The notes under the pieces were generated by a model, which did not search any database, was not told the origin of the DNA, and saw only the letters and a list, made by a program, of their open reading frames with translations. Source: a bacterium (lineage in GTDB: Bacteria > UBA8248). Taken from it: a stretch of DNA of 64,000 nt. The stretch spans positions 640,001 to 704,000 of the forward strand of contig OZ253442.1 in assembly GCA_965261085.1 (NCBI GenBank), written 5' to 3'. Both the position numbers and the translations under genes were made by a program. Positions 1-64,000 of the stretch are shown piece by piece (positions within the stretch are counted from its first letter, which is position 1; every line of letters starts with the position of its first letter).

Positions 1-1
1 A

Positions 2-247
2 TACCAGCAGGTTCATCACCTGAGGATGGCCGACAGGGTGAAGATTCCAGACAGTATCTCCTATGCCGACGTGGGCCACCTGACCGCCGAGGTACGGCAG
101 CGACTCGAGGAAATACGCCCCAAAACCCTCGGGCAGGCTAGCCGCATCTCGGGCGTGACGCCCGCCGCGGTCGCTGTTCTGGAAGTCTACATTCGCAAGC
201 AAAACGGAAATTCCCGGGAGCAGGCCCTTTCATCGGCGCATAGCTAG
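2..247 (+). CDS. mnmG: tRNA uridine-5-carboxymethylaminomethyl modification enzyme MnmG/GidA, C-terminal end (5' truncated by window)
   Basis: C-terminal signature ...LEEIRPKTLGQASRISGVTPAAVAVL; frame open from nt 2; lies upstream of parAB as usual. Confidence 0.88.
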   Translation, partial: YQQVHHLRMADRVKIPDSISYADVGHLTAEVRQRLEEIRPKTLGQASRISGVTPAAVAVLEVYIRKQNGNSREQALSSAHS

Positions 248-473
248 TCATCGACCGGGCGGGGCCACTCCCCCTTCAGATCAGCATGTAGGGATAGGTC
301 GTGACCCGTCCCCACGTTCTATTGGTCGGCAATCCCGACTTCTGTATTCTGAAATACCCATGAACATCCTTTCCCCGCTTATTGCCGGCCATGATGTAAA
401 TATTTGATAATGATGGACTAAGCGAATCGGGCCGAGACCTCCGTTATGATATGTTTGTCTGCAGAAGGACTAT

Positions 474-713
474 ATGGCCATGAAAATTGAATGTAGACAT
501 TGCGGTTACTACCGACGGAACATCTCCCAGCTTGACGACACCGGGGAGTGTCAACGAATCGGGCGAGACGAACCGATTCCCACAACCGCGGACAGCTTTT
601 GCCCCTACTTCAAAGACATCATGGACCTCGTCAGGGAAAGATTCGAGTCTCTCCGCCGCCTCGAAGGGGGAGCCTGGGCGGGGCGAGAGAAGAAAAACTT
701 CCTGGAGTTGTAA
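474..713 (+). CDS. small Cys-rich hypothetical protein (possible metal binding)
   Basis: 79 aa with CxxC...GxC...CxxF; AGGA upstream of ATG. Confidence 0.45.
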   Translation: MAMKIECRHCGYYRRNISQLDDTGECQRIGRDEPIPTTADSFCPYFKDIMDLVRERFESLRRLEGGAWAGREKKNFLEL

Positions 714-848
714 AATCAGCCAAATAAGAACTTTTGCCGGATAAAATGAGCCAAGGCGCAGGAAATTCACTCCACCCCCCGTTTCCACCAGGCCCATACA
801 CCAGAAAACGTAAGCCCTGAAGGCCCTTCCCGCCGGGGAGACCCCCAT

Positions 849-864
849 TGTTCCACGTGGAACA
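849..864. promoter_or_regulatory. parS: parS centromere-like site 1
   Basis: perfect palindrome TGTTCCACGTGGAACA matching the parS consensus. Confidence 0.93.
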
Positions 865-1010
865 TTATTCCGGGTTTGAAAATGAGCCGCAATGGCGCTT
901 GGATGGAAAAAGTACGCGCTTCCTGGCGGTTGGTTTTTCTCCTCTTTGACCGAAAACACCCACAGAACACCGTCATCCCGGCGTGTTTACCGCCCGTGGG
1001 CGCAGAATAG

Positions 1011-1088
1011 GTAGGGACAACCCCCCGGTGGTTGTCTTTTTTCAGGAAGGAGAGAGGGCGTAGGACAGGCGCGGGGGCCTGTCCCTAC
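1011..1088. repeat. GTAG-type REP pair (REPIN-like)
   Basis: GTAGGGACAACCCCCCGGTGGTTGTC ... GGACAGGCGCGGGGGCCTGTCCCTAC; near-identical pair at 10153-10236. Confidence 0.7.
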
Positions 1089-1166
1089 CCATTATTCGCA
1101 CCGCTAAAGGGGCGGGATTCCTCCTAAAACCCTGCTGCTCAATTTGCGGGGTTCGTCCCCTTCCAT

Positions 1167-1182
1167 TGTTCCACGTGGAACA
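1167..1182. promoter_or_regulatory. parS: parS site 2
   Basis: TGTTCCACGTGGAACA perfect palindrome. Confidence 0.93.
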
Positions 1183-1210
1183 TTTTCTCCCCCGGAATTT
1201 CAGGAAATTT

Positions 1211-1226
1211 TGTTCCACGTGAAACT
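1211..1226. promoter_or_regulatory. parS: parS site 3
   Basis: TGTTCCACGTGAAACT, one terminal mismatch to consensus. Confidence 0.85.
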
Positions 1227-1299
1227 TCCGGTTGAATTTTATGGGATGGTGTGAGAATCTTCGGTTGCGCAGCGTATTTCCATCCGCCCTGAAAAAAAC

Positions 1300-2145
1300 A
1301 TGGAAACCACACCCGGAGCGACCATCTCCTCGAGCGTTCCCGAAACCGACACGAGCGAAGGCCCGTGCACGGTCGTGGCCGTCGTGAACCAGAAAGGCGG
1401 CGTCGGCAAGACGACGACGGCCGTCAACCTGGCGGCCTGCCTCGCGGTGGCGGATCAGCCGACTCTTCTGGTCGATATGGACCCTCAATCGAACGCGACA
1501 AGCAGTTTCGGTATATTTTCGCCTCCATCTTCGCTCTACAGAGCGCTCGTGCTGGGAGATTCGATTGATGATAATTCCTTGTATGATACTGAATTTATAG
1601 GATTAAGAATTTTAGCTTCTTCCATCGACCTGGCGGGCGCGGAGGTGGAAATCGCGGATTTGCCGCAAAGGGAGAGTCGCTTGCTGAACGTTATCGAGCC
1701 GCTCCGCAGCCGGTTCCGCTACATTCTCATCGACTGTCCGCCCTCTCTGGGTTTTCTCACCCTGAACGGCCTGCGGGCGGCGGATGAGGTGCTCATCCCC
1801 ATTCAGGCGGAGTATTTCGCGCTCGAGGGACTGGCCCGCTTGATGAAAACGGTGGAGCGGATACGCGGGAGCGTTCACCCCGATCTCAGGATAGGCGGAA
1901 TCCTGCTGACGATGTATGATTCGAGAACAAACCTTTCGCGTCAGGTGAACGAGGATTTGCGCTCCCATCTGCCGGAGTTGACCTACCGGGTCGTAATTCC
2001 CAGGAACGTGCGCCTCGCCGAGGCGCCGAGCCACGGGAAGCCGGTGATCACATACGACATCTCCTCGCCGGGCGCGCAGGCGTATCTCGCGCTGGCGAGC
2101 GAGTTCATCGCGCGCTCGAATGAAAGGATGAAAAACCAGACATGA
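1300..2145 (+). CDS. parA: chromosome partitioning ATPase ParA/Soj
   Basis: deviant Walker A NQKGGVGKTTT, DMDPQSNAT, IDCPPSLG, IPRNVRLAEAPSHG. Confidence 0.96.
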   Translation: METTPGATISSSVPETDTSEGPCTVVAVVNQKGGVGKTTTAVNLAACLAVADQPTLLVDMDPQSNATSSFGIFSPPSSLYRALVLGDSIDDNSLYDTEFIGLRILASSIDLAGAEVEIADLPQRESRLLNVIEPLRSRFRYILIDCPPSLGFLTLNGLRAADEVLIPIQAEYFALEGLARLMKTVERIRGSVHPDLRIGGILLTMYDSRTNLSRQVNEDLRSHLPELTYRVVIPRNVRLAEAPSHGKPVITYDISSPGAQAYLALASEFIARSNERMKNQT

Positions 2146-3067
2146 CGACGATAAGGAAAAAAGTGCTCGGACGGGGCCTGGACGCGCTCCTGGCCTCTCA
2201 TGAGGCGGAATATCTCGCACCGACGGTCCTGGATTCTCCGGGGGGCGCCGCCGATGATTCGGGGATTCTGATGCGGCTTTCTCCTGCTCGCCTCACCCCC
2301 GGCGTTCACCAGCCGCGCATGGATTTCGACGAGGAAGACCTGGCCGAACTGGCCGAATCCGTGAGGCGCCACGGCGTGATTCAGCCATTCTGGTGAGGCG
2401 CGCCGCGAGCGGGGGATACGAGATCGTGGCCGGGGAGCGGCGCTGGCGGGCCGCCCGCCTGGCGGAAGTCGATGAGGTTCCCGCCATTCTGATCGACGCC
2501 GGCGGAGATGAGGCGCTCGAGCTGGCCATCGTCGAGAACGTGCAGCGCGCAGACCTGAATCCCATGGAAGAGGCGGCCGCATACGCGAGCATGATGGAGC
2601 GCCTGGGCCTCACGCAGGAAGAGGTCGCCTCGCGCGTGGGCAAGGACCGCTCCACCATTGCGAACTACGTCCGCCTGCTCAATCTGCCTCCATCCGTTCA
2701 GGAGAGCGTGGCCGCAGGATTGTTGTCCATGGGGCACGCCAGGGCGCTGTTGTCCTTGCGCACCGAAGAGGAGATGACCGGCCACGGCCGGGCCGCCACC
2801 GAAAAAAGACTCTCCGTGCGCCAGCTCGAGACGCGCGTGAGGCGCGCGCTCGAGGGGGGAAGCAAGGAGAAGGACACCTTCCGGCGAGCCGCCCCACGGA
2901 GCGGGCCGACGGGGCCGCAGGCGCTTTATCTTCGCGAGGCGACCGAGCGGCTGAGAGGCGCATTGGGAACGAAAGTCGCAATTTCAGGCGATGAGGAGAG
3001 CGGAAAGATAGAAATCGAGTATTATACGAGGGAAACGCTCGAGGGATTGCTCCAGCGGCTTTGTTAG
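2142..3067 (+). pseudogene. parB: ParB/Spo0J, split by a 1-nt frameshift near 2385-2387 (real or sequencing error)
   Basis: N-part LGRGLDALL...QPRMDF...HGVIQP; C-part AGERRWRAA, ENVQRADLNPMEEA, HTH; adding one base restores IQPILVRR. Confidence 0.9.
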
Positions 3068-3106
3068 CTCTGGTTTTCCTGTCGGGAATCATGCGAGGGT
3101 CGATGG

Positions 3107-3529
3107 ATGGCGAAAAACTACGAGAAGAGCATTCGCGCCTTTCTGGGGGAAGGCACCGAATTCAAAGGCGTCATATCCTTCGAGGGCACCGTGCGCGTGG
3201 ACGGTGTTCTTGAGGGAGAGGTCATCACGGATGACACCTTCATCATCGGCACGGCGGCGCAGGTGAAGGCCTATGTCAAGGCCGGCGTCGTCATCGTGAT
3301 GGGCCGGATGGAGGGGAAAATAGAGGCGAAGGAAAAGTGTGAGGTGAGGGTCGGCTCCCACGTGAGCGGTGAAATTTTTACGCCGAGCATATACATCGAA
3401 GAAGGCGCCGTGTTCGAGGGCACCTGCCACATGACGGGCGATGGCGCAGGCGCCGTAACGAGCGCCGGGGAGGCCGCGGAAGAGGTTCCCGAGGAGAGCG
3501 AAACCTCGCCTGCTCCCGAGGCGGACTGA
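3107..3529 (+). CDS. bactofilin (polymer-forming cytoskeletal protein)
   Basis: LGEGTEFKGVISFEGTVRVDG...IEEGAVFEGTCHM beta-helix repeats; acidic tail. Confidence 0.9.
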   Translation: MAKNYEKSIRAFLGEGTEFKGVISFEGTVRVDGVLEGEVITDDTFIIGTAAQVKAYVKAGVVIVMGRMEGKIEAKEKCEVRVGSHVSGEIFTPSIYIEEGAVFEGTCHMTGDGAGAVTSAGEAAEEVPEESETSPAPEAD

Positions 3530-3567
3530 CCCGGGCGGTTCGAAGCGATCAACAGAGGTAAACCCCG

Positions 3568-3837
3568 ATGGAAAATGGCCGCTCGATTCCGGGCATCGTG
3601 GCCGGTTTTCTTTTCTGGCTCGGGATCGCGTACTACTTTTATCAACGTGATTTTACGGGAGCGCTGTGGTTCGTCGCCGCCTGCGGGCTGTTGTACGGCG
3701 TCTGGCGCCTGTTCTTCTATCTTTTGGCCTCGCGCCCGAGACCCCCTCATATGCAGGATGAGGACGTCGACCCGCCCGCCCGCTCGGATCTGCCCGAATA
3801 TGATTTCAAAAACGTGAAGCCGGAGGATTTTGAATGA
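3568..3837 (+). CDS. small membrane protein, hypothetical
   Basis: two hydrophobic helices plus acidic tail; GAGG upstream. Confidence 0.6.
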   Translation: MENGRSIPGIVAGFLFWLGIAYYFYQRDFTGALWFVAACGLLYGVWRLFFYLLASRPRPPHMQDEDVDPPARSDLPEYDFKNVKPEDFE

Positions 3838-3923
3838 TGCGATTCGAGAGTCGAATTTCCTCGTCCAAGCGAATCGGACTTCTGAAAAAACCTCCTAGTT
3901 TCGGAAGAAGAGTTGTCTATGAA

Positions 3924-4121
3924 ATCACTCCCCCCTCGAGGGGGAGTCGCAGAAGCCGAGACCTCGGGCGAAGGCTGATGCGGTGGGGGGGCATGTCTCC
4001 AGCAGTCCCTCCCTCTTTGGTCGGGATTGACCCCCCACCTGCGCGACTGCGGGCTTGCGCCCTTTTCTTGCCGACAATCCCTCATTCTTCAATCGGGCTT
4101 GACCCTCAAGGGGGGAGTGAT
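3924..4121. mobile_element. MITE/REP-like composite inverted-repeat element
   Basis: ends ATCACTCCCCCCTCGAGGG (3924-3942) and CCCTCAAGGGGGGAGTGAT (4103-4121) are inverted at 18/19; half copy near 10380-10398. Confidence 0.65.
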
Positions 4122-4179
4122 AAAAATTCTGAGGGCACCAATCCTTCCCCGTCTCCCCGGCATAAAACGTAAGGCCCAA

Positions 4180-4554
4180 ATGTCCCAGTTCGTCATATAC
4201 GCCCACAGCGGCGAGCCCGAGCGCATCCATCAGATAGCCACCATGGCGGCGAGCGCCGCCGCGAACGGGGATGAGGTGCACGTCATCCTGTTCTTCGGCG
4301 CGCTCAAGCGATTCGTGGATGACGATCTCGACGCCGCACTCCCGGCGCATGAGGGCGCGCGCGGCGCGCATTCGGCGGAGGAGCTCATCGAGGCCGCCAG
4401 AAGGCTCGGCAAGCTGAAGGTCTACGCCTGCGCCGCGCAGCCCAAGCTCCTGGGGCTGGCGCCCGAGGAGGTGGCGGATGTCGTGGATGAGATAATCAGC
4501 CTGCCCGAGTTCATGAGGAAAACACATGGGGCGGAGACGAAGCTCTTCATCTGA
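4180..4554 (+). CDS. DsrE/DsrF/DrsH-like family protein
   Basis: AASAAANGDEVHVILFFGAL...GKLKVYAC pattern; ATG at 4180 preferred. Confidence 0.75.
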   Translation: MSQFVIYAHSGEPERIHQIATMAASAAANGDEVHVILFFGALKRFVDDDLDAALPAHEGARGAHSAEELIEAARRLGKLKVYACAAQPKLLGLAPEEVADVVDEIISLPEFMRKTHGAETKLFI

Positions 4555-4690
4555 GCCGCTTGTCCCATTTTCCAGCGCCGGTTTTCTCCTGGCCCCGATA
4601 ATGTGCTAGACATGATGACTCGTCGGCGTTTTATTGCGCCGAAACAAATGACGTTTTGATCTCGTTACCCGATCTCGACAGGAAATAGAC

Positions 4691-5551
4691 ATGAAATTTC
4701 TGGCGGCGGCGGCCCAGATAGGACCGAGGCTGGGCAATCTCGACGCAAATCGCGAATTGCTGGTCGATGAGGTGAAAAAAGCCGAGGAGGAGGGCGTCGA
4801 TCTCCTCGTCTTTCCCGAACTTTCGCTGACCGGCTATTTTTTGAAGGACATGGTTCCCGAGGTGGCCATCCGGCGCAATACCGGGCCCATGAAGGAAATC
4901 GCCGCCCTGAGCAAAAAAGTCTCCCTGGTGGTGGGCTTCGTGGAGGAATCCGGCAGGCACGGGTTTTTCAATTCCGCCGCCTATTTTGAAAATGGAGAGT
5001 TGGTCCACGTGCACCGCAAGGTGTATCTGCCGACATACGGGCTGTTCGATGAGAACCGCTATGTGGGCAAGGGAGACAAGGTGCGCGCCTTCGATACCCG
5101 CTTCGGGCGCGCGGCCATCCTCATCTGTGAGGACGCCTGGCACCCGAGCCTGGCCGGAATCGCCTCGCTCGACGGCGCTGATTTGCTCATCGTTCCCTCG
5201 GCGAGTCCCGCGCGCGGCGTGAGCAAGGCGAACGGCGAGGGCGGCCTCGCGATTCAGCGCGTCTGGAAATCACTCACGAGAACCTACGCCGCGTCCTACA
5301 ACCAGCACGTCATCTTCAGCAACCGGGTGGGATACGAGGACGGCATCAACTTTTGGGGAGGTTCGGAAATCCTGGCGCCAAGCGGAGAGCCGCTCGCCCA
5401 GGCGGAGCGAGCAAGCGAGCAATTACTCGTCTCCGAAGTGGACACGGCGAGCGTGCGGCGGGCGCGCATCGCGTCCCCCACGCTCAGGGATGAGGACTTA
5501 CACCTCACCCTGCGTGAGCTCCGCCGCATCCAGCGCTCGCGTGAGGGGTAG
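4691..5551 (+). CDS. carbon-nitrogen hydrolase; likely stand-alone glutaminase subunit of NAD+ synthetase
   Basis: E-K-C triad motifs VFPELSLTGY, HRKVYLPTYGLFDE, ILICEDAW. Confidence 0.88.
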   Translation: MKFLAAAAQIGPRLGNLDANRELLVDEVKKAEEEGVDLLVFPELSLTGYFLKDMVPEVAIRRNTGPMKEIAALSKKVSLVVGFVEESGRHGFFNSAAYFENGELVHVHRKVYLPTYGLFDENRYVGKGDKVRAFDTRFGRAAILICEDAWHPSLAGIASLDGADLLIVPSASPARGVSKANGEGGLAIQRVWKSLTRTYAASYNQHVIFSNRVGYEDGINFWGGSEILAPSGEPLAQAERASEQLLVSEVDTASVRRARIASPTLRDEDLHLTLRELRRIQRSREG

Positions 5552-5605
5552 CAGAGGCGGGAGGACACGCAGGTCCTCCCCTACGGGCTGGTTTCGTCCG
5601 TGAAA

Positions 5606-5631
5606 CATCATTCCGGCGAATGCCGGATTTG
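5606..5631. repeat. GTCATTCCGGC-type palindromic repeat (degenerate)
   Basis: CATCATTCCGGCGAATGCCGGATTTG; same family as 7226, 7351 and 10273. Confidence 0.6.
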
Positions 5632-5710
5632 GTATAGCCAAAATGTTATGCGGCAGGACAAAAAATGAAGTTTCAACTCCCATAGATTCTCTTCCCCACC
5701 GGAGATCGCC

Positions 5711-6607
5711 ATGAAACCATTTTTCAGAAAATCATGTTTCTTCGCGTTTGCCGCTTGCTTATTCTTCCAACTGGCGCTTGTGCAAATCGCGCAAGCCCAA
5801 ATCAAAACGACCCACGTTGCGGGGGCGGTGCACATGCTTACCGGCAGAGGGGGGAACATCGGCGTATCCGCAGGCGAAGACGGCATCTTGATGGTCGACG
5901 ATAAATTCGCCCCTTTGGCCCCCAAGATAAAAGCGGCGCTGGGGGGCCTCGGCGCAAAAAAACCTCTCGCATTCGTGGTCAATACGCATTGGCACGGCGA
6001 TCATACCGGGGCGAATGAGATATTCGGCAAAGATGCGTACATTATTTCGCACGCCAACGTCCGAAAACGCCTCGCCGTGACCAGCTACGTCCTGGGCCGG
6101 ACCGTCAAGCCCAAGGCGAAGGCGGGCCTCCCCGTCATCACGTATGAAGGGTCCATTTCCGTTCATTTCAACGGAGAGGAGATTCGCATCGTTCACTACC
6201 CGAACGGCCACACGGACGGCGACAGCGTGCTCTTTTTCCCGAAATCGAACGTCGTTCATACGGGGGATTTGTTCTTCTCGGGCCGATTTCCATTCGTGGA
6301 TTTAGGCAATGGGGGCAACGTGAAAGGCCTCACGAAAAACATCGCCAAACTCATCGGGCAGATACCGAAAGACGCCAAAATCATCCCCGGCCACGGCCCG
6401 CTCTCGGGAATCAAAGAGCTCAAGGCGTACCATGCGATGCTCGTCGATACGACCCGGATCGTGCGCGAACAGATGAAGGCGGGCAAAACCCTCGCCCAGA
6501 TTCAGGCGGCGGGATTGCCTCAAAAATACACAAGCTGGGGAACGGGGTTTATTTCGGCGAAACGCTGGGTCGGAACGGTTTTCAACGGCCTGGGCGGAAA
6601 AAAATAA
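5711..6607 (+). CDS. secreted MBL-fold metallo-hydrolase (cyclase-like)
   Basis: signal peptide; NTHWHGDHTG, GHTDGD, HTGDL, IIPGHG. Confidence 0.9.
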   Translation: MKPFFRKSCFFAFAACLFFQLALVQIAQAQIKTTHVAGAVHMLTGRGGNIGVSAGEDGILMVDDKFAPLAPKIKAALGGLGAKKPLAFVVNTHWHGDHTGANEIFGKDAYIISHANVRKRLAVTSYVLGRTVKPKAKAGLPVITYEGSISVHFNGEEIRIVHYPNGHTDGDSVLFFPKSNVVHTGDLFFSGRFPFVDLGNGGNVKGLTKNIAKLIGQIPKDAKIIPGHGPLSGIKELKAYHAMLVDTTRIVREQMKAGKTLAQIQAAGLPQKYTSWGTGFISAKRWVGTVFNGLGGKK

Positions 6608-6656
6608 ATTAGCGTTTCACGACGGGATAGTCGGACCCCGCGCCGCGTGGTCGCTT

Positions 6657-7106
6657 CTATCCGGTTCGTTCGATGAGTTCGCGCAAGGCCATGCGGCTTT
6701 CCGCTTGCCCGTCGATGAGTTCGCGCAAAGCGTCGCGGCTTTGCGAGAGCGTCGCCATGGCCTCATCGTGCCTGCGGATACCTTCTTCCTCTCTACGGAT
6801 CCCCTCTTCGTCCCTGCGCCGGATATCCTCCATGGCCTCTTCGTGCCTACGGATCCCCTCCTCCTCCCTGCGCCGGGAGTCCGACATGAACTCTTCGTGC
6901 CTGCGCTCGGATTCGGCCATCACCTCATCGTGCCTGCTATGTGAGGCCGTCATCGTTTCGGTGTGCTTGCTCTCGGAGTCCGCCGCCCGCATTTCCGCGC
7001 CCCTCGCCATCTCGCGAATTCCGTAGTAGAGCAGCCCCAGGCCGCCGAAGGAGGCGAGGAGGTTGAGATAGGCGGCGAAGAGACTCAAGGATTCGTATTT
7101 CGTCAT
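6657..7106 (-). CDS. membrane-anchored coiled-coil repeat protein
   Basis: GAGGAG RBS before ATG 7106; one TM helix followed by repeated RRHEE/RRHDE/EEGIRR units. Confidence 0.75.
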   Translation of the reverse strand: MTKYESLSLFAAYLNLLASFGGLGLLYYGIREMARGAEMRAADSESKHTETMTASHSRHDEVMAESERRHEEFMSDSRRREEEGIRRHEEAMEDIRRRDEEGIRREEEGIRRHDEAMATLSQSRDALRELIDGQAESRMALRELIERTG

Positions 7107-7225
7107 GTGCTTTCTCCTCGAGTCGGATCCTCCGGCGTCTTTGGGACAATAAAGAATATAAAGAGAGAATCTGCGTCTCGTCAAATCAATCCCGGGTGGA
7201 GGGGGAGGGGTTGACCACAAAACGC

Positions 7226-7378
7226 CGTCATTCCGGCGAATGCCGGAATCCAGCGCCTTTTGTTTTTTCGTTTTTCCGTCCTATCGTGTTTTATTACCAA
7301 ACACGCCTGATGAGGGAGAAAATACCGCAGTATAGGTGCTTTCGTCGGTTCTGGATTCCGGCATGCGCCGGAATGACG
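7226..7378. repeat. inverted pair of GTCATTCCGGC palindromic repeats
   Basis: CGTCATTCCGGCGAATGCCGGAATCCAG (7226-7253) and CTGGATTCCGGCATGCGCCGGAATGACG (7351-7378). Confidence 0.75.
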
Positions 7379-7436
7379 ACACAAAAGAGAGAAACATAAA
7401 CCCTCCCTCCTCGGTCGGGTCAATTCCTTCTTCCTC

Positions 7437-7628
7437 GGGGTTGTTGAAAAAGCCTTTGTCAAGGGAGCAACCCCCCTGTCCCCCCTTGTCAGGGGGGTAA
7501 AGGCGATGCCCCCCGACGAGGGGGTGGAAGAAAAGCCCCCCTGACAAGGGGGGACAGGGGGGTTGCTTTTACCAGTCGAAAGGGGTGTCCCCTCTACTCT
7601 CTAAAAAGGGGTCTTTTTCAACAACCCC
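7437..7628. mobile_element. 192-bp MITE
   Basis: perfect 16-bp TIRs GGGGTTGTTGAAAAAG / CTTTTTCAACAACCCC; 5-bp direct repeat TCCTC on both sides; long internal inverted repeat. Confidence 0.85.
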
Positions 7629-7647
7629 TCCTCAGTCGGAATTGATC

Positions 7648-8427
7648 TCACGCGTCCCGCCATTCGGTTTTAGAGGGCAGCGCGCCGCCCCTGAAGTTGA
7701 ACAGCACGGCGGGGGCGTCGCTCGCGTTGTGCACCGAATGCCAGGCGCCGCCGGGCGTGTGCACCAGATCGCCTCGGGAGGCCTCTATCGTCTCGCCTTC
7801 GATGATGATGTTCATCCTCCCTTCCAATATGAGCGTTCCCTCGTCAATGGTTTCCTGATGGCGGTGGACGTGGGGTCTCGCGCCCGGGAGAAACGAGGCC
7901 ACCTGGCACTCGAGGTATTCCGTGGAGATGGCCTTCTGGAAGCCCTTTTGCTTCACGGATTCGGGGTCGAACGGGCTTATCAGCGAATCGACGTCGCCCT
8001 TGATGTAGGGGACGGGCGGGGCGAGTGGGTTTTGCACCGATTGCGGATCGGGATTGGGGGGCGGATCGCCCGGCGGCACGAGGAAGCCTGAGGGCATCCG
8101 GCCTCCCCGGAAGTTGAACTCTATCAATTCGTCTTGGCCGGTGTTCTTCATGTGGTGCATCGCGCCGCGCGGGTTTAAGAGCACGTTTCCCTTCCCGACT
8201 TCGAACGTAGTGCCGTCGTTGTGGATCAGTCCGCGCCCGCCATAGATGAGGTAGCCCTCGTCCATCTCCTCGTGATGCGCGTGATAGGGAGGATAGACCC
8301 CCGGCTGAAGCACGATGACCCGCACCTCGAGATTGGGCGTGTCGATGCAGATGGGTGAGCCTTTTTCGCGTGCTTCTTCCTCGTCGTAGACCCATTTGAC
8401 CTCTTCAATGTTCCCCACGTAAGGCAT
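7648..8427 (-). CDS. bicupin (two cupin domains)
   Basis: YHAHHEEMDEGY...GAMHHMKN and VHRHQETIDEGT...GAWHSVHN; GGAG before ATG 8427. Confidence 0.85.
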   Translation of the reverse strand: MPYVGNIEEVKWVYDEEEAREKGSPICIDTPNLEVRVIVLQPGVYPPYHAHHEEMDEGYLIYGGRGLIHNDGTTFEVGKGNVLLNPRGAMHHMKNTGQDELIEFNFRGGRMPSGFLVPPGDPPPNPDPQSVQNPLAPPVPYIKGDVDSLISPFDPESVKQKGFQKAISTEYLECQVASFLPGARPHVHRHQETIDEGTLILEGRMNIIIEGETIEASRGDLVHTPGGAWHSVHNASDAPAVLFNFRGGALPSKTEWRDA

Positions 8428-8553
8428 AAGAACTCCATATAATCGGTGGATGGATGAGAAAAGGGTATCCCCGGCGGCGTTGCGGAGCAAGTCGACCAAG
8501 GGCATGATAAAGACGAAAGGGCGCAAGAATATTTCTCATAGTGGAGATTCGGT

Positions 8554-9405
8554 TTGCTGGACGAAGGACTCATCCAAGGGGCGATGGCGGAACTGGAAAT
8601 CGACGGCGACCTCGCCGCCGGCCTGCTTTCCGGCTTCATTCGGGACGAGGTCTCGAAAGTGGGCGTGCAAAAACTGGTTCTGGGTCTTTCGGGCGGAATC
8701 GACAGCGCGCTTTCCGCCTTTCTGGCGGCGGCGGCCATGGGGGCCGAGAACGTGACGGGCGTCATCATGCCCTACCGCCTCTCGAACCCCCAGAGCGAGG
8801 CGGATGCGCGCGCCGTAGCGGCGGCCAGCGGCATCCACATCAAGGTGGTGGACATCTCGCCTCAGGTGGATGCCTATTACGAGCGCTTCCCCGATGCCGA
8901 CAACCTCCGCCGGGGCAACAAGATGGCCCGTGAGCGGATGACGATTCTCTACGATCATTCCGCCATGCTCGGCGCCCTGGTGGTGGGCACGAGCAACAAG
9001 ACGGAACTCCTGCTCGGCTACGGGACCCTGTTCGGCGACATGGCGAGCGCGGTGAACCCCATCGGCGATTTGTTCAAGACGCAGGTGCGCCAGCTCTCGC
9101 GCCACGTCGGCGTGCCCGCGCAGGTGGTGGAAAAGGCCCCGAGCGCGGATTTGTGGGTGGGCCAGACCGACGAGCAGGAACTCGGCTACACCTACGAGGT
9201 GGCCGACGCCGTCTTGTACCGGATGATCGACTGCCGCTACGCGCGCGAGGAGTTGCTCGGCGAGGGCTTCCCGCCCGAACTCGTGGACGGCATCCAGCGC
9301 CTGGTGCAGCGCAGCCAGTACAAAAGGCGCCTGCCTCTCATCGCCAAGCTCAGCCAGCGGACGATCGACCGCGATTTCCGCTACGCCCGAGATTGGGGAC
9401 TGTAA
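8554..9405 (+). CDS. nadE: NAD+ synthetase, synthetase domain only (start may be ATG 8584)
   Basis: [48 protein letters not shown]. Confidence 0.95.
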
Positions 9406-9546
9406 TCCCCGGCGCACTTGATTCGACCCCGAAACTATGTCAATATAGGTAATTGAAGGTCGATTACTCCTTGGATATTCTCATACATGCGGCTCGGGAC
9501 GCGTGATTTTTTTGATCTCTAGGACTGCAACGACAGGGGGGGCGAA

Positions 9547-10005
9547 ATGGCGGCACTGAGAGAAGGAGCGAAAGCCCCCGCCTTCGCTTTGAGAGACGGG
9601 AACGGCAAGGTGCATCGGCTCTCGAAATACAAGGGCCAGAAGGTCGTGCTCTACTTCTACCCGAAGGACAACACGCCCGGGTGCACGACGGAGGCGCGGG
9701 ACTTCAATAAACAACTGCAGAAGATACAGGGGAAAAACGCGACCGTCATCGGCGTCAGTCCCGATAACGAGGTCAGCCACAAGAAGTTCTCCGAGCAACT
9801 GGAACTGGACTTCACCCTGCTGGCGGACCCAGACGGCATGATCTCCTCGAGATACGGGGCCTACGGCGAGAAGACGATGTTCGGTGAAAAATTCAACGGC
9901 ATCTTCCGCACCACCTACATCATCGATGAGACGGGCGTCATCGAGAAGGTCTTCAAAGACGTCAAGGTGAACGGGCATACGAAAGACGTACTCAAAGCCC
10001 TTTAG
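9547..10005 (+). CDS. bcp: thioredoxin-dependent thiol peroxidase (BCP/PrxQ)
   Basis: VVLYFYPKDNTPGCTTEARDF, GIFRTTYIID. Confidence 0.93.
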   Translation: MAALREGAKAPAFALRDGNGKVHRLSKYKGQKVVLYFYPKDNTPGCTTEARDFNKQLQKIQGKNATVIGVSPDNEVSHKKFSEQLELDFTLLADPDGMISSRYGAYGEKTMFGEKFNGIFRTTYIIDETGVIEKVFKDVKVNGHTKDVLKAL

Positions 10006-10022
10006 GGAATCCTGCATCCCTT

Positions 10023-10058
10023 TCGCCTCGCTTCCTCCGGGAAGCGGGCGATTTTTTT
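10023..10058 (+). terminator. intrinsic terminator after bcp
   Basis: TCGCC(T)CGCTTCC-TCCG-GGAAGCGGGCGA stem followed by T7. Confidence 0.65.
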
Positions 10059-10152
10059 GCGCGGCGTCCTCCTGCGCGGCTCAAAGAGGTGGTGATGGGT
10101 TCGTAGGGGCGGCCCCGAGCAGGGACCGCCACCTCTTCCGTATTGGCCGACC

Positions 10153-10236
10153 GTAGGGACAACCCCCCGTGGGTTGTCCGCCCGCCCGAATGTTCGCCGT
10201 GGTGGTACGAGGACAGGCGCAGGCGCCTGTCCCTAC
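10153..10236. repeat. GTAG-type REP pair
   Basis: GTAGGGACAACCCCCCGTGGGTTGTC ... GGACAGGCGCAGGCGCCTGTCCCTAC; matches 1011-1088. Confidence 0.7.
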
Positions 10237-10272
10237 GGCTGCACCCCACCTTGCCCGCGCCTCACCTTTTCC

Positions 10273-10300
10273 CGTCATTCCGGCGTATGCCGGAATGACG
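10273..10300. repeat. GTCATTCCGGC palindrome
   Basis: CGTCATTCCGGC-GTAT-GCCGGAATGACG perfect hairpin. Confidence 0.75.
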
Positions 10301-10328
10301 AACCAAAACCCTTCCCTCAGTTGCAAAC

Positions 10329-10370
10329 CGCAGCCCCTCCTTCATCAGTCGCAGCCCCTCCTTCATCAGT
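10329..10370. repeat. 21-bp tandem duplication
   Basis: CGCAGCCCCTCCTTCATCAGT x2. Confidence 0.85.
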
Positions 10371-10591
10371 CGGGGCTGACCCTCAAGGGGGGAGTAATTC
10401 GGGGCCCCTAGGGGCAATTCTTCCTTTCCAGTCGTGAATGACCCCAACCTCACCTACCCTTTTCCCGGATTCCCTGCTAAAAGACGCGGACATGAGGCCC
10501 GCGTGCGCATTGGGTGTTCTCACGGACGGCCCGCACGGAAGCGTCGGCGGGACGGAATTTTAATTTCTGATCATAAGAGGGGGCGCAAGAA

Positions 10592-11062
10592 ATGGCGATT
10601 CGGCCGAAAGAACTACCCGAAACCACGGAGAACTGGGCGGAAGCCGACTTCAAGGGCCATGCGAAGAGCATCGTCACCCTCATGCGCGGATACACCCTGG
10701 TGATGGACGAGCCCAAGCACCTGGGCGGCTCGGGCGAGGGGCCCTCGCCCATGGACTATCTCGTGACCTCGCTGGCGGGCTGCACGGCGGTGATTCTGGA
10801 AAGATGCGCCATGGCGGCGAAGCTCGATATTGGTTCTCTCAAGGTGAAATCCACCATCGTCTACAGCCCGAGGGGAATAGCGGGCCAGGAGGGTTACCAA
10901 TCGAACCCGAGCGAGGCGCATAGTGAAATCTGGATCGAGATAGAAGCGACGGAAGAGCAAGTAGAGGCGCTCAAGGCGGCGTATTTCCGCAGATGTCCGG
11001 TGTACAATTTGTACAAGGCCAGCGGGTGCGCCATGCGCGACACCTGGCATGTGAACGAATAG
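10592..11062 (+). CDS. OsmC/Ohr family protein
   Basis: MDEPKHLGGSGEGPSPMDYLVTSLAGC ... RRCPV. Confidence 0.88.
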   Translation: MAIRPKELPETTENWAEADFKGHAKSIVTLMRGYTLVMDEPKHLGGSGEGPSPMDYLVTSLAGCTAVILERCAMAAKLDIGSLKVKSTIVYSPRGIAGQEGYQSNPSEAHSEIWIEIEATEEQVEALKAAYFRRCPVYNLYKASGCAMRDTWHVNE

Positions 11063-11249
11063 GGTGAAACCCGACCGGAGAGGGGGGGGGGTGCCGACTG
11101 ACTCAGGAGAGGCTGCCCGACTGAGGAATGAGGGTTTGATCCGCGCATTTTCCCGCATTCGCCCTCATGGTGGGGCGCGGGCGTGTGGCAGTATCCACCC
11201 GCGAACCCGTGAATCGAGTCGAGACGGAATTGTTGAAAATATCGATAAA
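11016..11249 (+). repeat. 234-bp direct repeat, copy 1 (OsmC 3' end plus downstream)
   Basis: matches 13481-13714 with 4 substitutions. Confidence 0.95.
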
Positions 11250-11269
11250 ATAGGGAATTATATACTAAG

Positions 11270-11461
11270 TTACCCACTGGCAGGCGGATGATTCTCTTTG
11301 GCTTCAAACTTGCCGCACCAGTTGTTTTGATGAATGACTGGCCAATTATCGTCTGTTAAATTTCCGACTGGCGGGTTGATTCTACAGAGACCATATTCAG
11401 GCACCACTTCGATAGTTCCTTCCAAATCAAAATACACGCAATTCTTGCAGGCCCTTACCAT
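11270..11461 (-). CDS. small Cys-rich passenger protein
   Basis: CKNCVYF...GLCRINPP...WP...WCGKF, 63 aa. Confidence 0.6.
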   Translation of the reverse strand: MVRACKNCVYFDLEGTIEVVPEYGLCRINPPVGNLTDDNWPVIHQNNWCGKFEAKENHPPASG

Positions 11462-11466
11462 AAGAT

Positions 11467-11616
11467 TCAAGCCGTTTTCTTCTTTTCCAAGTAACGCCAC
11501 TTCTTTTTTGGGGGCCGTTGCATGATGGCACGGGCCACGTTCTCGGGAGTATCGGGGATCGGCGGTGGCATTTCCTTTTCGACTGGACGGCCACGGGGTT
11601 TCTTTTCTTCGGGCAT
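11467..11616 (-). CDS. small basic protein with AT-hook-like motif (IS passenger)
   Basis: MPEEKKPRGRP...PIPDTPENVARAIM; GAGG upstream. Confidence 0.6.
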   Translation of the reverse strand: MPEEKKPRGRPVEKEMPPPIPDTPENVARAIMQRPPKKKWRYLEKKKTA

Positions 11617-11814
11617 GGTAGGTTCCTCGCATCTGATTCTATCTGGCTTCATGCTAGGGTAGTGTAATGGAAATAGGCTGGAAATGGGAAGCCCTTTGAT
11701 GTAAATTTGAAACATTATAAAAGATACAGGAAAACATTTCTTTTGAAATTGGGTATAGTTCATGAAAATATACGAGCATTCTGAAATTTCGGTATGCATC
11801 TGCTCTATCAATAA

Positions 11815-12171
11815 ATGAACGCCATGAAATTTTTCCAAGGGAAACTTTTTCAAGGAATAATGATTTTCTGCAACTGCGTATTTCTAATTGTCTTCGTTGT
11901 GGTGCTGACGACACCATATTTTTTGAATTTAATATCTGCTTATTCACTCCCTACAACAAATCACCTTAAGATATGGATGACATTCGTCCAGATAGGTTTG
12001 ACCAGCGTTATCATCATGTTGATCATATTAGGTGTGATATCATTTCAAAGGATGGATAGGTTAGAAGAAAGAGACCATTCAAGTAGAGTTACGAGTGGAC
12101 CAACTCAAGAGAAGGAGCCCCATGATGCACAAACCAGAGAATCCCACAGATTACCTCCAAGGACAAGTTGA
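11815..12171 (+). CDS. hypothetical membrane protein (IS passenger)
   Basis: two hydrophobic segments; AT-rich; weak support. Confidence 0.3.
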   Translation: MNAMKFFQGKLFQGIMIFCNCVFLIVFVVVLTTPYFLNLISAYSLPTTNHLKIWMTFVQIGLTSVIIMLIILGVISFQRMDRLEERDHSSRVTSGPTQEKEPHDAQTRESHRLPPRTS

Positions 12172-12406
12172 TTTTATCAATTTCTTCTGCGCTTTTTGGG
12201 CGTCGAAAATGCCGTTGCTTGTACCCGAATTAAGAGATGATTTTTTGCAAGCATACCATTCGTTGGAAAAAGAACCCACGGGGGACTACAGAGTGGGGCT
12301 TGAGGAGAGCTTTACACGGATATGCGGCGAAAAGGAAATTTCTTCACGCCAACTAGGATCGCGTTCTTTCGGTAGCGGCAGGGAATTAAATGAAGCTATC
12401 GGATGA
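12122..12406 (+). CDS. hypothetical protein (IS passenger)
   Basis: AAGGAG RBS before ATG 12122. Confidence 0.45.
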   Translation: MMHKPENPTDYLQGQVDFINFFCAFWASKMPLLVPELRDDFLQAYHSLEKEPTGDYRVGLEESFTRICGEKEISSRQLGSRSFGSGRELNEAIG

Positions 12407-12608
12407 GGAAAGGGCGATACTCCATACACTTGCCGTTATTTGCAGAGTTTTGATGGAGGAAACAGACCAGAAAGACAAGTTAGCGAAAACGATCGAAGAA
12501 ATCTACAACGACGTTCTAACTGATCATCCTTCTGCAGAATATGAAGAAGTCGCGCAAAGGTTATTTCATTATTTCTTTGGCAAAGAATATGTACGCCGAG
12601 ATGGATAA
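12390..12608 (+). CDS. hypothetical protein (IS passenger)
   Basis: helical 72-aa ORF overlapping the previous ORF. Confidence 0.45.
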   Translation: MKLSDEERAILHTLAVICRVLMEETDQKDKLAKTIEEIYNDVLTDHPSAEYEEVAQRLFHYFFGKEYVRRDG

Positions 12609-12640
12609 TCGACCCCCGCCCCAGCCTTGATTTATAGATT

Positions 12641-13489
12641 TTACGCCACCAAGTCTTTATAGCGGAGCCTCTTGCCGTTCATGCCGAGAACCATGGATTG
12701 CATCTGTTCGATGGTATCCATGGGGCGGAGATTATGGCGTCCTGCAAATTCATTCACATATCGTTGCAGGTGCTTCCGGCTCATGTTGTGATAGACGCCA
12801 TGATACCCTCTTTTGAGCATAGACCAAAATGATTCAATCCCGTTTGTGTGAGCCATGCCGTTTACATACTCTTTGGCGGAATGCCGTACGCTTTCGTGCT
12901 TGTATTCGCCGCCGTACTCATCGCCAAGGTGGACGTAACCCCGATTTTCGTCGGTGAAAAGCGTGGCTCCCGGAACGACATTCTCACGAACAAATTTCTT
13001 GAGAGTCTCGCCTTTTCCATCCTCAAGAACATCGGCCTTCACCCGTCCGGTTTCCCTATCCTTTGCGCCGATGATTCCCGTCTTATTCACGGGGCCGCGC
13101 CCTTCCTTCGTCCGCTTTGACGTGGGCTTGTTTTTCTCAAGGCCACCAATATAGCTTTCGTCAACTTCCGTAGGGCCGGAAAACAATCCGCCGTTTTCCT
13201 GCCACGTCTCCCGGATACGATGCGCCAAGTGCCACGCGCTCTTTTGTGTGATGCCGAGATCGCGGTGCAACTTCATGGATGATACGCCCTTGAGGTTCGT
13301 GGTGGAAAGGTAAATCGCAATCGCCCACTTTTGAAATCCGAGATTAGACCCTTGCATGAGTGTTCCGGTCTTTACCGAAAAATCCTTGCGGCAATCTGAA
13401 CACCAATACGGGAGGGGCTTTTCATTCGGAACAGGAGATACTTTGATGCTTCCGCAATGAGGGTAGTATCGCTCCTGATTAGGCCAGCG
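12641..13489 (-). pseudogene. IS1595-family DDE transposase lacking its N-terminus
   Basis: frame extends upstream of ATG 13357 as RWPNQERYYPHCGS...YWCSDCRKDFSVKTGTLM (Zn ribbon); EVDESYIGG, TDE, HTNGIESFW, YVNEFAGRHN. Confidence 0.9.
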
Positions 13490-13714
13490 GGTGCGCCATG
13501 CGCGACATCTGGCATGTGAACGAATAGGGTGAAACCCGACCGGAGAGGGGGGGGGTTGCCGACCGACTCAGGAGAGGCTGCCCGACTGAGGAATGAGGGT
13601 TTGATCCGCGCATTTTCCCGCATTCGCCCTCATGGTGGGGCGCGGGCGTGTGGCGGTATCCACCCGCGAACCCGTGAATCGAGTCGAGACGGAATTGTTG
13701 AAAATATCGATAAA
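13481..13714 (+). repeat. 234-bp direct repeat, copy 2
   Basis: copy of 11016-11249. Confidence 0.95.
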
Positions 13715-13786
13715 TTCACGAGGGTTTTCGATAAAAAAATAAAAGTTATGTCATTGATATATATGGAGTTAAGGTGTAATTAAGGC

Positions 13787-14173
13787 CTATTCCGCGCGGA
13801 GGATGCTCCTCGCTTTTTCTCCCTCGGGCGTCACGGCCAGCACCTCGAGACTCGGCCGCGCCGGGCTTCTCGTGAGCAGGAGTTCCACGGGCTCATCCAG
13901 CGCCATGATCTCATGCACTTCTCCGGGCGGGAACTGCACTAGATCGCCGGGCGCGGCCTCTAAGACCTCTCCTTCCACGGCGATGCGGAGACTGCCCTTC
14001 AGGAGATAGAGGAATTGCTCGTCATGGTGATAGTGCGGGTTGGAATGGCCGTTCGCCTCCATGCGGAAAAAACCGATGGTGGTATGGGCGCCATCGACCC
14101 AGGCGGCGTTTGCGGTCACGTAGTCGGCGGCCTTTCCCTGCTCCTGTCCGGCGAGATTTCTGTATATCGGCAT
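13787..14173 (-). CDS. cupin domain protein
   Basis: PHYHHDEQFLYLLKG...FPPGEVHEI; GGAGG before ATG 14173. Confidence 0.85.
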   Translation of the reverse strand: MPIYRNLAGQEQGKAADYVTANAAWVDGAHTTIGFFRMEANGHSNPHYHHDEQFLYLLKGSLRIAVEGEVLEAAPGDLVQFPPGEVHEIMALDEPVELLLTRSPARPSLEVLAVTPEGEKARSILRAE

Positions 14174-14333
14174 GACGTGAACTCCCCTCCATGAGGTGAT
14201 GATCGGTATACGCGGTGTCGGGCGTATTCTAACGGCATGGACTCGCAATCTGTCCAACGCCCATGTATATTTGTTCGACATAATCAATGGCGAGCATATC
14301 CTGCGCTACATAGAGTTTTTCCGGAGGTATTTC

Positions 14334-15368
14334 GTGAGCGCTCCTCCCGTGGATGAGTTCGAATATTTCTTTGAAAAACCCTGGTCGGACGGCCTGCCGG
14401 TCATCCCCCCGACGGAAGAGCGCCTGGGACTCATGCTGGCGGGTACGAGCCGCGCTCCGGACGAAGTCATCGGGGACGTGCCCCCGCTGCTGGCCCAGGC
14501 GGACGTTCGGACGATCGCCGTTCATGCCGTCATGGCCGGATGCAAACCGGAGTATATGCCCGTTCTCATCGGGGCGGTCGAAGCCATTCTGGAAGAAAAA
14601 TTCAATGCGGGAGGCGTGCAGGCGACGCTCTCATGCGCGGCCCCGCTTTTGATCGTGAACGGCCCTTACGCCAGGAAAATCGGCATACACGGCGGGCTCG
14701 GCTGTTTCGGTCCGGGAAATCGCGCAAACGCGACGATTGGCCGCGCCATCAGGCTTTTGCTCCTCAACGTAGGCGGCGGAATACCGGGTATCACCTCGAT
14801 GAGCACGTTTTCACAACCGGGGAGGTTCACGTTCTGCATCGCCGAGAACGAAGAGGAAAGCCCCTGGGAGTCTCTTGCGCTGACGAAGGGTTTTGGCGCG
14901 GACGCGGACGTCGTCACCGTCGTGCATGTGGAAGGCCCCGTCATGGTCTGGGATGACGTGAGTAACGACCCCGAACGAATGTTCCCCTCCATTGCGGACA
15001 CCATGTCGCATTTGGGCGCCTGGAATTGTTGGGCCAGCACCGATTTGGTAGTGGCCATGAGCCCGCAGCAGGCTGCGATTTGCGCGAAGAGGGGGTATTC
15101 CAAGGCGGATGTCCATGGACGCCTTTGTGAAATCGCGGGCCGCACGGTGGGCGAGCTCAAAACGGGAGGGCATTTCAGGGAAAATCGGATCAAGGATTTT
15201 CCGATCCCTGTAGATTTGGAAGATGACGATGCGTTTGTTCCGGCGATAAAAGAGGCCCAGAGACTGCTCTTGATCGTGGCGGGCGGAATTCCGGGGCCGA
15301 TGACGGCCGTGATGCACGGCTGGAACGGCAGTAGCCACTCTGTATCCCGTTCATTTGAATCCTGGTGA
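14334..15368 (+). CDS. uncharacterised WSDGLPV-PT family protein (UGSC-associated), paralogue 1
   Basis: GGAGG before GTG 14334; WSDGLPVIPPT, AVMAGCKP, NGPY, GCFGPGNRANATIGRA, ENEEESPWE. Confidence 0.85.
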   Translation: MSAPPVDEFEYFFEKPWSDGLPVIPPTEERLGLMLAGTSRAPDEVIGDVPPLLAQADVRTIAVHAVMAGCKPEYMPVLIGAVEAILEEKFNAGGVQATLSCAAPLLIVNGPYARKIGIHGGLGCFGPGNRANATIGRAIRLLLLNVGGGIPGITSMSTFSQPGRFTFCIAENEEESPWESLALTKGFGADADVVTVVHVEGPVMVWDDVSNDPERMFPSIADTMSHLGAWNCWASTDLVVAMSPQQAAICAKRGYSKADVHGRLCEIAGRTVGELKTGGHFRENRIKDFPIPVDLEDDDAFVPAIKEAQRLLLIVAGGIPGPMTAVMHGWNGSSHSVSRSFESW

Positions 15369-15393
15369 TGCCCGTATATTTCAGGGGAGGTGA

Positions 15394-16428
15394 ATGGTTT
15401 TGAACGATCCTCAAGATGAATTCGAGTTTTTCCTGGAAAAACCCTGGTCGGACGGCTTGCCAGTCGTCACGCCAACGGAAGAGCGCATAGAGCGCATGCT
15501 TTCGGGCACGAAAAGAAGTCCAGGCGAGTTCATAGGTCACGTTCCTCCCGCCATGGGCGAGGCTACGGTCCATAGCGTGGCGGTTCATGCGGTAATGGCC
15601 GGCTGTAAGCCCGAGTATCTGCCGGTCGTTCTCGGCGCTACCTCCCTCATGCTTCGCGATGAGTTCAACATGAACGGCGTGCAGGGTACCATGCATGGTG
15701 TGGCGCCACTGATGATCGTGAATGGCCCTTATTCCGAGCAAATCGGCATTCACGGAGGAAATGGCTGCTTTGGCCCCGGCTTTAGGTCCAACGCTTCCAT
15801 TGGACGAGCCATTCGCCTGATTCTCATGAATCTGGGCGGGGGCATCCCGGGCGTTTCTTCTATGACGATTTTCGGCACGCCGCTTCGCTACACCGCGTGC
15901 ATCACGGAAAACCTTCAGTTTCACCCCTGGGAGACGCTCGCTGAATCCAGAGGATATCGGGCGGATGAAAATGTTATTACCATGGCTATGGTGGAAAGCC
16001 CGCGCCTGACTTTCGATGACGTCAGTGAGGAGCCCGAGCGCCTGCTCCGGGGAATCGCCGATGCGATGACGGGCTTGGGTTCCTGGAACATGCATGCGCC
16101 CAGGACCGACATGGTCGTCGCCATGAACCCCCAGCATGCGAAAATTTGCTTTGACGGCGGTTTTACGCACTCGGACGTGCATCAGCGGCTGTGTGAATTG
16201 GCCGGCCATAAGGTAAAAGATCTGAAACGCGGCGGCAACTGGCGACGCGCGCGCGCGCTGGATATGTATATCCATGTGGATCCCGATGATGATGATTTTT
16301 TTGTCCCCGTCATCAAAGACCCCCGCGATCTCCATTTTATCGTCGCGGGCGGCTGGGGTTCCGGCAGCGCGGTCTGCCATGGGTGGAGTGGTGGCAGCCG
16401 CGCCGTTCATGGGGCCTATGAAGTGTAG
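15394..16428 (+). CDS. WSDGLPV-PT family protein, paralogue 2
   Basis: same motif set; GGAGG RBS. Confidence 0.88.
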   Translation: MVLNDPQDEFEFFLEKPWSDGLPVVTPTEERIERMLSGTKRSPGEFIGHVPPAMGEATVHSVAVHAVMAGCKPEYLPVVLGATSLMLRDEFNMNGVQGTMHGVAPLMIVNGPYSEQIGIHGGNGCFGPGFRSNASIGRAIRLILMNLGGGIPGVSSMTIFGTPLRYTACITENLQFHPWETLAESRGYRADENVITMAMVESPRLTFDDVSEEPERLLRGIADAMTGLGSWNMHAPRTDMVVAMNPQHAKICFDGGFTHSDVHQRLCELAGHKVKDLKRGGNWRRARALDMYIHVDPDDDDFFVPVIKDPRDLHFIVAGGWGSGSAVCHGWSGGSRAVHGAYEV

Positions 16429-16469
16429 CGCCGGAGCGGCCATGACGAACAGAACGAAGTCATATTCCT

Positions 16470-17486
16470 ATGGATGAATTTGAGTTTTTCTTCCAAAAAC
16501 CCTGGTCGGATGGTCTTCCGGTAATCCCCCCTACCCAAGAGCGAATGGACGCGATGCTCTCGGGCACGAGACTTGAAAAGTCAGATACCATTGGTTTGGT
16601 GCCGCCCCTCATGGGTCAGGCGAGCGTAGGCGCGATTGCCGCACACGCCGTAATGGCGGGGTGTGAGCCTTCGTTTTTGCCCGTCGTTATTTCAGGCCTC
16701 CAGGCGCTCCTTGCACCAAAACTCAACTTAAACGGCGTGCAGGGCACAATGCACAGCGCGGCCCCTTTGATTATCGTGAACGGGCCTTATGCGAGAAAAA
16801 TCGGTCTGCACGGAGGCACAGGGTGTTTTGGGCCGGGTTTTCGGGCGAATGCGACGATCGGACGCGCTATCAGGCTCATTCTCATGAACTTGGGCGGAGG
16901 TGTGCCGATTTCCGCCTCGATGAGCACGTTCGGCTCACCTGCCAGATATACATTTTGTATTGCCGAGAATGAAGCGGAAAGCCCTTGGGAGCCATTTTCC
17001 GTCACGAGAGGATTTCTTCAGGATGACGATGTTGTAACCGCCGTGATGACGGAAGCGCCCCAAGGGTATATTGATGATTATTCCAAGGAGCCAGAATCTT
17101 TTTTCGTGGGTCTGGCGGATAAAATATCCACATTAGGCTCGCTGAATATATGGCTTAAGACCCAGGTCGTTGTCGCTTTGGGCCCGGATCATGCGCGTAT
17201 GTGTGCGGAAGCGGGCCTTGATAAAGGAGATGTTCATCGCCGGATAGTTGAACTTGCATGCAGGCCTCTCGGAGAACTCAAGAGATCGGGCTATTGGCGC
17301 GAAAATATGATGGCCAAATGGCCATTTGATATCGACCCGCAGGATGATTCGGTTATGGTACCGGCGATTAAGGATGAAGATGATCTGTTGCTTGTTGTTG
17401 CAGGAGGCACCCCCGGGCCGGTAACGGCCGTCATGCCCGGCTGGGTGGATGGGAGTGAGGCGGTCTCGACGGATTATCAACCATAA
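16470..17486 (+). CDS. WSDGLPV-PT family protein, paralogue 3
   Basis: same motif set. Confidence 0.88.
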   Translation: MDEFEFFFQKPWSDGLPVIPPTQERMDAMLSGTRLEKSDTIGLVPPLMGQASVGAIAAHAVMAGCEPSFLPVVISGLQALLAPKLNLNGVQGTMHSAAPLIIVNGPYARKIGLHGGTGCFGPGFRANATIGRAIRLILMNLGGGVPISASMSTFGSPARYTFCIAENEAESPWEPFSVTRGFLQDDDVVTAVMTEAPQGYIDDYSKEPESFFVGLADKISTLGSLNIWLKTQVVVALGPDHARMCAEAGLDKGDVHRRIVELACRPLGELKRSGYWRENMMAKWPFDIDPQDDSVMVPAIKDEDDLLLVVAGGTPGPVTAVMPGWVDGSEAVSTDYQP

Positions 17487-17521
17487 GCGCTTCAGTCGGG
17501 ATAATATTTGAGGATGAACGT

Positions 17522-18541
17522 ATGGATGAATTCGAGTTTTTCCTGGGAAAAGAATGGTCAGATGGCTTGCCTGTCGTGACGCCGACGGAAGAGAGAATCG
17601 GTTTGATGCTCTCTGGAACCAGAAGGGAGTCGGGCGAAGTAATCGGCCATGTAGCTCCGGCTGGGGGCGAGCTCAGCATACAAACCATGGCAACGCATGC
17701 CGTGATGGCGGGATGTAAGCCTGAATACATGCCAGTGTTGATAGCAGGACTGGAAGCGCTTCTTGATGAGCGGTTTAACGTAAATCTGATTCAGGCCACA
17801 ACGAGCGCGGGCGCACCATTTTTGTTGGTCAATGGCCCCTACGCCAAGGAAATCGGACTACACGGGGGAGTGGGCTGCATGGGCCCCGGCTTTCGCGCAA
17901 ATCTGACTATTGGCCGCGCCGTGAGGCTCATCATGATGAATGTGGGAGGAGGAATTCCCGGAGTCACCTGCCTCGGTGGATTTGGAGGTCCTTGGCGAAA
18001 CACTTTTTGCATCATGGAGAACGAGGAGGAATCGCCTTGGGAGTCGTATGCAGAGTCCAAAGGGTTTTCAAAAAACGATAATGTGGTGACAATGATTCCC
18101 CTCGAAGGGCCCGTTCAGGTATGGGACGATGCGAGCCTGACTCCCGATAGGCTTCTTACGACGATTGCCGATATGATGTCCGCATTGGGTGGGCCCAACA
18201 TGTATCGGCAAGCGGACATGTCGGTTGTCCTGGGCGCGCAACATGCGCATCTTTGCGCTGACGCCGGGCTGACCCGTAGCGATGTCCATCAAAAGTTACT
18301 AGAAATGGGAGGGAGAACTATTGGGGATATAAAGCGCGGCGGCATCTGGCGAGGTGAGAAAGGCGCAGATCGCTGGCCGTTTCCCGTGGATGTGAATGAT
18401 GATGATTTTTTTGTGCCTGCGGTAGGTGATCCCGACGATCTTCATTTGATCGTCGCAGGAAGCAGAGGTTCACCCTCGAGCATGGTCATGCACGGAATTA
18501 CCGTGGCGTGCCGAGCCGTGATAAAAAAATTTAGTGTGTGA
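17522..18541 (+). CDS. WSDGLPV-PT family protein, paralogue 4
   Basis: same motif set. Confidence 0.88.
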   Translation: MDEFEFFLGKEWSDGLPVVTPTEERIGLMLSGTRRESGEVIGHVAPAGGELSIQTMATHAVMAGCKPEYMPVLIAGLEALLDERFNVNLIQATTSAGAPFLLVNGPYAKEIGLHGGVGCMGPGFRANLTIGRAVRLIMMNVGGGIPGVTCLGGFGGPWRNTFCIMENEEESPWESYAESKGFSKNDNVVTMIPLEGPVQVWDDASLTPDRLLTTIADMMSALGGPNMYRQADMSVVLGAQHAHLCADAGLTRSDVHQKLLEMGGRTIGDIKRGGIWRGEKGADRWPFPVDVNDDDFFVPAVGDPDDLHLIVAGSRGSPSSMVMHGITVACRAVIKKFSV

Positions 18542-18629
18542 AATAGCTTGATGGCGTGACAAAATCTCATGTGCCACTTGTTCGTATAAGCCTTTGTGAA
18601 GCTAGTAATGGTTTGGTGTTTTTCTGAAG

Positions 18630-18662
18630 AAAAAAGCCCCGGCAGCTTGCCGGGGCTTTTTT
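18630..18662. terminator. bidirectional intrinsic terminator
   Basis: A6-GCCCCGGCA-GCT-TGCCGGGGC-T6 between convergent genes. Confidence 0.9.
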
Positions 18663-18677
18663 GTGATTGATCGCCAG

Positions 18678-20939
18678 TTAATGGCCGTTGCTTTTACCGT
18701 TTTTCTTCATGACCGCCCAGCAGACTCGCTCAGGCGTGATGGGAAGGTCGTAAACTTCCGTGCCTATCGCATCGTTGATGGCGAGGGCGACGGCGGCTGG
18801 CGCATTATTACATGGTGGTTCTCCGACGCCCCGCGCACCATATGGACCCGCGCCTTCTCCACATTCGAGAACGACAGACTCAAACTCGCCAATATCCGAG
18901 GAGGTGGGAATCAGGTACTCGTGAAAACTCTGTGATCGGCAATCTCCTTCCACCATGGTGATTTCCTCGTGCAGAGCGTAGCCAATCCCCATCACCGCGC
19001 CCCCTTCAAATTGCCCCTCCACGCTTTGAGGGTTTAGCGCTCGCCCGACATCATGGGTGGCGACATGCTTCAAGAGATTCACTTCGCCAGTTTCGACATC
19101 AACTTCCACTTCGCTTGCATGAACGCCAAAGGTGTAGTCCGCCCATCCGCCCATGCCGTTCATGTATCGTTCCGGATTCTCATATTCGTGCCCCGGCATG
19201 TTGTAGCCATGCGTGCAATGGAGTGACTCGCCCATTTGCTTGGCTTCGCCCGCCGCGGCTCCGATGGTCACTCTCCTCTCGGGAGAGGAGGCCACCCACG
19301 CTTCGCCGCCAGCGATGCGAATGTCTTCCTCCGCAGCCTCAAGCAACGATGCGGCACCTTTTGTGACAGCTTTTCGAACCTCGTCTGCTGCAAGCCGAAC
19401 GGCGTGCCCCGCCATAAGCGTTTGGCGGGAGCCTGCAGTGATGCCCGAAAGCGGCGTAGTGGCGGAATCGGACAAGCGGGTGGAAACTTGGTTGAGCCTG
19501 AGCCCCAGGGTTTCAGCCGTGATGCTTTGAAGCGTAGCGCCCTGCCCTGCCCCAATATCTGGTGCGCTCACACGGACCACGGCACTGCCGTCCGGCTCGA
19601 GGTGAACGGCTGCATTCGCATCGTCACTCGGCCTTCCGTAGCCGGTAATATTCGCAGCCGCCGCCCGGCCAATGCGCTTGCCAGGGCCTGGTTTAGCGGG
19701 TTCGCCCAGGGCCTTAAGCGCGCTATCGAGGCATCCTTCCAGGTTTGGTTCATAAGGAATTTTCTGCCCAGTCGGCAGTTCTTGTCCTTTCTGAATGAAA
19801 TTTTTTCGCCTGAATTCGTATTTGTCCATGCCGATGGCGTCTGCGACCAGGTTCATTTGATTTTCATAAGCGAAGCAAACCTGGTTCGACCCAACACCGC
19901 GCATTGCGTTGGTGATGGGGTTATTGGTGAGGTAGCCGTGCGCGCGAATTTTCACGTGGGAAACGTCATATGGGCCTGCGGCGATGCACATCGCGCCCAA
20001 GAGGAACAAATTGGATTTATATGGATAGGCGCCTGCGTCGCCTACGATATCCGCTTGCACGGCCAGGATTTTCCCGTCCTTGGTGGCTCCCGTTTTGTAC
20101 TTCATATAAAAAGGATGCTTTTTCGAGGTGTTTCTAATGCCATGCTCGCGCCCCAGCACCATCACGGCCGACCTTCGAGTATGCCAGGTGAGTAGAGCAA
20201 GGTAGGGTTCTACGGTCAGCATGCCCTTGGCGCCGAATCCCCCGCCGACATAAGTGCCAAGGTGACGAACGCGGCTCTGAGAAATCCCCAAAATCGCCGC
20301 TATGGCGCGATAATATTCGATAAGCTGCGTGCCGACGCGAATGGTAATAACGCCGTCTTCTTCCATCCAGGAAGTGCCGGATGCGGGTTCCAGGAATGCG
20401 TGTTCGGCAAGTTGCGTGGTGTATGTTTTCTCAATCACCACATCGGCTTCGTCAAACGCGGTTTTTATGTCTCCACGGATAACCTCGAAATCACACGCCT
20501 GTCGTTTCTCGGCGCTCGTTTCATCATGACGCGTTGTCCACACCCCTTCTTCTGCTTCGATTTCCACCTCGATGGCCGAGATGGCGGCATCAAGCGCTTC
20601 CCTGGTCTCAGCGCCTACGATTGCAAGGGCGTCTCCCGTAAATTCGATTTTATCTTCCACCAGCACTGGCTGATGTGGCAGGCCCGGCGTGCCGGAGCCG
20701 TATCGAACGTTCGTGCCGGGAATGTCCTTTGCGGTCAGAATGGCGGCTACGCCTGGAATTTTTTCAGCTATTGAAGTGTCGAGTTTTTTCAAACGGCCTA
20801 CGGGGACGGGCGTAAATAATACGCCGCACTGCAAAGCGCCTGCGGGGATCGCGTCTTCTCCGTAGGGCATGGAACCATCCGCTTTCGGAATAGAATCATA
20901 TCGGACGTTCGATTTGCCGATGATATCGTAATCGGGCAT
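18678..20939 (-). CDS. xanthine dehydrogenase/aldehyde oxidoreductase family molybdopterin-binding subunit
   Basis: AAGGAG before ATG 20939; EHAFLEP, VGGGFGAK, AMRGVG, AGSRQT, GQFEGG, ARGVGEPP. Confidence 0.92.
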   Translation of the reverse strand: MPDYDIIGKSNVRYDSIPKADGSMPYGEDAIPAGALQCGVLFTPVPVGRLKKLDTSIAEKIPGVAAILTAKDIPGTNVRYGSGTPGLPHQPVLVEDKIEFTGDALAIVGAETREALDAAISAIEVEIEAEEGVWTTRHDETSAEKRQACDFEVIRGDIKTAFDEADVVIEKTYTTQLAEHAFLEPASGTSWMEEDGVITIRVGTQLIEYYRAIAAILGISQSRVRHLGTYVGGGFGAKGMLTVEPYLALLTWHTRRSAVMVLGREHGIRNTSKKHPFYMKYKTGATKDGKILAVQADIVGDAGAYPYKSNLFLLGAMCIAAGPYDVSHVKIRAHGYLTNNPITNAMRGVGSNQVCFAYENQMNLVADAIGMDKYEFRRKNFIQKGQELPTGQKIPYEPNLEGCLDSALKALGEPAKPGPGKRIGRAAAANITGYGRPSDDANAAVHLEPDGSAVVRVSAPDIGAGQGATLQSITAETLGLRLNQVSTRLSDSATTPLSGITAGSRQTLMAGHAVRLAADEVRKAVTKGAASLLEAAEEDIRIAGGEAWVASSPERRVTIGAAAGEAKQMGESLHCTHGYNMPGHEYENPERYMNGMGGWADYTFGVHASEVEVDVETGEVNLLKHVATHDVGRALNPQSVEGQFEGGAVMGIGYALHEEITMVEGDCRSQSFHEYLIPTSSDIGEFESVVLECGEGAGPYGARGVGEPPCNNAPAAVALAINDAIGTEVYDLPITPERVCWAVMKKNGKSNGH

Positions 20940-21135
20940 TTGTTTACTCCTTAAGGATAGAGAATTCCCATGAATTGGACTTGATTTTGCCAAAATTCGA
21001 CGAATCTGAGAAGCGGGCGAAAAGAATCATTCATGTTTTCGAGAAAAAATCGAATCGATGGATATCGTAGACAAGGAGTGATTTGCGAGATATGATTTAG
21101 ACACGGGTGAATTCACATATTATATGGAGAAAACC

Positions 21136-21666
21136 ATGGCGAACGGAATGGGATTTATCGACCCGACGGCGGGTGGCTCGGCTGCGCGAATCGAGCTTGC
21201 GCAACGGCCCGACGATCTTTCTGGAAAAGTGGTGGGCCTCCTCGATAACACCAAAGAACAAGCAGATATTATTTTAGAAACTCTGGGGAATGCTCTGCGC
21301 GAGCAATACGATGTGGCCAGAGTCGTCTCGCTGCGCAAGGAGCATTACTCGAAACCCGCCACGGATGAAATGATCGAAGAAATGGCCCAGGAGGTGGATG
21401 TGGCGATTGCCGCATTGGGCGGCTGAGGCTCCTGCACGTTGTGCAGTGTGCACGACACCGTTGAATTTGAAAAACGTGGCATTCCTTCAACGACCATCAT
21501 CACCGAGGCATTCAAGAACGCGGCGGACTTTCAATTCCGTGGCAAAGGCATGGAAGGCCACCCGTATGTGCAGTTGCCTCACCCAGTCAGTAATTTACAG
21601 CCCGAAGAAATGCGGGAGACTACGCTCAAGTTTGTCGAAGAAGTGGCCAGCCATCTGAAAAGCTGA
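21136..21666 (+). CDS. UGSC-family selenoprotein; TGA 21424-21426 predicted selenocysteine
   Basis: ORFs 21124-21426 and 21439-21666 share a frame and read ALGG-U-GSCTLCSVHD..EKRGIP...PHP; GGAG before ATG 21136. Confidence 0.88.
21438..21456 (+). promoter_or_regulatory. putative bacterial SECIS hairpin
   Basis: GTTGTGCA-GTG-TGCACGAC, 8-bp stem with G-led loop 19 nt after the TGA. Confidence 0.6.
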
Positions 21667-21705
21667 TCCGAGTCGAAGCGAAAAGGTATTTTCCAGGAGG
21701 GGTAT

Positions 21706-22488
21706 GTGCGCGAATTTGAAACGATATCTTATTCGGAAGAAGATGGATTGGCGTTAGTGAAGCTCAACCGCCCGGAGAGCCTGAATGCGGTCAGCTTCAA
21801 GATGGCGGAAGAATTCGTGGAATTGGCGCGAACCTTGGCCGACGCACAGAAAGTGCGTGTAGTTATCCTCACTGGAGAGGGACGCTCTTTCAGTACGGGT
21901 CGAGACTTGAAAGAAAGCGCTACGCATACGAAGGAGATGGCTGATCAGTACCAGCGTCATGTGATGGTGACGACGACATTATGGGAGCGTTTACCCATGC
22001 CCACCATCGCCGCCATCAATGGTCACGCGTTTGGCTGGGGTGTGGAAATTACATTGGGATGCGACATCAGGCTGGCTGCGGAAGAGGCCACTCTTTGTCT
22101 GCCGGAATGCAGCTTGGGTATTTTCCCTGGGGCTGGCGGGGTGGTCAGGCTCCAAAGAATCATGCCGGCTGGCCAGGCGAAAGAGCTGGTTTTCACGAGC
22201 AAGCGAATCGATGGAATAGAAGCCGAGCGCATCGGTTTGGTGAACAAGGCACATCCGCGTGACAGTCTCATGAACGAAGCGACGGCCATGGCGGAAACGA
22301 TAAGAGACAATGGCCCTCTGGGAGTTCGCGGGGCAAAGAAAGTAATCGACCAAACACTCGATATGCCGCTCGCTCAGGCTGTAGAGTTTTCCAACGCCCT
22401 CAGGTTGCCGTTGAATCACACCAAAGATTTCGCCGAAGCGCTGGCGGCGTTCAAAGAGAAGAGGAAACCCAATTTTACAGGAGAATAA
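21706..22488 (+). CDS. enoyl-CoA hydratase/isomerase (crotonase) family
   Basis: LNRPESLNA, FSTGRDL, AAINGHAFGWGVE, PECSLGIFPGAGG. Confidence 0.92.
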   Translation: MREFETISYSEEDGLALVKLNRPESLNAVSFKMAEEFVELARTLADAQKVRVVILTGEGRSFSTGRDLKESATHTKEMADQYQRHVMVTTTLWERLPMPTIAAINGHAFGWGVEITLGCDIRLAAEEATLCLPECSLGIFPGAGGVVRLQRIMPAGQAKELVFTSKRIDGIEAERIGLVNKAHPRDSLMNEATAMAETIRDNGPLGVRGAKKVIDQTLDMPLAQAVEFSNALRLPLNHTKDFAEALAAFKEKRKPNFTGE

Positions 22489-22517
22489 AAGTCGTCAAAA
22501 TTTTGCATGAACTACCG

Positions 22518-22545
22518 AGCCTGTCCTCCTGAGGATGGGCTTTTT
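22518..22545 (+). terminator. possible intrinsic terminator after first crotonase
   Basis: AGCCTGTCCTC..GAGGATGGGCT hairpin followed by a T-run. Confidence 0.5.
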
Positions 22546-22550
22546 GTTCA

Positions 22551-23264
22551 TTGGGACGGAAAATGAATCAAGACCTGCTTATCACACATATTGAATCCAA
22601 TATCGCAAGCATCACAGTGAATCGCCCGGAAACGCGAAATGCGTTCAACACGCCATTGATGAAGGCCATGTGTATGGTGATGGCTGAAATTAAGGCCAAG
22701 CGGGATGTTAAAGTTCTTATAGTGACGGGCGCAGGAAGTTCTTTTTCTTCAGGCCGCGATCTGAAAGAAAGCACCACCCATACAAAAGAGCAAGCCAAGA
22801 GTTTCATGATGTTGGGTGAGAGATGGAGTACGACTCTCCGTGAATTGCCTGTTCCCACGATAGCCGCGGTGAACGGCCCCGCCTTCGGGTGGGGAATGGT
22901 GTTGATGCTCGCATGTGACATTCGTATTGCGGTGAATGATGCAATTTTGGGATATCCAGAGACCGCGTTGGGAGTATTTCCGGGAGCAGATGCCACCGTT
23001 CGTCTGACCCGACAGATTTTTGTGCCATCTGCAAAAGATTTGGTGCTCACCGGCAGAAGGTTTGATGCGCAAGAGGGATATCGCTTAGGATTGTTGAATC
23101 GGATCACTTCTAAGAGAGAATTGAGGGCGGAAACTGACGCTCTGGCTGGTGAAATTGCCCAAAATCCGCTGGAAAGACTAAAAGCGATGAAATCAACATT
23201 TGTGAAAGTTGAAATGATGCCGCGTTTTGGACATTTATCGGTGGCCGAGAAACTCGAACGATGA
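22551..23264 (+). CDS. enoyl-CoA hydratase/isomerase family, paralogue (start may be ATG 22563)
   Basis: VNRPETRNA, FSSGRDLKES, AAVNGPAFGWG, PETALGVFPG. Confidence 0.88.
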   Translation: MGRKMNQDLLITHIESNIASITVNRPETRNAFNTPLMKAMCMVMAEIKAKRDVKVLIVTGAGSSFSSGRDLKESTTHTKEQAKSFMMLGERWSTTLRELPVPTIAAVNGPAFGWGMVLMLACDIRIAVNDAILGYPETALGVFPGADATVRLTRQIFVPSAKDLVLTGRRFDAQEGYRLGLLNRITSKRELRAETDALAGEIAQNPLERLKAMKSTFVKVEMMPRFGHLSVAEKLER

Positions 23265-23641
23265 AAGTCCGGGAGTGTTTTTTGCAGGCGGTAGCGATTG
23301 TTGGAGCGGAGGAAGACGCCAGAGAGGCATGGACGGCTATGAACAGGATAAATGCACCTTGGGCCGCGATTTTTAATGAGAAACGCTTGGTGGGGATCTT
23401 AAATAAAAGCGACATTGATGCGGTTATTCGTGTGCCCGAGGTTTTTCAAATAGTGGGGGAGATTGCCGAGAAGGGAATGCCTGCGAGGCGAGGAATGTCT
23501 TTGTCTCCAAACATGGATTTGAACGAGGCTGCTCTTCAACTCGAAATGGCGAGAACGGATGCCGCTTTAGTCGAAGGTGTTGGCAGACCACCTGGCGTTA
23601 TTGAAATGGATGCAGCCAATCGCGCATTGTTATTTACTTAA
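23261..23641 (+). CDS. hypothetical protein, degenerate CBS-pair-like
   Basis: ATGA overlap with upstream gene; RLVGILNKSDI and LSPNMDLNEAA resemble CBS motifs. Confidence 0.55.
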   Translation: MKVRECFLQAVAIVGAEEDAREAWTAMNRINAPWAAIFNEKRLVGILNKSDIDAVIRVPEVFQIVGEIAEKGMPARRGMSLSPNMDLNEAALQLEMARTDAALVEGVGRPPGVIEMDAANRALLFT

Positions 23642-23719
23642 TGATGCGCTTTTTGTTTTCCTTGAAGCTAGCCGAATCATTGCCTCGCTTTCGGGGAATG
23701 ATTAGCGGGAGGGGTATAG

Positions 23720-24916
23720 ATGGAATTCACATTAAGTGAAGATCAGTTGCGGATTCAGCAAATAGCCAGAAAATTTTCCTATGAAGAACTGGCCCCGGTG
23801 GCCCCCGAACGCGATCGGATTCAGAATTGGGAAGAGCGGATGCCGTGGGACTTGACGGAAAAAGCAAGCGCTTTGGGCCTCCGGCAACTGCCTTATCCGA
23901 AAGAATATGGCGGCATGGACGCCGATGTGCTTTCGTGTTGCCTGGCGGGGGAAGAGCTTGCCGTGGGTGATCTGGGTTTTGCGGTAAATCTGGATCAGAC
24001 CTGGAAGCTGTCTCATATCCTCGAAATAGTTGAGCCTGAACTCAGAGACCCCTGGATAAAACGCTTGTGTGAAGAACCAAGATTCCTGGTTGCGATTTCC
24101 ATGACGGAAGAAGGAGCGGGAAGCGATCACCAAGGATATTATGACGATCCCTCCATCGCGCTTTATGCGCGTGCGGAGAAAAAAAATGGCAAATGGATCA
24201 TCAATGGGAAAAAGCGCTACATCAGCAACGGCCCTGTGGCATCATTGTACGTTTTAGCGGCGAGAACTGATCTCAGCAAAAACCTAAGAGAAAGTTTAAC
24301 TGGTTTTCTGGTTCCGAGAGACACTCCTGGCGTATCGATCGGCCATGTGCATGAAAAAATTGGTCAACGTCTTTCGATGAATTCGGAAATCTTTTACGAA
24401 AATGTCGAAATTCCAGAGAACCACGTTATCTTAGGTGAAGGAAGCATGTTTGAAATCAGGGGCAATCTCCTGGCGATGGGCAAACCAGAAGCAGCCGCCA
24501 CAGTTCTGGGTGTCGGACGCGCCGCATTCGAAAAAGCCCTTGATTACAGCCGAAAACGTGTTCAGGGAGGCAAGCCCATCGCCCAGCATCAGGCGATAGA
24601 AACCATGCTCGCTGATATGGCGATGAATCTGGATATCGCGCGCACCTACATTTGGCGCACTGCCTGGGCGGTGGATCATCAAAAACCCTATGATTTCACG
24701 CAAGGATGGAAGTGCAAGGTTTTTGCATCGGAGGTTGCCTTTGACTGCGCGCGTCTGGGGATGGAGATATTTGGAGGAGCGGGCATTATGCACGACGCTC
24801 CCATGGAGAAATATCTTCGTGATGCCAGCACATTTTTGCATTCAGACGGCACGAATCAAGTCTTGCGGTTGAGAACGGCCCAGGCCTATGTGAAAGGCTT
24901 AGCCACGGCGTTTTAG
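23720..24916 (+). CDS. acyl-CoA dehydrogenase family protein
   Basis: MTEEGAGSD, INGKKRYISNG, RVQGGKPI, FGGAG...EKYLRDA, DGTNQV. Confidence 0.93.
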   Translation: MEFTLSEDQLRIQQIARKFSYEELAPVAPERDRIQNWEERMPWDLTEKASALGLRQLPYPKEYGGMDADVLSCCLAGEELAVGDLGFAVNLDQTWKLSHILEIVEPELRDPWIKRLCEEPRFLVAISMTEEGAGSDHQGYYDDPSIALYARAEKKNGKWIINGKKRYISNGPVASLYVLAARTDLSKNLRESLTGFLVPRDTPGVSIGHVHEKIGQRLSMNSEIFYENVEIPENHVILGEGSMFEIRGNLLAMGKPEAAATVLGVGRAAFEKALDYSRKRVQGGKPIAQHQAIETMLADMAMNLDIARTYIWRTAWAVDHQKPYDFTQGWKCKVFASEVAFDCARLGMEIFGGAGIMHDAPMEKYLRDASTFLHSDGTNQVLRLRTAQAYVKGLATAF

Positions 24917-24939
24917 CGACACCGAAAGAGGTATTCGAG

Positions 24940-25491
24940 ATGATGGGTCGGTTGGATGGCTGGCGGCAAGGTGAATTATTCCTTCAAGACGGAGAATCGC
25001 TAAAACATCATGTTGCTGACTGGCTGAAGAAAGTGCGCTCGGAATTCTCGGTTTTTATGTCGGATGAGGGCATTGCGGAAATAAGAATGTTGAATGGCGT
25101 GGAGAAGCCTCTCGCGGCTGATCATGCGAGTGAACAATCAACGCCTTTGAGTCGTCGAGCCTCAAAGGAAATAGAAGAGTACCTGAGAGGCACTCGCCAA
25201 AGTTTCAAACTGAAAACAGACCTCTCCATTCTCACGCCTTTTATGGAAAAGGTACTCAGGGAGACAGAAAAAATTCCTTATGGAGAGACACGCTCCTACG
25301 GCTGGGTGGCGAAGCAGATCGGCAACCTGAAAGCTTCACGCGCCGTTGGACAGGCGCTGCATAGAAATCCCGTTCCCCTTGTAATACCCTGACATCGGGT
25401 CATCGCGAGTTCGGGTGAACTCGGTGGATTCGCTAGCAGCGTGTCGCTCAAGGCGGCACTCTTAGTCCATGAGAGGAGTCATAAAAATTAG
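24940..25491 (+). CDS. ogt: methylated-DNA-protein-cysteine S-methyltransferase with TGA (predicted Sec) at the active site
   Basis: IPYGETRSYG..ASRAVGQA..RNPVPLVIP-TGA-HRVIASSGELGGF...KAALL.HE; readthrough ends at TAG 25491. Confidence 0.88.
25406..25423 (+). promoter_or_regulatory. putative bacterial SECIS hairpin
   Basis: CGAGTTC-GGGT-GAACTCG perfect 7-bp stem; loop starts 20 nt after TGA 25390-25392. Confidence 0.65.
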
Positions 25492-25541
25492 GGCACGCGG
25501 ATTTCGCTTGGTGGCATCCAGGAAATATCGGAGGATGAAAA

Positions 25542-26117
25542 ATGTCAAAACAGATGAATGATTTTGTCGATCATGTACGTCAAATTGTAAAAACAGGTGG
25601 CTCCGAAGAAGAAATAACCGCCCGCGTAGCGGCGAGCCTCGATCCGATTCTCAGTGACCCGGACTTGTTGAGTGATGATCAACTCTTGGTGAAACAAGAA
25701 GGATTTACGCTCAACCAGATTCATATCGAGCCGGATGAGAATTTCTCCATAGGTGCCGGCATATGGGATGTAGGACAGACTACTCCGATTCACGATCATG
25801 GTACTTGGGGCGTGATAGGCATTTACCGTGGAATGGAGAACGAAGAGAGTTTTTTGCGTGAAGGTCCCCGGGAAAACGGGGCCCGTGTAAATCTTACACC
25901 CCAAGGCAAACGCTTGGCCGGGCCCGGAGATGTCTTTGTCTGCTGCACAAAGGACAATGACGTGCACCGAGTGAGTTGTGCTTCGTCTGAACCCGTGGTG
26001 GGTGTCCATGTCTATGGTGGTAATCTCGCCAAGATAGCGCGTTTTAAGTACGAAGAATTAACCGGCGAAGTGAAATCGTTTAATACAGGGTGGGATTATG
26101 CGAAAAACTCTGCTTGA
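25542..26117 (+). CDS. cysteine/thiol dioxygenase family protein
   Basis: TPIHDHGTWG, DVHRV, VHVYGG. Confidence 0.82.
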   Translation: MSKQMNDFVDHVRQIVKTGGSEEEITARVAASLDPILSDPDLLSDDQLLVKQEGFTLNQIHIEPDENFSIGAGIWDVGQTTPIHDHGTWGVIGIYRGMENEESFLREGPRENGARVNLTPQGKRLAGPGDVFVCCTKDNDVHRVSCASSEPVVGVHVYGGNLAKIARFKYEELTGEVKSFNTGWDYAKNSA

Positions 26118-26232
26118 TGCATAAAAAACCGACGAAGGTATGCTTGATGCCGCAGAGCAATTTTTTCTGAGAAGTAATCAACAAATGCCTCCCCCAAGAA
26201 CATTCATTCCCATATGAAAACGAGCACATCCT

Positions 26233-26937
26233 CTACCATGGCATGAGATTTCTGTCCTGAAAATACCCTCCTGTAGGGCCATCCTTCGGTAATAAAGCGA
26301 GCCATACAGGAGTGTCGGCTCCTTCATCAATTGACTTTGAGGCGCCCCGACCACCCATGTCGGTTCTCACCCATCCGGGATGGCAACAATTAACCAGCAC
26401 TCCGGTTCCCCGAAATTCACTCGCGAGAACTTTCGTCATCGCATTCAGCGCGGTTTTAGTGATTCTGTATGCGGGAGACCCTCCTCCCATGTTAGTGAGA
26501 GAGCCCATACCGCTTGAGACGTTCACGATTCTACCGGCTGAACTTTTCTTGAGAAGAGGCGCCAAGTTTTGGCACATCATAAGAGGGCCGTAGAGGTTGG
26601 TTTCCATCATTTCGCGGACGATCTCGATGGGAACGTCCATCCCCATCATTCCTGCATCTTTTCTAATGGCTGCGTTGTTGATTAAAATATCCAGGCGACC
26701 GAATTCTTGAGTCAAAAACCCGGCTAAAGAATCAATGCTATCGCGATTGGCAACATCCAATGAGTGGAATATGGTTTCCAGTCCCTCTTTGTGTAGTTGC
26801 TCTTTAGCGCTTGCACCTCTGGATGTATCTCGCGCCGTCAGGATCGTTCGTATTCCCTGCTTTGCAAGTGCTCGGCAAATTCCAAAACCGATGCCTTTGT
26901 TGCCGCCCGTTACGACGGCGATTTTTTCTTCAGGCAA
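26233..26937 (-). CDS. SDR family oxidoreductase (carbonyl-reductase-like)
   Basis: TGGNKGIG, NNAA, YRITK, HPGWVRTDMGG. Confidence 0.92.
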   Translation of the reverse strand: MPEEKIAVVTGGNKGIGFGICRALAKQGIRTILTARDTSRGASAKEQLHKEGLETIFHSLDVANRDSIDSLAGFLTQEFGRLDILINNAAIRKDAGMMGMDVPIEIVREMMETNLYGPLMMCQNLAPLLKKSSAGRIVNVSSGMGSLTNMGGGSPAYRITKTALNAMTKVLASEFRGTGVLVNCCHPGWVRTDMGGRGASKSIDEGADTPVWLALLPKDGPTGGYFQDRNLMPW

Positions 26938-27041
26938 TTCTCATCTCCTTTGTCTATAAGTTTCACTGGGTGATTTTAACTGAATTCATGTGTTTCACCA
27001 GTGTGCTCGGGGAATGATTCTGGAATCAATTCAACTCCCTG

Positions 27042-27818
27042 TTGTATCATGGAGGGGAATCGCCTCGTACTCTAAGTATGTCGAAGAACGTGCATTGGAA
27101 AAAACAATTGAATTCAATTCACCTGATCCTGTTCGATGTAGATGGAACGCTGCTTCTAAGCGGAGGCGCAGGGGCAAGAGCGTTGAATATCGCTTTTGAG
27201 CACATATACAGGATACCCAACGCGATGCGTCATGTTGAGCCGCACGGCAAGACGGATGAACTCATCGTACAGGAAATGTTTCATTCTCACCTTGGACGTT
27301 GCGGGAGCGAGTTTGAGATGAAAGTTCTTTTGGAGAAATATCTAGAAATCTTACCCGGCACAGTTATGGATTCCAAGAACTTTCATCTGATGCCGGGAAT
27401 CCCAGATTTGCTTTCGTATCTGAAGAGTCGAGAAGACGTATTCATGGGGTTGGGGACGGGAAATATCGAGGAGGGTGCGCGAATCAAACTCTCGCGTGGT
27501 GGGCTGAATCAGTTTTTTTCGTTCGGAGGGTTCGGATCCGATTCTGGAGACAGGGCGGAATTGCTGGAAGCAGGATTTCTGCGAGGCGAGGCGATCATTC
27601 AAAAGGAATTCCCGCGTAGATCCATTTCTCGTTGGGTGATAGGCGATACATGGCGCGATGTAACGGCGGGTCGCGCATGTGGAGCGAAGACGATGGCTGT
27701 GGCTACCGGCGGTGATTCTCTTTATGAGTTGGCGAACGCCTCTCCGGATTTTCTTTTTGCCACTTTGGAGGATAAGGAGAGGTTTTGTGAAATTTTGGAT
27801 GTGGGTGTTAGAGCATGA
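27042..27818 (+). CDS. HAD-family hydrolase (start probably later, e.g. 27078)
   Basis: LFDVDGTL, GKTD, TGN, GGFGSD, IGDT.RD. Confidence 0.88.
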   Translation: MYHGGESPRTLSMSKNVHWKKQLNSIHLILFDVDGTLLLSGGAGARALNIAFEHIYRIPNAMRHVEPHGKTDELIVQEMFHSHLGRCGSEFEMKVLLEKYLEILPGTVMDSKNFHLMPGIPDLLSYLKSREDVFMGLGTGNIEEGARIKLSRGGLNQFFSFGGFGSDSGDRAELLEAGFLRGEAIIQKEFPRRSISRWVIGDTWRDVTAGRACGAKTMAVATGGDSLYELANASPDFLFATLEDKERFCEILDVGVRA

Positions 27819-28498
27819 GCGAATCGTTGTATCCGGTTACGCCAAGTGAAATTTCCCATGTCTATCGGCTAATCCCCACATGGACGAAAGGAGAACTCGC
27901 GGATTTATCCGAGCCGCAATTGGAAAGAACAGGTACGCAAGAATGGGCGCGTTGGTCTCCAAGGAGGCAGCTTAGCCACATGGCCTACATCACGACGAGG
28001 TGGTTCATGGTTCTCTACGGTGCCACTCGCCTACCCTGGTCGACTGTAGATATGAGTCAGTTCAGCACGTTTATCAATACGCGGGATGATGATCGTCGTT
28101 TTTCCTCGGAACGATACGGGAATATCGAGTGGTTACATTTGCGGTTTTCCGAGGCATGCGAAGCAGCGGCGGCTCAAATTGAAAAGAGGGTGGGAGAGAA
28201 TTTAGCGAATAAATCGTTGTTGTTCGTATTTACGGAATCATCTGTCGTGGGTGTGAGTGAGGAACGTTCGGTTGATTTGTGGAATCGCTGCAAGGAATGC
28301 CATCCAGATGGATTAACGATTGATTCTGACCACGCACATGGATTTCGAATGACACCTTCGGCGACTTTGCGTCATGTGCTCTGGGACGATTTGATTCACT
28401 TGCGCTCCATCAGGCTTCATCGTGAAGCCTTGGGCTTGTCGCCTGTTTATCCCGATGTTCCCGTGGGCGGTTATGCCTCCGCGTATCCAGTTTCTTGA
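27815..28498 (+). CDS. DinB-like family protein
   Basis: WSPRRQLSHM ... LRHVLWDDLIHL. Confidence 0.6.
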   Translation: MSESLYPVTPSEISHVYRLIPTWTKGELADLSEPQLERTGTQEWARWSPRRQLSHMAYITTRWFMVLYGATRLPWSTVDMSQFSTFINTRDDDRRFSSERYGNIEWLHLRFSEACEAAAAQIEKRVGENLANKSLLFVFTESSVVGVSEERSVDLWNRCKECHPDGLTIDSDHAHGFRMTPSATLRHVLWDDLIHLRSIRLHREALGLSPVYPDVPVGGYASAYPVS

Positions 28499-29001
28499 TG
28501 AGAATCCCGAATCCATCTCGAGTGAATTTCCTTTTTTGGTTTGTGTTCATCGCTTTTGCATCCACGGCGGGTGCGCTTTTATTCTTCTCGCAACCACTAT
28601 TTCTTTACAAAACAGGCGTTAAAGTATCTTTGATGGCAGAAGCAAAAAAATTGAGAGGAATGCCTCCGGAAGACATCACAAGGAATATCGGCCGTATTCT
28701 CAAGAATTATTTGGATGCTTCAAAGCACACCAGCCGTGCGGATGTTCGCGTATCCGAGATAGACCGTGAGAGGTTGTCTATTAACATTCTGTTGCCATGG
28801 GCAGAGGTGAGCGCAAAAAAAAGAAGACAAAGGGCAGAGTTAGTCTGTCGTCTAGGTGGTGAAATGCTTGAAAATGCGGGAGCAAAAAACGCAATTTTAC
28901 TGGTGAATCTCCTGCGTATGGCTAGAGACTTAAAAACCAGCGAGCCTGTGGGTGCGGTGGTCTATTCTTCACAAGACAAAAGATGTACGTGGAAAGGATA
29001 G
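28495..29001 (+). CDS. hypothetical membrane-anchored protein
   Basis: N-terminal TM helix; overlaps upstream stop. Confidence 0.6.
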   Translation: MMRIPNPSRVNFLFWFVFIAFASTAGALLFFSQPLFLYKTGVKVSLMAEAKKLRGMPPEDITRNIGRILKNYLDASKHTSRADVRVSEIDRERLSINILLPWAEVSAKKRRQRAELVCRLGGEMLENAGAKNAILLVNLLRMARDLKTSEPVGAVVYSSQDKRCTWKG

Positions 29002-29126
29002 CTTTTTCAAAAAACTGGACCATTTTTTAGGCAAAAAACTACAAATGCCAGTGCCTTTTCTTCATTGAGCATTCTTTCTGCTAGACTGAACACATATGGT
29101 TTATTTCTAAGGTTCAACCAGGAGAG

Positions 29127-30032
29127 GTGGCTATGACTCTTGAAACTGTTGCCATTATCAGCCCAGGAGATATGGGGCATGCGGTGGGTCAAATGCTGGG
29201 TTTGCATGGGATGGAAGTGGTGACTTGTCTCGCGAATAGAAGCGAGAGGACGAAGCGCTTGGCGGCTGAAGGGGGTATTAAAGATTGCCCGACAATGGCT
29301 GAAATGTTGGAGCGCGCGGATCTCGTTTTATCCATTGTGCCTCCAGGTTTGGCCGCTCGTGTGGCGGGTGAAGTGGTGGAATCTATGACGGTCTCCGGTT
29401 TTTATCCGCCATATGCCGACTGTAATGCCGTGTCGCCGGAAACAGCAAAAACTATGGCTAAGAGAATTTCTAATGCCGGGGCGGATTTTATCGATGGAGG
29501 GATTTTGGGCCCCCCTCCGCGTGAGGGGGGAAACTCGACCAGGTTTTACTTTAGCGGCGATCGGGCGGAGCTGCTATCCGAATTGGATGGAAAAGGGATC
29601 GTGGTCCGCTTGCTTGGGCCAGAGGTTGGCCGGGCTTCTGGAATCAAGATGTGTTACGCCGCCCTCACTAAGGGAACCCATGCTCTTCAAACCGCGGTCA
29701 TTACTCTGGCCGAAGCGCTTGGCCTCACGCAGGAAGTGAGTCATGAGTTCCAAACAAGCCAAAAGGCTTATTATCAACAAATGAACTCAAGCGCCCCCCG
29801 TCTTCCCGTTGTGGCGTGGCGGTATATCGATGAGATGAAACAAATTGCGCAAACCTTTGAGGCCGCCGGCGTCACTCCGAAGTTTCATCAAGGAGCAGCG
29901 GCTATCTATTCCCACCTCGCGACGACGCCTTTAGCGGAACAAAATTTAGAGACCATGAACAAGAACTTATCTCCACAACAAGCGGCGGCGGTGTATGCAG
30001 AGCACTTGCCGATGAAAATGGACGATGTTTGA
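29127..30032 (+). CDS. NAD(P)-dependent oxidoreductase, 6PGD/3-hydroxyisobutyrate dehydrogenase-like (DUF1932 type)
   Basis: ISPGDMG, DCNAVSP, DGGILG, ASGIKMCYAALTKG, AWRYIDEM. Confidence 0.85.
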   Translation: MAMTLETVAIISPGDMGHAVGQMLGLHGMEVVTCLANRSERTKRLAAEGGIKDCPTMAEMLERADLVLSIVPPGLAARVAGEVVESMTVSGFYPPYADCNAVSPETAKTMAKRISNAGADFIDGGILGPPPREGGNSTRFYFSGDRAELLSELDGKGIVVRLLGPEVGRASGIKMCYAALTKGTHALQTAVITLAEALGLTQEVSHEFQTSQKAYYQQMNSSAPRLPVVAWRYIDEMKQIAQTFEAAGVTPKFHQGAAAIYSHLATTPLAEQNLETMNKNLSPQQAAAVYAEHLPMKMDDV

Positions 30033-30049
30033 TGATTTAAGGAAATGAC

Positions 30050-30721
30050 ATGCCAGAAGACCTATCTACTCCGGGGCTGGAGGTTTTTCGAGAATATAGA
30101 AATTTGGCGGATTTGTTTCGAGAAGAAACGGATGGGCTTCCTGGGGAATTGTATGGGTTGATATTGTCCGAGAAAAGTTGGGGAGCTTGGTCCATCAAAG
30201 AGCAAATCAGCCATACAGCATGGATCCCCTATCTTTTTTTCCTGGAATTTTGGCCGCCTTTTTTGTATCCGGACTCTTTGCCGCGGGATAAATCTTTAGT
30301 GGATACAGGTGGGGCGGACAGGATGTTGGATCCCGCTCGATTTCCCGAGATGTCCGATGTAATGACTGCGCTTGATGATGCCTATGCTTTGTGTCGAGAG
30401 GTTTTATCAAAAGAAACGCTTGCCACACTAAAAAACAAGGAATTGCCCAGGAAGTATTCACCAGACAGAACGTGGGCAAACGGTGAGCGGGTGATTGATT
30501 ATTTTCAAAATCTCGTTTTGCCTGCTCATGAGAGGGGTTTTCGTAAAGACGAGAACGATCCTTATTTGTATTACCAAACGCTTGAGTGCACGTTTCGCCA
30601 CATATTGTGGGAATCCTATGTGCACCTAATCACCATCCAGGAGTTCAAGCGGTTCCAGGGTTTGCCGATTCCCAGGAACGTGCCGAGGGATGGGTATGCC
30701 GCGATGCTCACTTGGGAATAA
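30050..30721 (+). CDS. DinB-like family protein, related to 27815-28498
   Basis: WSIKEQISH ... FRHILWESYVHL. Confidence 0.6.
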   Translation: MPEDLSTPGLEVFREYRNLADLFREETDGLPGELYGLILSEKSWGAWSIKEQISHTAWIPYLFFLEFWPPFLYPDSLPRDKSLVDTGGADRMLDPARFPEMSDVMTALDDAYALCREVLSKETLATLKNKELPRKYSPDRTWANGERVIDYFQNLVLPAHERGFRKDENDPYLYYQTLECTFRHILWESYVHLITIQEFKRFQGLPIPRNVPRDGYAAMLTWE

Positions 30722-30800
30722 GTGCAGTCATTCTCTGATGTTGTTTTCGCTTTCATGGTTGTTGAATTTTCCAAGTCGCTAATCATCCTGAAGCAGGAGG

Positions 30801-32672
30801 TTGCTCATGAAAACCCTTCGCCGGGGGATTGGTGCACTGCGAGAGTATTTTTATGGTGAAGATATTGGTCAGGCGCAGATAGAGCCTGAAGACCCGATCG
30901 TAGTAGGCAGAATGGGTAAGTGGCGTATTACCTATAAAGTTGGCGCGCGTGGAATGAGCCGCGGAGGGGGTCTTCGCTTCACACCGCCCAACGGGTTCAC
31001 TACACCCCAATTTGAAGATATGACGGAGCCGGGATATTGCAAGTTCCGATGTTCGAACGAGAATGTCTCTTTGGTTCCTTCATTGATTGAGCCCGTGCTC
31101 GGCTATACTTTTCTGCCGGCCAGCCTGGATTTGAAGATTCAGGATTCTTCTTTGATCAAGAGTGATTTCATTGAAATCGTATATGGCTGGACACCATCCG
31201 GTATCCCCGGCGTACAAGCGCAATTCTTGGCTATGCCCGTGGAGTTTACCTTATCCATAGACTCCAGCGGTAAGGGTGATTGGGAGCTTCTTCCAAATCC
31301 GCCGAGATTTGATGTGGTGCCCGAGGAGGCATCCTTTCTTTGGGTGACGGCGCCAGCACAAGTAGTCGCGGGACAGAGCTTTTCCGTCCGGGCTGTGGTG
31401 CGAGATTGTTTCCACAATGTGGCGACAACAGCGTCATCCATTCCGCAGCTTCAATTACCAGACAATAAAACTATTTCTTTTCGTCAGGAATCGCCTGGAG
31501 TTTATGTTTGCGAAAACGTGGCGCTACATGCGAAGGGCGTTCATCGGCTAAAGGTTTTGGCGGATGGATTAACAGCCGCTCATACACCACCGATCCAGGT
31601 GTTGGATGAAGCCCCAGAACACGCACTTCTTTATGGAGACCCGCATTGTATGAGCGGGTTGTGCGTGGGGGAGTATCCGAGACCATCTACGGCGCGTGAA
31701 ATCGTGGAGTACGTCCACGCCTATGCGCGGGATTGCGCAGGCGTGGATTTCGCCGCCTGCACCTCTTTGGCCATGCGAATGGATGAGGTGCAATGGAAAG
31801 AAGTTACTGATGTGGCGAATCGGTTTTCAGAGGCGGGGAGATACGTGGCGCTTCCCGCGTATGAATGGTTTGGCATGCTCGAGCAAGATGGGAACAAAAA
31901 CGTCTATTTCTTGGATGATCAAGATATCCCGAAACTGGATTCCCGCAACCCGGACTCCGATCACCCGGAAAAACTCTGGAAACAACTCGAAAGATTCGAG
32001 GGCCGAGCGCTCACGATTCCCCATCATTCGGTGAGCGCTGTGATTGGCACGCGCTGGCGCTGGCACGATCCGAGATTTCAACGACTTGTCGAAATATATT
32101 CCTGTTGGGGGAACTCCGAAGCCAATGGCTGTGAAAGGCCTTTGGTAAATCCGGCGCGTTATGAAGAGCAAAGCGTGCAGGATGCGCTTGAGAAAGGATA
32201 CCGCTTGGGCATTATCGCCGGCTCGGATACGCATACTTCTCAGCCTGGGTTTTCGAATCGCTTACGGCTCAAAAATGCATGGAAAGGAGGACTGGCCTGT
32301 GTATGGGCAGAAACCTTTGATCGAGAAGGTATATTCAGGGCCCTTTGGGAACGGCGTTGCTACGGCACGACGGGAGCCCGAATTATATTGGAGTTTTTCC
32401 TGAACGACGCGCCTATGGGCTCAGAGATCAAATTGGATAAATACGCCGAGAGAAAACTTCAAGTTCGAGCTGAAACCTGCTCCCCGGTTGATAAGGTTGT
32501 TATCATCAAGAATGCGAGAGAAATTCATATAGATAGGCCGGGGTGGGAGTCGGTCTCTTTTGAGTGGGTCGATTCAAGCGGAATGGAGCGAGAATCGGAT
32601 TATTATTATGTCCGCCTGATACAAGACGATGGGGAAATCGCTTGGTCGAGTCCTATTTGGGTGGATGCCTAG
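30801..32672 (+). CDS. DUF3604 / PHP-like metallohydrolase
   Basis: YGDPHC, AYEW, LTIPHH, LVEIYSCWG, GIIAGSDTH, RRCYGTTGARI, AWSSPIW. Confidence 0.78.
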   Translation: MLMKTLRRGIGALREYFYGEDIGQAQIEPEDPIVVGRMGKWRITYKVGARGMSRGGGLRFTPPNGFTTPQFEDMTEPGYCKFRCSNENVSLVPSLIEPVLGYTFLPASLDLKIQDSSLIKSDFIEIVYGWTPSGIPGVQAQFLAMPVEFTLSIDSSGKGDWELLPNPPRFDVVPEEASFLWVTAPAQVVAGQSFSVRAVVRDCFHNVATTASSIPQLQLPDNKTISFRQESPGVYVCENVALHAKGVHRLKVLADGLTAAHTPPIQVLDEAPEHALLYGDPHCMSGLCVGEYPRPSTAREIVEYVHAYARDCAGVDFAACTSLAMRMDEVQWKEVTDVANRFSEAGRYVALPAYEWFGMLEQDGNKNVYFLDDQDIPKLDSRNPDSDHPEKLWKQLERFEGRALTIPHHSVSAVIGTRWRWHDPRFQRLVEIYSCWGNSEANGCERPLVNPARYEEQSVQDALEKGYRLGIIAGSDTHTSQPGFSNRLRLKNAWKGGLACVWAETFDREGIFRALWERRCYGTTGARIILEFFLNDAPMGSEIKLDKYAERKLQVRAETCSPVDKVVIIKNAREIHIDRPGWESVSFEWVDSSGMERESDYYYVRLIQDDGEIAWSSPIWVDA

Positions 32673-32675
32673 GGA

Positions 32676-33861
32676 GTGAGCGTGTCGCAAGAAACAGCGG
32701 ATGCCGTCGTAATCGGTGGTGGTGTGATGGGATGCTCCATCGCCTATCAGTTGGCGAAACGAGGATTTGGAAAAATTATCCTATGTGAGCGTGATGGCAT
32801 CGCGTCAGGTTCCACGGGCGGATCCTCGGCCCTTATTCGCATGCACTATTCCAATAAAAGCACCATTCAGATGGCCTGGCGGTCTCTGTTGGCGTTTGAG
32901 GAATTCGAGGAGTTTTCAGAGGGTGGACAGGCAGGTTTCATGTAAATCGGATATTTGGTGCTGGCTAATGTTTTTCTTCGTGATGGCGTGAGAAAGAATG
33001 TGGAACTTGCGCAATCTCTCGGAGTAGAAACACGCTGGATTGGAAAAGAAGAAATTTCTCTACGCCCCATGGGCCAAGCTGGATGATGTCGTAGGCGCGG
33101 CTTACGAGCCCAGGAGCGGGTATGCGGATCCCCATGGGGTTACTTCCGGGTTCGCGGAAGGCGCTAAGAAACATGGTGCACAGATTCGACAAAATTGCCC
33201 CGTAATCGGGATGGATTTCGATGGTCCAGGGCAGGCTCGGGTAGAGACTTCACGGGATGTCATCGAGTGTCCAGTCGTTGTGAACGCCACGGGTGCTTGG
33301 GTGAACAAGGTGGCCGCTCTGAGCGGGCACCGATTTCCGGCGCAGGCCATCAGAGAGCAAGACACGGTTTTTGATGCCGTGGGAAGAAATGGTGAGAGTG
33401 TGGATATCGTCGTCTATGATGGACCAACGCGCCTATATTATCGCCCGGAAGGGCGAGATTTGCTCCTCATTGGTCGTGACAACATAGAGCCCGAGTATGT
33501 CGATCCGGATAATTTCAATAAAAAGGAAGACATGGATTTTGTGCTTGATGTTCTGGAGAGGATGCAAAAGCGTTGGCCGGATTTTGAAAATGCGAAACTT
33601 TTCCGGGGCTGGGGCTGTTTGTACTGCATTACGCCTGATTGGATGCCCATTCTGGATCGTCATCCCGAAATGTCAGGTTACTACATATGCACGGGCATGA
33701 GCGGCCATGGCTTCAAATTGGCGCCGGTCGTGGGTGAGATGATGGCAGAGTTGATTATGACGGGAAGTTGCGAGGAGCCAGACATAAGGGATTATCGCCT
33801 GGCGCGTTTTCATGAAGGGGATTTGATGCAAAGTGTTTTCGGAACAGGGTTTCAGGGCTGA
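32676..33861 (+). pseudogene. FAD-dependent oxidoreductase (sarcosine oxidase beta/DadA family), disrupted
   Basis: IGGGVMG N-terminus; in-frame TAA 32943-32945; frameshift near 33055; C-terminal TPDWMPIL and GHGFKLAP. Confidence 0.85.
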
Positions 33862-33864
33862 AAA

Positions 33865-34644
33865 CTAGTAATTGGGTCTGGGGTACACTTCAATATAAGG
33901 GAATATTTTTTCCATATTCTCTTTTAAGCCAAAAAAGATGGGCCCTTCAGCTTTTTCGCCATTCGCGAGTTTTTGCAGATTAAGAGTGCGGCCATCAGGA
34001 TGATATGCGCCTCCTCCCACTTCCTGTAATATGGCGAGGGGGCCTAAGATATCCCAGATTTGGGGCCTATCGACCAATGCGGCGATGACGCCTCCGGTAG
34101 CTGCATAAGCCACGTGTGCGGAAGCGCTTCCATAGGCGACGGATTTTCCTGGGAAATCCAGCTTGTAAAAACGTTTTCGAGACGAAGGACCGAGCATCAC
34201 GGTTTGGTTGGTTATTTCCATGTCCATCAAGTTTGGAAGTATTTTCCCGTTTCTGGTGGCCCCTTCCCCTTCGAGGGCAAGAAACATTTCATCCACGATG
34301 GGCATGTAGAATCCTCCGCCGATGGGCTTTCCGTTTTCCATGACACCGATGGATACGCCCCAGGTAGGAAGGCCATGCAGAAATGGGTTTGTTCCATCAA
34401 TGGGGTCAACCGCCCAGAGACGCGGGTGCTTTTGGGATCGTGTTTCTCCGCCTCCGAGTTCTTCTCCGATTACGTTGTCGTTTGGGAACGATATCTTTAG
34501 GCAGGATAGAATGAATTTTTCTACTTCAAAGTCAGCCTCGCTCACCAAGCTCCTGTCTGGTTTTTGAACGCCTTTTGCATTGTTTGTGAACGATAAAGCC
34601 AGTTTGCCCGCATCTTGAAGGGTTTTTTCTATGAATTTAATCAT
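33865..34644 (-). CDS. inositol monophosphatase family protein
   Basis: VSEAD, IGEE, WAVDPIDGTNPF, IWD. Confidence 0.9.
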   Translation of the reverse strand: MIKFIEKTLQDAGKLALSFTNNAKGVQKPDRSLVSEADFEVEKFILSCLKISFPNDNVIGEELGGGETRSQKHPRLWAVDPIDGTNPFLHGLPTWGVSIGVMENGKPIGGGFYMPIVDEMFLALEGEGATRNGKILPNLMDMEITNQTVMLGPSSRKRFYKLDFPGKSVAYGSASAHVAYAATGGVIAALVDRPQIWDILGPLAILQEVGGGAYHPDGRTLNLQKLANGEKAEGPIFFGLKENMEKIFPYIEVYPRPNY

Positions 34645-34791
34645 GGAAGCACCAAATATTCCCCTTGCATTGAGCGTGGATCCATCGCTTGGGGGTCAAC
34701 CTATCTTGTGGAGTGAAAACTTTCCAGCCCTCTGGAGAAATCTGCCCAATCTATAAACGCGGCACCCAATTTATTTTGATTAGGATAAGAT

Positions 34792-36204
34792 TTGCGCATG
34801 GCTCGCTCGCTAACGGAAACAAAAAGATATGATTACACCAAAGGCCCCATCGGGCGAGGTTTGGTGGTTCTGTCCCTGCCGATATTCTCGGAACTGATAT
34901 CTTGGAACGTAGATACCATCGTTGAAATTTACTGGGTAGGTCGGTTGGGAGCAGATGCGCTCGGAGCGATGTCGCTAGGATTCATGATCCCCATGATGGT
35001 GAGAGCGGTGGGCATGGGAATTCGCGTAGCTGGCCAAGCGCTGGTTGCGCAAAGGATTGGCGCAAATGACGAAGAGGGAGCCGCTCTTGTTGCTGGCCAG
35101 TGTATTTTGCTTCAAACGTTCTTTTTCATTCCCTTATGCGGCGCAGGATATGTTTTCTCGCCTTATTTAATAGGATGGATGACGTCTGATCCGAGGCTTT
35201 TGTATTTGTCGGCGATTTATCTCCGAGCCGGGTTTCTCATGCTTTTGTTTATTGACGGTATCTTCACCCTTGCAAATATATTCCGGGGCGCCGGTGAACC
35301 AAAGTATTCGCTTTTCGCGATGATTATGAATTCAGGCGTTACATTCATCGCGATGCCCGCTTTTATCTTTGGCTTCGGACTGATTCCCCCGTTGCACCTG
35401 GCCGGCGCGAATCTCGGTTTAGGGGTAGGCAGGCTGGCAGGGTGCGTCGTGATGTTAATCATTCTTTTCAAGGGGAATGCCAGAATACACTTAAAATGGC
35501 GTCATCTTGTTCCGCGCTCGTTGGAGATGAAGCGGATATTAGAATTAGGGTGGCCAGCTTGGGGGCAAATGTTTTTTGAGAGAGGCGCCAATTTGGTATT
35601 GGTCTGGATGCTAGCTCCTTTTGGCGCGCTGGCCCTTGCGGCGTGGGGTCTCGGCAGTCGTGTCAGCAACATGGGAAGAATGCCCGGGTTTTCTCTTCAA
35701 GGCGCAGTTCGGACAATGGTGGGCCAAAACATCGGCGCGAGAAAGCCAGAGCGCGCCATACGCAGCGCTTGGGTGACGGTGGGGGCGGTTGTTTCTATCA
35801 TGGTTGTTGTCATCATGGGTATTAGTGTTTGGAGCAAAGAAATCGTTACTTTTTTCGGTGCGAAAGGCGTTGCTTTGCCCCACGCAGTTATTTGTTTGCA
35901 AATCTTATGCGTAGGCCTTGGATTTGAGGCCACAAGACGTGTAATAGCGGGAATATTTGAAGGGGCATCATCTACTAGGCCTCCGATGATCGTTGAAGCA
36001 ATCGTTCGCTGGGTGGTGCAATTGCCAGGTGCCTATATTTTGGCGGTTTGGATGGGATTCCGGGAGTTGGGAATTTGGTGGGCGGTGGCGGCGAGTCAGA
36101 TCATCGGCGGCGTGGCGTTGTTCTTATGGTTTGCGATTGGCTGGCGGCGGCGAGTAGGAAATTTAGCCCCCAAAGGGCAAGCCATGAGCACTATTAAAGC
36201 TTGA
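34792..36204 (+). CDS. MATE family efflux transporter
   Basis: ~12 TM; DYTKGPI, VGRLGADALGA, MVGQNIGA. Confidence 0.92.
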   Translation: MRMARSLTETKRYDYTKGPIGRGLVVLSLPIFSELISWNVDTIVEIYWVGRLGADALGAMSLGFMIPMMVRAVGMGIRVAGQALVAQRIGANDEEGAALVAGQCILLQTFFFIPLCGAGYVFSPYLIGWMTSDPRLLYLSAIYLRAGFLMLLFIDGIFTLANIFRGAGEPKYSLFAMIMNSGVTFIAMPAFIFGFGLIPPLHLAGANLGLGVGRLAGCVVMLIILFKGNARIHLKWRHLVPRSLEMKRILELGWPAWGQMFFERGANLVLVWMLAPFGALALAAWGLGSRVSNMGRMPGFSLQGAVRTMVGQNIGARKPERAIRSAWVTVGAVVSIMVVVIMGISVWSKEIVTFFGAKGVALPHAVICLQILCVGLGFEATRRVIAGIFEGASSTRPPMIVEAIVRWVVQLPGAYILAVWMGFRELGIWWAVAASQIIGGVALFLWFAIGWRRRVGNLAPKGQAMSTIKA

Positions 36205-36216
36205 GTTCCATTCCTT

Positions 36217-37593
36217 ATGGCATCCGTGAAGCGCTATGACTATACAAAGGGCTCCATTGGCTTTGGGCTATTTCGCCTGGCCGTTCCCTCATGTCTGGAA
36301 CCGATAGCCTGGAACGCCGACACGCTGGTCGAAATCTTTTGGGTGGGGCGTTTGGGGACAGAATATCTGGCTGCGGTGTCTTTGAGCTTTATGATCATCT
36401 TCTTTTTTCGTGCAGTTGGCTTCGGCATCAGAATTGCGGGCAGCGCTTTGGTGGCTCAGAGGATCGGAGCAAAAGAGCCTGAACACGCAAGCCATGTGGC
36501 GGGTCAGGCCTTTTTGCTTGCGGGCATCTATTACGTCGCCATCAGCATTCTAGGATATATGTTGTCATCGCATTTGCTTGGTCTTTTAACTTCTGACGCT
36601 AATGTGATGCGAGTTGGTGTTGGGTATTTACAGGCATCGTTTCTCACAATAGCGTTTGTAGATGGCATTTTTACGGTCTCACATCAGTTGAAAGCGGCCG
36701 GCGAACCAGGGAAATCTTTGATTGGCCTCGGAGTTTCAACGCTTATGTCCATCACGTTCATTCCTCTCCTTATTTTTGGTCTGGGCCCATTCACGGGATT
36801 AGGACTTCCGGGTTCTGCCTTTGGAATTGGATTGGGTCGTATCATAGGAATTATTGTCGTCCTATGGATTTTGACATCAGGACGTTCTCGCCTCCGTATC
36901 AGGTGGATTCATCTCAAGCCCCATGCGCAAACCTTGCGTCGTATCATTCTTTTGGGCTGGCCCGCAGCGGCGCAAAACTTGCTTGAGCGCGGCGCCCTTC
37001 TCATCTTGCTGAAGATTTTGGCGTTGTTTGGGCCGTTGGTGTTAGCCGCATGGTCGATTGGGAATCGGCTCGGGACGTTTTCGCGATTGCCCGGTTTTGG
37101 GATTCAGTCTGCCGTCCGGACGATGGTGGGTCAAAACATAGGCGCTAACCGGCCGGATCGGGCGCTAAAAAGTGTCTATCTCTCTATAGCTGGTTTGTTT
37201 TTTATGATGTGTGGCGTGACGTTTCTTTTGTACTTTTATGCAAGAGAAATTGTCTTGATCTTCGGCATGAGAAACGAGGGAATCGATGTTGGTGTCACTT
37301 GTGTCCGCATACTCACCATCGGCACTCTGTTTGAAGCTATCCGGCGAATGTTGGCGGGTGCTTTTCAAGGGGCGGCGAACACAAAGCCGCCTATGGTTGT
37401 GGAAGCCTTTATTCGATGGGGTTTTCAGATACCTCTCGCATATTTTGCCGCTTTGCCGTTGGGATTCGAAGCCGCTGGTGTATGGGGCGCGATGACGATA
37501 AGCCATTTTATGGGAAGTGTGTGCCTTTTGGTTTGGTTTTTAGTTTGGTGCCACAAAAGAGGGATAGGCTCACATGCGGAAACAAGATTTTAA
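36217..37593 (+). CDS. MATE family efflux transporter (tandem paralogue)
   Basis: DYTKGSI, VAQRIGA, MVGQNIGA. Confidence 0.92.
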   Translation: MASVKRYDYTKGSIGFGLFRLAVPSCLEPIAWNADTLVEIFWVGRLGTEYLAAVSLSFMIIFFFRAVGFGIRIAGSALVAQRIGAKEPEHASHVAGQAFLLAGIYYVAISILGYMLSSHLLGLLTSDANVMRVGVGYLQASFLTIAFVDGIFTVSHQLKAAGEPGKSLIGLGVSTLMSITFIPLLIFGLGPFTGLGLPGSAFGIGLGRIIGIIVVLWILTSGRSRLRIRWIHLKPHAQTLRRIILLGWPAAAQNLLERGALLILLKILALFGPLVLAAWSIGNRLGTFSRLPGFGIQSAVRTMVGQNIGANRPDRALKSVYLSIAGLFFMMCGVTFLLYFYAREIVLIFGMRNEGIDVGVTCVRILTIGTLFEAIRRMLAGAFQGAANTKPPMVVEAFIRWGFQIPLAYFAALPLGFEAAGVWGAMTISHFMGSVCLLVWFLVWCHKRGIGSHAETRF

Positions 37594-37870
37594 TGACAAA
37601 CAGAGAGGGTTTTTGCGTGGGATGCTGGGTTCAACGACAACCGAGTGTGGATACGTCGACGGAATAGGAAGAGTCACAGAGCATCACAAATCAGCCGTTC
37701 ATGATTCAGTCGCTCCCTTGTGTATTGGGTGTCGCTACTTTTAGCGGTCGCGGCGAGTCATTCTCGCAAGGGTTGAAAATCAATAGTATATATAGTGAGA
37801 CCGCTTGATATAGGGCTTATTATTCACCTTAAAGCTGACTGTCAAAAAACATGATGAAGGCGAGAGACTC

Positions 37871-40240
37871 ATGAGCCGCAAAATAGGTAGTCTTTATTTC
37901 GTTTTGGTGATTTCACTTTTTTTCTCCTCTGTAGCATATGCGGCGGATATTGCTTCAAGTGAAACGACAGAAACAACAGATTGGACGATCGTTTTGCGAG
38001 ATGCGACCCGGTATCTTCAAAGTGAAGGAAAAACCCCAAGCCTTACTCGGGGATATTTGTTTTTGGTACGGAAAATCCGTTCACGCGCTGATGACGTCAA
38101 AACAAGATTCCAAAAAGAACTCCAGCAGTTTGTGAAATTACTCGAGGCCATCGGCCCTCCCCCCGCAAAGGACAGCCCGCCCGAAGCGAGAGAGATAGCC
38201 GACAAAAGAGAGCAATATAATCGTCAAATCACGGTTGCGCGCGCGCGCATCGTCGAGGCCGAACTGGCCATTGTCCAGGCTGCGCAGTTGGAAGAATCCC
38301 TCTCCCGACATAAGTTCGAGCAGCTTTTGAGAGAGATGTACCGTCGTACACCGATACCCGTCTCACCCGGCGTGCTCACAAAGGGCGTTCCGGAAATTGC
38401 GGCTGAAGTTCGAAGTATTCTCCGTTCTCCATGGGATTGGTTCGCAAAACTGCCTCCAGATATTGGTGGTAGTGCAGTCTTGTTGCCGGGAATAGTGGTT
38501 TTGATTCTAGGCGCAGTTTTTGGATGGGGAATTAGGCGGAGCGCTTTGAGTATGCTCGGCCGCGACCTCGGGATGTTGGAGCCCTCATATGCGCGTCGGT
38601 TTGGCGCCGCCATCATAGAAGGAGTTGGCAACAGCATTTTCCCAGGAACTGTTTTAGCGGGCCTTTATATATGGGTGACCCGACCGGGCGCTTTGGTGAG
38701 TGGTCTGTTTGGAGAAGCACTCACGTCTTTTCTTTTTTCCATGTTGCTCTTTTGTTTGGTTGTTTCGTTTGCGAAGTCTTTTCTCTCCCCCGATCAACCG
38801 GCTTGGCGGTTCACGGGCCAATCTTCAGAAAATGCGCAAAGCGCTTATCGTTTGATTTTCACGTTGGCGGTTGTTTTTTTGGTCGACATGTTCTTCTCAA
38901 ACCTCGGGGGAGAGGGGGCGAGATCCGCCGGGGCGATGGCGATTTACGCCGCGGTGTTCGGAGCCTTGGAAGGTTGGTTCTTCGTCAAACTTGCGCGGGG
39001 GAAACTCTGGCGAGCCGAAGCGGATCAGGAAGGTGAGATCGCACGGGAGGGACAGACGTGGCGATTGATGCGTCGCACCGCGAGAGTGCTTGCAATTATT
39101 AGTGTTGCAGCGTTGTTTGTCGGATATGGCGTTTTCGGCAAGTGGCTTCTCACCAACCTTATTTTGACGGCCCTTCTGTTATCGGTAATGGTTTTGTTGC
39201 GTGGTTTGATGCACGAACTGGTATCCTGGTCGACTAAATCCGAGTCTATACAAGACAAACTCCACATTCCTTCCCGCGTGATCGAGAGGTATCGTTCTTG
39301 GGGGCGAGTCATTGTCGATCCGGTCATTTTTATTTTCGGCGTCATTGTTATCGTGCCCATTTGGGGAGTGCCGCCTGATGATCTGATTCGCTCGACCTTC
39401 CAGGTGTTGTCCGGATTCCAAGTGGGCAGCATTCGCATATCTATAATCGATATTTTCTTGGCTATTGCCGTCTTCTTCTTCACCATGGCCGGAGCAAGGT
39501 TCTTGCAAAGGCAGTTGTCAGAGCGTTTTCTGGAGAAAACGAATCTGCCTTCCGGTATAAGCCACTCTCTAAACGCGGGATTCGGTTATGCGGGTGTAAT
39601 CGTTGCGGCCCTATTAAGTATTTCAGTAACGGGAATCGATCTCTCGAACCTCGCGCTGGTTGCCAGTGCCCTCTCGGTCGGGGTCGGTTTTGGGCTGCAA
39701 AATGTGGTGAATAACTTTGTTTCCGGGTTGATACTTTTGGTCGAAAGGCCTATCAAAGTCGGGGATTGGGTTCGTGTGGGAAATGATGAGGGAGTTGTGA
39801 AAAGAATACAGTTTCGCGCAACGGAGCTTGAAACCTGGCAACGGGCTTCGGTGATTATTCCGAACGCGGAGATTATTTCGACATCGGTCACCAACCTGAC
39901 GCATCGCGATCAGTATGGTCGCGTAGAAGTCGGGGTTGGTGTTGCATATGGCTCCAACGTGCAAAAAGTTCGAGAAATTTTATTGGATGTTGCCGATAAG
40001 AATGAGCAGGTGAGCGATTTTCCTGAACCCAATGTTATATTTCGTGATTTCGGTTCAAGTAGCCTGGATTTTGAACTGCGCTGTTTCACTCCGAATGTGA
40101 TGAGCCGATTGGGGGTCGCGAGTGATTTAAGATTTGAGATTGAGCGTCGGCTTCGCGAGGAGGGCATCGAGATACCCTTCCCGCAAAGAGTCGTTCATCT
40201 CATGAGTCCACAAAAAGACGATCAGGAAAAAGAATTGTAA
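37871..40240 (+). CDS. MscS-family mechanosensitive channel, large MscK-like
   Basis: signal peptide, coiled coil, many TMs, ALSVGVGFGLQNVVNNFVSGLILLVERPIKVGD, IEIPFPQR. Confidence 0.93.
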   Translation: MSRKIGSLYFVLVISLFFSSVAYAADIASSETTETTDWTIVLRDATRYLQSEGKTPSLTRGYLFLVRKIRSRADDVKTRFQKELQQFVKLLEAIGPPPAKDSPPEAREIADKREQYNRQITVARARIVEAELAIVQAAQLEESLSRHKFEQLLREMYRRTPIPVSPGVLTKGVPEIAAEVRSILRSPWDWFAKLPPDIGGSAVLLPGIVVLILGAVFGWGIRRSALSMLGRDLGMLEPSYARRFGAAIIEGVGNSIFPGTVLAGLYIWVTRPGALVSGLFGEALTSFLFSMLLFCLVVSFAKSFLSPDQPAWRFTGQSSENAQSAYRLIFTLAVVFLVDMFFSNLGGEGARSAGAMAIYAAVFGALEGWFFVKLARGKLWRAEADQEGEIAREGQTWRLMRRTARVLAIISVAALFVGYGVFGKWLLTNLILTALLLSVMVLLRGLMHELVSWSTKSESIQDKLHIPSRVIERYRSWGRVIVDPVIFIFGVIVIVPIWGVPPDDLIRSTFQVLSGFQVGSIRISIIDIFLAIAVFFFTMAGARFLQRQLSERFLEKTNLPSGISHSLNAGFGYAGVIVAALLSISVTGIDLSNLALVASALSVGVGFGLQNVVNNFVSGLILLVERPIKVGDWVRVGNDEGVVKRIQFRATELETWQRASVIIPNAEIISTSVTNLTHRDQYGRVEVGVGVAYGSNVQKVREILLDVADKNEQVSDFPEPNVIFRDFGSSSLDFELRCFTPNVMSRLGVASDLRFEIERRLREEGIEIPFPQRVVHLMSPQKDDQEKEL

Positions 40241-40242
40241 AA

Positions 40243-41259
40243 TTATTTGTATGTGTAAGGTTTGGGCTCTGGTTTTTGGCCAACCTTGTTTCTCATAATT
40301 CCCAGTGGGCCCATATCAATTTCCACGATATCCCCTGGTTGGATCCATCGGTCTATTTCCATGCCGCACCCCCCGGGAACAGTGCCTGACCCCATTAGAT
40401 CTCCCGTGAGGAGATTCTCATCCCTGGCGGTGTAGGCGATTATTTGCGCGAAAGTCCAATACATCTCTCCGGGCGTGGTTTCCACCCATGTTTCTCCATT
40501 GATCCTTGCGGCCATGGGAATATTTTTTGGATCACCGACCTCATCGGGTGTGGCTATCCAGGGACCCAAACTCCAGCACCAGTCCTTGCTCTTGTATGGT
40601 CCGGTTCCCATTGCCATTTCGCCTCCCTGTGCGTCCCGGGCGCTCCAGTCGTTTAATATCGCATAACCGAAGATGTGCTCATGTGCGTCTTCTTCTGAAA
40701 TATCCCGCCCCGGCATGCCGACCACACAGCAGAATTCGAGTTCAAAATCCATTTTTTCGGTGAAGCTGGGCCAGGGGACTTCCTCCTCAGGCCCGGCCAT
40801 GTGGGCGCAACTCGCCTTGAAGGCAAGTGGACGCTCGTACCAGGTTTGCGGGATTTCTAGGCCCATCACTTCAAATGTTTTTTTGAGATGGCGCTCGAAT
40901 CCGGCAAAACCACGAATGAGCGGAGGTTGTTTTATCGGCGCAAGGAGCCGGGCTTCGCTTGGCGCATATATAATTTGCTCCCCGCGAGGGCCGGTAGCGT
41001 CTTCATGCTCGAGTGCGTATTCGAGAGCTTCTTCAGCGGCTTCGATGCCGCCTTTACCCGATGCCGCAATGGCCAGCATGTCGGATGGAATGAGGGCGTC
41101 CGCCATGGCTTGGGGACGTGAGGAGCCACGCTGTTTGAATTCCGCAGCCGCCGCGAAATTGAGGTCGATGTATCGGGGGTCATCGCCTTCGGATACAACG
41201 GCGCCCAAACGCTCGAATGGGCCAACAGGTGTTCGCACTTCAAAGGTGCAAAATTTCAT
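40243..41259 (-). CDS. fumarylacetoacetate hydrolase family protein
   Basis: MDFELE, GYAILNDWSARD, KSKD, GSGT. Confidence 0.92.
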   Translation of the reverse strand: MKFCTFEVRTPVGPFERLGAVVSEGDDPRYIDLNFAAAAEFKQRGSSRPQAMADALIPSDMLAIAASGKGGIEAAEEALEYALEHEDATGPRGEQIIYAPSEARLLAPIKQPPLIRGFAGFERHLKKTFEVMGLEIPQTWYERPLAFKASCAHMAGPEEEVPWPSFTEKMDFELEFCCVVGMPGRDISEEDAHEHIFGYAILNDWSARDAQGGEMAMGTGPYKSKDWCWSLGPWIATPDEVGDPKNIPMAARINGETWVETTPGEMYWTFAQIIAYTARDENLLTGDLMGSGTVPGGCGMEIDRWIQPGDIVEIDMGPLGIMRNKVGQKPEPKPYTYK

Positions 41260-41313
41260 GGCGTCTCTCCGGGTTGGCTAATTGGATGGTGTCCATATCT
41301 GTATATTTCATGT

Positions 41314-41838
41314 TTATTTCAAATCGACTTTGTCCCGCTCGTCCGTTTCCGGGAAAGGGCCTTCCTTGATTTCGATGAGTTTTGAGTCATCTTCCAAGAA
41401 TTCAACTTCGTGTCCTTCGTACATCAATATGAGATCATCGCGATGCAAAATTGCATCGCCTAAATTTCCCCCTTCTTTGGTAAATACGCCGACTCGAACT
41501 TTGCCACGCTGGCACAAGAGAATCTGGTGCCGTGTGGTATTCGTAGTTCTCTCTTCCACCACGTGATAATGCGCTTTGGTAATGGCGCCTTTGGGTCTGT
41601 TCAAAACGATGATTTGTAGGGGCACTTCATTATCCGTCATATGCGCCTTTGTGTTGCGCTCGGCCTCAATATCTTGGCCAGCGTATGCGGTGCGGATGTG
41701 ATCTTTCGCCTCATCAGTATCCAGATAAGGAGGAAACTTGTCGTAATCGTTGAAATCTCCTTTGATGTGGATGGCGATGATGCGTCCGTCAGAAGCTTTG
41801 TAGTAGTCTACGTTTTTAGAATCGACTTCTAGAGACAT
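41314..41838 (-). CDS. hypothetical cupin-like protein
   Basis: AHYH, GHEVEFLEDDSKLIEIKEGPF; GAGG RBS. Confidence 0.65.
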   Translation of the reverse strand: MSLEVDSKNVDYYKASDGRIIAIHIKGDFNDYDKFPPYLDTDEAKDHIRTAYAGQDIEAERNTKAHMTDNEVPLQIIVLNRPKGAITKAHYHVVEERTTNTTRHQILLCQRGKVRVGVFTKEGGNLGDAILHRDDLILMYEGHEVEFLEDDSKLIEIKEGPFPETDERDKVDLK

Positions 41839-41915
41839 AATGTTCCTCGGAAGTGATTAAAGTCGGGGAAACAGCTTTTCACCATAAATCAGTTAAAAAC
41901 AAATCTTCGAGAAAA

Positions 41916-42800
41916 TCATAAATCTACTTTTGTGATTTTCATGTGAAAGTCAAGTGGAGGGGCGGAGCGAACGAGCGAACTGGTGGAAATATAGTCCACC
42001 CCCGTCTCTGCGATGCTCCTCATGCTGGCGTCACCGATACCGGAGGCCTCGAGCTCATAGGGTTTTTGTGTTTTCGAGGCGATACCAACCTTTCGGGTGC
42101 GGGAAACGGCTTTTTGGAGTGTTTCGATGTCCATATTATCGAGCAGAATCATGTGCACGTGTCCGTCTTCGATTACTTCTTCTAACTGCGTTAAGTTTTG
42201 TACTTCAATTTGAGTTTCCGTCATATATCGATTGCCGAATTGTCTGTCGATGGCGGCAGTGATGGAGCCGGCAGCTACAATGTCGTTATCCTTTATCATT
42301 TCACCGTCGAAAAAACCGAGGCGGTGATTTTGGCCACCACCTGCGCGTACTGCGTATTTTTCAAAATAACGCAAGCCTGGGCGGTTCTTTCTGGTATCGA
42401 TAATGCCCTTGAGAGTGTCGGGAAAATCTCCGAAGCGAGCCAATGTATGAGCCGTATGCGTGGCGATTTCAGAGATATGTGAAAGAAGATTGAGCGCGGT
42501 CCGCTCTGCCTTCAAAATGGTTTGGGTGTGGCCTGACACATATGCTAATAGTTCGCCTTTGGAAATCGTGGAGCCTTCATCTTTTTGCCAGTTGACTTCA
42601 GGTGGAATACTTTTCCCGAGAGCCAAAAGGTTTTGGGTTTCCTCCAATATATGGATGAAAAAGGGGGAACCTGCGAGAATGGCATCGCTTTTCGAGCGCA
42701 ACTCGGCCACGCACAAGGGTTCTTTTTCGGCGTCATACTGAAGAGGAGCACCTGCAAAGTCTTCTAGGAGCCATTCCCGAATTTTAGAACGGATGTCCAT
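41916..42800 (-). CDS. nadC: nicotinate-nucleotide pyrophosphorylase (quinolinate phosphoribosyltransferase)
   Basis: AERTALNLL, DTRKNRPGLR, NHRLG, IKDN, ILLDNM, EASG. Confidence 0.92.
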   Translation of the reverse strand: MDIRSKIREWLLEDFAGAPLQYDAEKEPLCVAELRSKSDAILAGSPFFIHILEETQNLLALGKSIPPEVNWQKDEGSTISKGELLAYVSGHTQTILKAERTALNLLSHISEIATHTAHTLARFGDFPDTLKGIIDTRKNRPGLRYFEKYAVRAGGGQNHRLGFFDGEMIKDNDIVAAGSITAAIDRQFGNRYMTETQIEVQNLTQLEEVIEDGHVHMILLDNMDIETLQKAVSRTRKVGIASKTQKPYELEASGIGDASMRSIAETGVDYISTSSLVRSAPPLDFHMKITKVDL

Positions 42801-42818
42801 ATCTAGTGGTATTTGGTG

Positions 42819-43943
42819 TTATACGATTTTGAGCATACGCTCAATGGGTATTCGCGCGCGCCGAGCCAGCTCCGGATCCACGGTAATTTCATGCTTTAGA
42901 TCACGTAGGCATTCATACAGGTTTTGTAATGTGTTTTGTTTCATGTAGGCGCAAAGTGCTTCGCGGCTAGCGGGAATTAAGATTTTGTCCGGAACCGCTT
43001 TGGACATTGGGTGGAGGTTTCCGACCTCGGTAGCCACGATGACTTCGGGGTGAGGGACTTCCTCCAGCAGCTTGATCATACCCTGAGTTGATCGGAACTG
43101 AAGCATATCCTCAGGCACGATTCCATCGTTCACTTGACGCATGCAGGCGCTGGTGCATCCGCACTCGGGGTGAACCACGGTGATGGCTTCGGGGTGCAAT
43201 TGTTGCTGCTCCAGGACGTGATGCGGGCGAATCCTTTCATGCACATGACATGCGCCCATCATAAGATGGAGGCGGTCCAAAGAATGTCCTTTGCTCTCCA
43301 GGAGTTTGGCTGCGTAGAAGCCCAAGAATACATCGGGCAAAAACAATATAGGTTGCTCGGGTCTGGAGTTTTCAAGGATATGCAGGGTGATTTTGCCCGC
43401 GTTGGCGGACGCGCAACAGTAATCGCTCTCCGCTTTTACCTCAAGGTATGTGTTTACATAGCTGATGACGATTCCGTCAGGATGCTCCTTTTTCCATTCC
43501 CGAATTTTATCGACATCGGCATGAGCGGCCAAAGAGCAAAGTGCCTGTAGACTGGGAGCCAATACAGTTTGATGCGGTTTTTTAAGCGCGGCCAAAATTT
43601 GATTCATGAACAAGACGGATGGTTCAACGAGGTAATCTGCGTCCGAGGCAGCGCCTTGTTGGGCTAAAAACAATGAATCTCCGATGACATCGGATACATC
43701 CTGAATGTCTCTGGGAACATAATTATGAGCCAAGATGAGTGCATTTTTCTCTTTTTTGAGTCGCCTGACCTCACCTTGCAGAAATTCTCTATCCTCTTCC
43801 GTAATGTTCTCGGGGTGTGCGTTTTCGGGGATTTCGGGGACATCAATGGAAGGTCCGAGGTCTGTTTGGTCCATTAAAGCGATGGCATCTTTTGCTGGAA
43901 GGATGTCACCGGCCTCAATATCTAAAATCATTTCAAACTCCAT
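42819..43943 (-). CDS. nadA: quinolinate synthase A
   Basis: ILAHNY, GDSL, CSLA, YVNT, CHVH, HPEC, CAYMKQNT. Confidence 0.95.
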   Translation of the reverse strand: MEFEMILDIEAGDILPAKDAIALMDQTDLGPSIDVPEIPENAHPENITEEDREFLQGEVRRLKKEKNALILAHNYVPRDIQDVSDVIGDSLFLAQQGAASDADYLVEPSVLFMNQILAALKKPHQTVLAPSLQALCSLAAHADVDKIREWKKEHPDGIVISYVNTYLEVKAESDYCCASANAGKITLHILENSRPEQPILFLPDVFLGFYAAKLLESKGHSLDRLHLMMGACHVHERIRPHHVLEQQQLHPEAITVVHPECGCTSACMRQVNDGIVPEDMLQFRSTQGMIKLLEEVPHPEVIVATEVGNLHPMSKAVPDKILIPASREALCAYMKQNTLQNLYECLRDLKHEITVDPELARRARIPIERMLKIV

Positions 43944-44399
43944 TTTTTAGAATGGCTATAAAGTTCGCATCTTGTTCTTGGGAGTTGAGCTTTCATTCCG
44001 CTTGCGCAAAAAATCACAAGCTTGCGCAAAAAATAATGACTCCCATTAAATCAATAGTTTCACTTTTGGCGAATAAAGCGTGATACGGTACATGATTTCT
44101 ACCACCCCCTTCAGAGTCTTATTATTCCATGCTTTATCATAATAAGTAAAATAGAAAGAGAAAAAAAATCTGGTTTATTCTTGCCGAGTTGTGCTCTTTT
44201 TGTTAGGTTTTGTGATTGAGGTTTATGCGTTAGGTTATTGACAACGCAGTGGGCGAAGATCATCTCCCTGTCAATTGGTTCGAATCGCGGGTCGCCGAGC
44301 GAGACGACTCGTTTTTATTTATTTGAACCAGAATCCGACACGGCTCCTTTATCGGTATTTGTTTTACGTGAGGAAATTGGGGGTTTCGGGGAATCCATC

Positions 44400-44594
44400 A
44401 TGACACGTGGAGTGATTTGGTTGTTGGGCGCTTTGCTTTTGTCAGGACTGTTGATTTTTGCGCTAAATAGGATTTGTTCGAATACGTTAATTTTTTCAAA
44501 ATTAACCGGATATTTTTGTCCTAAACCCCGGATGAAATTGATAACGGTACCGCCGAATCCTAAGTCCGAAGGGGTGGAGCGACAAAAGAATTGA
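44400..44594 (+). CDS. small hypothetical membrane or secreted protein
   Basis: N-terminal hydrophobic helix, 64 aa. Confidence 0.4.
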   Translation: MTRGVIWLLGALLLSGLLIFALNRICSNTLIFSKLTGYFCPKPRMKLITVPPNPKSEGVERQKN

Positions 44595-44626
44595 TCAATT
44601 CCCAAGTATTTTAGAAAGGTGAGGTT

Positions 44627-46033
44627 ATGAGCGATTCGGATTCTCTCATCACAGATGCCATCGTCGAATTTGTCTTGGAGACGGAATACGAAGACATTCC
44701 TGAAGATGTCAGGGTAATCATGCGCCGCTGTTTTGTGGATGGTATCGGTTTGATGGTTGCGGGTTCCACAGAAGAAAGTGGGCAGATAATTCAAAACTAC
44801 CTCAGGGAAATTGGAGGAGAACCCGAGGCGCGTGTAGTAGGGACTGATATGACGGTGCCTGCCCATCTTGCCGCTTTGGCCAATGGCATCGCGGGCCATG
44901 CAATGGATTATGACGATACGCAGTTGAGCAGCTATCCAGATCGTGTGTACGGCTTGTTGACTCACCCCACATGTCCGGTGATGCCCGCTGCTATGGCTAT
45001 TGCCGAGGCGCTGGGCGCAACGGGGCAGGAGTTGCTCACTGCATTTGCGCTGGGCTTCGAAGTGGAATGTAAGGTGGCGGAGGCGATTCGGCCGGATCAT
45101 TACATCAAAGGATTTCATTCCACGGGAACGATTGGCGCCATTGGAGCGGCTACTGCAGCCGCGAAGTTGATGGGATTGAATGAACATCAATTGCGTATGT
45201 GCTACGGGATCACCTGTTCGGAAAGTGCCGGTCTTCGTGCTAATTTTGGAACGATGACGAAGCCGTACCACTGTGGCCGCGCGGCGGAGAACGGTGTTGT
45301 AGCGGCAAGGTTGGCGTCGGGCGGTTACTCTTCGGACCCCACGATATTTGATGGACAATGGGGATTTTTCCAGATTATGGGTGGTGGTTGTGATCAAGAT
45401 TATATTGTTGGAAAACTTGGTAATGCCTGGTCGGCGGTAGATCCCGGAGTGTCGATTAAACCATATCCTTGCGGTTCCCTGTCACACCCTGCCATGGATG
45501 CCGCCCGGGATCTGATTTTAGAAAATGATGTCAAGCCAGAGCAGGTCAAAGAGTTACGTTTTGGGACCACCTCGCGCGTGTTGGAACCTCTGCGCTACAC
45601 GGAGCCGCAAAACGAACTGGAGGCTAAATTTTCTTTACAATTTGGGTTTGCCGCCTTGTTGTTAGAGCGCGCAGCTGGGATTGCTCAATATAAAGACGAG
45701 GTCGTCAAGCGTCCCGATGTCGTGGAGATGATGAAAAAGATAAATGCCTTCAAGGACGATGAAATCGAGGCCCAGGGTTACGCTCTCATTCGCGGCAAGG
45801 TGGCGATAGAACTTGAAGACGGCACGGTGTATGAGAAAATGTCGGAAATCTCCCGTGGCACTCCTCAGCGCCCCATGGATCGCGAGGAGCTTTACGAGAA
45901 ATTCACGGAATGCAGCAGCTTGGTGTACGAGAGCAATCAGATCGCTATGATTGAGGCGATGCTCTATAAAATCGATACGCTCGAAAACATCCATGGCCTC
46001 ATCGAGTTCTTAGGCGAGAAAATGGAAGTCTAA
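44627..46033 (+). CDS. MmgE/PrpD family protein
   Basis: GHAMDYDD, THP, GFHSTG, GTMTKPYH, IKPYPCG, AKFS. Confidence 0.93.
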   Translation: MSDSDSLITDAIVEFVLETEYEDIPEDVRVIMRRCFVDGIGLMVAGSTEESGQIIQNYLREIGGEPEARVVGTDMTVPAHLAALANGIAGHAMDYDDTQLSSYPDRVYGLLTHPTCPVMPAAMAIAEALGATGQELLTAFALGFEVECKVAEAIRPDHYIKGFHSTGTIGAIGAATAAAKLMGLNEHQLRMCYGITCSESAGLRANFGTMTKPYHCGRAAENGVVAARLASGGYSSDPTIFDGQWGFFQIMGGGCDQDYIVGKLGNAWSAVDPGVSIKPYPCGSLSHPAMDAARDLILENDVKPEQVKELRFGTTSRVLEPLRYTEPQNELEAKFSLQFGFAALLLERAAGIAQYKDEVVKRPDVVEMMKKINAFKDDEIEAQGYALIRGKVAIELEDGTVYEKMSEISRGTPQRPMDREELYEKFTECSSLVYESNQIAMIEAMLYKIDTLENIHGLIEFLGEKMEV

Positions 46034-46095
46034 CGATTTTCCCTCACCAAGTGCGTATCTGCCGTCCATAGGAATGACAGGCAAGGGACGATAAA

Positions 46096-46491
46096 TTGGG
46101 TTTTCATCGCTGGGAAGACATTCCAGAAACTCAAAATCTTCGTAAGGGAACCATGCGTCGAGCGGTCGCATTGGATGGGTTGACGATGCAGCGCGGCGAG
46201 ATTTCTCCCGACACGCTGTTCAATGAGAGTACGATTCATCGCCACCCCGAAGATCAGTTTATCATTATGCTGAAGGGTAAACTGAAAATGCACATTGATG
46301 GCGTTGAGGAATGGCTCGAACCCGGTAGTTTCGCCTCCATCCCGGGCGGTGTGTTCCATAGCGCAACGGGCGTGGGACCTGAGGGTGCGAAATACATTGA
46401 AGTATTATCTTCAGGCCGTATCGACTACTTGCCTGGTTATCTGGGTAAACCTAAAAATGAATTTTTACATGAGAAGCAAAGCGGTTCATGA
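46096..46491 (+). CDS. cupin domain protein
   Basis: IHRHPEDQF...IPGGVFHSA. Confidence 0.82.
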   Translation: MGFHRWEDIPETQNLRKGTMRRAVALDGLTMQRGEISPDTLFNESTIHRHPEDQFIIMLKGKLKMHIDGVEEWLEPGSFASIPGGVFHSATGVGPEGAKYIEVLSSGRIDYLPGYLGKPKNEFLHEKQSGS

Positions 46492-46892
46492 TGACAGAAG
46501 AGGCAAATAGAGTTTTTGTCGTTTGCTCTGATTTAATGTTCTCCGCCGGTATTCGTGAAGCGGGAATTTCGCAAGGGATTGTGTTGGAGTTCATCGATTC
46601 AGAGGAGAAATTTGATGAGACGATCGAAAAATTTTGCGCCGTATTATTCATGTCGGATCTGCATCACCACAAACTAGGTGGCGAAAAAGCGGGTGAACTC
46701 GTCAAAAAGTTAAAGGCCAGTCAAAAAAACAAAGATGCGTACACCATTGCTTGGGGCAAGCATACCGAGCCGGAGTTGCTCAACTCAGCGACTCGAGCAG
46801 GTTTTGACAAGGTGGTTCCCCGTTCTTTGTTTGTGAAAGAAATGCCCGAGTTCGTTCGACAAGCGGCAAGTCGAATTCGAATGCGCGCATGA
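46488..46892 (+). CDS. hypothetical protein, atypical receiver-like fold
   Basis: DLMFS...DL...GKH...AGFDKVVPRS pattern; coupled start/stop. Confidence 0.6.
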   Translation: MMTEEANRVFVVCSDLMFSAGIREAGISQGIVLEFIDSEEKFDETIEKFCAVLFMSDLHHHKLGGEKAGELVKKLKASQKNKDAYTIAWGKHTEPELLNSATRAGFDKVVPRSLFVKEMPEFVRQAASRIRMRA

Positions 46893-47212
46893 CGTCCCTT
46901 CGCAAAGGCGAGAGGCTCAATCCTGAGTCATGCGATGGTTCTCTCATCTGGTGGTTGTATGTGCCGACATCACGGCAAAATTATTTGCAAGCGATATTGG
47001 AAGGTTATGACGATTTAGGGTACTACCAAACTTTTCATGCTTGCATCGAGAAAAACGAACACGGCGAACCCATGTCTCTTGCGAGGCTGACTTCATCTAT
47101 AGATGCAAAAGTTGGGACCAAAGCGCTTCTCGAAACATTCTCGAAAGAAATTAAACTCAAAATACTGGATTCTGCGCCTCCGTTCGACTCTTCAGAACAA
47201 CCAAGAGCATAA
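46889..47212 (+). CDS. hypothetical protein (DUF4911-like)
   Basis: YLQAILEGYDDLG motif; coupled to upstream gene. Confidence 0.5.
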   Translation: MTSLRKGERLNPESCDGSLIWWLYVPTSRQNYLQAILEGYDDLGYYQTFHACIEKNEHGEPMSLARLTSSIDAKVGTKALLETFSKEIKLKILDSAPPFDSSEQPRA

Positions 47213-47226
47213 AGGACATCCCCATA

Positions 47227-48051
47227 ATGAGGTGTGCCCTCACGTGGCTATCCCTATTGATTCTGTTGGTTTTAGGATTTGGGACCAATTCTCTCGCGTT
47301 GGAGCGCTTGAAACTTGCGACTACGACGAGCACAGAGAATTCTGGTTTGCTCAAGCAATTACATCCTGTATTTGAGAAAAAATATGGTGTTTTCGTGCAT
47401 ACCATATCCGTAGGCACGGGGAAGGCATTGCGACTGGGGCAAAATGGTGATGTGGACGTTGTGCTCGTCCATGCGAAGAAATCGGAAGATTTGTTTATGG
47501 AGCGAGGCTACGGTGTTCGCAGAAGAGCCGTCATGTATAACGATTTTGTGATCGTAGGCCCAGCATCGGACCCTGCTGGGGTATTCAGGACATTCGATGT
47601 GTCCAAGGCGTTGCTTCGAATAAAGAATTCGGAAAGTCTTTGGTTCAGCAGGGGAGATGACTCTGGAACACACAAGAAGGAAATAGAGCTTTGGAAAAGT
47701 GCCGGCGTTGGTGTGTTTGGTCCCTGGTATCGCGCTTTGGGCCAGGGAATGGGCAGAACGCTGATGGCAGCGGACGAAAAGAGTGGATACACGCTTACAG
47801 ACAGAGGCACTTATATTGCTCTCGTTGCGAACAGAAAGATTTCCCTCAAGATCCAAGGGTCAATAGGAGAGCGCTTGCACAACCCTTATAGCGTGATCGC
47901 CGTGAACCCGATGCGTCATCCACATGTGAAATTTGGTTTGGCAGTGAAATATATCGATTTTCTCACATCTGTTGAAGGACAAGGAATCATCCGTGATTTT
48001 CGGCTTATGGGAAAACAACTCTTTTATCCAAACGCGAAGAGAACATATTGA
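47227..48051 (+). CDS. tupA: tungstate ABC transporter substrate-binding protein
   Basis: ATTTSTENSGLL, VGTGKAL, SRGDDSGTH, YTLTDRGT. Confidence 0.93.
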   Translation: MRCALTWLSLLILLVLGFGTNSLALERLKLATTTSTENSGLLKQLHPVFEKKYGVFVHTISVGTGKALRLGQNGDVDVVLVHAKKSEDLFMERGYGVRRRAVMYNDFVIVGPASDPAGVFRTFDVSKALLRIKNSESLWFSRGDDSGTHKKEIELWKSAGVGVFGPWYRALGQGMGRTLMAADEKSGYTLTDRGTYIALVANRKISLKIQGSIGERLHNPYSVIAVNPMRHPHVKFGLAVKYIDFLTSVEGQGIIRDFRLMGKQLFYPNAKRTY

Positions 48052-48076
48052 TGAATTTCCCTAGAGGATAGGCGGT

Positions 48077-48763
48077 TTGGAATATTTACTAGATGGATTT
48101 GCCGATGGGTTGATGCGGGTGCTTAGGTCAGATCCAGAAGTAATGCGCGCCGCTTGGGTGACCATCAAAGTAGGTTTTTGGGCTACGATTCTAGCGTCTC
48201 TCATTGGCCTGCCTGTTGGTTTTCTGTTAGCGACAGCACGTTTTCGAGGGCGTGGGTTCGCCATCACAGTGTTTCAAACATCACTTGGTTTGCCCACTGT
48301 CGTTATCGGATTGCTCGTATATGGCTTCATCTCTAGGCGCGGGCCTTTAGGGTTTGCCGACTTGTTGTTCACTCCTTCGGCCATCATTGTCGGATTGGTC
48401 GTGTTGGCAATTCCACTCGTCGCGGTATTCTCCATGACGTCCGTCGCATCCGTTGATGAAAGGGTTCGGGAAACAGCACTCACCTTGGGTGCGTCCAATG
48501 GGCTTGTGGCCTGGACAGTGCTGCGTGAAGCTCGTTTCGGGATGGTGGCGGCGGTGCTGGCGGCGTTTGGCCGCGTATCTTCAGAAGTGGGAATCGCTAT
48601 GATGCTCGGAGGGAATATCGAGGGATATACCCGAACCCTGACCACGGCCATTGCGCTTGAAAGTATGAAAGGAGAATTCGGTTTCGGAATTGCCTTGGGC
48701 GTTGTGCTCTTGGTGATAATTTTCGTGACGAATTTGCTTTCTCGTTACATTCAAAGGTCCTGA
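48077..48763 (+). CDS. tupB: tungstate ABC transporter permease
   Basis: GLPTVVIGL, RRGPLG, GGNIEGYTRTLTTAIALE. Confidence 0.92.
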   Translation: MEYLLDGFADGLMRVLRSDPEVMRAAWVTIKVGFWATILASLIGLPVGFLLATARFRGRGFAITVFQTSLGLPTVVIGLLVYGFISRRGPLGFADLLFTPSAIIVGLVVLAIPLVAVFSMTSVASVDERVRETALTLGASNGLVAWTVLREARFGMVAAVLAAFGRVSSEVGIAMMLGGNIEGYTRTLTTAIALESMKGEFGFGIALGVVLLVIIFVTNLLSRYIQRS

Positions 48764-48764
48764 T

Positions 48765-49409
48765 ATGGATGTGTTTTTTCTGGAAAACGTGAAATTTCGG
48801 TTTGAGTCCGATTTAGTTCTGGACATTGGGAGAATAGAGGTGTCATCTGGTGTGGTAACATTGCTCACCGGAGCAAATGGTTCTGGTAAAACAACGCTGT
48901 TGCGTGTGATGGCGGGTTTGCTTATGCCTGAAGATGGCATCATCAAATACAAAGGTAAGGCCGTAATTTTTGGCAAACCGGGGCTCAAATACAGGAGACA
49001 GATCACGCTCCTCGCCCAGGAACCATATCTTTTTCAGGGAAATGTAATGTTAAATGTTTCTTATGGACCCCGAGCGCGTGGGATGAATATATCGCAGGCG
49101 AATAAAAAAGCTGAAGAAGCCATCCTCAAAACGCGATGCGAGGGCTTGGTTCACCGAGACGCTGCAAAACTCTCTGGGGGAGAGAAAAAGCGCGTTGCCC
49201 TTGCCAGGGCGTTAGCGGCAGGAGCGGAAACCCTTCTTTTGGATGAACCCATTTCCCATGTAGACGAAGAAAACAGCGAATTAATTGCCGGAATTATAAA
49301 AGATTTAGCCACCTCTGGAATTACTTTGGTTGTGAGCACTCATATACCAGAGTGGACGAATTCTCTTTCAGTAAAAAATGTACGACTCGCGTATGGCCGG
49401 GTGGTGTAA
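48765..49409 (+). CDS. tupC: tungstate ABC transporter ATP-binding protein
   Basis: GANGSGKT, LSGGE, LLDEP; operon position. Confidence 0.88.
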   Translation: MDVFFLENVKFRFESDLVLDIGRIEVSSGVVTLLTGANGSGKTTLLRVMAGLLMPEDGIIKYKGKAVIFGKPGLKYRRQITLLAQEPYLFQGNVMLNVSYGPRARGMNISQANKKAEEAILKTRCEGLVHRDAAKLSGGEKKRVALARALAAGAETLLLDEPISHVDEENSELIAGIIKDLATSGITLVVSTHIPEWTNSLSVKNVRLAYGRVV

Positions 49410-49410
49410 T

Positions 49411-50163
49411 TCAGGGTAATTCGGTTTCATCGACATGGTGCGAATCTCCGAATAAATCAGCCTCCAGCAAGCCTCCACGCCAAGTGGGATAATGCCTGAA
49501 ATAATAATCTACCAATCCTGCTTCAAACACTTTTGGTTGGGTGTAATCCGTAGCTTGTTTTTGCGAGCGGTGGCATGCTTGCGCTTTTATTCTCGCGTGT
49601 GGAAAGTTTCTCCCATCAATAATGGTTGTGTAGTCATCTCGATAAATGAAGTCGGAGCGATTGTACAAAGAGCGTCTTTTTTCTGGCGATATTCGGTGGT
49701 ATAGGCGTTTGGGAGCAACACCTAGATTTTTCCTCATAAGTTGGTGGAAAGCCTTTGTGGCCCAGCCGCCGACGGCAATATGGTCAGGGTGTCCGGTAAC
49801 GCCGTCCTCTCCATAAGTCACGACCACGTCAGGAGAAATGTTTCGGATAAATTCTTCGATGCGGGGTAGAATTTCTGAGTCCTCGACGGAATTCAATCCA
49901 CCATCTGGGTAGTTCCAGAGCGTCATATCTTTGACACCAAGCGCCCGGCAGGCGTCTTCCAGCTCTTTTTCTCGAACGTCACCTAACTCCTCGGGCTCAC
50001 ATATCCCGTTTGTGAGGCCTGCTTCTCCTCGTGTGAGAGTAAGGAGGCTCATGCGCACGCCTTGGTTTGAGTAGAGTGTGAATGTGGCAGGATTTCCAAA
50101 GGATTCATCATCCGGATGTGCGTAAATGTGCAGTATGGAGCGTTGGGAGGTCAATTTATTCAT
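49411..50163 (-). CDS. PIG-L family deacetylase
   Basis: AHPDDE, TRGEAG, GHPDH, HRSQ. Confidence 0.9.
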   Translation of the reverse strand: MNKLTSQRSILHIYAHPDDESFGNPATFTLYSNQGVRMSLLTLTRGEAGLTNGICEPEELGDVREKELEDACRALGVKDMTLWNYPDGGLNSVEDSEILPRIEEFIRNISPDVVVTYGEDGVTGHPDHIAVGGWATKAFHQLMRKNLGVAPKRLYHRISPEKRRSLYNRSDFIYRDDYTTIIDGRNFPHARIKAQACHRSQKQATDYTQPKVFEAGLVDYYFRHYPTWRGGLLEADLFGDSHHVDETELP

Positions 50164-50541
50164 AACAAAGAGATGGGTTGAAGAACCTGCGCATTAACAA
50201 GGTTGCATATTACCATTTCAAATGAATGATTCAAGAATTATGTCCTTCGTTTTTTCTTTTCGTGACTTGATCTCTGATCTTTCTGGTAGCGGTATTTCTT
50301 CTCTTCCCAGACATCCATATCAGCGAAATGACATTTTATACCCGAAATTCATGTAATCAAATTTCGACGAGCGACAAAAAGGTCATTTTCAAAAAATCCA
50401 TCCCCTTGCCCTGTATCCATCTTTGGTTTATATGAAACTTATGCTTACGAGACCCTAAAATTTGTTATTATCAAACTAATATACGAGTTGATGCTGATCA
50501 ATGATTTGTGAAACTCTGTTCCATTACAAGGAGTCGGTACT

Positions 50542-51699
50542 GTGGAGCTAGCCATTTCTAGGGATACGTTGTTCAGAGCCCTGCAGACGATACAAGGTGT
50601 CGTCGAAAATAGAAGCAGTGCAATGCCAATATTGCAAAATGTGCTTGTCGAGACCGAGGGCAATAGGAATATCCGCTTGTTGGGCACGAATCTTGATATC
50701 AGTATGCGGGGAGTGTTCGAGGCCGAAGTAGAGAAAGCGGGCAAAGTTACGCTGAATGCGAGGAAATTGTTTGACATTGTTCGAGAACTTCCTGAGGCGG
50801 AGGTTCGTTTCACGGAAGAAGATGGACAATGGATTGAAATGCGCTGTGAGCGCTCGAAATTCCGTTTTCCGGGATTGCCACCCACAGAATTTCCCGCCCT
50901 TCCTGAGTCGAAAGACTCAAAAACACATACAATTTCCGCATCGGTATTATCGGAAATGATTCGCAAGACAATGTTTGCGATATCTCAGGATGAGACGCGC
51001 TATACTTACAATGGCGTCTTCATGGAAACCGAATCCGATATACTGCGCCTTGTCGCTACGGATGGCCATCGGTTGGCGATGATTGAGCGAGCGAGCGAAG
51101 GGTTGATACTTGATGGAGGAGTGATTGTCCATAAAAAAGCTTTAGGAGAACTGGTGAAGCTCTTGCAGGGCGTCGAGGGTGACATATCCGTTTCTCTCAC
51201 CCACGTCTCAAGCGGTCAGGGTTTGTCTCTTTCAGGAGACGAAGCGTCTGCTTCTCTCACCCCAAACCACATCATTTTTCAAATGGATAATATTGCATTA
51301 TCGGCCCGGCTGATAGACGGTGAATTTCCGAAATATAGGCAGGTGATTCCAGATAACAATGAGCATTCCATTTTGATGAACCGGGAAAGGCTAACACAAG
51401 CGCTCAGGCGGGTTTCCCTTTTTACTAATGAAACACGCATGGTGAAATTCGAGTTTTCGCCGGGCCAGTTGAAGTTGACGACGAACGGCTCAGAAGCGGG
51501 GGAGGCTGAGGAAATAATAGAATCGAACGCGCAGACCGACATCACGATTGGATTTAATTCAAGGTATTGTCTTGATGCGCTCTCCATATTGGATGAAGAG
51601 GAAATCAGCATGGAGTTAAAGGATTCGCTGAGCCCAGGGGTACTCTCTCCTAAAGACTCGGATGGTTATACATATGTTGTAATGCCGATGCGTGTCTGA
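50542..51699 (+). CDS. dnaN: DNA polymerase III beta sliding clamp
   Basis: MPILQNVL, VATDGHRLA, RLIDGEFPKY.QVIP, IGFN, VVMPMRV. Confidence 0.96.
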   Translation: MELAISRDTLFRALQTIQGVVENRSSAMPILQNVLVETEGNRNIRLLGTNLDISMRGVFEAEVEKAGKVTLNARKLFDIVRELPEAEVRFTEEDGQWIEMRCERSKFRFPGLPPTEFPALPESKDSKTHTISASVLSEMIRKTMFAISQDETRYTYNGVFMETESDILRLVATDGHRLAMIERASEGLILDGGVIVHKKALGELVKLLQGVEGDISVSLTHVSSGQGLSLSGDEASASLTPNHIIFQMDNIALSARLIDGEFPKYRQVIPDNNEHSILMNRERLTQALRRVSLFTNETRMVKFEFSPGQLKLTTNGSEAGEAEEIIESNAQTDITIGFNSRYCLDALSILDEEEISMELKDSLSPGVLSPKDSDGYTYVVMPMRV

Positions 51700-51831
51700 A
51701 CATCTATTCGGTTTGCCTAAAGGTACAATCTTACGTAGCCGGTTTTCCCAAAATGAAACGGTTTGTGAATCATCGTTTCTTAGGCGTCTCTTTGATGGGG
51801 CGCCTGTATTTTTGGTCACGGTATTCAACAA

Positions 51832-53067
51832 ATGAAATTCTATTATTCAGAAAAGGCAAGTGAGAATTCAAGCCGCTATTATGGCTGGGTGATAGTTGGC
51901 CTTACCTTTTTCACCATGGCTGTCGGTGGTTCCATCGTCGGAACGTTTCCCGTTTTTTATGTGGTTTTTCTCAATGAATTTGGGTGGTCTCGGGCGGACA
52001 CCGCCCTGGCGTTTTCTTTTTCAATGGCCACGTTTGCGATTTCCGCCGGCTTTATTGGGGCAATGGTGGACCGTTGGGGTCCGAGGGTGATCATCCCTAC
52101 GGGAATCACAATTCTAGGTGTCGGCCTTGCTTTGATGTCAAAGGTTTCCAGTTTACCCACCTTGTATTTTTTCTATGGAGGTGTCGTAGCACTAGGCGTT
52201 ACCATGTTTGGGTTTATTCCTACGAGCACTATCGTTAGCCAATGGTTTACGCAGCGCCGTTCTCTGGCGATGGGGATATCGTTATCGGGCAGGAGTTGTG
52301 GCGGCATCGTCATGGTTCCGTTTTCTGCTTATCTAATCGCGACTTTTGGATGGCGAGCAGCGTATGTTTTGCTGGCGGTTGGCATCATCGTCTTGTTGGT
52401 TCCCTTGAATGTATTTTTGCACCGTGGCCGTGTCGACATAACGGAGAGAAGAGCAGGAGGTGACCTCAGGTCGAACTGGACCTTGAGAGAAGCTCTGTCC
52501 GATTCGGTTTTTTGGCTATTGTTTTTGGCGGGGATATTTAATGGTGTTGGTTTCAGCGTGGTCGGTGTGCACCAGGCCGCGCACATGGTTGATGTAGGAA
52601 TGAGCACGATGAGAGCTGCCTCTCTGATAGGAGGTCTGGCTGTAGTCCGAGCCTTGGGAGGTATTTTGGGGGGTTGGGTGGGAGACAGGATTGGGCGAAC
52701 CCGAACTTTTTATCTGCTTAGCGTGGTTGCCATATCGGGCGTTTTTCTGTTGATGAATTTATCTGAAGAGCGTGCTTGGCTGGGATATGCTTATGTTTTG
52801 GTGTATGGCATCGGTGCTGGAGCCCGGGGCGCGATTTTCGTATCGCTCAAGGCGGATATTTTCGCAGGCAAAAGTTTTGGTCGAATCCTAGGCTTCAGTC
52901 AAATGGGAGGAGGATTGGCCTCAGCCGTCGGGCCTTGGATTGCGGGATATTTTTTTGATTTATGGAAAAGCTACTATTGGGCGTTTATTCTCGTGTTGGC
53001 TGTTCAAGTGTTATCGCTTATTGCAGTGGCTGCGGCGTCCTCGCAAGCAAAGAGAAGAACAGTATGA
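51832..53067 (+). CDS. MFS transporter (OFA/MCT-like)
   Basis: YYGWVIV, DRWGPR, GDRIGR, ~12 TM. Confidence 0.9.
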   Translation: MKFYYSEKASENSSRYYGWVIVGLTFFTMAVGGSIVGTFPVFYVVFLNEFGWSRADTALAFSFSMATFAISAGFIGAMVDRWGPRVIIPTGITILGVGLALMSKVSSLPTLYFFYGGVVALGVTMFGFIPTSTIVSQWFTQRRSLAMGISLSGRSCGGIVMVPFSAYLIATFGWRAAYVLLAVGIIVLLVPLNVFLHRGRVDITERRAGGDLRSNWTLREALSDSVFWLLFLAGIFNGVGFSVVGVHQAAHMVDVGMSTMRAASLIGGLAVVRALGGILGGWVGDRIGRTRTFYLLSVVAISGVFLLMNLSEERAWLGYAYVLVYGIGAGARGAIFVSLKADIFAGKSFGRILGFSQMGGGLASAVGPWIAGYFFDLWKSYYWAFILVLAVQVLSLIAVAAASSQAKRRTV

Positions 53068-53215
53068 TTTTCATGGCAGTTTTCACGAAGCCGGCGCATC
53101 TCTATTAAGATTGTACGGAGGTGAATATACCTTTTCGCGGCGGCATTTTGGGAGGCACAGAAGATCAAAATCTACGGGGTAGCGTATGATATGGAAATCG
53201 ATCTTCAGTTTCTGC

Positions 53216-53788
53216 TTATGAAGCCGTTTTTTCTTTTTCTATAATCATCGATTCCATGAAGGAAATCATGTCTTCAGGCAATGTTTGTTCGATGTTCAGT
53301 GTACCGTGATAAAGAGTTGAATCGGCGAAATCGACATTGAAAAAATACTGGGAAAACAAACCCTGATCCCGGTCTGATCTCTTGATGGTTTCTTCTGCGG
53401 CTGTTCTCGTTACGCCTGATGATTCCATGAAATGACGGATCCGGGCCTCCAGGCTGCCGACGATTCGCAGATGAAGGGTATCGGGTCGATCCTTGAGGAG
53501 CACTTGACCTCCCCAGCCACCGATAACGACGTTCCCGTTATCCGCAGCTTCCTTCATGCTTTCAGATAAAACGCTTCGCAAGCTGTCTCGCCCGACACCA
53601 AAAGTACGTTCCAGGATTGTCGGAGCGCGGCCTTCTATTTTCTCTAAATCCAGGGTCAAACCTCGTTGCTTGCAAAGTTCGACGAGTTCGTCACGTCCCA
53701 GAAACGCATAATCCAATTCGTCCGCAAGCTTGTGTGCAATGAAAATTCCACCTGTCCCGTATTGACGTGAAATGGTGACGACGGCCAT
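53216..53788 (-). CDS. cytidylate kinase-like family protein
   Basis: VVTISRQYGTGG, NVVIGGWGG. Confidence 0.82.
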   Translation of the reverse strand: MAVVTISRQYGTGGIFIAHKLADELDYAFLGRDELVELCKQRGLTLDLEKIEGRAPTILERTFGVGRDSLRSVLSESMKEAADNGNVVIGGWGGQVLLKDRPDTLHLRIVGSLEARIRHFMESSGVTRTAAEETIKRSDRDQGLFSQYFFNVDFADSTLYHGTLNIEQTLPEDMISFMESMIIEKEKTAS

Positions 53789-54000
53789 GTGAAATCTCCT
53801 CTTCTATAATCTCTAATTTTAATAATACTTGTTTACTAATCATATCAAAAATAATCATGACGCACGACCTTGATAAAAAGCGTATTGTTTCATCTTGTTT
53901 GGCGGACAAGAGGTGAATCGTGTCTTTTACATGGGGTATTCTACGGCTGGATGTTTTGATAAACCTGTAGTGATGATCGCTGAACGGAGAGGTAGGTATT

Positions 54001-54567
54001 GTGACGATTCCACCCGACGAGCTTCTTGAGCGCCTTGGAGTGCATACTTCGTTTTATGCTGCGGATGAAAAAGGAATTTTCGCCGTCCTGAATGATCAGG
54101 AAAAAGGTCATTTTTTTGCAGTGGATCGCGCTAGCGGTAATTTCCGTTGGCGAGTAGAGAACACGGCGGGGTGGGTGATGGCACCTCCTCTCATCTGGGG
54201 GGATTTATATATCGTAGGTACGAGCAGCGCGGAAATGAGGAGAGAAGAACAAGGAGGTCCTTTTGCAACCGTAAAATGGAAGCGAGGAGGTTCTGTCTAT
54301 GTTTTCGGCGCAAACGATGGCACCGTTCAGTTTTGGGATGACAAATCAGGAGTGGTGAGAAATACTCCTAAAGAAGAGGATGGCGTCTTGATCGTGGAAG
54401 GAGAAATTCGTGTGGGTGGTTTTCAGGATGAAGAGCCGTGGTCTTCATCGGCCGAAGTGGAAAGCCGCTTTTCATTGATAAACAAGCGTTTGATTGCCCG
54501 CCGTGTGCGAGGGGATGTTCCTCCCGGATATTTCGATGGAGAAGCGCCACCAACAGAGTGGGCGTGA
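54001..54567 (+). CDS. hypothetical protein with PQQ-like beta-propeller repeats
   Basis: AVDRASGNFRW and VFGANDGTVQFW blades. Confidence 0.6.
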   Translation: MTIPPDELLERLGVHTSFYAADEKGIFAVLNDQEKGHFFAVDRASGNFRWRVENTAGWVMAPPLIWGDLYIVGTSSAEMRREEQGGPFATVKWKRGGSVYVFGANDGTVQFWDDKSGVVRNTPKEEDGVLIVEGEIRVGGFQDEEPWSSSAEVESRFSLINKRLIARRVRGDVPPGYFDGEAPPTEWA

Positions 54568-54572
54568 GATTT

Positions 54573-55451
54573 TCACCTTTTTTTTCTTAATTCCTTCGCC
54601 ATTAGCAATGCGTTTTGCGGAACAAGGTTTGAGCGAAACCAATTGCGATATTCATCCATGTGAACGTTCGGAACCGCCTTTGCTGTGGTTCGATGTTTTT
54701 TCAAGGCAGCGGTGGTACGAGAGCGCAATTTTGTCATATAGCCCCTGAATTCATCCCATACCTTTGAGGCGGATTGAGTGGGAATGGGGCCATGGCCTGG
54801 GATGAGGAATTTGGCGGGAAATTTCTTCAGTTTTGGGATCGCATCTATCCAGTTGCCAAAGTTCCCGAGTCTTGCCACCGGGTGAGTCCGATAGTCGAGT
54901 AGATCGCCCGTAAATAGAATTCTCTCCTCCGGCATCCATACGACGGTGTCTCCTTTTGTGTGACAATGGCCAATGTGAACCATCTCGAATAGCCGCCCGC
55001 CGTAGCGGATGGAAATTTCGCCTTCGAATGTCACCATGGGTGGCGCGACATGAAGTTTGCCAATCAGGTGCTCCACTTTTTGTGGCCTGCCCGCCATTTG
55101 CTTCACCCAGATGCCCTCGTTCTCCTCTCGTTCCATCTCAAGGCGTACTTTGTCTTCACCGACGGAAACGGCCCCTCGTTTGTGGTAGTAACCATTGTCG
55201 GAGGTGTGGTCGAAATTGTGGTGGGTATTGAGCACCAAGCCGGGTGAATTTCGGATGATTTCTTTCATTCCGGACACAAAAGCTTTTCGCACCCGGATGT
55301 CGTTATCGACGATAACGGGTTTTTCGTCCGTAAGAACGAGGCCGAAATTCGTGCCACCGTCTCCTCCAATGAAAATATGCACACCATCTGCGATTTCGAT
55401 GAATCCTTGGGTTTTTGCCGGGCCTGGCAATGCCTTTACTCTGCGTGCCAT
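54573..55451 (-). CDS. MBL-fold metallo-hydrolase (cyclase-like)
   Basis: NTHHNFDHT, CHTKGD, FTGDL, IPGHG. Confidence 0.88.
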   Translation of the reverse strand: MARRVKALPGPAKTQGFIEIADGVHIFIGGDGGTNFGLVLTDEKPVIVDNDIRVRKAFVSGMKEIIRNSPGLVLNTHHNFDHTSDNGYYHKRGAVSVGEDKVRLEMEREENEGIWVKQMAGRPQKVEHLIGKLHVAPPMVTFEGEISIRYGGRLFEMVHIGHCHTKGDTVVWMPEERILFTGDLLDYRTHPVARLGNFGNWIDAIPKLKKFPAKFLIPGHGPIPTQSASKVWDEFRGYMTKLRSRTTAALKKHRTTAKAVPNVHMDEYRNWFRSNLVPQNALLMAKELRKKR

Positions 55452-55573
55452 CGTTTTCTCCTTGCGGGGGTAGCCATGATGACGATATCGTTATGAGAAT
55501 CAATGAAAAGGTACCAAAGTACCTCTGAAGCAACAATATCGAGAATTAAAACTTCATTTATGAGACTCCTAAG

Positions 55574-56773
55574 ATGAATCCTTATTCTGCATTCATAGGA
55601 CTTGAGTGTTCAAAAACTGGAGAGCAATTCAAGCCCGGCGGTTTGATGAATTTAAGCCCCAGTGGTGCTCCCTTGCTGGCGCGATATGACACCGAAACCG
55701 CCGCGCGGACTTTGGACATCAACAAAATGACAGGTCGCGTTCATTCCATGTGGCGCTATCATGAAATGCTCCCGGCTCCTGATGAAAGCACTATCGTTAC
55801 GCTCGGAGAAGGCATGACTCCCTTGTTGGGGGTGTCTCGTCTTGGAAAGTCTCTGGGATTTTCAAATCTGTTTGTGAAAGATGAGGGCTTGAATCCGACG
55901 GGAAGTTTCAAGTCCAGGGGATTGTCCGTAGCAATCACGATGGCGCGGCATCTGGGAGCGAAAAAAATCGCCATCCCCACGGCTGGGAACGCAGGTGGTG
56001 CGGCGGCGGCTTACGCTTCGCGAGCGGGGATCGAGGCGTCTGTATTTGTCCCGGAAAAAGCGCCGAGTGTGCACAAAGTGGAATGTGTTCTGGCGGGAGC
56101 AGATGTGACCGTTGTTCGTGGCTATATACATCATTGCGCGGAAATCGTGGCGCAAAGAACACCAACGGAAGGCTGGTTCGAATTGTCCACATTCAAGGAG
56201 CCGTATCGAGCCGAGGGTAAAAAAACGATGGCTTATGAACTCGTCGAGCAACTCAGCGGCGATGTTCCCGATGTGATTCTCTATCCCACCGGTGGCGGGA
56301 CGGGATTGGTGGCAATGTGGCGCGCCTTTGGGGAACTTGAGGCATTGGGATGGATTGGCGAAAAAAGACCGCGCATGATTTGTGTTCAGGCCGCAGGCTG
56401 CGCCCCGCTCGTGCGGGCATATGAGAACAACGACGATGTCTCGTCCTTATGGGACAACCCTACGACAGTAGTATCGGGCTTGCGCGCGCCAAAGGTTCTG
56501 GCGGATTTTTTATGCCTTCAGGCTATCCGGGAAAGTGGAGGCACAGCAATCGCCGTTTCCGATGAGGTGATGTTCGAAGCGCAAAGAAAAGTGGGTGCTT
56601 CTGAGGGGATTCTCATTTGCCCGGAGGGCGGGGCATGTATTGCGGCCTTGGAAGTTTTGCTTGAGCGAGGCGATATCGGGCGCGATGAACGCATCGTGAC
56701 GTTTAATACGGCCACGGGCCTTAAATATGCGGATATGATAGAAACGGAAGTCTCTGTTATTGACCACATTTAA
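55574..56773 (+). CDS. thrC: threonine synthase-like PLP enzyme
   Basis: LGEGMTPL, NPTGSFKSRG, TAGNAG, EGKKTM, PTGGGTG, TGLKY. Confidence 0.85.
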   Translation: MNPYSAFIGLECSKTGEQFKPGGLMNLSPSGAPLLARYDTETAARTLDINKMTGRVHSMWRYHEMLPAPDESTIVTLGEGMTPLLGVSRLGKSLGFSNLFVKDEGLNPTGSFKSRGLSVAITMARHLGAKKIAIPTAGNAGGAAAAYASRAGIEASVFVPEKAPSVHKVECVLAGADVTVVRGYIHHCAEIVAQRTPTEGWFELSTFKEPYRAEGKKTMAYELVEQLSGDVPDVILYPTGGGTGLVAMWRAFGELEALGWIGEKRPRMICVQAAGCAPLVRAYENNDDVSSLWDNPTTVVSGLRAPKVLADFLCLQAIRESGGTAIAVSDEVMFEAQRKVGASEGILICPEGGACIAALEVLLERGDIGRDERIVTFNTATGLKYADMIETEVSVIDHI

Positions 56774-56791
56774 GCGTAGGATGAAAGGCCG

Positions 56792-57220
56792 ATGATTGAG
56801 ATAACAAGGCAGGAGGAATTCTCCGCGGCGCATCGGCTGTTTCGACCCGACTGGAGCGATGAGCAGAATGAGACCATGTATGGAAAATGCGCCAACCCGC
56901 ACTATCATGGGCATAATTATGTTTTTGAAGTAACCCTGCGAAGCCCTGTGAACCCTGAAACGGGGATGGCTTATAATCTTGCCGATTTGAAAGAGGTCAT
57001 GAGGCGGGAAGTCGTAGAAGCACTTGACCATAAGAATCTGAATGAAGACGCTGCGGGTTTCATGAAAAACAGAATTCCCACGGCGGAGAACATCGTGATT
57101 TCGATTTGGGAATGCTTGGCTGAATATATAGACGCAGAGATTCTGTTTCGCATTCGCTTGTATGAAAATGAGCGAAATTTCGTGGATTATTATGGAGAAA
57201 ATCCCGATGGCGTTCGGTGA
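56792..57220 (+). CDS. 6-pyruvoyl-tetrahydropterin synthase family (COG0720), CX5HGH type
   Basis: FSAAHRL, KCANPHYHGHNY, LDHKNLN, PTAENI, LYE. Confidence 0.9.
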   Translation: MIEITRQEEFSAAHRLFRPDWSDEQNETMYGKCANPHYHGHNYVFEVTLRSPVNPETGMAYNLADLKEVMRREVVEALDHKNLNEDAAGFMKNRIPTAENIVISIWECLAEYIDAEILFRIRLYENERNFVDYYGENPDGVR

Positions 57221-57938
57221 GCCTAGAAATCTGGCGACAAGGCGAATTGTACTCACCGGGGCTTCTCGGGGGATAGGTCGTGTTAGCGCGCTTCGCCTTG
57301 TAAAGGCGGGAGCGAAGGTGCTCGCCGTTTCGAGGGATGCCGATGCCCTGGCGAGGTTGGCGTTTGATTCAAAAGGATGCGTCGGTCAGATTTATCCGCA
57401 CAGTTGCGACGTGACAAAAGCCGATGAAGTGGAAGGGCTCACCGAAATGGCCGGAAAAAGGCTAGAGGGTGTGGATGCGCTGATAAACAATGCGGGTTCA
57501 GGTGTTTTCAAGGATATTGAAAACCTCTCGGTGGATGAATTTAATGCTACGGTTTCGGTATGCCTTACCGCGCCTTTCATGTTGACGCAGGCGCTTTGTC
57601 CCATGCTCGAAGCAGCGGAAGGCGAGGTCATTAACATATCTTCGATTAGTGCTGTGTCGGGTTTTCCAGGAGCGTCAGCTTATTGCGCCGCGAAAGCCGG
57701 TCTTGAGGGGCTGTCCAGAGCATTGGTGGAGGAGTTGAGGCCAAAAGGAATACGCCTCACCATCCTACGGCTCGGAGCATGCGCAACGGATATGTGGAAA
57801 TCCATTCCAGGGGAGTTCGACTTTGAGGCGATGATCCCTCCGGACCTGGTGGCGGAATCCATAGAGTTTTTGCTGTCTCAGTCCCGCAGGGCTTGGACGG
57901 AATCGATGGTGGTTCTTCCCCCGAAAGGCATGGTCTAG
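57207..57938 (+). CDS. SDR family oxidoreductase
   Basis: TGASRGIG, NNAG, YCAAK; GGAG before ATG 57207; overlaps PTPS end. Confidence 0.88.
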   Translation: MAFGEPRNLATRRIVLTGASRGIGRVSALRLVKAGAKVLAVSRDADALARLAFDSKGCVGQIYPHSCDVTKADEVEGLTEMAGKRLEGVDALINNAGSGVFKDIENLSVDEFNATVSVCLTAPFMLTQALCPMLEAAEGEVINISSISAVSGFPGASAYCAAKAGLEGLSRALVEELRPKGIRLTILRLGACATDMWKSIPGEFDFEAMIPPDLVAESIEFLLSQSRRAWTESMVVLPPKGMV

Positions 57939-58161
57939 TTTCTCCCCTTGTTGTCCTGAGAATCTGCCCATCCGGCGCTGGTCATCATCTACAAGATATA
58001 GCGCTAGAAGTGCTGAAGGCGCTTGTTGAACAGGGTGAAAAAAGGTAATAAATATGGCCCTTGGCGGATGAAGTTTCGTACAGTTCCCATCGCCGTGAAA
58101 AACGTTTCGCGAGTGCGTTGTCTCGAAAATATTATTTCACCATTTCTTCAGGAGGTGGGTT

Positions 58162-58461
58162 TTGAGCGTTGTTCGATATGAAAATTTGGATGTCGAATAT
58201 GAGACGGAGATTGGAGATTCCATTCTTGATGCGGATTTGGATAATGGTGTTGATCATACCTGCGATTGTGGCGGCAATTGCGCCTGCTCTACTTGTAAGG
58301 TGGTCGTGATTTCTGGAGCCGAGTTCCTCTCATCACAGCAGGAAGACGAAAAAGATACGTTGGATGCCTATGGGTGGAATCCAGCTGAATATCGGCTGGC
58401 TTGTCAATGTATCGTCGAAAGGGAGGGCCGAATCGTTTTGAACATGCCCGAACCTGAATAA
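58162..58461 (+). CDS. 2Fe-2S ferredoxin (adrenodoxin/ISC type)
   Basis: CGGNCACSTC ... RLACQC; AGGAGG RBS. Confidence 0.9.
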   Translation: MSVVRYENLDVEYETEIGDSILDADLDNGVDHTCDCGGNCACSTCKVVVISGAEFLSSQQEDEKDTLDAYGWNPAEYRLACQCIVEREGRIVLNMPEPE

Positions 58462-58464
58462 AAT

Positions 58465-59115
58465 TCAGGGCGCGTGTTCACCGACTTTGTTCCAGGCGCG
58501 AACCACCGAATCGAAATCAACCATGCCTTCTCGCAAGAGTTTTGGTTTCTCCCCTCTCGCGTCCACTACGGTGGAGGGCTGGGTATTTTCTGTTTTCCCG
58601 CCGTCTAAGACCAGCGCCACCTTATTTTGAAATTGAGATAAAATCGCTTGAGCGCTTTGGAGTGGAGGCTCCCCGGATAGGTTCGCGCTCGTCGCCACGA
58701 ATGGGCCGATGTGCGTGGCCAGGATACGGCAAAGCGCTTGAGCAGGCATGCGAAAGGCGACGGTTGAACCGTCTTCGGCGAGTTGGGGAGACAGATGGGA
58801 AGATGCCGATAGAACCAAAGTCAGACCCGAAGGCCATAAAGAATCCATCAAGCTCTCTGCGTGTGGAGAGATGTCGTCGGCGAGCCCTTTTAACTGGGAG
58901 CGACATCCAATGAGGACGGGTGCGCCTTTCTCGTCTTTTCTTCCCTTTATTTCGTAGAGTTTCCCAATGGCTTCTTGGTCGAAGGCGAGTGCGCATAAAC
59001 CGTAAATCGTATCCGTGGGCAAGGCGATAATGTTTCCGGAAACCAATTCTTCACCTGCCTGTCGAATGACTTCTTCTTCTGGTGAGTCAGGATTCACCGG
59101 GAGGATTCTGCTCAC
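58465..59115 (-). CDS. tsaC: L-threonylcarbamoyladenylate synthase (TsaC/Sua5/YrdC)
   Basis: PTDTIYGL, KGR, TSANLSG, PSTVVD, LREG. Confidence 0.92.
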   Translation of the reverse strand: MSRILPVNPDSPEEEVIRQAGEELVSGNIIALPTDTIYGLCALAFDQEAIGKLYEIKGRKDEKGAPVLIGCRSQLKGLADDISPHAESLMDSLWPSGLTLVLSASSHLSPQLAEDGSTVAFRMPAQALCRILATHIGPFVATSANLSGEPPLQSAQAILSQFQNKVALVLDGGKTENTQPSTVVDARGEKPKLLREGMVDFDSVVRAWNKVGEHAP

Positions 59116-59747
59116 TGCCTATTTTTCCGATACGTTCTTTGGGCACGACTTCGTTTGGGTCTTGGTTTTTGCCCGGAACTTTTTCTGGCGTCATCCTTGG
59201 GTTGAGCTGGACTGTCTTTTTGCGCTTGAGCAGGTGGAGGAGAAATTTCTTTCTGGAGCGCGGCATCCGCGGCCAGCACCTTCTCTGTTTGCTGTTGTGC
59301 GAAGTGACGGTATTCCTTCGCCAGCTTCGAGTCTGTCAATGCGAGTATCCGGGCGGCATGAAGGGCCGCGTTCCTGGCTCCGGGACCGCCGATTCCCATC
59401 GTCGCCACGGGAATACCGGGAGGCATTTGCACGGTCGAGAGAAGAGAATCGAGACCGCCGAGCGAGGAGCTGTTGATGGGAACGCCTATCACGGGCAAAT
59501 CGGTGGCGGCTCCGACGACGCCCGCTAAATGCGCCGACATGCCCGCGCCTGCGATCAGCACCCGGATTCCGCGCTCAGGCGCCGTTTTTACGTATTCATG
59601 AACGGCGGCGGGTGTGCGGTGGGCCGATAAGATTCTCATCTCGGAGGGAATGTTGAAGGTATCGAGCGCCTTGACGGCTTCTTCCATCACCGGTTTGTCC
59701 GATGCGCTTCCCATCAGGATTCCAACCAGGGGTGCTCTTGTGGCCAA
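59112..59747 (-). CDS. purE: N5-carboxyaminoimidazole ribonucleotide mutase
   Basis: MGSASD, SAHRTP, AGAGMSAHL.G, VQMPPGIPVAT. Confidence 0.95.
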   Translation of the reverse strand: MATRAPLVGILMGSASDKPVMEEAVKALDTFNIPSEMRILSAHRTPAAVHEYVKTAPERGIRVLIAGAGMSAHLAGVVGAATDLPVIGVPINSSSLGGLDSLLSTVQMPPGIPVATMGIGGPGARNAALHAARILALTDSKLAKEYRHFAQQQTEKVLAADAALQKEISPPPAQAQKDSPAQPKDDARKSSGQKPRPKRSRAQRTYRKNRQ

Positions 59748-59762
59748 AAGGTTCTCCTCTTT

Positions 59763-60152
59763 TTATTGGGGGATAAACGCGAGTAGTTCGATTTCTAGTT
59801 TCGCGCCGGCGATGATTTTTGACGCCTGAAACGTTGTTCGCGCCGGGGGGTCTTCCGTCCCGAAGTATTCCTCGAAGACGGCGTTCATTTCCTGCAGATC
59901 CGCCAGATCTTCCATGAAAATGGTTACTTTTACGGCGTTTTTCAGCGACGTGCCGCCCGCCTCGCACACCGCCTTGAGATTCTCGATAATCTGTCGCGTC
60001 TGTTCGGCGGCCCCGCCTGGAACCAATTGCCCCGTTGCGGGGTCGAGGGGCAACTGACCCGAGCAGTGAAGCCATTCTCCCACCTGAATGGCCTGAGAGA
60101 GAGGAACCTTGCCCGATGCGGCCTTATCCGTATGAATGACTATTTTTTCCAT
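59763..60152 (-). CDS. RidA/YjgF/UK114 family protein
   Basis: PLSQAI, SGQLPLDP, PPART, EIE. Confidence 0.9.
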   Translation of the reverse strand: MEKIVIHTDKAASGKVPLSQAIQVGEWLHCSGQLPLDPATGQLVPGGAAEQTRQIIENLKAVCEAGGTSLKNAVKVTIFMEDLADLQEMNAVFEEYFGTEDPPARTTFQASKIIAGAKLEIELLAFIPQ

Positions 60153-60348
60153 GAAACCCTCCTGGCGCTGGAATGTAGCGCCCCATCAAAACACAAAACG
60201 AGGCCTGTGGGTATCTTTGGCGGCATCTTTCGAGGGCTACGGCATAACCAAATATCTATCAATTACTTATGCCGCCTCGCCCTGACTCATCGAGGCGCGG
60301 TGCGCCCGGAGTCGTCCCCAGGCGGCGCGGAATTTCGTTTCATTTATG

Positions 60349-60401
60349 TATCGAAAAACCTCGTGAATTTATCGAATAACGTCGTGAATTTATCGATATT
60401 T
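60349..60401. repeat. 21-bp-period tandem motif; inverted copy of 13702-13733
   Basis: ATCGAAAAACCTCGTGAATTT ATCGAATAACGTCGTGAATTT ATCGATATTT. Confidence 0.75.
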
Positions 60402-60876
60402 ACAGGAAATATAATTTTTTGGATTATTCTGGATTCCCGCGCTCTTCATGCGTTCTTTTGAGGAGCGCGCCCTCTGAATCTCCGCGCCCCTCATGCGTCC
60501 CCTGAAGAAACGCTCCCCGGAATCTAACCGAACCGGCCTGAACCCGTCACACCGCAAATACGGGGAAATGCGCGCCCGGCCCCGAGCGGGGTCAAACCCG
60601 ACCGAGAAGGTCAATCCCGAGCGATGAGTGAGGGATTGCGGCTTTCCGTCCGAGAATGTCAGCCCCGACTGAACAAGGAGGGGTTGCGCTTTGCCGATGT
60701 TGAAGGAGCGATTGTGGAGGGGTGGAAATGAATGCCTCCCGGAGGGTCAGGCATATATACCCGCTGCCTGTGTTCCGCCCTGTTCGATCCTTCCGTGGGT
60801 TTAAGCTGAAATATGGGGTCGGCAACCTGAAAGACGGGTGCTACAATGAATCATTTCGAGGGGAAAGGAGAGCGCC

Positions 60877-61123
60877 TTGGAAAGAAGCCTGTTCGATCCG
60901 GCGGAAGACGGCGAAAGCGGCGGCGGCGAAGCGCAAGACGCACGAGTCGATCCGGGCGCGCCCTTGGCCGAGCGCATGCGGCCGCAGACGCTCGATGAGG
61001 TGTTGGGCCAGGATCATTTAATCGGCCCGGGCCGCGTGCTCAGGCGCGCCGTGGAGGAAGATTTCTTTACGCCCGCTCATCTTCTGGGGGCCGCCCGGCA
61101 CGGGGAAAACGACGCTCGCCCGT
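60877..61123 (+). pseudogene. rarA: replication-associated recombination protein RarA/MgsA, 5' fragment
   Basis: [21 protein letters not shown]; frameshift near 61075; [16 protein letters not shown]; homology then stops. Confidence 0.85.
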
Positions 61124-61273
61124 TCCCTCGAAGGAGGCCGCATGCGCCTCCACCGCGAGCAGGGCCGTCGTCATGGCGGCGGCGAGAAGATGGCGCGCGG
61201 CCCAGACCGCTAGGGGTCCAGGCCGCGAAAACACCCTCACGGTTTCCCGCTCCTGCCCGTCGCGCAGCGCCTG

Positions 61274-62280
61274 TTACTCCATCTTTTTCGCGCCGAAGCC
61301 TCCGATCACGTGCTGCTCGGGAGTAGTGGTGGTGGCGGCGCGACTACCGCTCATCACACCCCCGACTTCCTCCGCTGCCGGTCCATAGAAATGACCGCTC
61401 ATTTCGCCGCTGAACCCGCGAACGTTGTTCTCGGGCGCGCTGCTCGTATCGGTGTCCTCACCCATCCAGTACGCAGTGAAGCCATTTCCCGTAATATTGC
61501 CGCCCGAGATGGAAATCGCGTTCGTATCCGCCAACGGTGAATACCCGCTTTCTCCAGGGCGCCTAACCTCAAGCCTCTCGATTCGGCCGGAAACATCGCC
61601 GTTTCCGAAATTCGCCTCTAACGTCAGACTGGTGTCGCCACTACTTTGAAAACGTGTTCTACCGGAACTAGCATCTTGGTCATCTGCGCTCCATATATCG
61701 GCGCGCATGCGTCCTTTATAGGTGGCGCTGCCCATGGTAGGGAGATTCTCCGGGGCGGTCTGCGCGCCATGTACGCTATAGCCCCAATAGCTGCCCATCT
61801 CTATGTCGTCACCCTCATGGTGTATCCAGCCATTAACATCGAGGTACTGGAGAAAGTCTAATTGGTTGTAATTGCTTAATGGCTGAATCAAATTACCATC
61901 TTGCTTGCGAAAGCTAGACAAACCAGCTTGCAAGTCCTCCGGCACGAAATGAACGCTCCATTCCTTGTCATTGACAACATAGGTAATATGAAACCCGCCC
62001 GCGCCGTCGCGGGCAATGGATTTCAAATAAGCCGCGCCCGCTGCCGGCGCTCTCACCCCTGTATCCACGCCGGGTGGTCCCTTTCGACCGCATTCGGCAG
62101 AGGCGAAAACTCCTCGGTGCTCATGCTCACATCGACGACAGGCATCATGGGCGTCTCCATCCTGGCAGAACCGCCGCCGCCACCGCAGCCGGACAATACG
62201 AAGGTGAAGACAAGCACAAATATAAGAGTGAGAAACGAAGGAGACGTTATTCCAAAGGACTGCTTAAAGGGTTTGCTCAT
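61274..62280 (-). pseudogene. surface lipoprotein with transferrin-binding-protein-B-like beta-barrel, frameshifted near 62060
   Basis: lipobox LSGC+GGGGG in 62053-62280; C-part SATYKG...LEANF..GDVSG...GHFYGPAAEEVGG...GGFGAKK. Confidence 0.75.
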
Positions 62281-62299
62281 CTTGTTTCTCCTCGATTGT

Positions 62300-62498
62300 G
62301 AAAAACCAACTAGCGGTAAGATCGTTCAAGACGACCCGCTCCAGGGCGATCGATCCTCCACCCTTTGCGCTCATTTCGATGAGTCGTTATTCCCGTCTGC
62401 TGTGATCCTCAATCCTTGAAGCCGGTAATGTCTGTGCCCGCAATGAGGTCGATCGCGTCCTCCCCGTCGGTGTATTCGGTGATGGTGTCGTCATCACC
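62300..62498 (-). pseudogene. degenerate C-terminus of an RTX/hemolysin-type Ca-binding secreted protein
   Basis: manual translation across two frameshifts: GDDDTITEYTDGEDAIDL..ITGFKD/LRITADGNN/LIEMSAKGGGSIALERVVLNDLTASWFF. Confidence 0.6.
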
Positions 62499-62949
62499 TA
62501 AAAGAAGCACAGCGCCTCAAGGGGCGTAAGACACAGCACGTGTCCTATTCGAACACCGGGCCGGGACTGGCGCCGGTAGCTGTTGGGCTCGTGTAAGTTT
62601 GCAGGATGAAAACCATCGCTGCTCCATTCCAATGTTTCAGAAAACGCTGGCGAAACTCGTAACTCTTGCAAGACTGAGAGTTATTCGTCTTTTGGCTTAA
62701 ATATTTTGATTCGAATGGTCCCGCATACTTCGCCCCGGCGTATCGGACGGAACCGTTTCGCTGCCACGTTTTCTGCCACTACATCTGTGTATGGACACGC
62801 AATGTCGTTGATAATGCTGAAAGTATACGTAGTCGCACCCCTCTTCGCGCCCCCAAAACTGGGGAGATCCAGCGAAATTTTTAGCTGTTGTCTAAGGTAT
62901 TTTCGGGAAAACGAACGACTTAGGCGCTGGCCTAGGGCTGCTTCTACCT

Positions 62950-63999
62950 TCAGTCTCGAAACCCTGGAGCGTTGGCCAGCGACAACACAAGCCGCACCAG
63001 CTCGGCCTGCCGCGTGAGGCCGTGCTTGGCGAACATGTGCTTCACGTGCGAGCGGATCGTGCTCTCCTTTCGGTCCATCGCCTCGGCGATCTCTCGGACG
63101 CTCATGCCTTCGGCCAACAGCACCGCAACCCGGCTTTCCATCCCCGTGAGGCCGAGGGCCGCCCCAGCCACGGCCGGATCGATGCGGGTCCGGCTCTCCG
63201 GGTCCACGACCAGCACGAGCGCCGCGACCGGCCAAACGCGGAAGTCCGTACTCTGCCTTTCCACCGGGTTGACGTGCAGCAGAAGCGGCAGGGCCGATTC
63301 ACGCCTCACTATCGTAGAGCCGCCAACGCCCTGAGCCCAGAACGGTGGCAGCGCTCGCTTCAGTAGTCCCTGGAGAACGGCGTTGTCCTCCGGCGTGCGG
63401 GCGAACAGGAAACCGTCCTCGTCGAACAGACCGTCTCCGGTCCGCTGCAATTCCCGGGCGCGGTCGTTCATTTCCACGATCCGCCCGCGCCGGTCGAGCT
63501 GGATGATGCCCGATCCGGTGGTGTCGAGCAGCTCCGTGAGGGACGCGCCCAGAGCACCCGCGCCGGCCAGCGTCTGCCGGACGCGCACGTATTGGCGGAT
63601 ATGGGGCAGAAGACGCCGGATCGAGTCGAGCTGGGCGGACGACCAGCAGTCACCGTCAACCGGATCGTGGACAACCCAGGCAATGCTTGAGCCGTTGGGT
63701 CCATCCAGGCGCACGTTGATGCTGTTCTGGGCGTGCAAACGGGTCAAATAATCGTTGTATACTACGGAGGTTTTCAACTCCTCCTCGGTGAAGAGGTCGG
63801 CCGTATGGACCAGTTTACTGTCGGGGAGATGCCCCAGGCGCGGGACCCGTTCGTCCAGGGGGTAGTAGACCTCGAAGTACTCGCGTTCCCATTCGCGGTG
63901 CCGTTGCCCGTGGTAGAAGAACCCCGCAAAGTAGATCTGGATGTCCTCCCCGGAGTGTACGTCGACGATCCCCAGGCTGTTGCCGTGCACGCGGAGGAA
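62950..63999 (-). CDS. LuxR-type HTH transcriptional regulator with GAF/PAS-like sensor region (5' truncated by window)
   Basis: GLTGMESRVAVLLAEGMSVREIAEAMDRKESTIRSHVKHMFAKHGLTRQAELVRL. Confidence 0.9.
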   Translation of the reverse strand, partial: FLRVHGNSLGIVDVHSGEDIQIYFAGFFYHGQRHREWEREYFEVYYPLDERVPRLGHLPDSKLVHTADLFTEEELKTSVVYNDYLTRLHAQNSINVRLDGPNGSSIAWVVHDPVDGDCWSSAQLDSIRRLLPHIRQYVRVRQTLAGAGALGASLTELLDTTGSGIIQLDRRGRIVEMNDRARELQRTGDGLFDEDGFLFARTPEDNAVLQGLLKRALPPFWAQGVGGSTIVRRESALPLLLHVNPVERQSTDFRVWPVAALVLVVDPESRTRIDPAVAGAALGLTGMESRVAVLLAEGMSVREIAEAMDRKESTIRSHVKHMFAKHGLTRQAELVRLVLSLANAPGFRD

Positions 64000-64000
64000 A

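Follow-up and report, generated by a model that had tools for sequence, protein, structure and literature searches.

The locus lies in a 64,000-nucleotide window of a bacterial genome (GTDB lineage Bacteria; UBA8248; contig OZ253442.1, positions 640,001 to 704,000), and all coordinates given here are positions within this window. A cupin-domain protein is encoded on the reverse strand (13787..14287; Pfam Cupin_2, E 7.2e-15), divergently from an operon of four tandem forward-strand genes: W1 (14334..15368, 344 aa, with an alternative ORF start at 14196), W2 (15394..16428, 344 aa), W3 (16470..17486, 338 aa), and W4 (17522..18541, 339 aa). W is the name used here for the family of ~340-aa UGSC partners. 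Convergent with W4, and divergent from the next operon, is a reverse-strand gene for the large subunit of a molybdenum (Mo) hydroxylase (18678..20993). The downstream forward-strand operon begins with a UGSC selenoprotein gene (21124..21660), whose selenocysteine (Sec) codon, TGA at 21424-21426, corresponds to U101 in the motif G-G-U-G-S-C. It is followed by two crotonases, ECH1 (21706..22488; Pfam ECH_1, E 7.2e-60) and ECH2 (22551..23264; Pfam ECH_1, E 1.2e-45, profile positions 2-207 of 251, with a shorter C-terminal end); a small CBS-domain protein (23261..23641; Pfam CBS, 25.1 bits, cut-off 24); an acyl-CoA dehydrogenase family protein (ACAD; 23720..24916; four Pfam ACAD domains); a Sec-type Ogt-like alkyltransferase (24940..25491; TGA at 25390-25392, codon 151, in I-P-U-H-R-V); and a thiol dioxygenase (25542..26117; weak Pfam match, E 0.0032, with full-length PDB matches). 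All genes of the initial annotation were located in the arrangement it described, and the CBS gene is an addition to its list. Intergenic gaps are short throughout the cluster, and 4 bases are shared between the start of the CBS gene and the stop of ECH2.

A promoter-like site with 10/12 consensus matches (21068..21096, forward strand) is present in the divergent intergenic region, 5' of the UGSC gene. Such sites are not more numerous in the region than in shuffles, and this one is therefore considered weak. Contigs from RNA libraries of two studies overlap parts of W1, W2, W4, the Mo gene, and UGSC-ECH1, as well as parts of ECH2/CBS, ACAD, Ogt, and the dioxygenase; they hint that the locus may be transcribed, as contigs of this kind can also contain DNA.

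The UGSC gene is a clear member of its family (Pfam PF24696, E 1.1e-51; NCBIfam NF041046, 150.3 bits, cut-off 125), with Sec at the family motif, and its UGA is decoded as Sec. The position of the TGA is kept in 52/52 homologues from the fetched loci, U101-G-S is invariant and C104 nearly invariant among 16 UGSC sequences, and both SelA and SelB are encoded in the genome. Additionally, a SECIS-like hairpin with an 8-bp stem and a GUG loop begins 11 nt past the UGA (21438..21456, forward strand); RNAalifold on 22 sequences gave one compensatory pair. Third-codon-position entropy in 26 sequences lies at 0-0.52 bits over codons +3 to +10, compared with mostly 0.9-1.8 bits at the flanking codons, and RNA-library contigs with dissimilar flanks stack precisely on 21424-21456. 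The UGSC-containing protein appears in Zhang and Gladyshev (PLoS Genet 2008, PMC2398784), where a fusion to an unnamed domain, 'Unknown_1', is mentioned; 'Unknown_1' is probably the W family. No function is assigned to UGSC in the consulted portions of that paper or of reviews from 2022 and 2026.

Searches of the W paralogues against Pfam and NCBIfam gave no match, and the family is very large yet without a model. W2-W4 are 55-57% identical to W1, and all four carry W-S-D-G-L-P-V and keep the conserved residues of the family, which include Asp, Arg, and Glu residues and the cysteines C71 and C169 (W2 numbering), nearly invariant across 77 sequences. Judged by their tree, the paralogues are old, separately conserved forms. 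W1 has 1:1 orthologues in related genomes (80-95% identity), and W2 is the widely conserved form, with 67-78% identity to copies directly adjoining UGSC in other phyla and a place in a 21-row clade (support 98/92). W3 is a lineage-specific long branch, and W4 represents a second old orthologous group (10 rows, support 100/100) that is also found on Tectomicrobia- and Betaproteobacteria-labelled contigs. The AlphaFold model of W2 is confident (pLDDT 95.2), but fold searches with it found no clear solved structural relative, and the fold therefore gives no chemistry.

W and UGSC are functionally paired, as gene adjacency and fusions indicate. The genome contains 15 W copies and eight UGSC genes, seven of which are 78-240 bp from a W copy, and the order W-W-UGSC is found in 18 loci from other phyla. 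A UGSC domain is fused in 38/62 long W representatives and in 48/69 longer W relatives; the loss of Cys/Sec from some of the fused domains is compatible with either a structural or a redox role. Other W fusions are to AhpC/redoxin (P0170, P0190, and P0284), to a ferredoxin-thioredoxin reductase (FTR) catalytic chain (P0187), and to thioredoxin-reductase-like flavoproteins (P0218, P0285, P0287, and P0304). The conserved core thus recognisable in gene order and fusions is the pair of W family and UGSC. The initial annotation, which had proposed gene-neighbourhood and fusion analysis across genomes, envisaged one UGSC subunit served by interchangeable large subunits. The adjacency and fusions bear out the pairing but not the interchangeability, since conserved W-W pairs and 10/10 double-domain proteins tested indicate W-W hetero-oligomers at least as much. 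The paralogues are probably either hetero-oligomers or specificity variants sharing one UGSC. Other W/UGSC pairs of the genome adjoin peptidases, aminotransferases, and luciferase-like genes, and therefore one sulfur substrate for the whole family is impossible. Class III CoA-transferases adjoin two other pairs, and in betaproteobacterial loci TctC binding proteins immediately precede W-W-UGSC.

The Mo subunit belongs to the xanthine-dehydrogenase family (Pfam hammerhead Ald_Xan_dh_C, MoCoBD_1, and MoCoBD_2) and likely starts at a Met 17 codons further in. Its nearest solved relatives are Eubacterium barkeri nicotinate dehydrogenase (3hrd_A/B, 264.5 + 194.8 bits) and 4-hydroxybenzoyl-CoA reductase (1rm6_A, 249.8 bits), from which it differs in having no adjacent FeS/FAD genes and in NCBIfam equivalog scores that are all far under the cut-offs. 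No FeS or FAD subunit gene (CoxS/CoxM-like) was found anywhere in the window or at any of the orthologue loci, and the genome as a whole has 10 Mo large subunits against four FeS and four FAD subunits. YqeB and YqeC, which are markers of selenium-dependent Mo hydroxylases, are both encoded in the genome. Both terms are present in PMC2276186.

The complete gene order recurs in ~22 related genomes, and therefore the arrangement is not due to chance. The cupin adjoins the W array in most Nitrospinota-labelled loci and one Tectomicrobia-labelled locus (tblastn, 42-98% identity). The Mo gene is divergent beside UGSC in 35/37 orthologue rows, from seven genera of one family, and this order persists to 69-79% protein identity. 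UGSC, ECH1, CBS, Sec-Ogt, and the dioxygenase are retained at 47-78% identity: the CBS gene is kept in the distant loci L018 and L066, and the dioxygenase is present in both distant loci that are long enough (69% in L018 and 47% in L066), while ACAD and ECH2 are absent from these two. The linkage to Mo and CoA genes put forward in the initial annotation thus held in part. The Mo-UGSC linkage is real but confined to one lineage, and proteobacterial and Chloroflexota W2-type/UGSC loci lack the Mo and CoA genes. Moreover, the syntenic lineages are not independent, since they share ancestry or could have passed the block between them.

Matches of the crotonases and the ACAD are generic, all under curated cut-offs. 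The best solved relative of ECH1, which still adjoins UGSC in distant lineages, is 3-hydroxypropionyl-CoA dehydratase (5zai, 183 bits), and the best NCBIfam matches of the ACAD are acryloyl-CoA reductase (205 bits) and 3-sulfinopropanoyl-CoA desulfinase (166 bits). The ACAD has S-D-G-T at the position of the Y-E-G-T of medium-chain ACAD. The thiol dioxygenase aligns over its full length with 3-mercaptopropionate dioxygenases (6xb9_A, E 1.5e-21; 3uss_A, E 2.3e-20), and a sulfur substrate, as suggested initially, is therefore plausible. Together with the two crotonases and the ACAD, this last gene mirrors a known thiodipropionate/3-mercaptopropionate gene set, a likeness drawn here for the first time. 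In Variovorax paradoxus TBEA6, the cluster for the breakdown of 3-mercaptopropionate and 3,3'-thiodipropionate (Mdo, Act, AcdA, Ech-20, and Ech-30) likewise includes an Mdo-type dioxygenase, an ACAD-like desulfinase, and two enoyl-CoA hydratases, both essential, and its first cleavage step is described as uncharacterised (PMC6370202). A related route is found in Advenella (PMC5373536), and TctC proteins have been tested as candidate thiodipropionate importers (PMC8102459). The Variovorax cluster also has a class III CoA-transferase, whereas no CoA ligase or transferase was found in the present cluster, where the ACAD is a candidate desulfinase at most. In turn, UGSC, W, and a Mo hydroxylase are not reported for Variovorax in the consulted sections of its description.

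We tentatively favour, at somewhat less than an even chance, a two-component thiol/selenol W/UGSC enzyme that is built here into a small sulfur-carboxylic-acid pathway, with a side role for the Mo enzyme. W would be the catalytic part, with C71, C169, and the conserved Asp, Arg, and Glu residues, and UGSC a GrdB-like U-x-x-C redox centre through which thioredoxin-type donors would supply W with reducing equivalents; alternatively, this centre may attack the substrate itself, forming a Se-S bond whose reduction would then regenerate it. In methionine sulfoxide reductases, a Cys/Sec nucleophile works with a resolving Cys, and thioredoxin-type donors restore the reduced state. The logic proposed for W/UGSC is the same, but the parallel is confined to mechanism; W/UGSC was not found to be related to such enzymes in sequence or fold. 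Reduction of a disulfide, sulfoxide, or thioether by W/UGSC would free a thiol, e.g. 3-mercaptopropionate, which the dioxygenase would convert to the sulfinate, and the crotonases and ACAD would process C3 acyl-CoA intermediates. The lone, divergently transcribed Mo subunit may oxidise a by-product or precursor. UGSC, an abundant selenoprotein without known function, would thereby gain a testable substrate class from its mercaptopropionate-like neighbours.

Several other explanations must be weighed against this one. W/UGSC could be self-contained, with the Mo, crotonase, ACAD, Sec-Ogt, and dioxygenase genes being neighbours that have no pathway in common with it and were inherited within one bacterial family or moved as a block. 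Such a mosaic would account for the missing Mo and CoA genes beside close W2-type/UGSC pairs of Proteobacteria and Chloroflexota, for the widely different contexts of the other pairs in the genome, and for the Ogt, which fits poorly in a catabolic route; the intermingling of Tectomicrobia- and Nitrospinota-labelled W copies in the tree would fit block transfer or mis-binning. Terminator-like hairpins at 22517-22542 and 23622-23649 also divide the downstream operon, but their count shows no excess over chance, and the short gaps and the retention of both the divergent Mo-UGSC order and the five-gene set over such distances make a mere mosaic rather unlikely. W/UGSC might instead be an isomerase or lyase that acts on unsaturated di- or tricarboxylates by covalent catalysis, its selenolate or thiolate adding to C=C while thioredoxin-type modules merely maintain the reduced state; this is suggested by dicarboxylate-type neighbours (FAH-family hydrolases, cupins, GST, dienelactone hydrolase, CitE-like lyase, and PcaC-like decarboxylase; also succinate/glutarate/mesaconate-type CoA-transferases and TctC proteins). 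Two conserved cysteines, as in W, are a feature of two-base isomerases. However, the resemblances of the W fold to class I fumarate hydratase and to enzymes of the PrpD type (Foldseek E 1.7e-3, TM 0.28-0.32; VIA-align Z 3.3-4.1) are too weak to count, and the thioredoxin reductase and FTR fusions are more typical of enzymes that spend electrons at every turnover, so that a non-reductive role is distinctly improbable.

It is also conceivable, although we give this little credence, that UGSC serves as redox partner to the lone Mo hydroxylase, with a Se-S centre replacing the FeS/FAD subunits and passing electrons from Mo hydroxylation to the W enzymes. The intergenic region common to UGSC and the Mo gene in 35/37 orthologues, the absence of FeS and FAD subunit genes from these loci and their scarcity in the genome, and the lack of a thioredoxin reductase gene in the cluster (Pfam) would all be in keeping with such a relay. 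To our knowledge it has no precedent, however, and shared small subunits could act in trans; W/UGSC is widespread without any Mo gene, and four close relatives combine an intact UGSC with a Mo gene that carries an in-frame stop. Finally, the initial annotation had drawn an analogy to glycine and proline reductases. Glycine/sarcosine/betaine and D-proline reductases perform reductive cleavages ending in a Se-S bond, and GrdB/GrdE and PrdB/PrdA likewise pair a Sec-bearing subunit with a larger substrate-binding one. The proposed GrdB-like character of UGSC is weakly upheld, as 11/16 UGSC members match TIGR01917 (E <= 0.01) with Sec aligned with Sec, spanning only ~90 residues at the Sec-bearing end of GrdB. 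In contrast, sequence comparison relates W neither to GrdE/PrdA, the pyruvoyl proproteins, nor to the N-terminal 320 residues of GrdB, and a complex of this type is therefore rejected. True membership of that family, with W as the pyruvoyl-bearing proprotein, is contradicted by hhalign (probability 0.2% against a GrdE-like protein from this genome and 0.1% against a GrdB-like protein) and by the lack of a Pfam Gly_reductase match, and is almost certainly wrong; two separate, genuine GrdE-like/GrdB-like pairs are encoded elsewhere in the genome, and a GrdA-like protein A gene was not seen in the present cluster.

The Ogt-like protein is a further selenoprotein candidate of the cluster. Its Sec replaces the active-site Cys, and the TGA is kept in 3/3 homologues with a locus long enough to include it; the remaining 14 matches are cut short by the locus edge. 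The Ogt family is given as a predicted selenoprotein in passages of PMC9312934 and PMC13188914.

The source genome is a single contig of 4.27 Mb, with Nitrospinota or Nitrospinaceae labels on its close relatives, and between 13.8 and 26.1 kb of the window its genes form three transcription units. The first comprises four tandem paralogues, W1 to W4 (14334-18541, + strand; 344, 344, 338, and 339 aa), separated by gaps of 25-41 bp and preceded by a divergent cupin gene; W denotes the unnamed family of ~340-aa partners of the small selenoprotein UGSC. The second is a single gene on the - strand, convergent with W4, that encodes a xanthine-dehydrogenase-family large subunit (the Mo subunit, 18678-20993). 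The third is divergent from the second and contains UGSC (21124-21660, + strand) with its in-frame TGA, two crotonases (ECH1 and ECH2), a small CBS gene, an acyl-CoA dehydrogenase (ACAD, 23720-24916), an Ogt with an active-site TGA, and a thiol dioxygenase. All of the genes listed in the initial annotation were recovered in the arrangement it described, the CBS gene being its sole omission. Counts of promoter-like and terminator-like sites were not above those of shuffled sequences. A low-GC stretch at 10-14 kb of the window surrounds an IS1595-family (ISXO2-like) transposase ORF (12641-13357, - strand), which separates the upstream genes from the cupin/W array.

The functional pairing of UGSC with W that had been proposed for this locus is well founded, both on adjacency within the genome and on fusions among relatives. 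In total, the genome encodes 15 W copies and 8 UGSC genes, and a same-strand W copy lies 78-240 bp from UGSC in seven of the eight cases. The exception is the window itself, where the four-W array is 2.6 kb from UGSC with the Mo gene between them. Fusions were scanned in the 62 proteins longer than 400 aa from the best 150 W representatives, and 38 of these contain a UGSC domain (34 over the cut-off), which may be N-terminal or C-terminal and is often cut by gene callers at the Sec codon. The other fusions in this set involve AhpC/redoxin (two), the ferredoxin-thioredoxin reductase catalytic chain (one), and a thioredoxin-reductase-like flavoprotein (one). Similarly, among 69 W relatives longer than 602 aa, UGSC was found in 48, a thioredoxin-reductase-like module in three, and AhpC-TSA in one. 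A 'UGSC/Unknown_1' fusion is already mentioned in the accessible text of the 2008 ocean selenoproteome paper (PMC2398784), and the W family is probably this 'Unknown_1'.

Membership of the window protein in the UGSC family is supported by PF24696 (175.8 bits; cut-off 25) and NF041046 (150.3 bits; cut-off 125), and its U101-G-S-C motif contains an in-frame TGA (21424-21426). A TGA occupies the same G-G-U-G-S-C position in all 52 UGSC homologues from the fetched loci, at 27% to 96% protein identity, and exactly one TGA is present in each of the 150 UGSC genes among the matches listed from related genomes. SelA and SelB are both encoded in the genome. Folding single sequences past the UGSC and Ogt TGAs gave no improvement over shuffles (z 0.97 and -1.05), and Rfam returned no family in the window at gathering thresholds and none at E <= 1 around either TGA codon. 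The informative evidence for a SECIS is instead the alignment-based fold, in which 22 sequences support a SECIS-like hairpin at 21438-21456, with an 8-bp stem and a GUG loop, 11 nt past the UGA. One hairpin pair covaries (G-C to A-U), both substitutions being synonymous, and codons +3 to +10 have near-frozen third positions across 26 sequences (0-0.52 bits, versus mostly 0.9-1.8 bits in the flanks). Additionally, contigs with unlike flanks from four RNA-library runs pile up exactly on 21424-21456. Because contigs with unrelated flanks coincide there, the UGA and hairpin constitute a nucleotide element common to many UGSC genes. Both UGSC and the Sec-type Ogt are among the predicted selenoproteins in the accessible portions of two reviews (PMC9312934 and PMC13188914), and that portion of the latter, from 2026, still lists UGSC without an assigned function. 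One UGSC paralogue in the genome (L076:7406-8029, + strand; G000:C1 near 1.26 Mb) reads U-G-S-S and is therefore without the usual resolving Cys; its operon consists of a TAXI/TRAP transporter, a CoA-transferase, a crotonase, UGSC, and W.

RNA contigs from four libraries and two studies partly cover W1, W2, W4, the Mo gene, and UGSC, as well as both crotonases, CBS, ACAD, Ogt, and the dioxygenase. The listed pieces have 0-5 mismatches, and a single contig spans UGSC and its TGA and continues into ECH1. These contigs are read for presence only, uncovered parts carrying no meaning, and they are a hint, rather than proof, of transcription because such libraries can hold DNA.

The GrdB-like selenol centre attributed to UGSC likewise stands, since 11 of 16 UGSC sequences reach E <= 0.01 against the GrdB model (2.4e-5 at best). 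For the window protein the match is weak (18.3 bits, cut-off 602) and aligns UGSC residues 80-172 with GrdB 325-414. When UGSC is compared with one of the genome's own GrdB-like selenoproteins, Sec aligns on Sec, at a profile-comparison probability of only 0.8%. For W, the hhalign probability is 0.2% against a GrdE-like protein and 0.1% against a GrdB-like protein of the same genome, with no Pfam match. Protein B of the known reductases contains a full-length GrdB/PrdB selenoprotein and a pyruvoyl GrdE/PrdA-type proprotein; in contrast, UGSC is not such a selenoprotein above the cut-off, and W is not such a proprotein. Two genuine GrdE-like/GrdB-like pairs are encoded elsewhere in the genome. 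On these sequence comparisons, W/UGSC lies outside the glycine/sarcosine/betaine/D-proline reductase family, although by analogy it may work like the Grd/Prd reductases. One of the genuine pairs is located near 2.15 Mb of G000:C1 (L085:3392-4702 and L085:5416-6711, both - strand) and the other near 1.205 Mb; the L085 GrdB-like selenoprotein has 437 aa with TGA at codon 350 (P-A-T-U-G-T-G-T) and lies beside the GrdE-like proprotein gene.

Searches of Pfam, NCBIfam, and PDB sequences gave no match for the W paralogues. Members of the family are very numerous: 5,581 of the 8,000 candidate proteins scored reached E <= 0.001, and clustering at 50% identity gave 5,698 clusters at E <= 0.001 and 1,602 at E <= 1e-30. 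Of the 120 W matches listed, none carries a Pfam domain and every named one is annotated as hypothetical; matches in the ESM Atlas are to 'hypothetical' clusters only. W2 to W4 are 55-57% identical to W1, and the four paralogues have a mean column identity of 71%. Each is ~340 aa long and has D-G-L-P close to the N-terminus and a pair of almost invariant Cys, in the motifs A-V-M-A-G-C and C-x-A-E-N. The near-invariant D-G-L-P, C71, R138, C169, E172, and W179 (W2 numbering) are kept throughout the array. An AlphaFold model of W2 reached pLDDT 95.2 and pTM 0.93 with a 77-sequence alignment, versus pLDDT 53.6 with four sequences. A Foldseek search of the PDB with this model gave nothing at E <= 1e-3 (top 7xky_A, E 1.7e-3, TM 0.28-0.32), and the top VIA-align Z was 5.5 (93 residues) in a wide search and 4.8 in a second. 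The candidate chorismate-mutase/RidA-like fold was set aside, as these were domain-level echoes that are given no weight for function.

A maximum-likelihood tree of 64 rows places W2 in a 21-row clade (98/92) with copies labelled Chloroflexota, Tectomicrobia, and Proteobacteria, and W4 in a different 10-row clade (100/100), together with copies labelled Tectomicrobia and Betaproteobacteria. W1 and W3 cluster with close relatives only. The W duplications are therefore old. The initial annotation had treated the four paralogues as interchangeable partners of one selenol subunit. An alternative is that different W proteins assemble together: the order W-W-UGSC occurs in 18 loci from other phyla, where the two copies represent two separate sub-clades, and two full W domains are present in all ten tested proteins of ~710 aa. 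Given these loci and double-W proteins, W-W hetero-oligomers fit at least as well as interchangeable subunits.

The Mo subunit has a hammerhead and two MoCo-binding domains, as expected of a xanthine dehydrogenase family large subunit, and the solved structures closest to it are those of nicotinate dehydrogenase and 4-hydroxybenzoyl-CoA reductase. Its link to UGSC was followed by comparing the places of orthologues (>= 69% identical) with those of UGSC genes across 51 genomes from the phylum. A divergent UGSC gene is found on the same contig, at a distance of ~160-430 bp, in 35 of 37 rows with a Mo orthologue, and the other two rows are at contig ends. These rows come from seven genera of a single family, in which two more genera have UGSC and no Mo orthologue; the same order occurs on two Tectomicrobia-labelled contigs. 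The claimed linkage to Mo and CoA genes is conserved in one family-level lineage, but outside it no Mo gene was found beside W2-type/UGSC pairs within the fetched flanks. The Mo-UGSC link is real but local. In-frame stops, one each, are present in the Mo orthologues of four closely related genomes, G024 (TAA), G029 (TGA), G035 (TGA), and G023 (TAG), with UGSC intact; these could reflect decay, assembly error, or recoding. In some related lineages (L045 6122-10064 and L046), the W array and the Mo gene flank an ABC transporter whose closest matches, all scoring under their cut-offs, are putative 2-aminoethylphosphonate, polyamine, or thiamine-type systems.

No FeS or FAD subunit gene was found in the 64-kb window or in any Mo-orthologue locus. 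Across the genome there are ten Mo large subunits to four 2Fe-2S and four FAD subunits, and most large subunits are without adjacent partners. The presence of YqeB and YqeC is a defining feature of selenium-dependent Mo hydroxylases, and the genome's only YqeB scores 368.9 bits (cut-off 220), with YqeC at a Pfam E of 3.7e-36. Both are encoded at L080 (G000:C1:2105000-2121000) with XdhC, a CoxD-like AAA protein, and a CoxE-like VWA protein, beside another W-UGSC-ACAD-ACAD locus from which a divergent TetR gene separates them. L080 is a second Mo-maturation/UGSC neighbourhood. For the window's own Mo subunit, nicotinate dehydrogenase as a best solved relative is the only hint of a labile selenium.

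The last of the genes downstream of UGSC is the thiol dioxygenase. Over its full length (residues 4-186) it matches solved 3-mercaptopropionate dioxygenases (6xb9_A, E 1.5e-21; 3uss_A, E 2.3e-20), and it carries H-D-H and a later V-H-R-V, which we take to be the His metal-ligand positions. It is accordingly classed as a putative enzyme of the 3-mercaptopropionate dioxygenase/bacterial cysteine dioxygenase type. The nearest solved relative of ECH1 is 3-hydroxypropionyl-CoA dehydratase. The top NCBIfam matches of ACAD include acryloyl-CoA reductase and 3-sulfinopropanoyl-CoA desulfinase, all far below cut-offs; the desulfinase equivalog scored 165.7 bits against 600, and four other ACAD models scored higher. 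Medium-chain acyl-CoA dehydrogenases have Y-E-G-T with the catalytic Glu. The window ACAD reads S-D-G-T, so that Asp, or a residue elsewhere, may serve as its catalytic base.

UGSC, ECH1, CBS, Sec-Ogt, and the dioxygenase occur together in both distant syntenic loci that extend that far (L018 and L066), from which ECH2 and ACAD are absent. The Ogt reads I-P-U-H-R-V, with TGA at the P-C-H-R active-site position, and its Pfam DNA_binding_1 match ends at the TGA. This codon is kept in all three homologues that reach the site; 14 further matches end with the locus before it. The conserved company of Sec-Ogt with UGSC, ECH1, CBS, and the dioxygenase is odd for a DNA-repair protein. Its coordinates are 24940-25491 (+ strand) in the window, 12423-13055 in L018, and 6250-7494 in L066, where it forms the C-terminal end of a 414-aa ORF.

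Neighbours of the genome's other W/UGSC pairs include class III CoA-transferases, a crotonase, two ACADs, and a CitE-like lyase, as well as peptidases, aminotransferases, and luciferase-like genes, and a TctC binding protein is directly upstream in betaproteobacterial W/UGSC loci. Various small carboxylic acids are the probable substrates of the W family. Next to an orphan W copy lies a CMD-family gene that was considered as encoding an AhpD-type redox protein; its product is PcaC-like, and that reading was rejected. The thiodipropionate cluster of Variovorax paradoxus, as described in the accessible text of PMC6370202, combines Mdo with a desulfinase of ACAD-like type, a class III CoA-transferase, and two enoyl-CoA hydratases that are essential, and the cleavage step is there described as uncharacterised. 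Our best guess for the substrate of the window cluster would be a sulfur-bearing C3 acid.

On a broader and improbable reading, W/UGSC would be the missing enzyme that yields thiols of the 3-mercaptopropionate type from marine organosulfur acids, reductively cleaving a thioether, disulfide, or sulfoxide in a selenol-dependent reaction (the step uncharacterised in Variovorax), with electrons in this lineage coming from the lone, possibly selenium-dependent Mo subunit via the UGSC Se-S centre. If true, the Mo subunit and Se-S centre would be a redox couple of a previously undescribed kind. To a family without a name, curated model, or solved relative, the window contributes a lineage in which a single UGSC would serve four old W paralogues, a conserved association with a Mo hydroxylase subunit without the usual electron-transfer subunits, and a gene set centred on a thiol dioxygenase that points to mercapto- and sulfino-carboxylic acids. 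Together, these narrow the substrate search to a few purchasable, testable compounds. Should the sulfur-acid reading of the cluster hold, a major aquatic selenoprotein would gain a function, and an open step in organosulfur breakdown could be filled.

Two genes beyond the cluster were also observed. An MmgE/PrpD-family gene lies 18 kb away (44627-46033, + strand). A bicupin protein 6 kb upstream of the array (7648-8526, - strand) matches the cupin DMSP lyase Pfam family at 31.3 bits (cut-off 27), which may be a further hint of organosulfur metabolism.

Follow-up and report, generated by a model that had tools for sequence, protein, structure and literature searches.

The UGSC gene and its reading frame

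The window analysed here, a stretch of 64,000 nucleotides of a bacterial contig (OZ253442.1, positions 640,001 to 704,000), contains a reading frame that runs from an ATG at 21136 to a stop TGA at 21664-21666 and holds a single in-frame TGA at 21424-21426. Its features are the following.

21068..21096, forward strand: sigma-70-like promoter match, 10/12 (consensus match only)
21126..21129, forward strand: Shine-Dalgarno-like GGAG, 6 nt 5' of ATG 21136 (from sequence only)
21136..21666, forward strand: UGSC-family selenoprotein gene (predicted), 176 aa with Sec97; NF041046 150.3 bits (cutoff 125), PF24696 176.2 bits (cutoff 25)
21424..21426, forward strand: in-frame TGA, read as selenocysteine (Sec); codon 97, residue 1 of U-G-S-C-T-L-C
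21438..21456, forward strand: bacterial SECIS hairpin (predicted); 8-bp stem, GUG loop at 21446-21448, stem beginning 11 nt past the TGA

Three sigma-70-like sites were observed, against 0.8 expected from shuffles. The codons GGC TGA GGC TCC TGC (21421-21435) join two same-frame ORFs, as the earlier note had seen, and give the protein context G-G-U-G-S-C-T-L-C, in which the U/C-G-S-C motif of the UGSC family is present as U97-G-S-C100. The read-through protein exceeds the cutoffs of both family models, while its two halves taken separately reach 53.7 and 77.4 bits against NF041046. Judged by these models, the window gene encodes a complete member of the UGSC (seleno)protein family NF041046/PF24696, a family already known. 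The earlier note had regarded the protein as hidden, which does not hold for a curated family that has been in print since 2007-2008 (PMC1976440, PMC2398784). Its expectation that gene callers split the selenoprotein agrees with the homologues listed from the protein collection: 99 of the 120 stop exactly at [LV]GG, which indicates that standard gene callers split UGSC genes, and 8 of the 120 carry Cys at the Sec column.

UGSC was reported as a selenoprotein of unknown function (PMC1976440) and makes up 8.2% of the selenoprotein genes of the Global Ocean Sampling data (PMC9402790). A 2026 review keeps it among the uncharacterised families (PMC13188914); in PMC9312934, PMC5029168 and PMC7539508 it is simply listed, and it is absent from the main text of bioRxiv 10.1101/2022.07.06.499078.

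Comparative evidence for selenocysteine

A genome scan for UGSC returned 207 relatives, the best 80 loci of which were taken for comparison. These belong to Nitrospinota/Tectomicrobia, Chloroflexota and Betaproteobacteria, the nearest named relatives of the window protein among them being Nitrospinota (95%). All 81 orthologous genes at these 80 loci have TGA as the Sec codon and read U-G-S-C-T-L-C, with 79-80 codons 3' of the TGA, whereas Cys occupies the Sec97 column in 114/114 full-length table-11 relatives (alignment A5); the alternation of Cys and TGA among homologues, named in the earlier note as a way of checking its reading, is thus found. Codons +1 to +3 after the TGA show synonymous variation only, which indicates that they are translated, and since TGA is the ordinary stop of 24 of the 50 annotated window ORFs, an alternative code is excluded.

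The orthologues of the best 80 loci form an all-Sec subfamily, in which a third Cys (Cys103) is fixed in 81/81 genes; among the 114 Cys-form relatives of alignment A5, just 20 have this third Cys and 109 have Cys100. On a tree of 55 rows (15 Sec rows, one Cys row in three and two plasmid rows), the all-Sec subfamily is a clade comprising all 15 sampled rows (support 100/100), and three Sec changes are required.

Neither selA, selB, selC, selD nor tRNA-Sec was found within the 64-kb window, and Rfam and ARAGORN scans of the window gave no matches. A second recoded gene lies about 4 kb from the UGSC gene.

24940..25491, forward strand: Ogt, O6-alkylguanine methyltransferase; active-site Cys position occupied by TGA (25390-25392)

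The score of this protein against PF01035 rises from 62.4 to 106.1 bits upon read-through, and both the TGA and a conserved SECIS-like hairpin are present in 29/29 of the loci having Ogt (among the best 80 of 207). Ogt is a listed selenoprotein family, and its apparent recoding supports Sec decoding in the source genome, although Ogt itself lies outside the UGSC system. Standard gene calling truncates the window Ogt, which adds another selenoprotein from an already known family. Scanning the window by motif for further UxxC/CxxU read-throughs gave seven more candidates and missed Ogt.

On plasmid records, two TGA-form UGSC genes have been annotated as hypothetical proteins, split or truncated, one from Paracoccus (L089:7396-7965) and one from Acidovorax (L082:8001-8513). 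The Paracoccus gene lies about 4.4 kb from selB, and also near cysteine desulfurase, TusA and DsrE genes.

A SECIS hairpin under selection

Numbered with the U of UGA as 1, the hairpin occupies nt 15-33, and codons +4 to +10 span the stem-loop. The bacterial SECIS (bSECIS) model specifies a loop of 3-9 nt, a stem of 4-16 bp, a G within the first two loop positions and a UGA-to-loop distance of 16-37 nt (PMC13188914); judged on these rules for loop, stem, G and spacing, the window hairpin agrees with the model, having a 3-nt GUG loop, an 8-bp stem, the loop G and a spacing of 19 nt. G23/U24 and a stem starting from nt 15 are common to this hairpin and that of E. coli fdhF.

Synonymous difference across 51 genes of less than 90% identity is 0.03 in codons +4 to +10 versus 0.52 in 43 other conserved codons (p 1.4e-5). 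All eight stem pairs are kept in 82/82 sequences, and two distant plasmid TGA copies (Acidovorax and Paracoccus) retain the hairpin through a C-G to G-C swap. In a set of 20 distinct sequences, picked partly for variation among them, 160/160 cells are paired and two pairs are altered on both sides; none of 500 shuffles equals the pairing or the covariation score, 58 of 500 show as many as two pairs changed on both sides, and pairing in slid controls is 13-69%. Hairpin stability is not higher than that of shuffles (z -1.1 to +0.5 in six windows). On these comparisons of related sequences the hairpin, which the earlier note had described as SECIS-like, is genuine and under clear selection, folding energy alone being uninformative. 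An alternative hairpin with a hexanucleotide loop (nt 9-23) was rejected, as two of its pairs break, in 6/82 and 3/82 sequences, respectively.

A true stop, be it in a split gene, a pseudogene or a pair of coupled ORFs, or a TGA serving as a Trp or Gly codon throughout, would fit the ordinary folding stability and the missing Sec machinery of the window, and the TGA-GG junction does create a GAGG 10 nt 5' of a TTG at 21439. The earlier note's statement that the second ORF has no ribosome-binding site is therefore not literally correct, although this TTG sits within the hairpin and is TTA in 3/82 sequences, and the purely synonymous changes of codons +1 to +3 occur 5' of it. Such a reading is also at odds with the sharing of TGA by all 81 genes across several phyla and its replacement by Cys in distant forms, with the covarying hairpin, with the use of TGA as a normal stop in the window and with the scores of both halves, each below the NF041046 cutoff. 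We regard it as effectively refuted and its residual probability as very slight; positions 21136-21666 almost certainly encode one 176-aa selenoprotein via SECIS-directed UGA recoding.

A near-constant, probable partner family

Four tandem paralogues of about 340 aa, overlooked in the earlier note, lie 3-7 kb upstream of the UGSC gene.

14196..15368, forward strand: Unknown_1 copy 1, 57% identical to copy 2; homology starts near 14346
15394..16428, forward strand: Unknown_1 copy 2, 344 aa
16470..17486, forward strand: Unknown_1 copy 3, 53% identical to copy 2
17522..18541, forward strand: Unknown_1 copy 4, 54% identical to copy 2

None of the four, copy 2 included, matches a Pfam or NCBIfam model, and their motif corresponds to that of Unknown_1 in Fig. 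S1A of PMC2398784, where a UGSC-Unknown_1 fusion is reported. Copy 2 is the one most like the UGSC-adjacent partners of Betaproteobacteria and Chloroflexota (mostly 63-75% identical). Among the best 80 loci of 207, Unknown_1 is present in the fetched flank of 77, the three misses being short contigs, and lies within 300 bp of UGSC in 44. It also adjoins UGSC in 20/20 of the plasmid matches listed (21 records, several of them near-duplicates) from haloarchaea, actinobacteria and proteobacteria, and 19 of the 25 UGSC representatives longer than 235 aa are fusions of the two. This recurrent association makes it very likely that UGSC works with Unknown_1 as a two-protein system. The window protein shares with the UGSC family its full-length match, the U-G-S-C motif and the association with Unknown_1, and differs in belonging to the all-Sec subfamily with the third Cys and in having four stand-alone Unknown_1 copies.

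Unknown_1 is itself a large family without a model: scoring 8000 candidates gave at least 5581 relatives. Three cysteines are conserved (C71 in 92/96, C125 in 90/96 and C169 in 90/96 sequences), and they are replaced in 4-6 of 14 fusions. Fusions from Vibrio (L087:7371-9056) and Sporomusa (L088:7320-9044) are without CxxC and stand beside aconitase X and DUF126 genes. The structure model of copy 2 (pLDDT 92.1) has no clear match among solved folds, the best being at Z 5.7 (rmsd 3.2, 92 aligned) and, in a further fold search, at Z 5.0 (rmsd 4.1, 103 aligned). The top Foldseek match is the alpha subunit of a class I fumarate hydratase (7xky_A, E 5e-4, TM 0.29), a weak one by superposition (Z 3.7-4.2, rmsd 5.0-5.5, 154-177 aligned). 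Class I fumarate hydratases are Fe-S enzymes. An Atlas search with Unknown_1 returned unnamed clusters only, plus one with 16% UGSC members at 0.89.

Genomic neighbourhood

Further genes in the window are listed below.

12641-13357, reverse strand: IS1595-family transposase
18678-20993, reverse strand: xanthine-dehydrogenase-family molybdenum subunit, below all NCBIfam cutoffs
21706-26117, forward strand: two enoyl-CoA hydratases, CBS-like protein, acyl-CoA dehydrogenase, Ogt, cysteine-dioxygenase-like cupin
61274-62068, reverse strand: protein with TbpB/FHbp-type beta-barrel matches

The molybdenum subunit gene is divergent from UGSC and separates it from the Unknown_1 copies in this lineage; it occurs in 31 of the best 80 loci of 207, and it is not flanked by a gene for an FAD or Fe-S subunit. 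The genes at 21706-26117 trail UGSC on the same strand solely in this lineage, and the remaining UGSC neighbours vary widely between loci. Tricarboxylate-transporter receptors lie within 7 kb in at least 18 of 58 divergent genome loci, the neighbour-cluster counts over these loci being lower bounds; the top neighbour cluster, which proved to be a shadow ORF on the antisense strand, was left out of account.

The plasmid loci repeatedly contain genes for TRAP transporters, CoA transferases and LysR regulators, and at some of them genes for aconitase X, cysteine desulfurase, TusA and DsrE lie near UGSC. Of the 11 plasmid loci examined (out of 24 records), 5 have a trxB-like gene no more than 8 kb away. 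All five are Cys forms, one case being weak and another in two pieces; Arthrobacter has the gene run trxB-trxA-Unknown_1-UGSC. No trxB-like gene was found at the best 80 genome loci of 207 (0/80), in the window or at either Sec-form plasmid locus. Cultured strains with Cys-form operons carrying trxB belong to Arthrobacter, Roseovarius and Variovorax. Phosphosulfolactate synthase genes lie near UGSC/Unknown_1 in Arthrobacter (L083:2964-8804) and Natrinema (L084:5488-9652), a hint of organosulfonate metabolism.

Structure model of UGSC

The AlphaFold2 model of UGSC (pLDDT 95.8, pTM 0.89) has five strands alternating with helices, and residue 97 lies where strand 89-95 gives way to helix 98-113. 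Its top fold matches are flavodoxin-like or Rossmann-like, among them 7te2_A (Z 10.2, rmsd 2.4, 110 aligned) and 2rjn_A (Z 9.6, rmsd 2.8, 117 aligned). The model strongly suggests that UGSC is a flavodoxin-like alpha/beta sandwich with Sec starting the helix after strand 3. As many as 285 chains match at Z>=8, so the fold is a common one and does not by itself show a function. A thioredoxin fold is the guess found in the literature; neither thioredoxin nor Grd/Prd chains are among the fold-search matches listed for UGSC, and the Pfam thioredoxin model does not match it. Sequence searches of solved structures gave nothing meaningful for UGSC or Unknown_1.

Probable remote homology to the Grd/Prd catalytic domain

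The earlier note had aligned the U-G-S-C-T-L-C site with glycine reductase GrdB and proposed a GrdB/PrdB-like selenol domain. The family models used were TIGR01917 (GrdB), NF040794 (GrdF), NF040795 (GrdH) and TIGR04483 (PrdB), and the comparison set comprised GrdF and GrdG of Peptoclostridium acidaminophilum (located via PMC12674515) and seven further Grd/Prd genes. The window protein matches GrdB at E 8e-4 with 18.4 bits, against a cutoff of 602.2, and is likewise far below the cutoffs of GrdH (15.8 vs 775), of the Grd/Prd subfamily model TIGR01918 (12.4 vs 65.45) and of PrdB (12.3 vs 300). Of 129 UGSC family members, 71 match TIGR01917 at E<=0.1, the lowest E being 2.6e-5; after it, by number of matching members, come GrdF (36), the Grd/Prd subfamily (33), GrdH (27) and PrdB (20).

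Profile comparison gives a stronger signal. In hhalign, the UGSC profile matches the single GrdF sequence at 87.7% (E 3.4e-6), with U97 opposite U350, and a profile of eight Grd/Prd catalytic-domain sequences at 93.5% (E 2.3e-7) over 91 columns, Sec on Sec, so that the alignment of the site with GrdB-type proteins was correctly anticipated. With the U/C columns masked the match is 67% (E 5e-5), at a score of 36 compared with a top score of 27 among 60 column shuffles. Two thioredoxins and three window enzymes, taken as controls, reach at most 5%, the thioredoxins about 1% or less. The match to a PrdB-only profile is 46% over 38 columns, and the HMM score against GrdF alone falls from 14.5 to 1.6 bits with cysteines masked, which 8 of 2000 shuffles reach.

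The confident alignment is limited to UGSC residues about 78-175; the N-terminal half of UGSC aligns with Grd/Prd at low confidence, implying an insert of about 45 residues in Grd/Prd, and the GrdF N-domain gives 0.3%. UGSC and GrdB/GrdF/GrdH (profile match 93.5-95%) agree in the register of U-x-x-C-x-x-C, in the E-x-x-G-I-P and P-H/Y-P segments that come after it and in a final closing helix. They differ in length (176 vs about 436 aa), in that UGSC is without the N-terminal domain and probably also without the 45-residue insert, and in that UGSC has no GrdE/GrdG partner: no GrdE/GrdG/GrdI or grdA/C/D was found among the window ORFs scanned. The UxxCxxC motif put forward in the earlier note is thus present in the homologous segment, but its third Cys is a subfamily trait and not one of the family. 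Like PrdB (PMC11229817), UGSC is a Sec subunit that is small, consists of a single domain with U-x-x-C and depends on a larger partner; in contrast, the partner of UGSC is Unknown_1, which does not resemble GrdG, the PrdA-type subunit taken for comparison (0.04-0.4%), and the pyruvoyl partner chemistry is therefore not shared. A search for longer homologues turned up six UGSC-domain proteins (570-572 aa) and none of the Grd type, and a plasmid tblastn with the motif region did not reach Grd/Prd. No statement linking UGSC with GrdB/PrdB was found in the literature passages covered, though such a link may have been noted elsewhere.

Altogether, these profile results make it highly probable that UGSC is a compact remote homologue of the Sec-bearing catalytic domain of GrdB/GrdF/GrdH/PrdB. 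By the model cutoffs UGSC is not a GrdB/PrdB member, and the kinship proposed in the earlier note stands as remote homology only.

Proposed function and alternatives

The reading that we favour, at a probability of roughly 0.5, is that UGSC serves as selenol subunit in a reductase that is made up of two proteins, is fed by thioredoxin and acts on a small organic acid. According to the mechanistic model of PrdB (PMC11229817), the partner subunit holds the substrate, whose alpha-carbon the Sec attacks, and a GrdB-like pair has been proposed to break a C-F bond (PMC10838667). By analogy, Unknown_1 would bind or activate a small organic acid taken up by the cell, which the Sec97 selenolate would attack so as to break a carbon-heteroatom bond, and Cys100 would resolve the adduct to a selenenyl-sulfide, helped in this subfamily by Cys103; thioredoxin and thioredoxin reductase would then re-reduce the selenenyl-sulfide. 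The four Unknown_1 copies might give the single Sec subunit several substrate specificities. The tricarboxylate-transporter receptors speak for the substrate class and the trxB-like genes of plasmid loci for the electron supply, while the lack of a trxB-like gene at the best 80 genome loci, in the window and at the Sec-form plasmid loci speaks against the latter. We place such a substrate-reducing mechanism of UGSC and Unknown_1 at slightly under an even chance.

The thiol-redox role assumed for UGSC in PMC2398784 would instead make it a general thiol-disulfide or peroxide reductase, or a dedicated reductant of the Unknown_1 cysteines, with Unknown_1 as the real enzyme. The U/CxxC at the start of a helix, the retention of Cys100 in nearly all Cys forms and the three conserved cysteines of Unknown_1 would fit this role, yet Grd/Prd is the sole remote family signal, thioredoxin sequences score about 1%, and trxA, where present, is encoded besides UGSC; we consider it rather unlikely. 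Still less probable is a lyase or hydratase formed by UGSC and Unknown_1 in which U-x-x-C-x-x-C would be the ligand of a metal or Fe-S cluster, or else a carrier of sulfur or selenium. The fumarate hydratase match of Unknown_1 and the aconitase X, cysteine desulfurase, TusA and DsrE neighbours at some plasmid loci are what point this way, but that match is weak, the third Cys is rare among Cys forms, and the Unknown_1 cysteines are replaced in several fusions.

Returning to the selenol-subunit reading, it is tentatively possible, though we hold it to be less likely than the reading itself, that UGSC and Unknown_1 constitute a third, unrecognised branch of the Grd/Prd selenium reductases, driven by thioredoxin and acting on small organic acids. 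If true, this would mean that the Sec catalytic domain was kept while the pyruvoyl partner was swapped for a protein without a close solved fold, and that the system occurs widely outside clostridia, in marine Nitrospinota and Chloroflexota, in Betaproteobacteria, actinobacteria and haloarchaea; the four partner copies of the window would be interchangeable specificity modules for one Sec subunit. The placement next to Grd/Prd, together with the near-constant partner, turns the 'function unknown' of UGSC into a testable scheme, and the trxB-bearing Cys-form operons of cultured strains are open to genetics. The window gene is an ordinary addition to a known family, and the useful part would lie in the reassignment of an abundant orphan family to the Grd/Prd lineage, with a defined partner.
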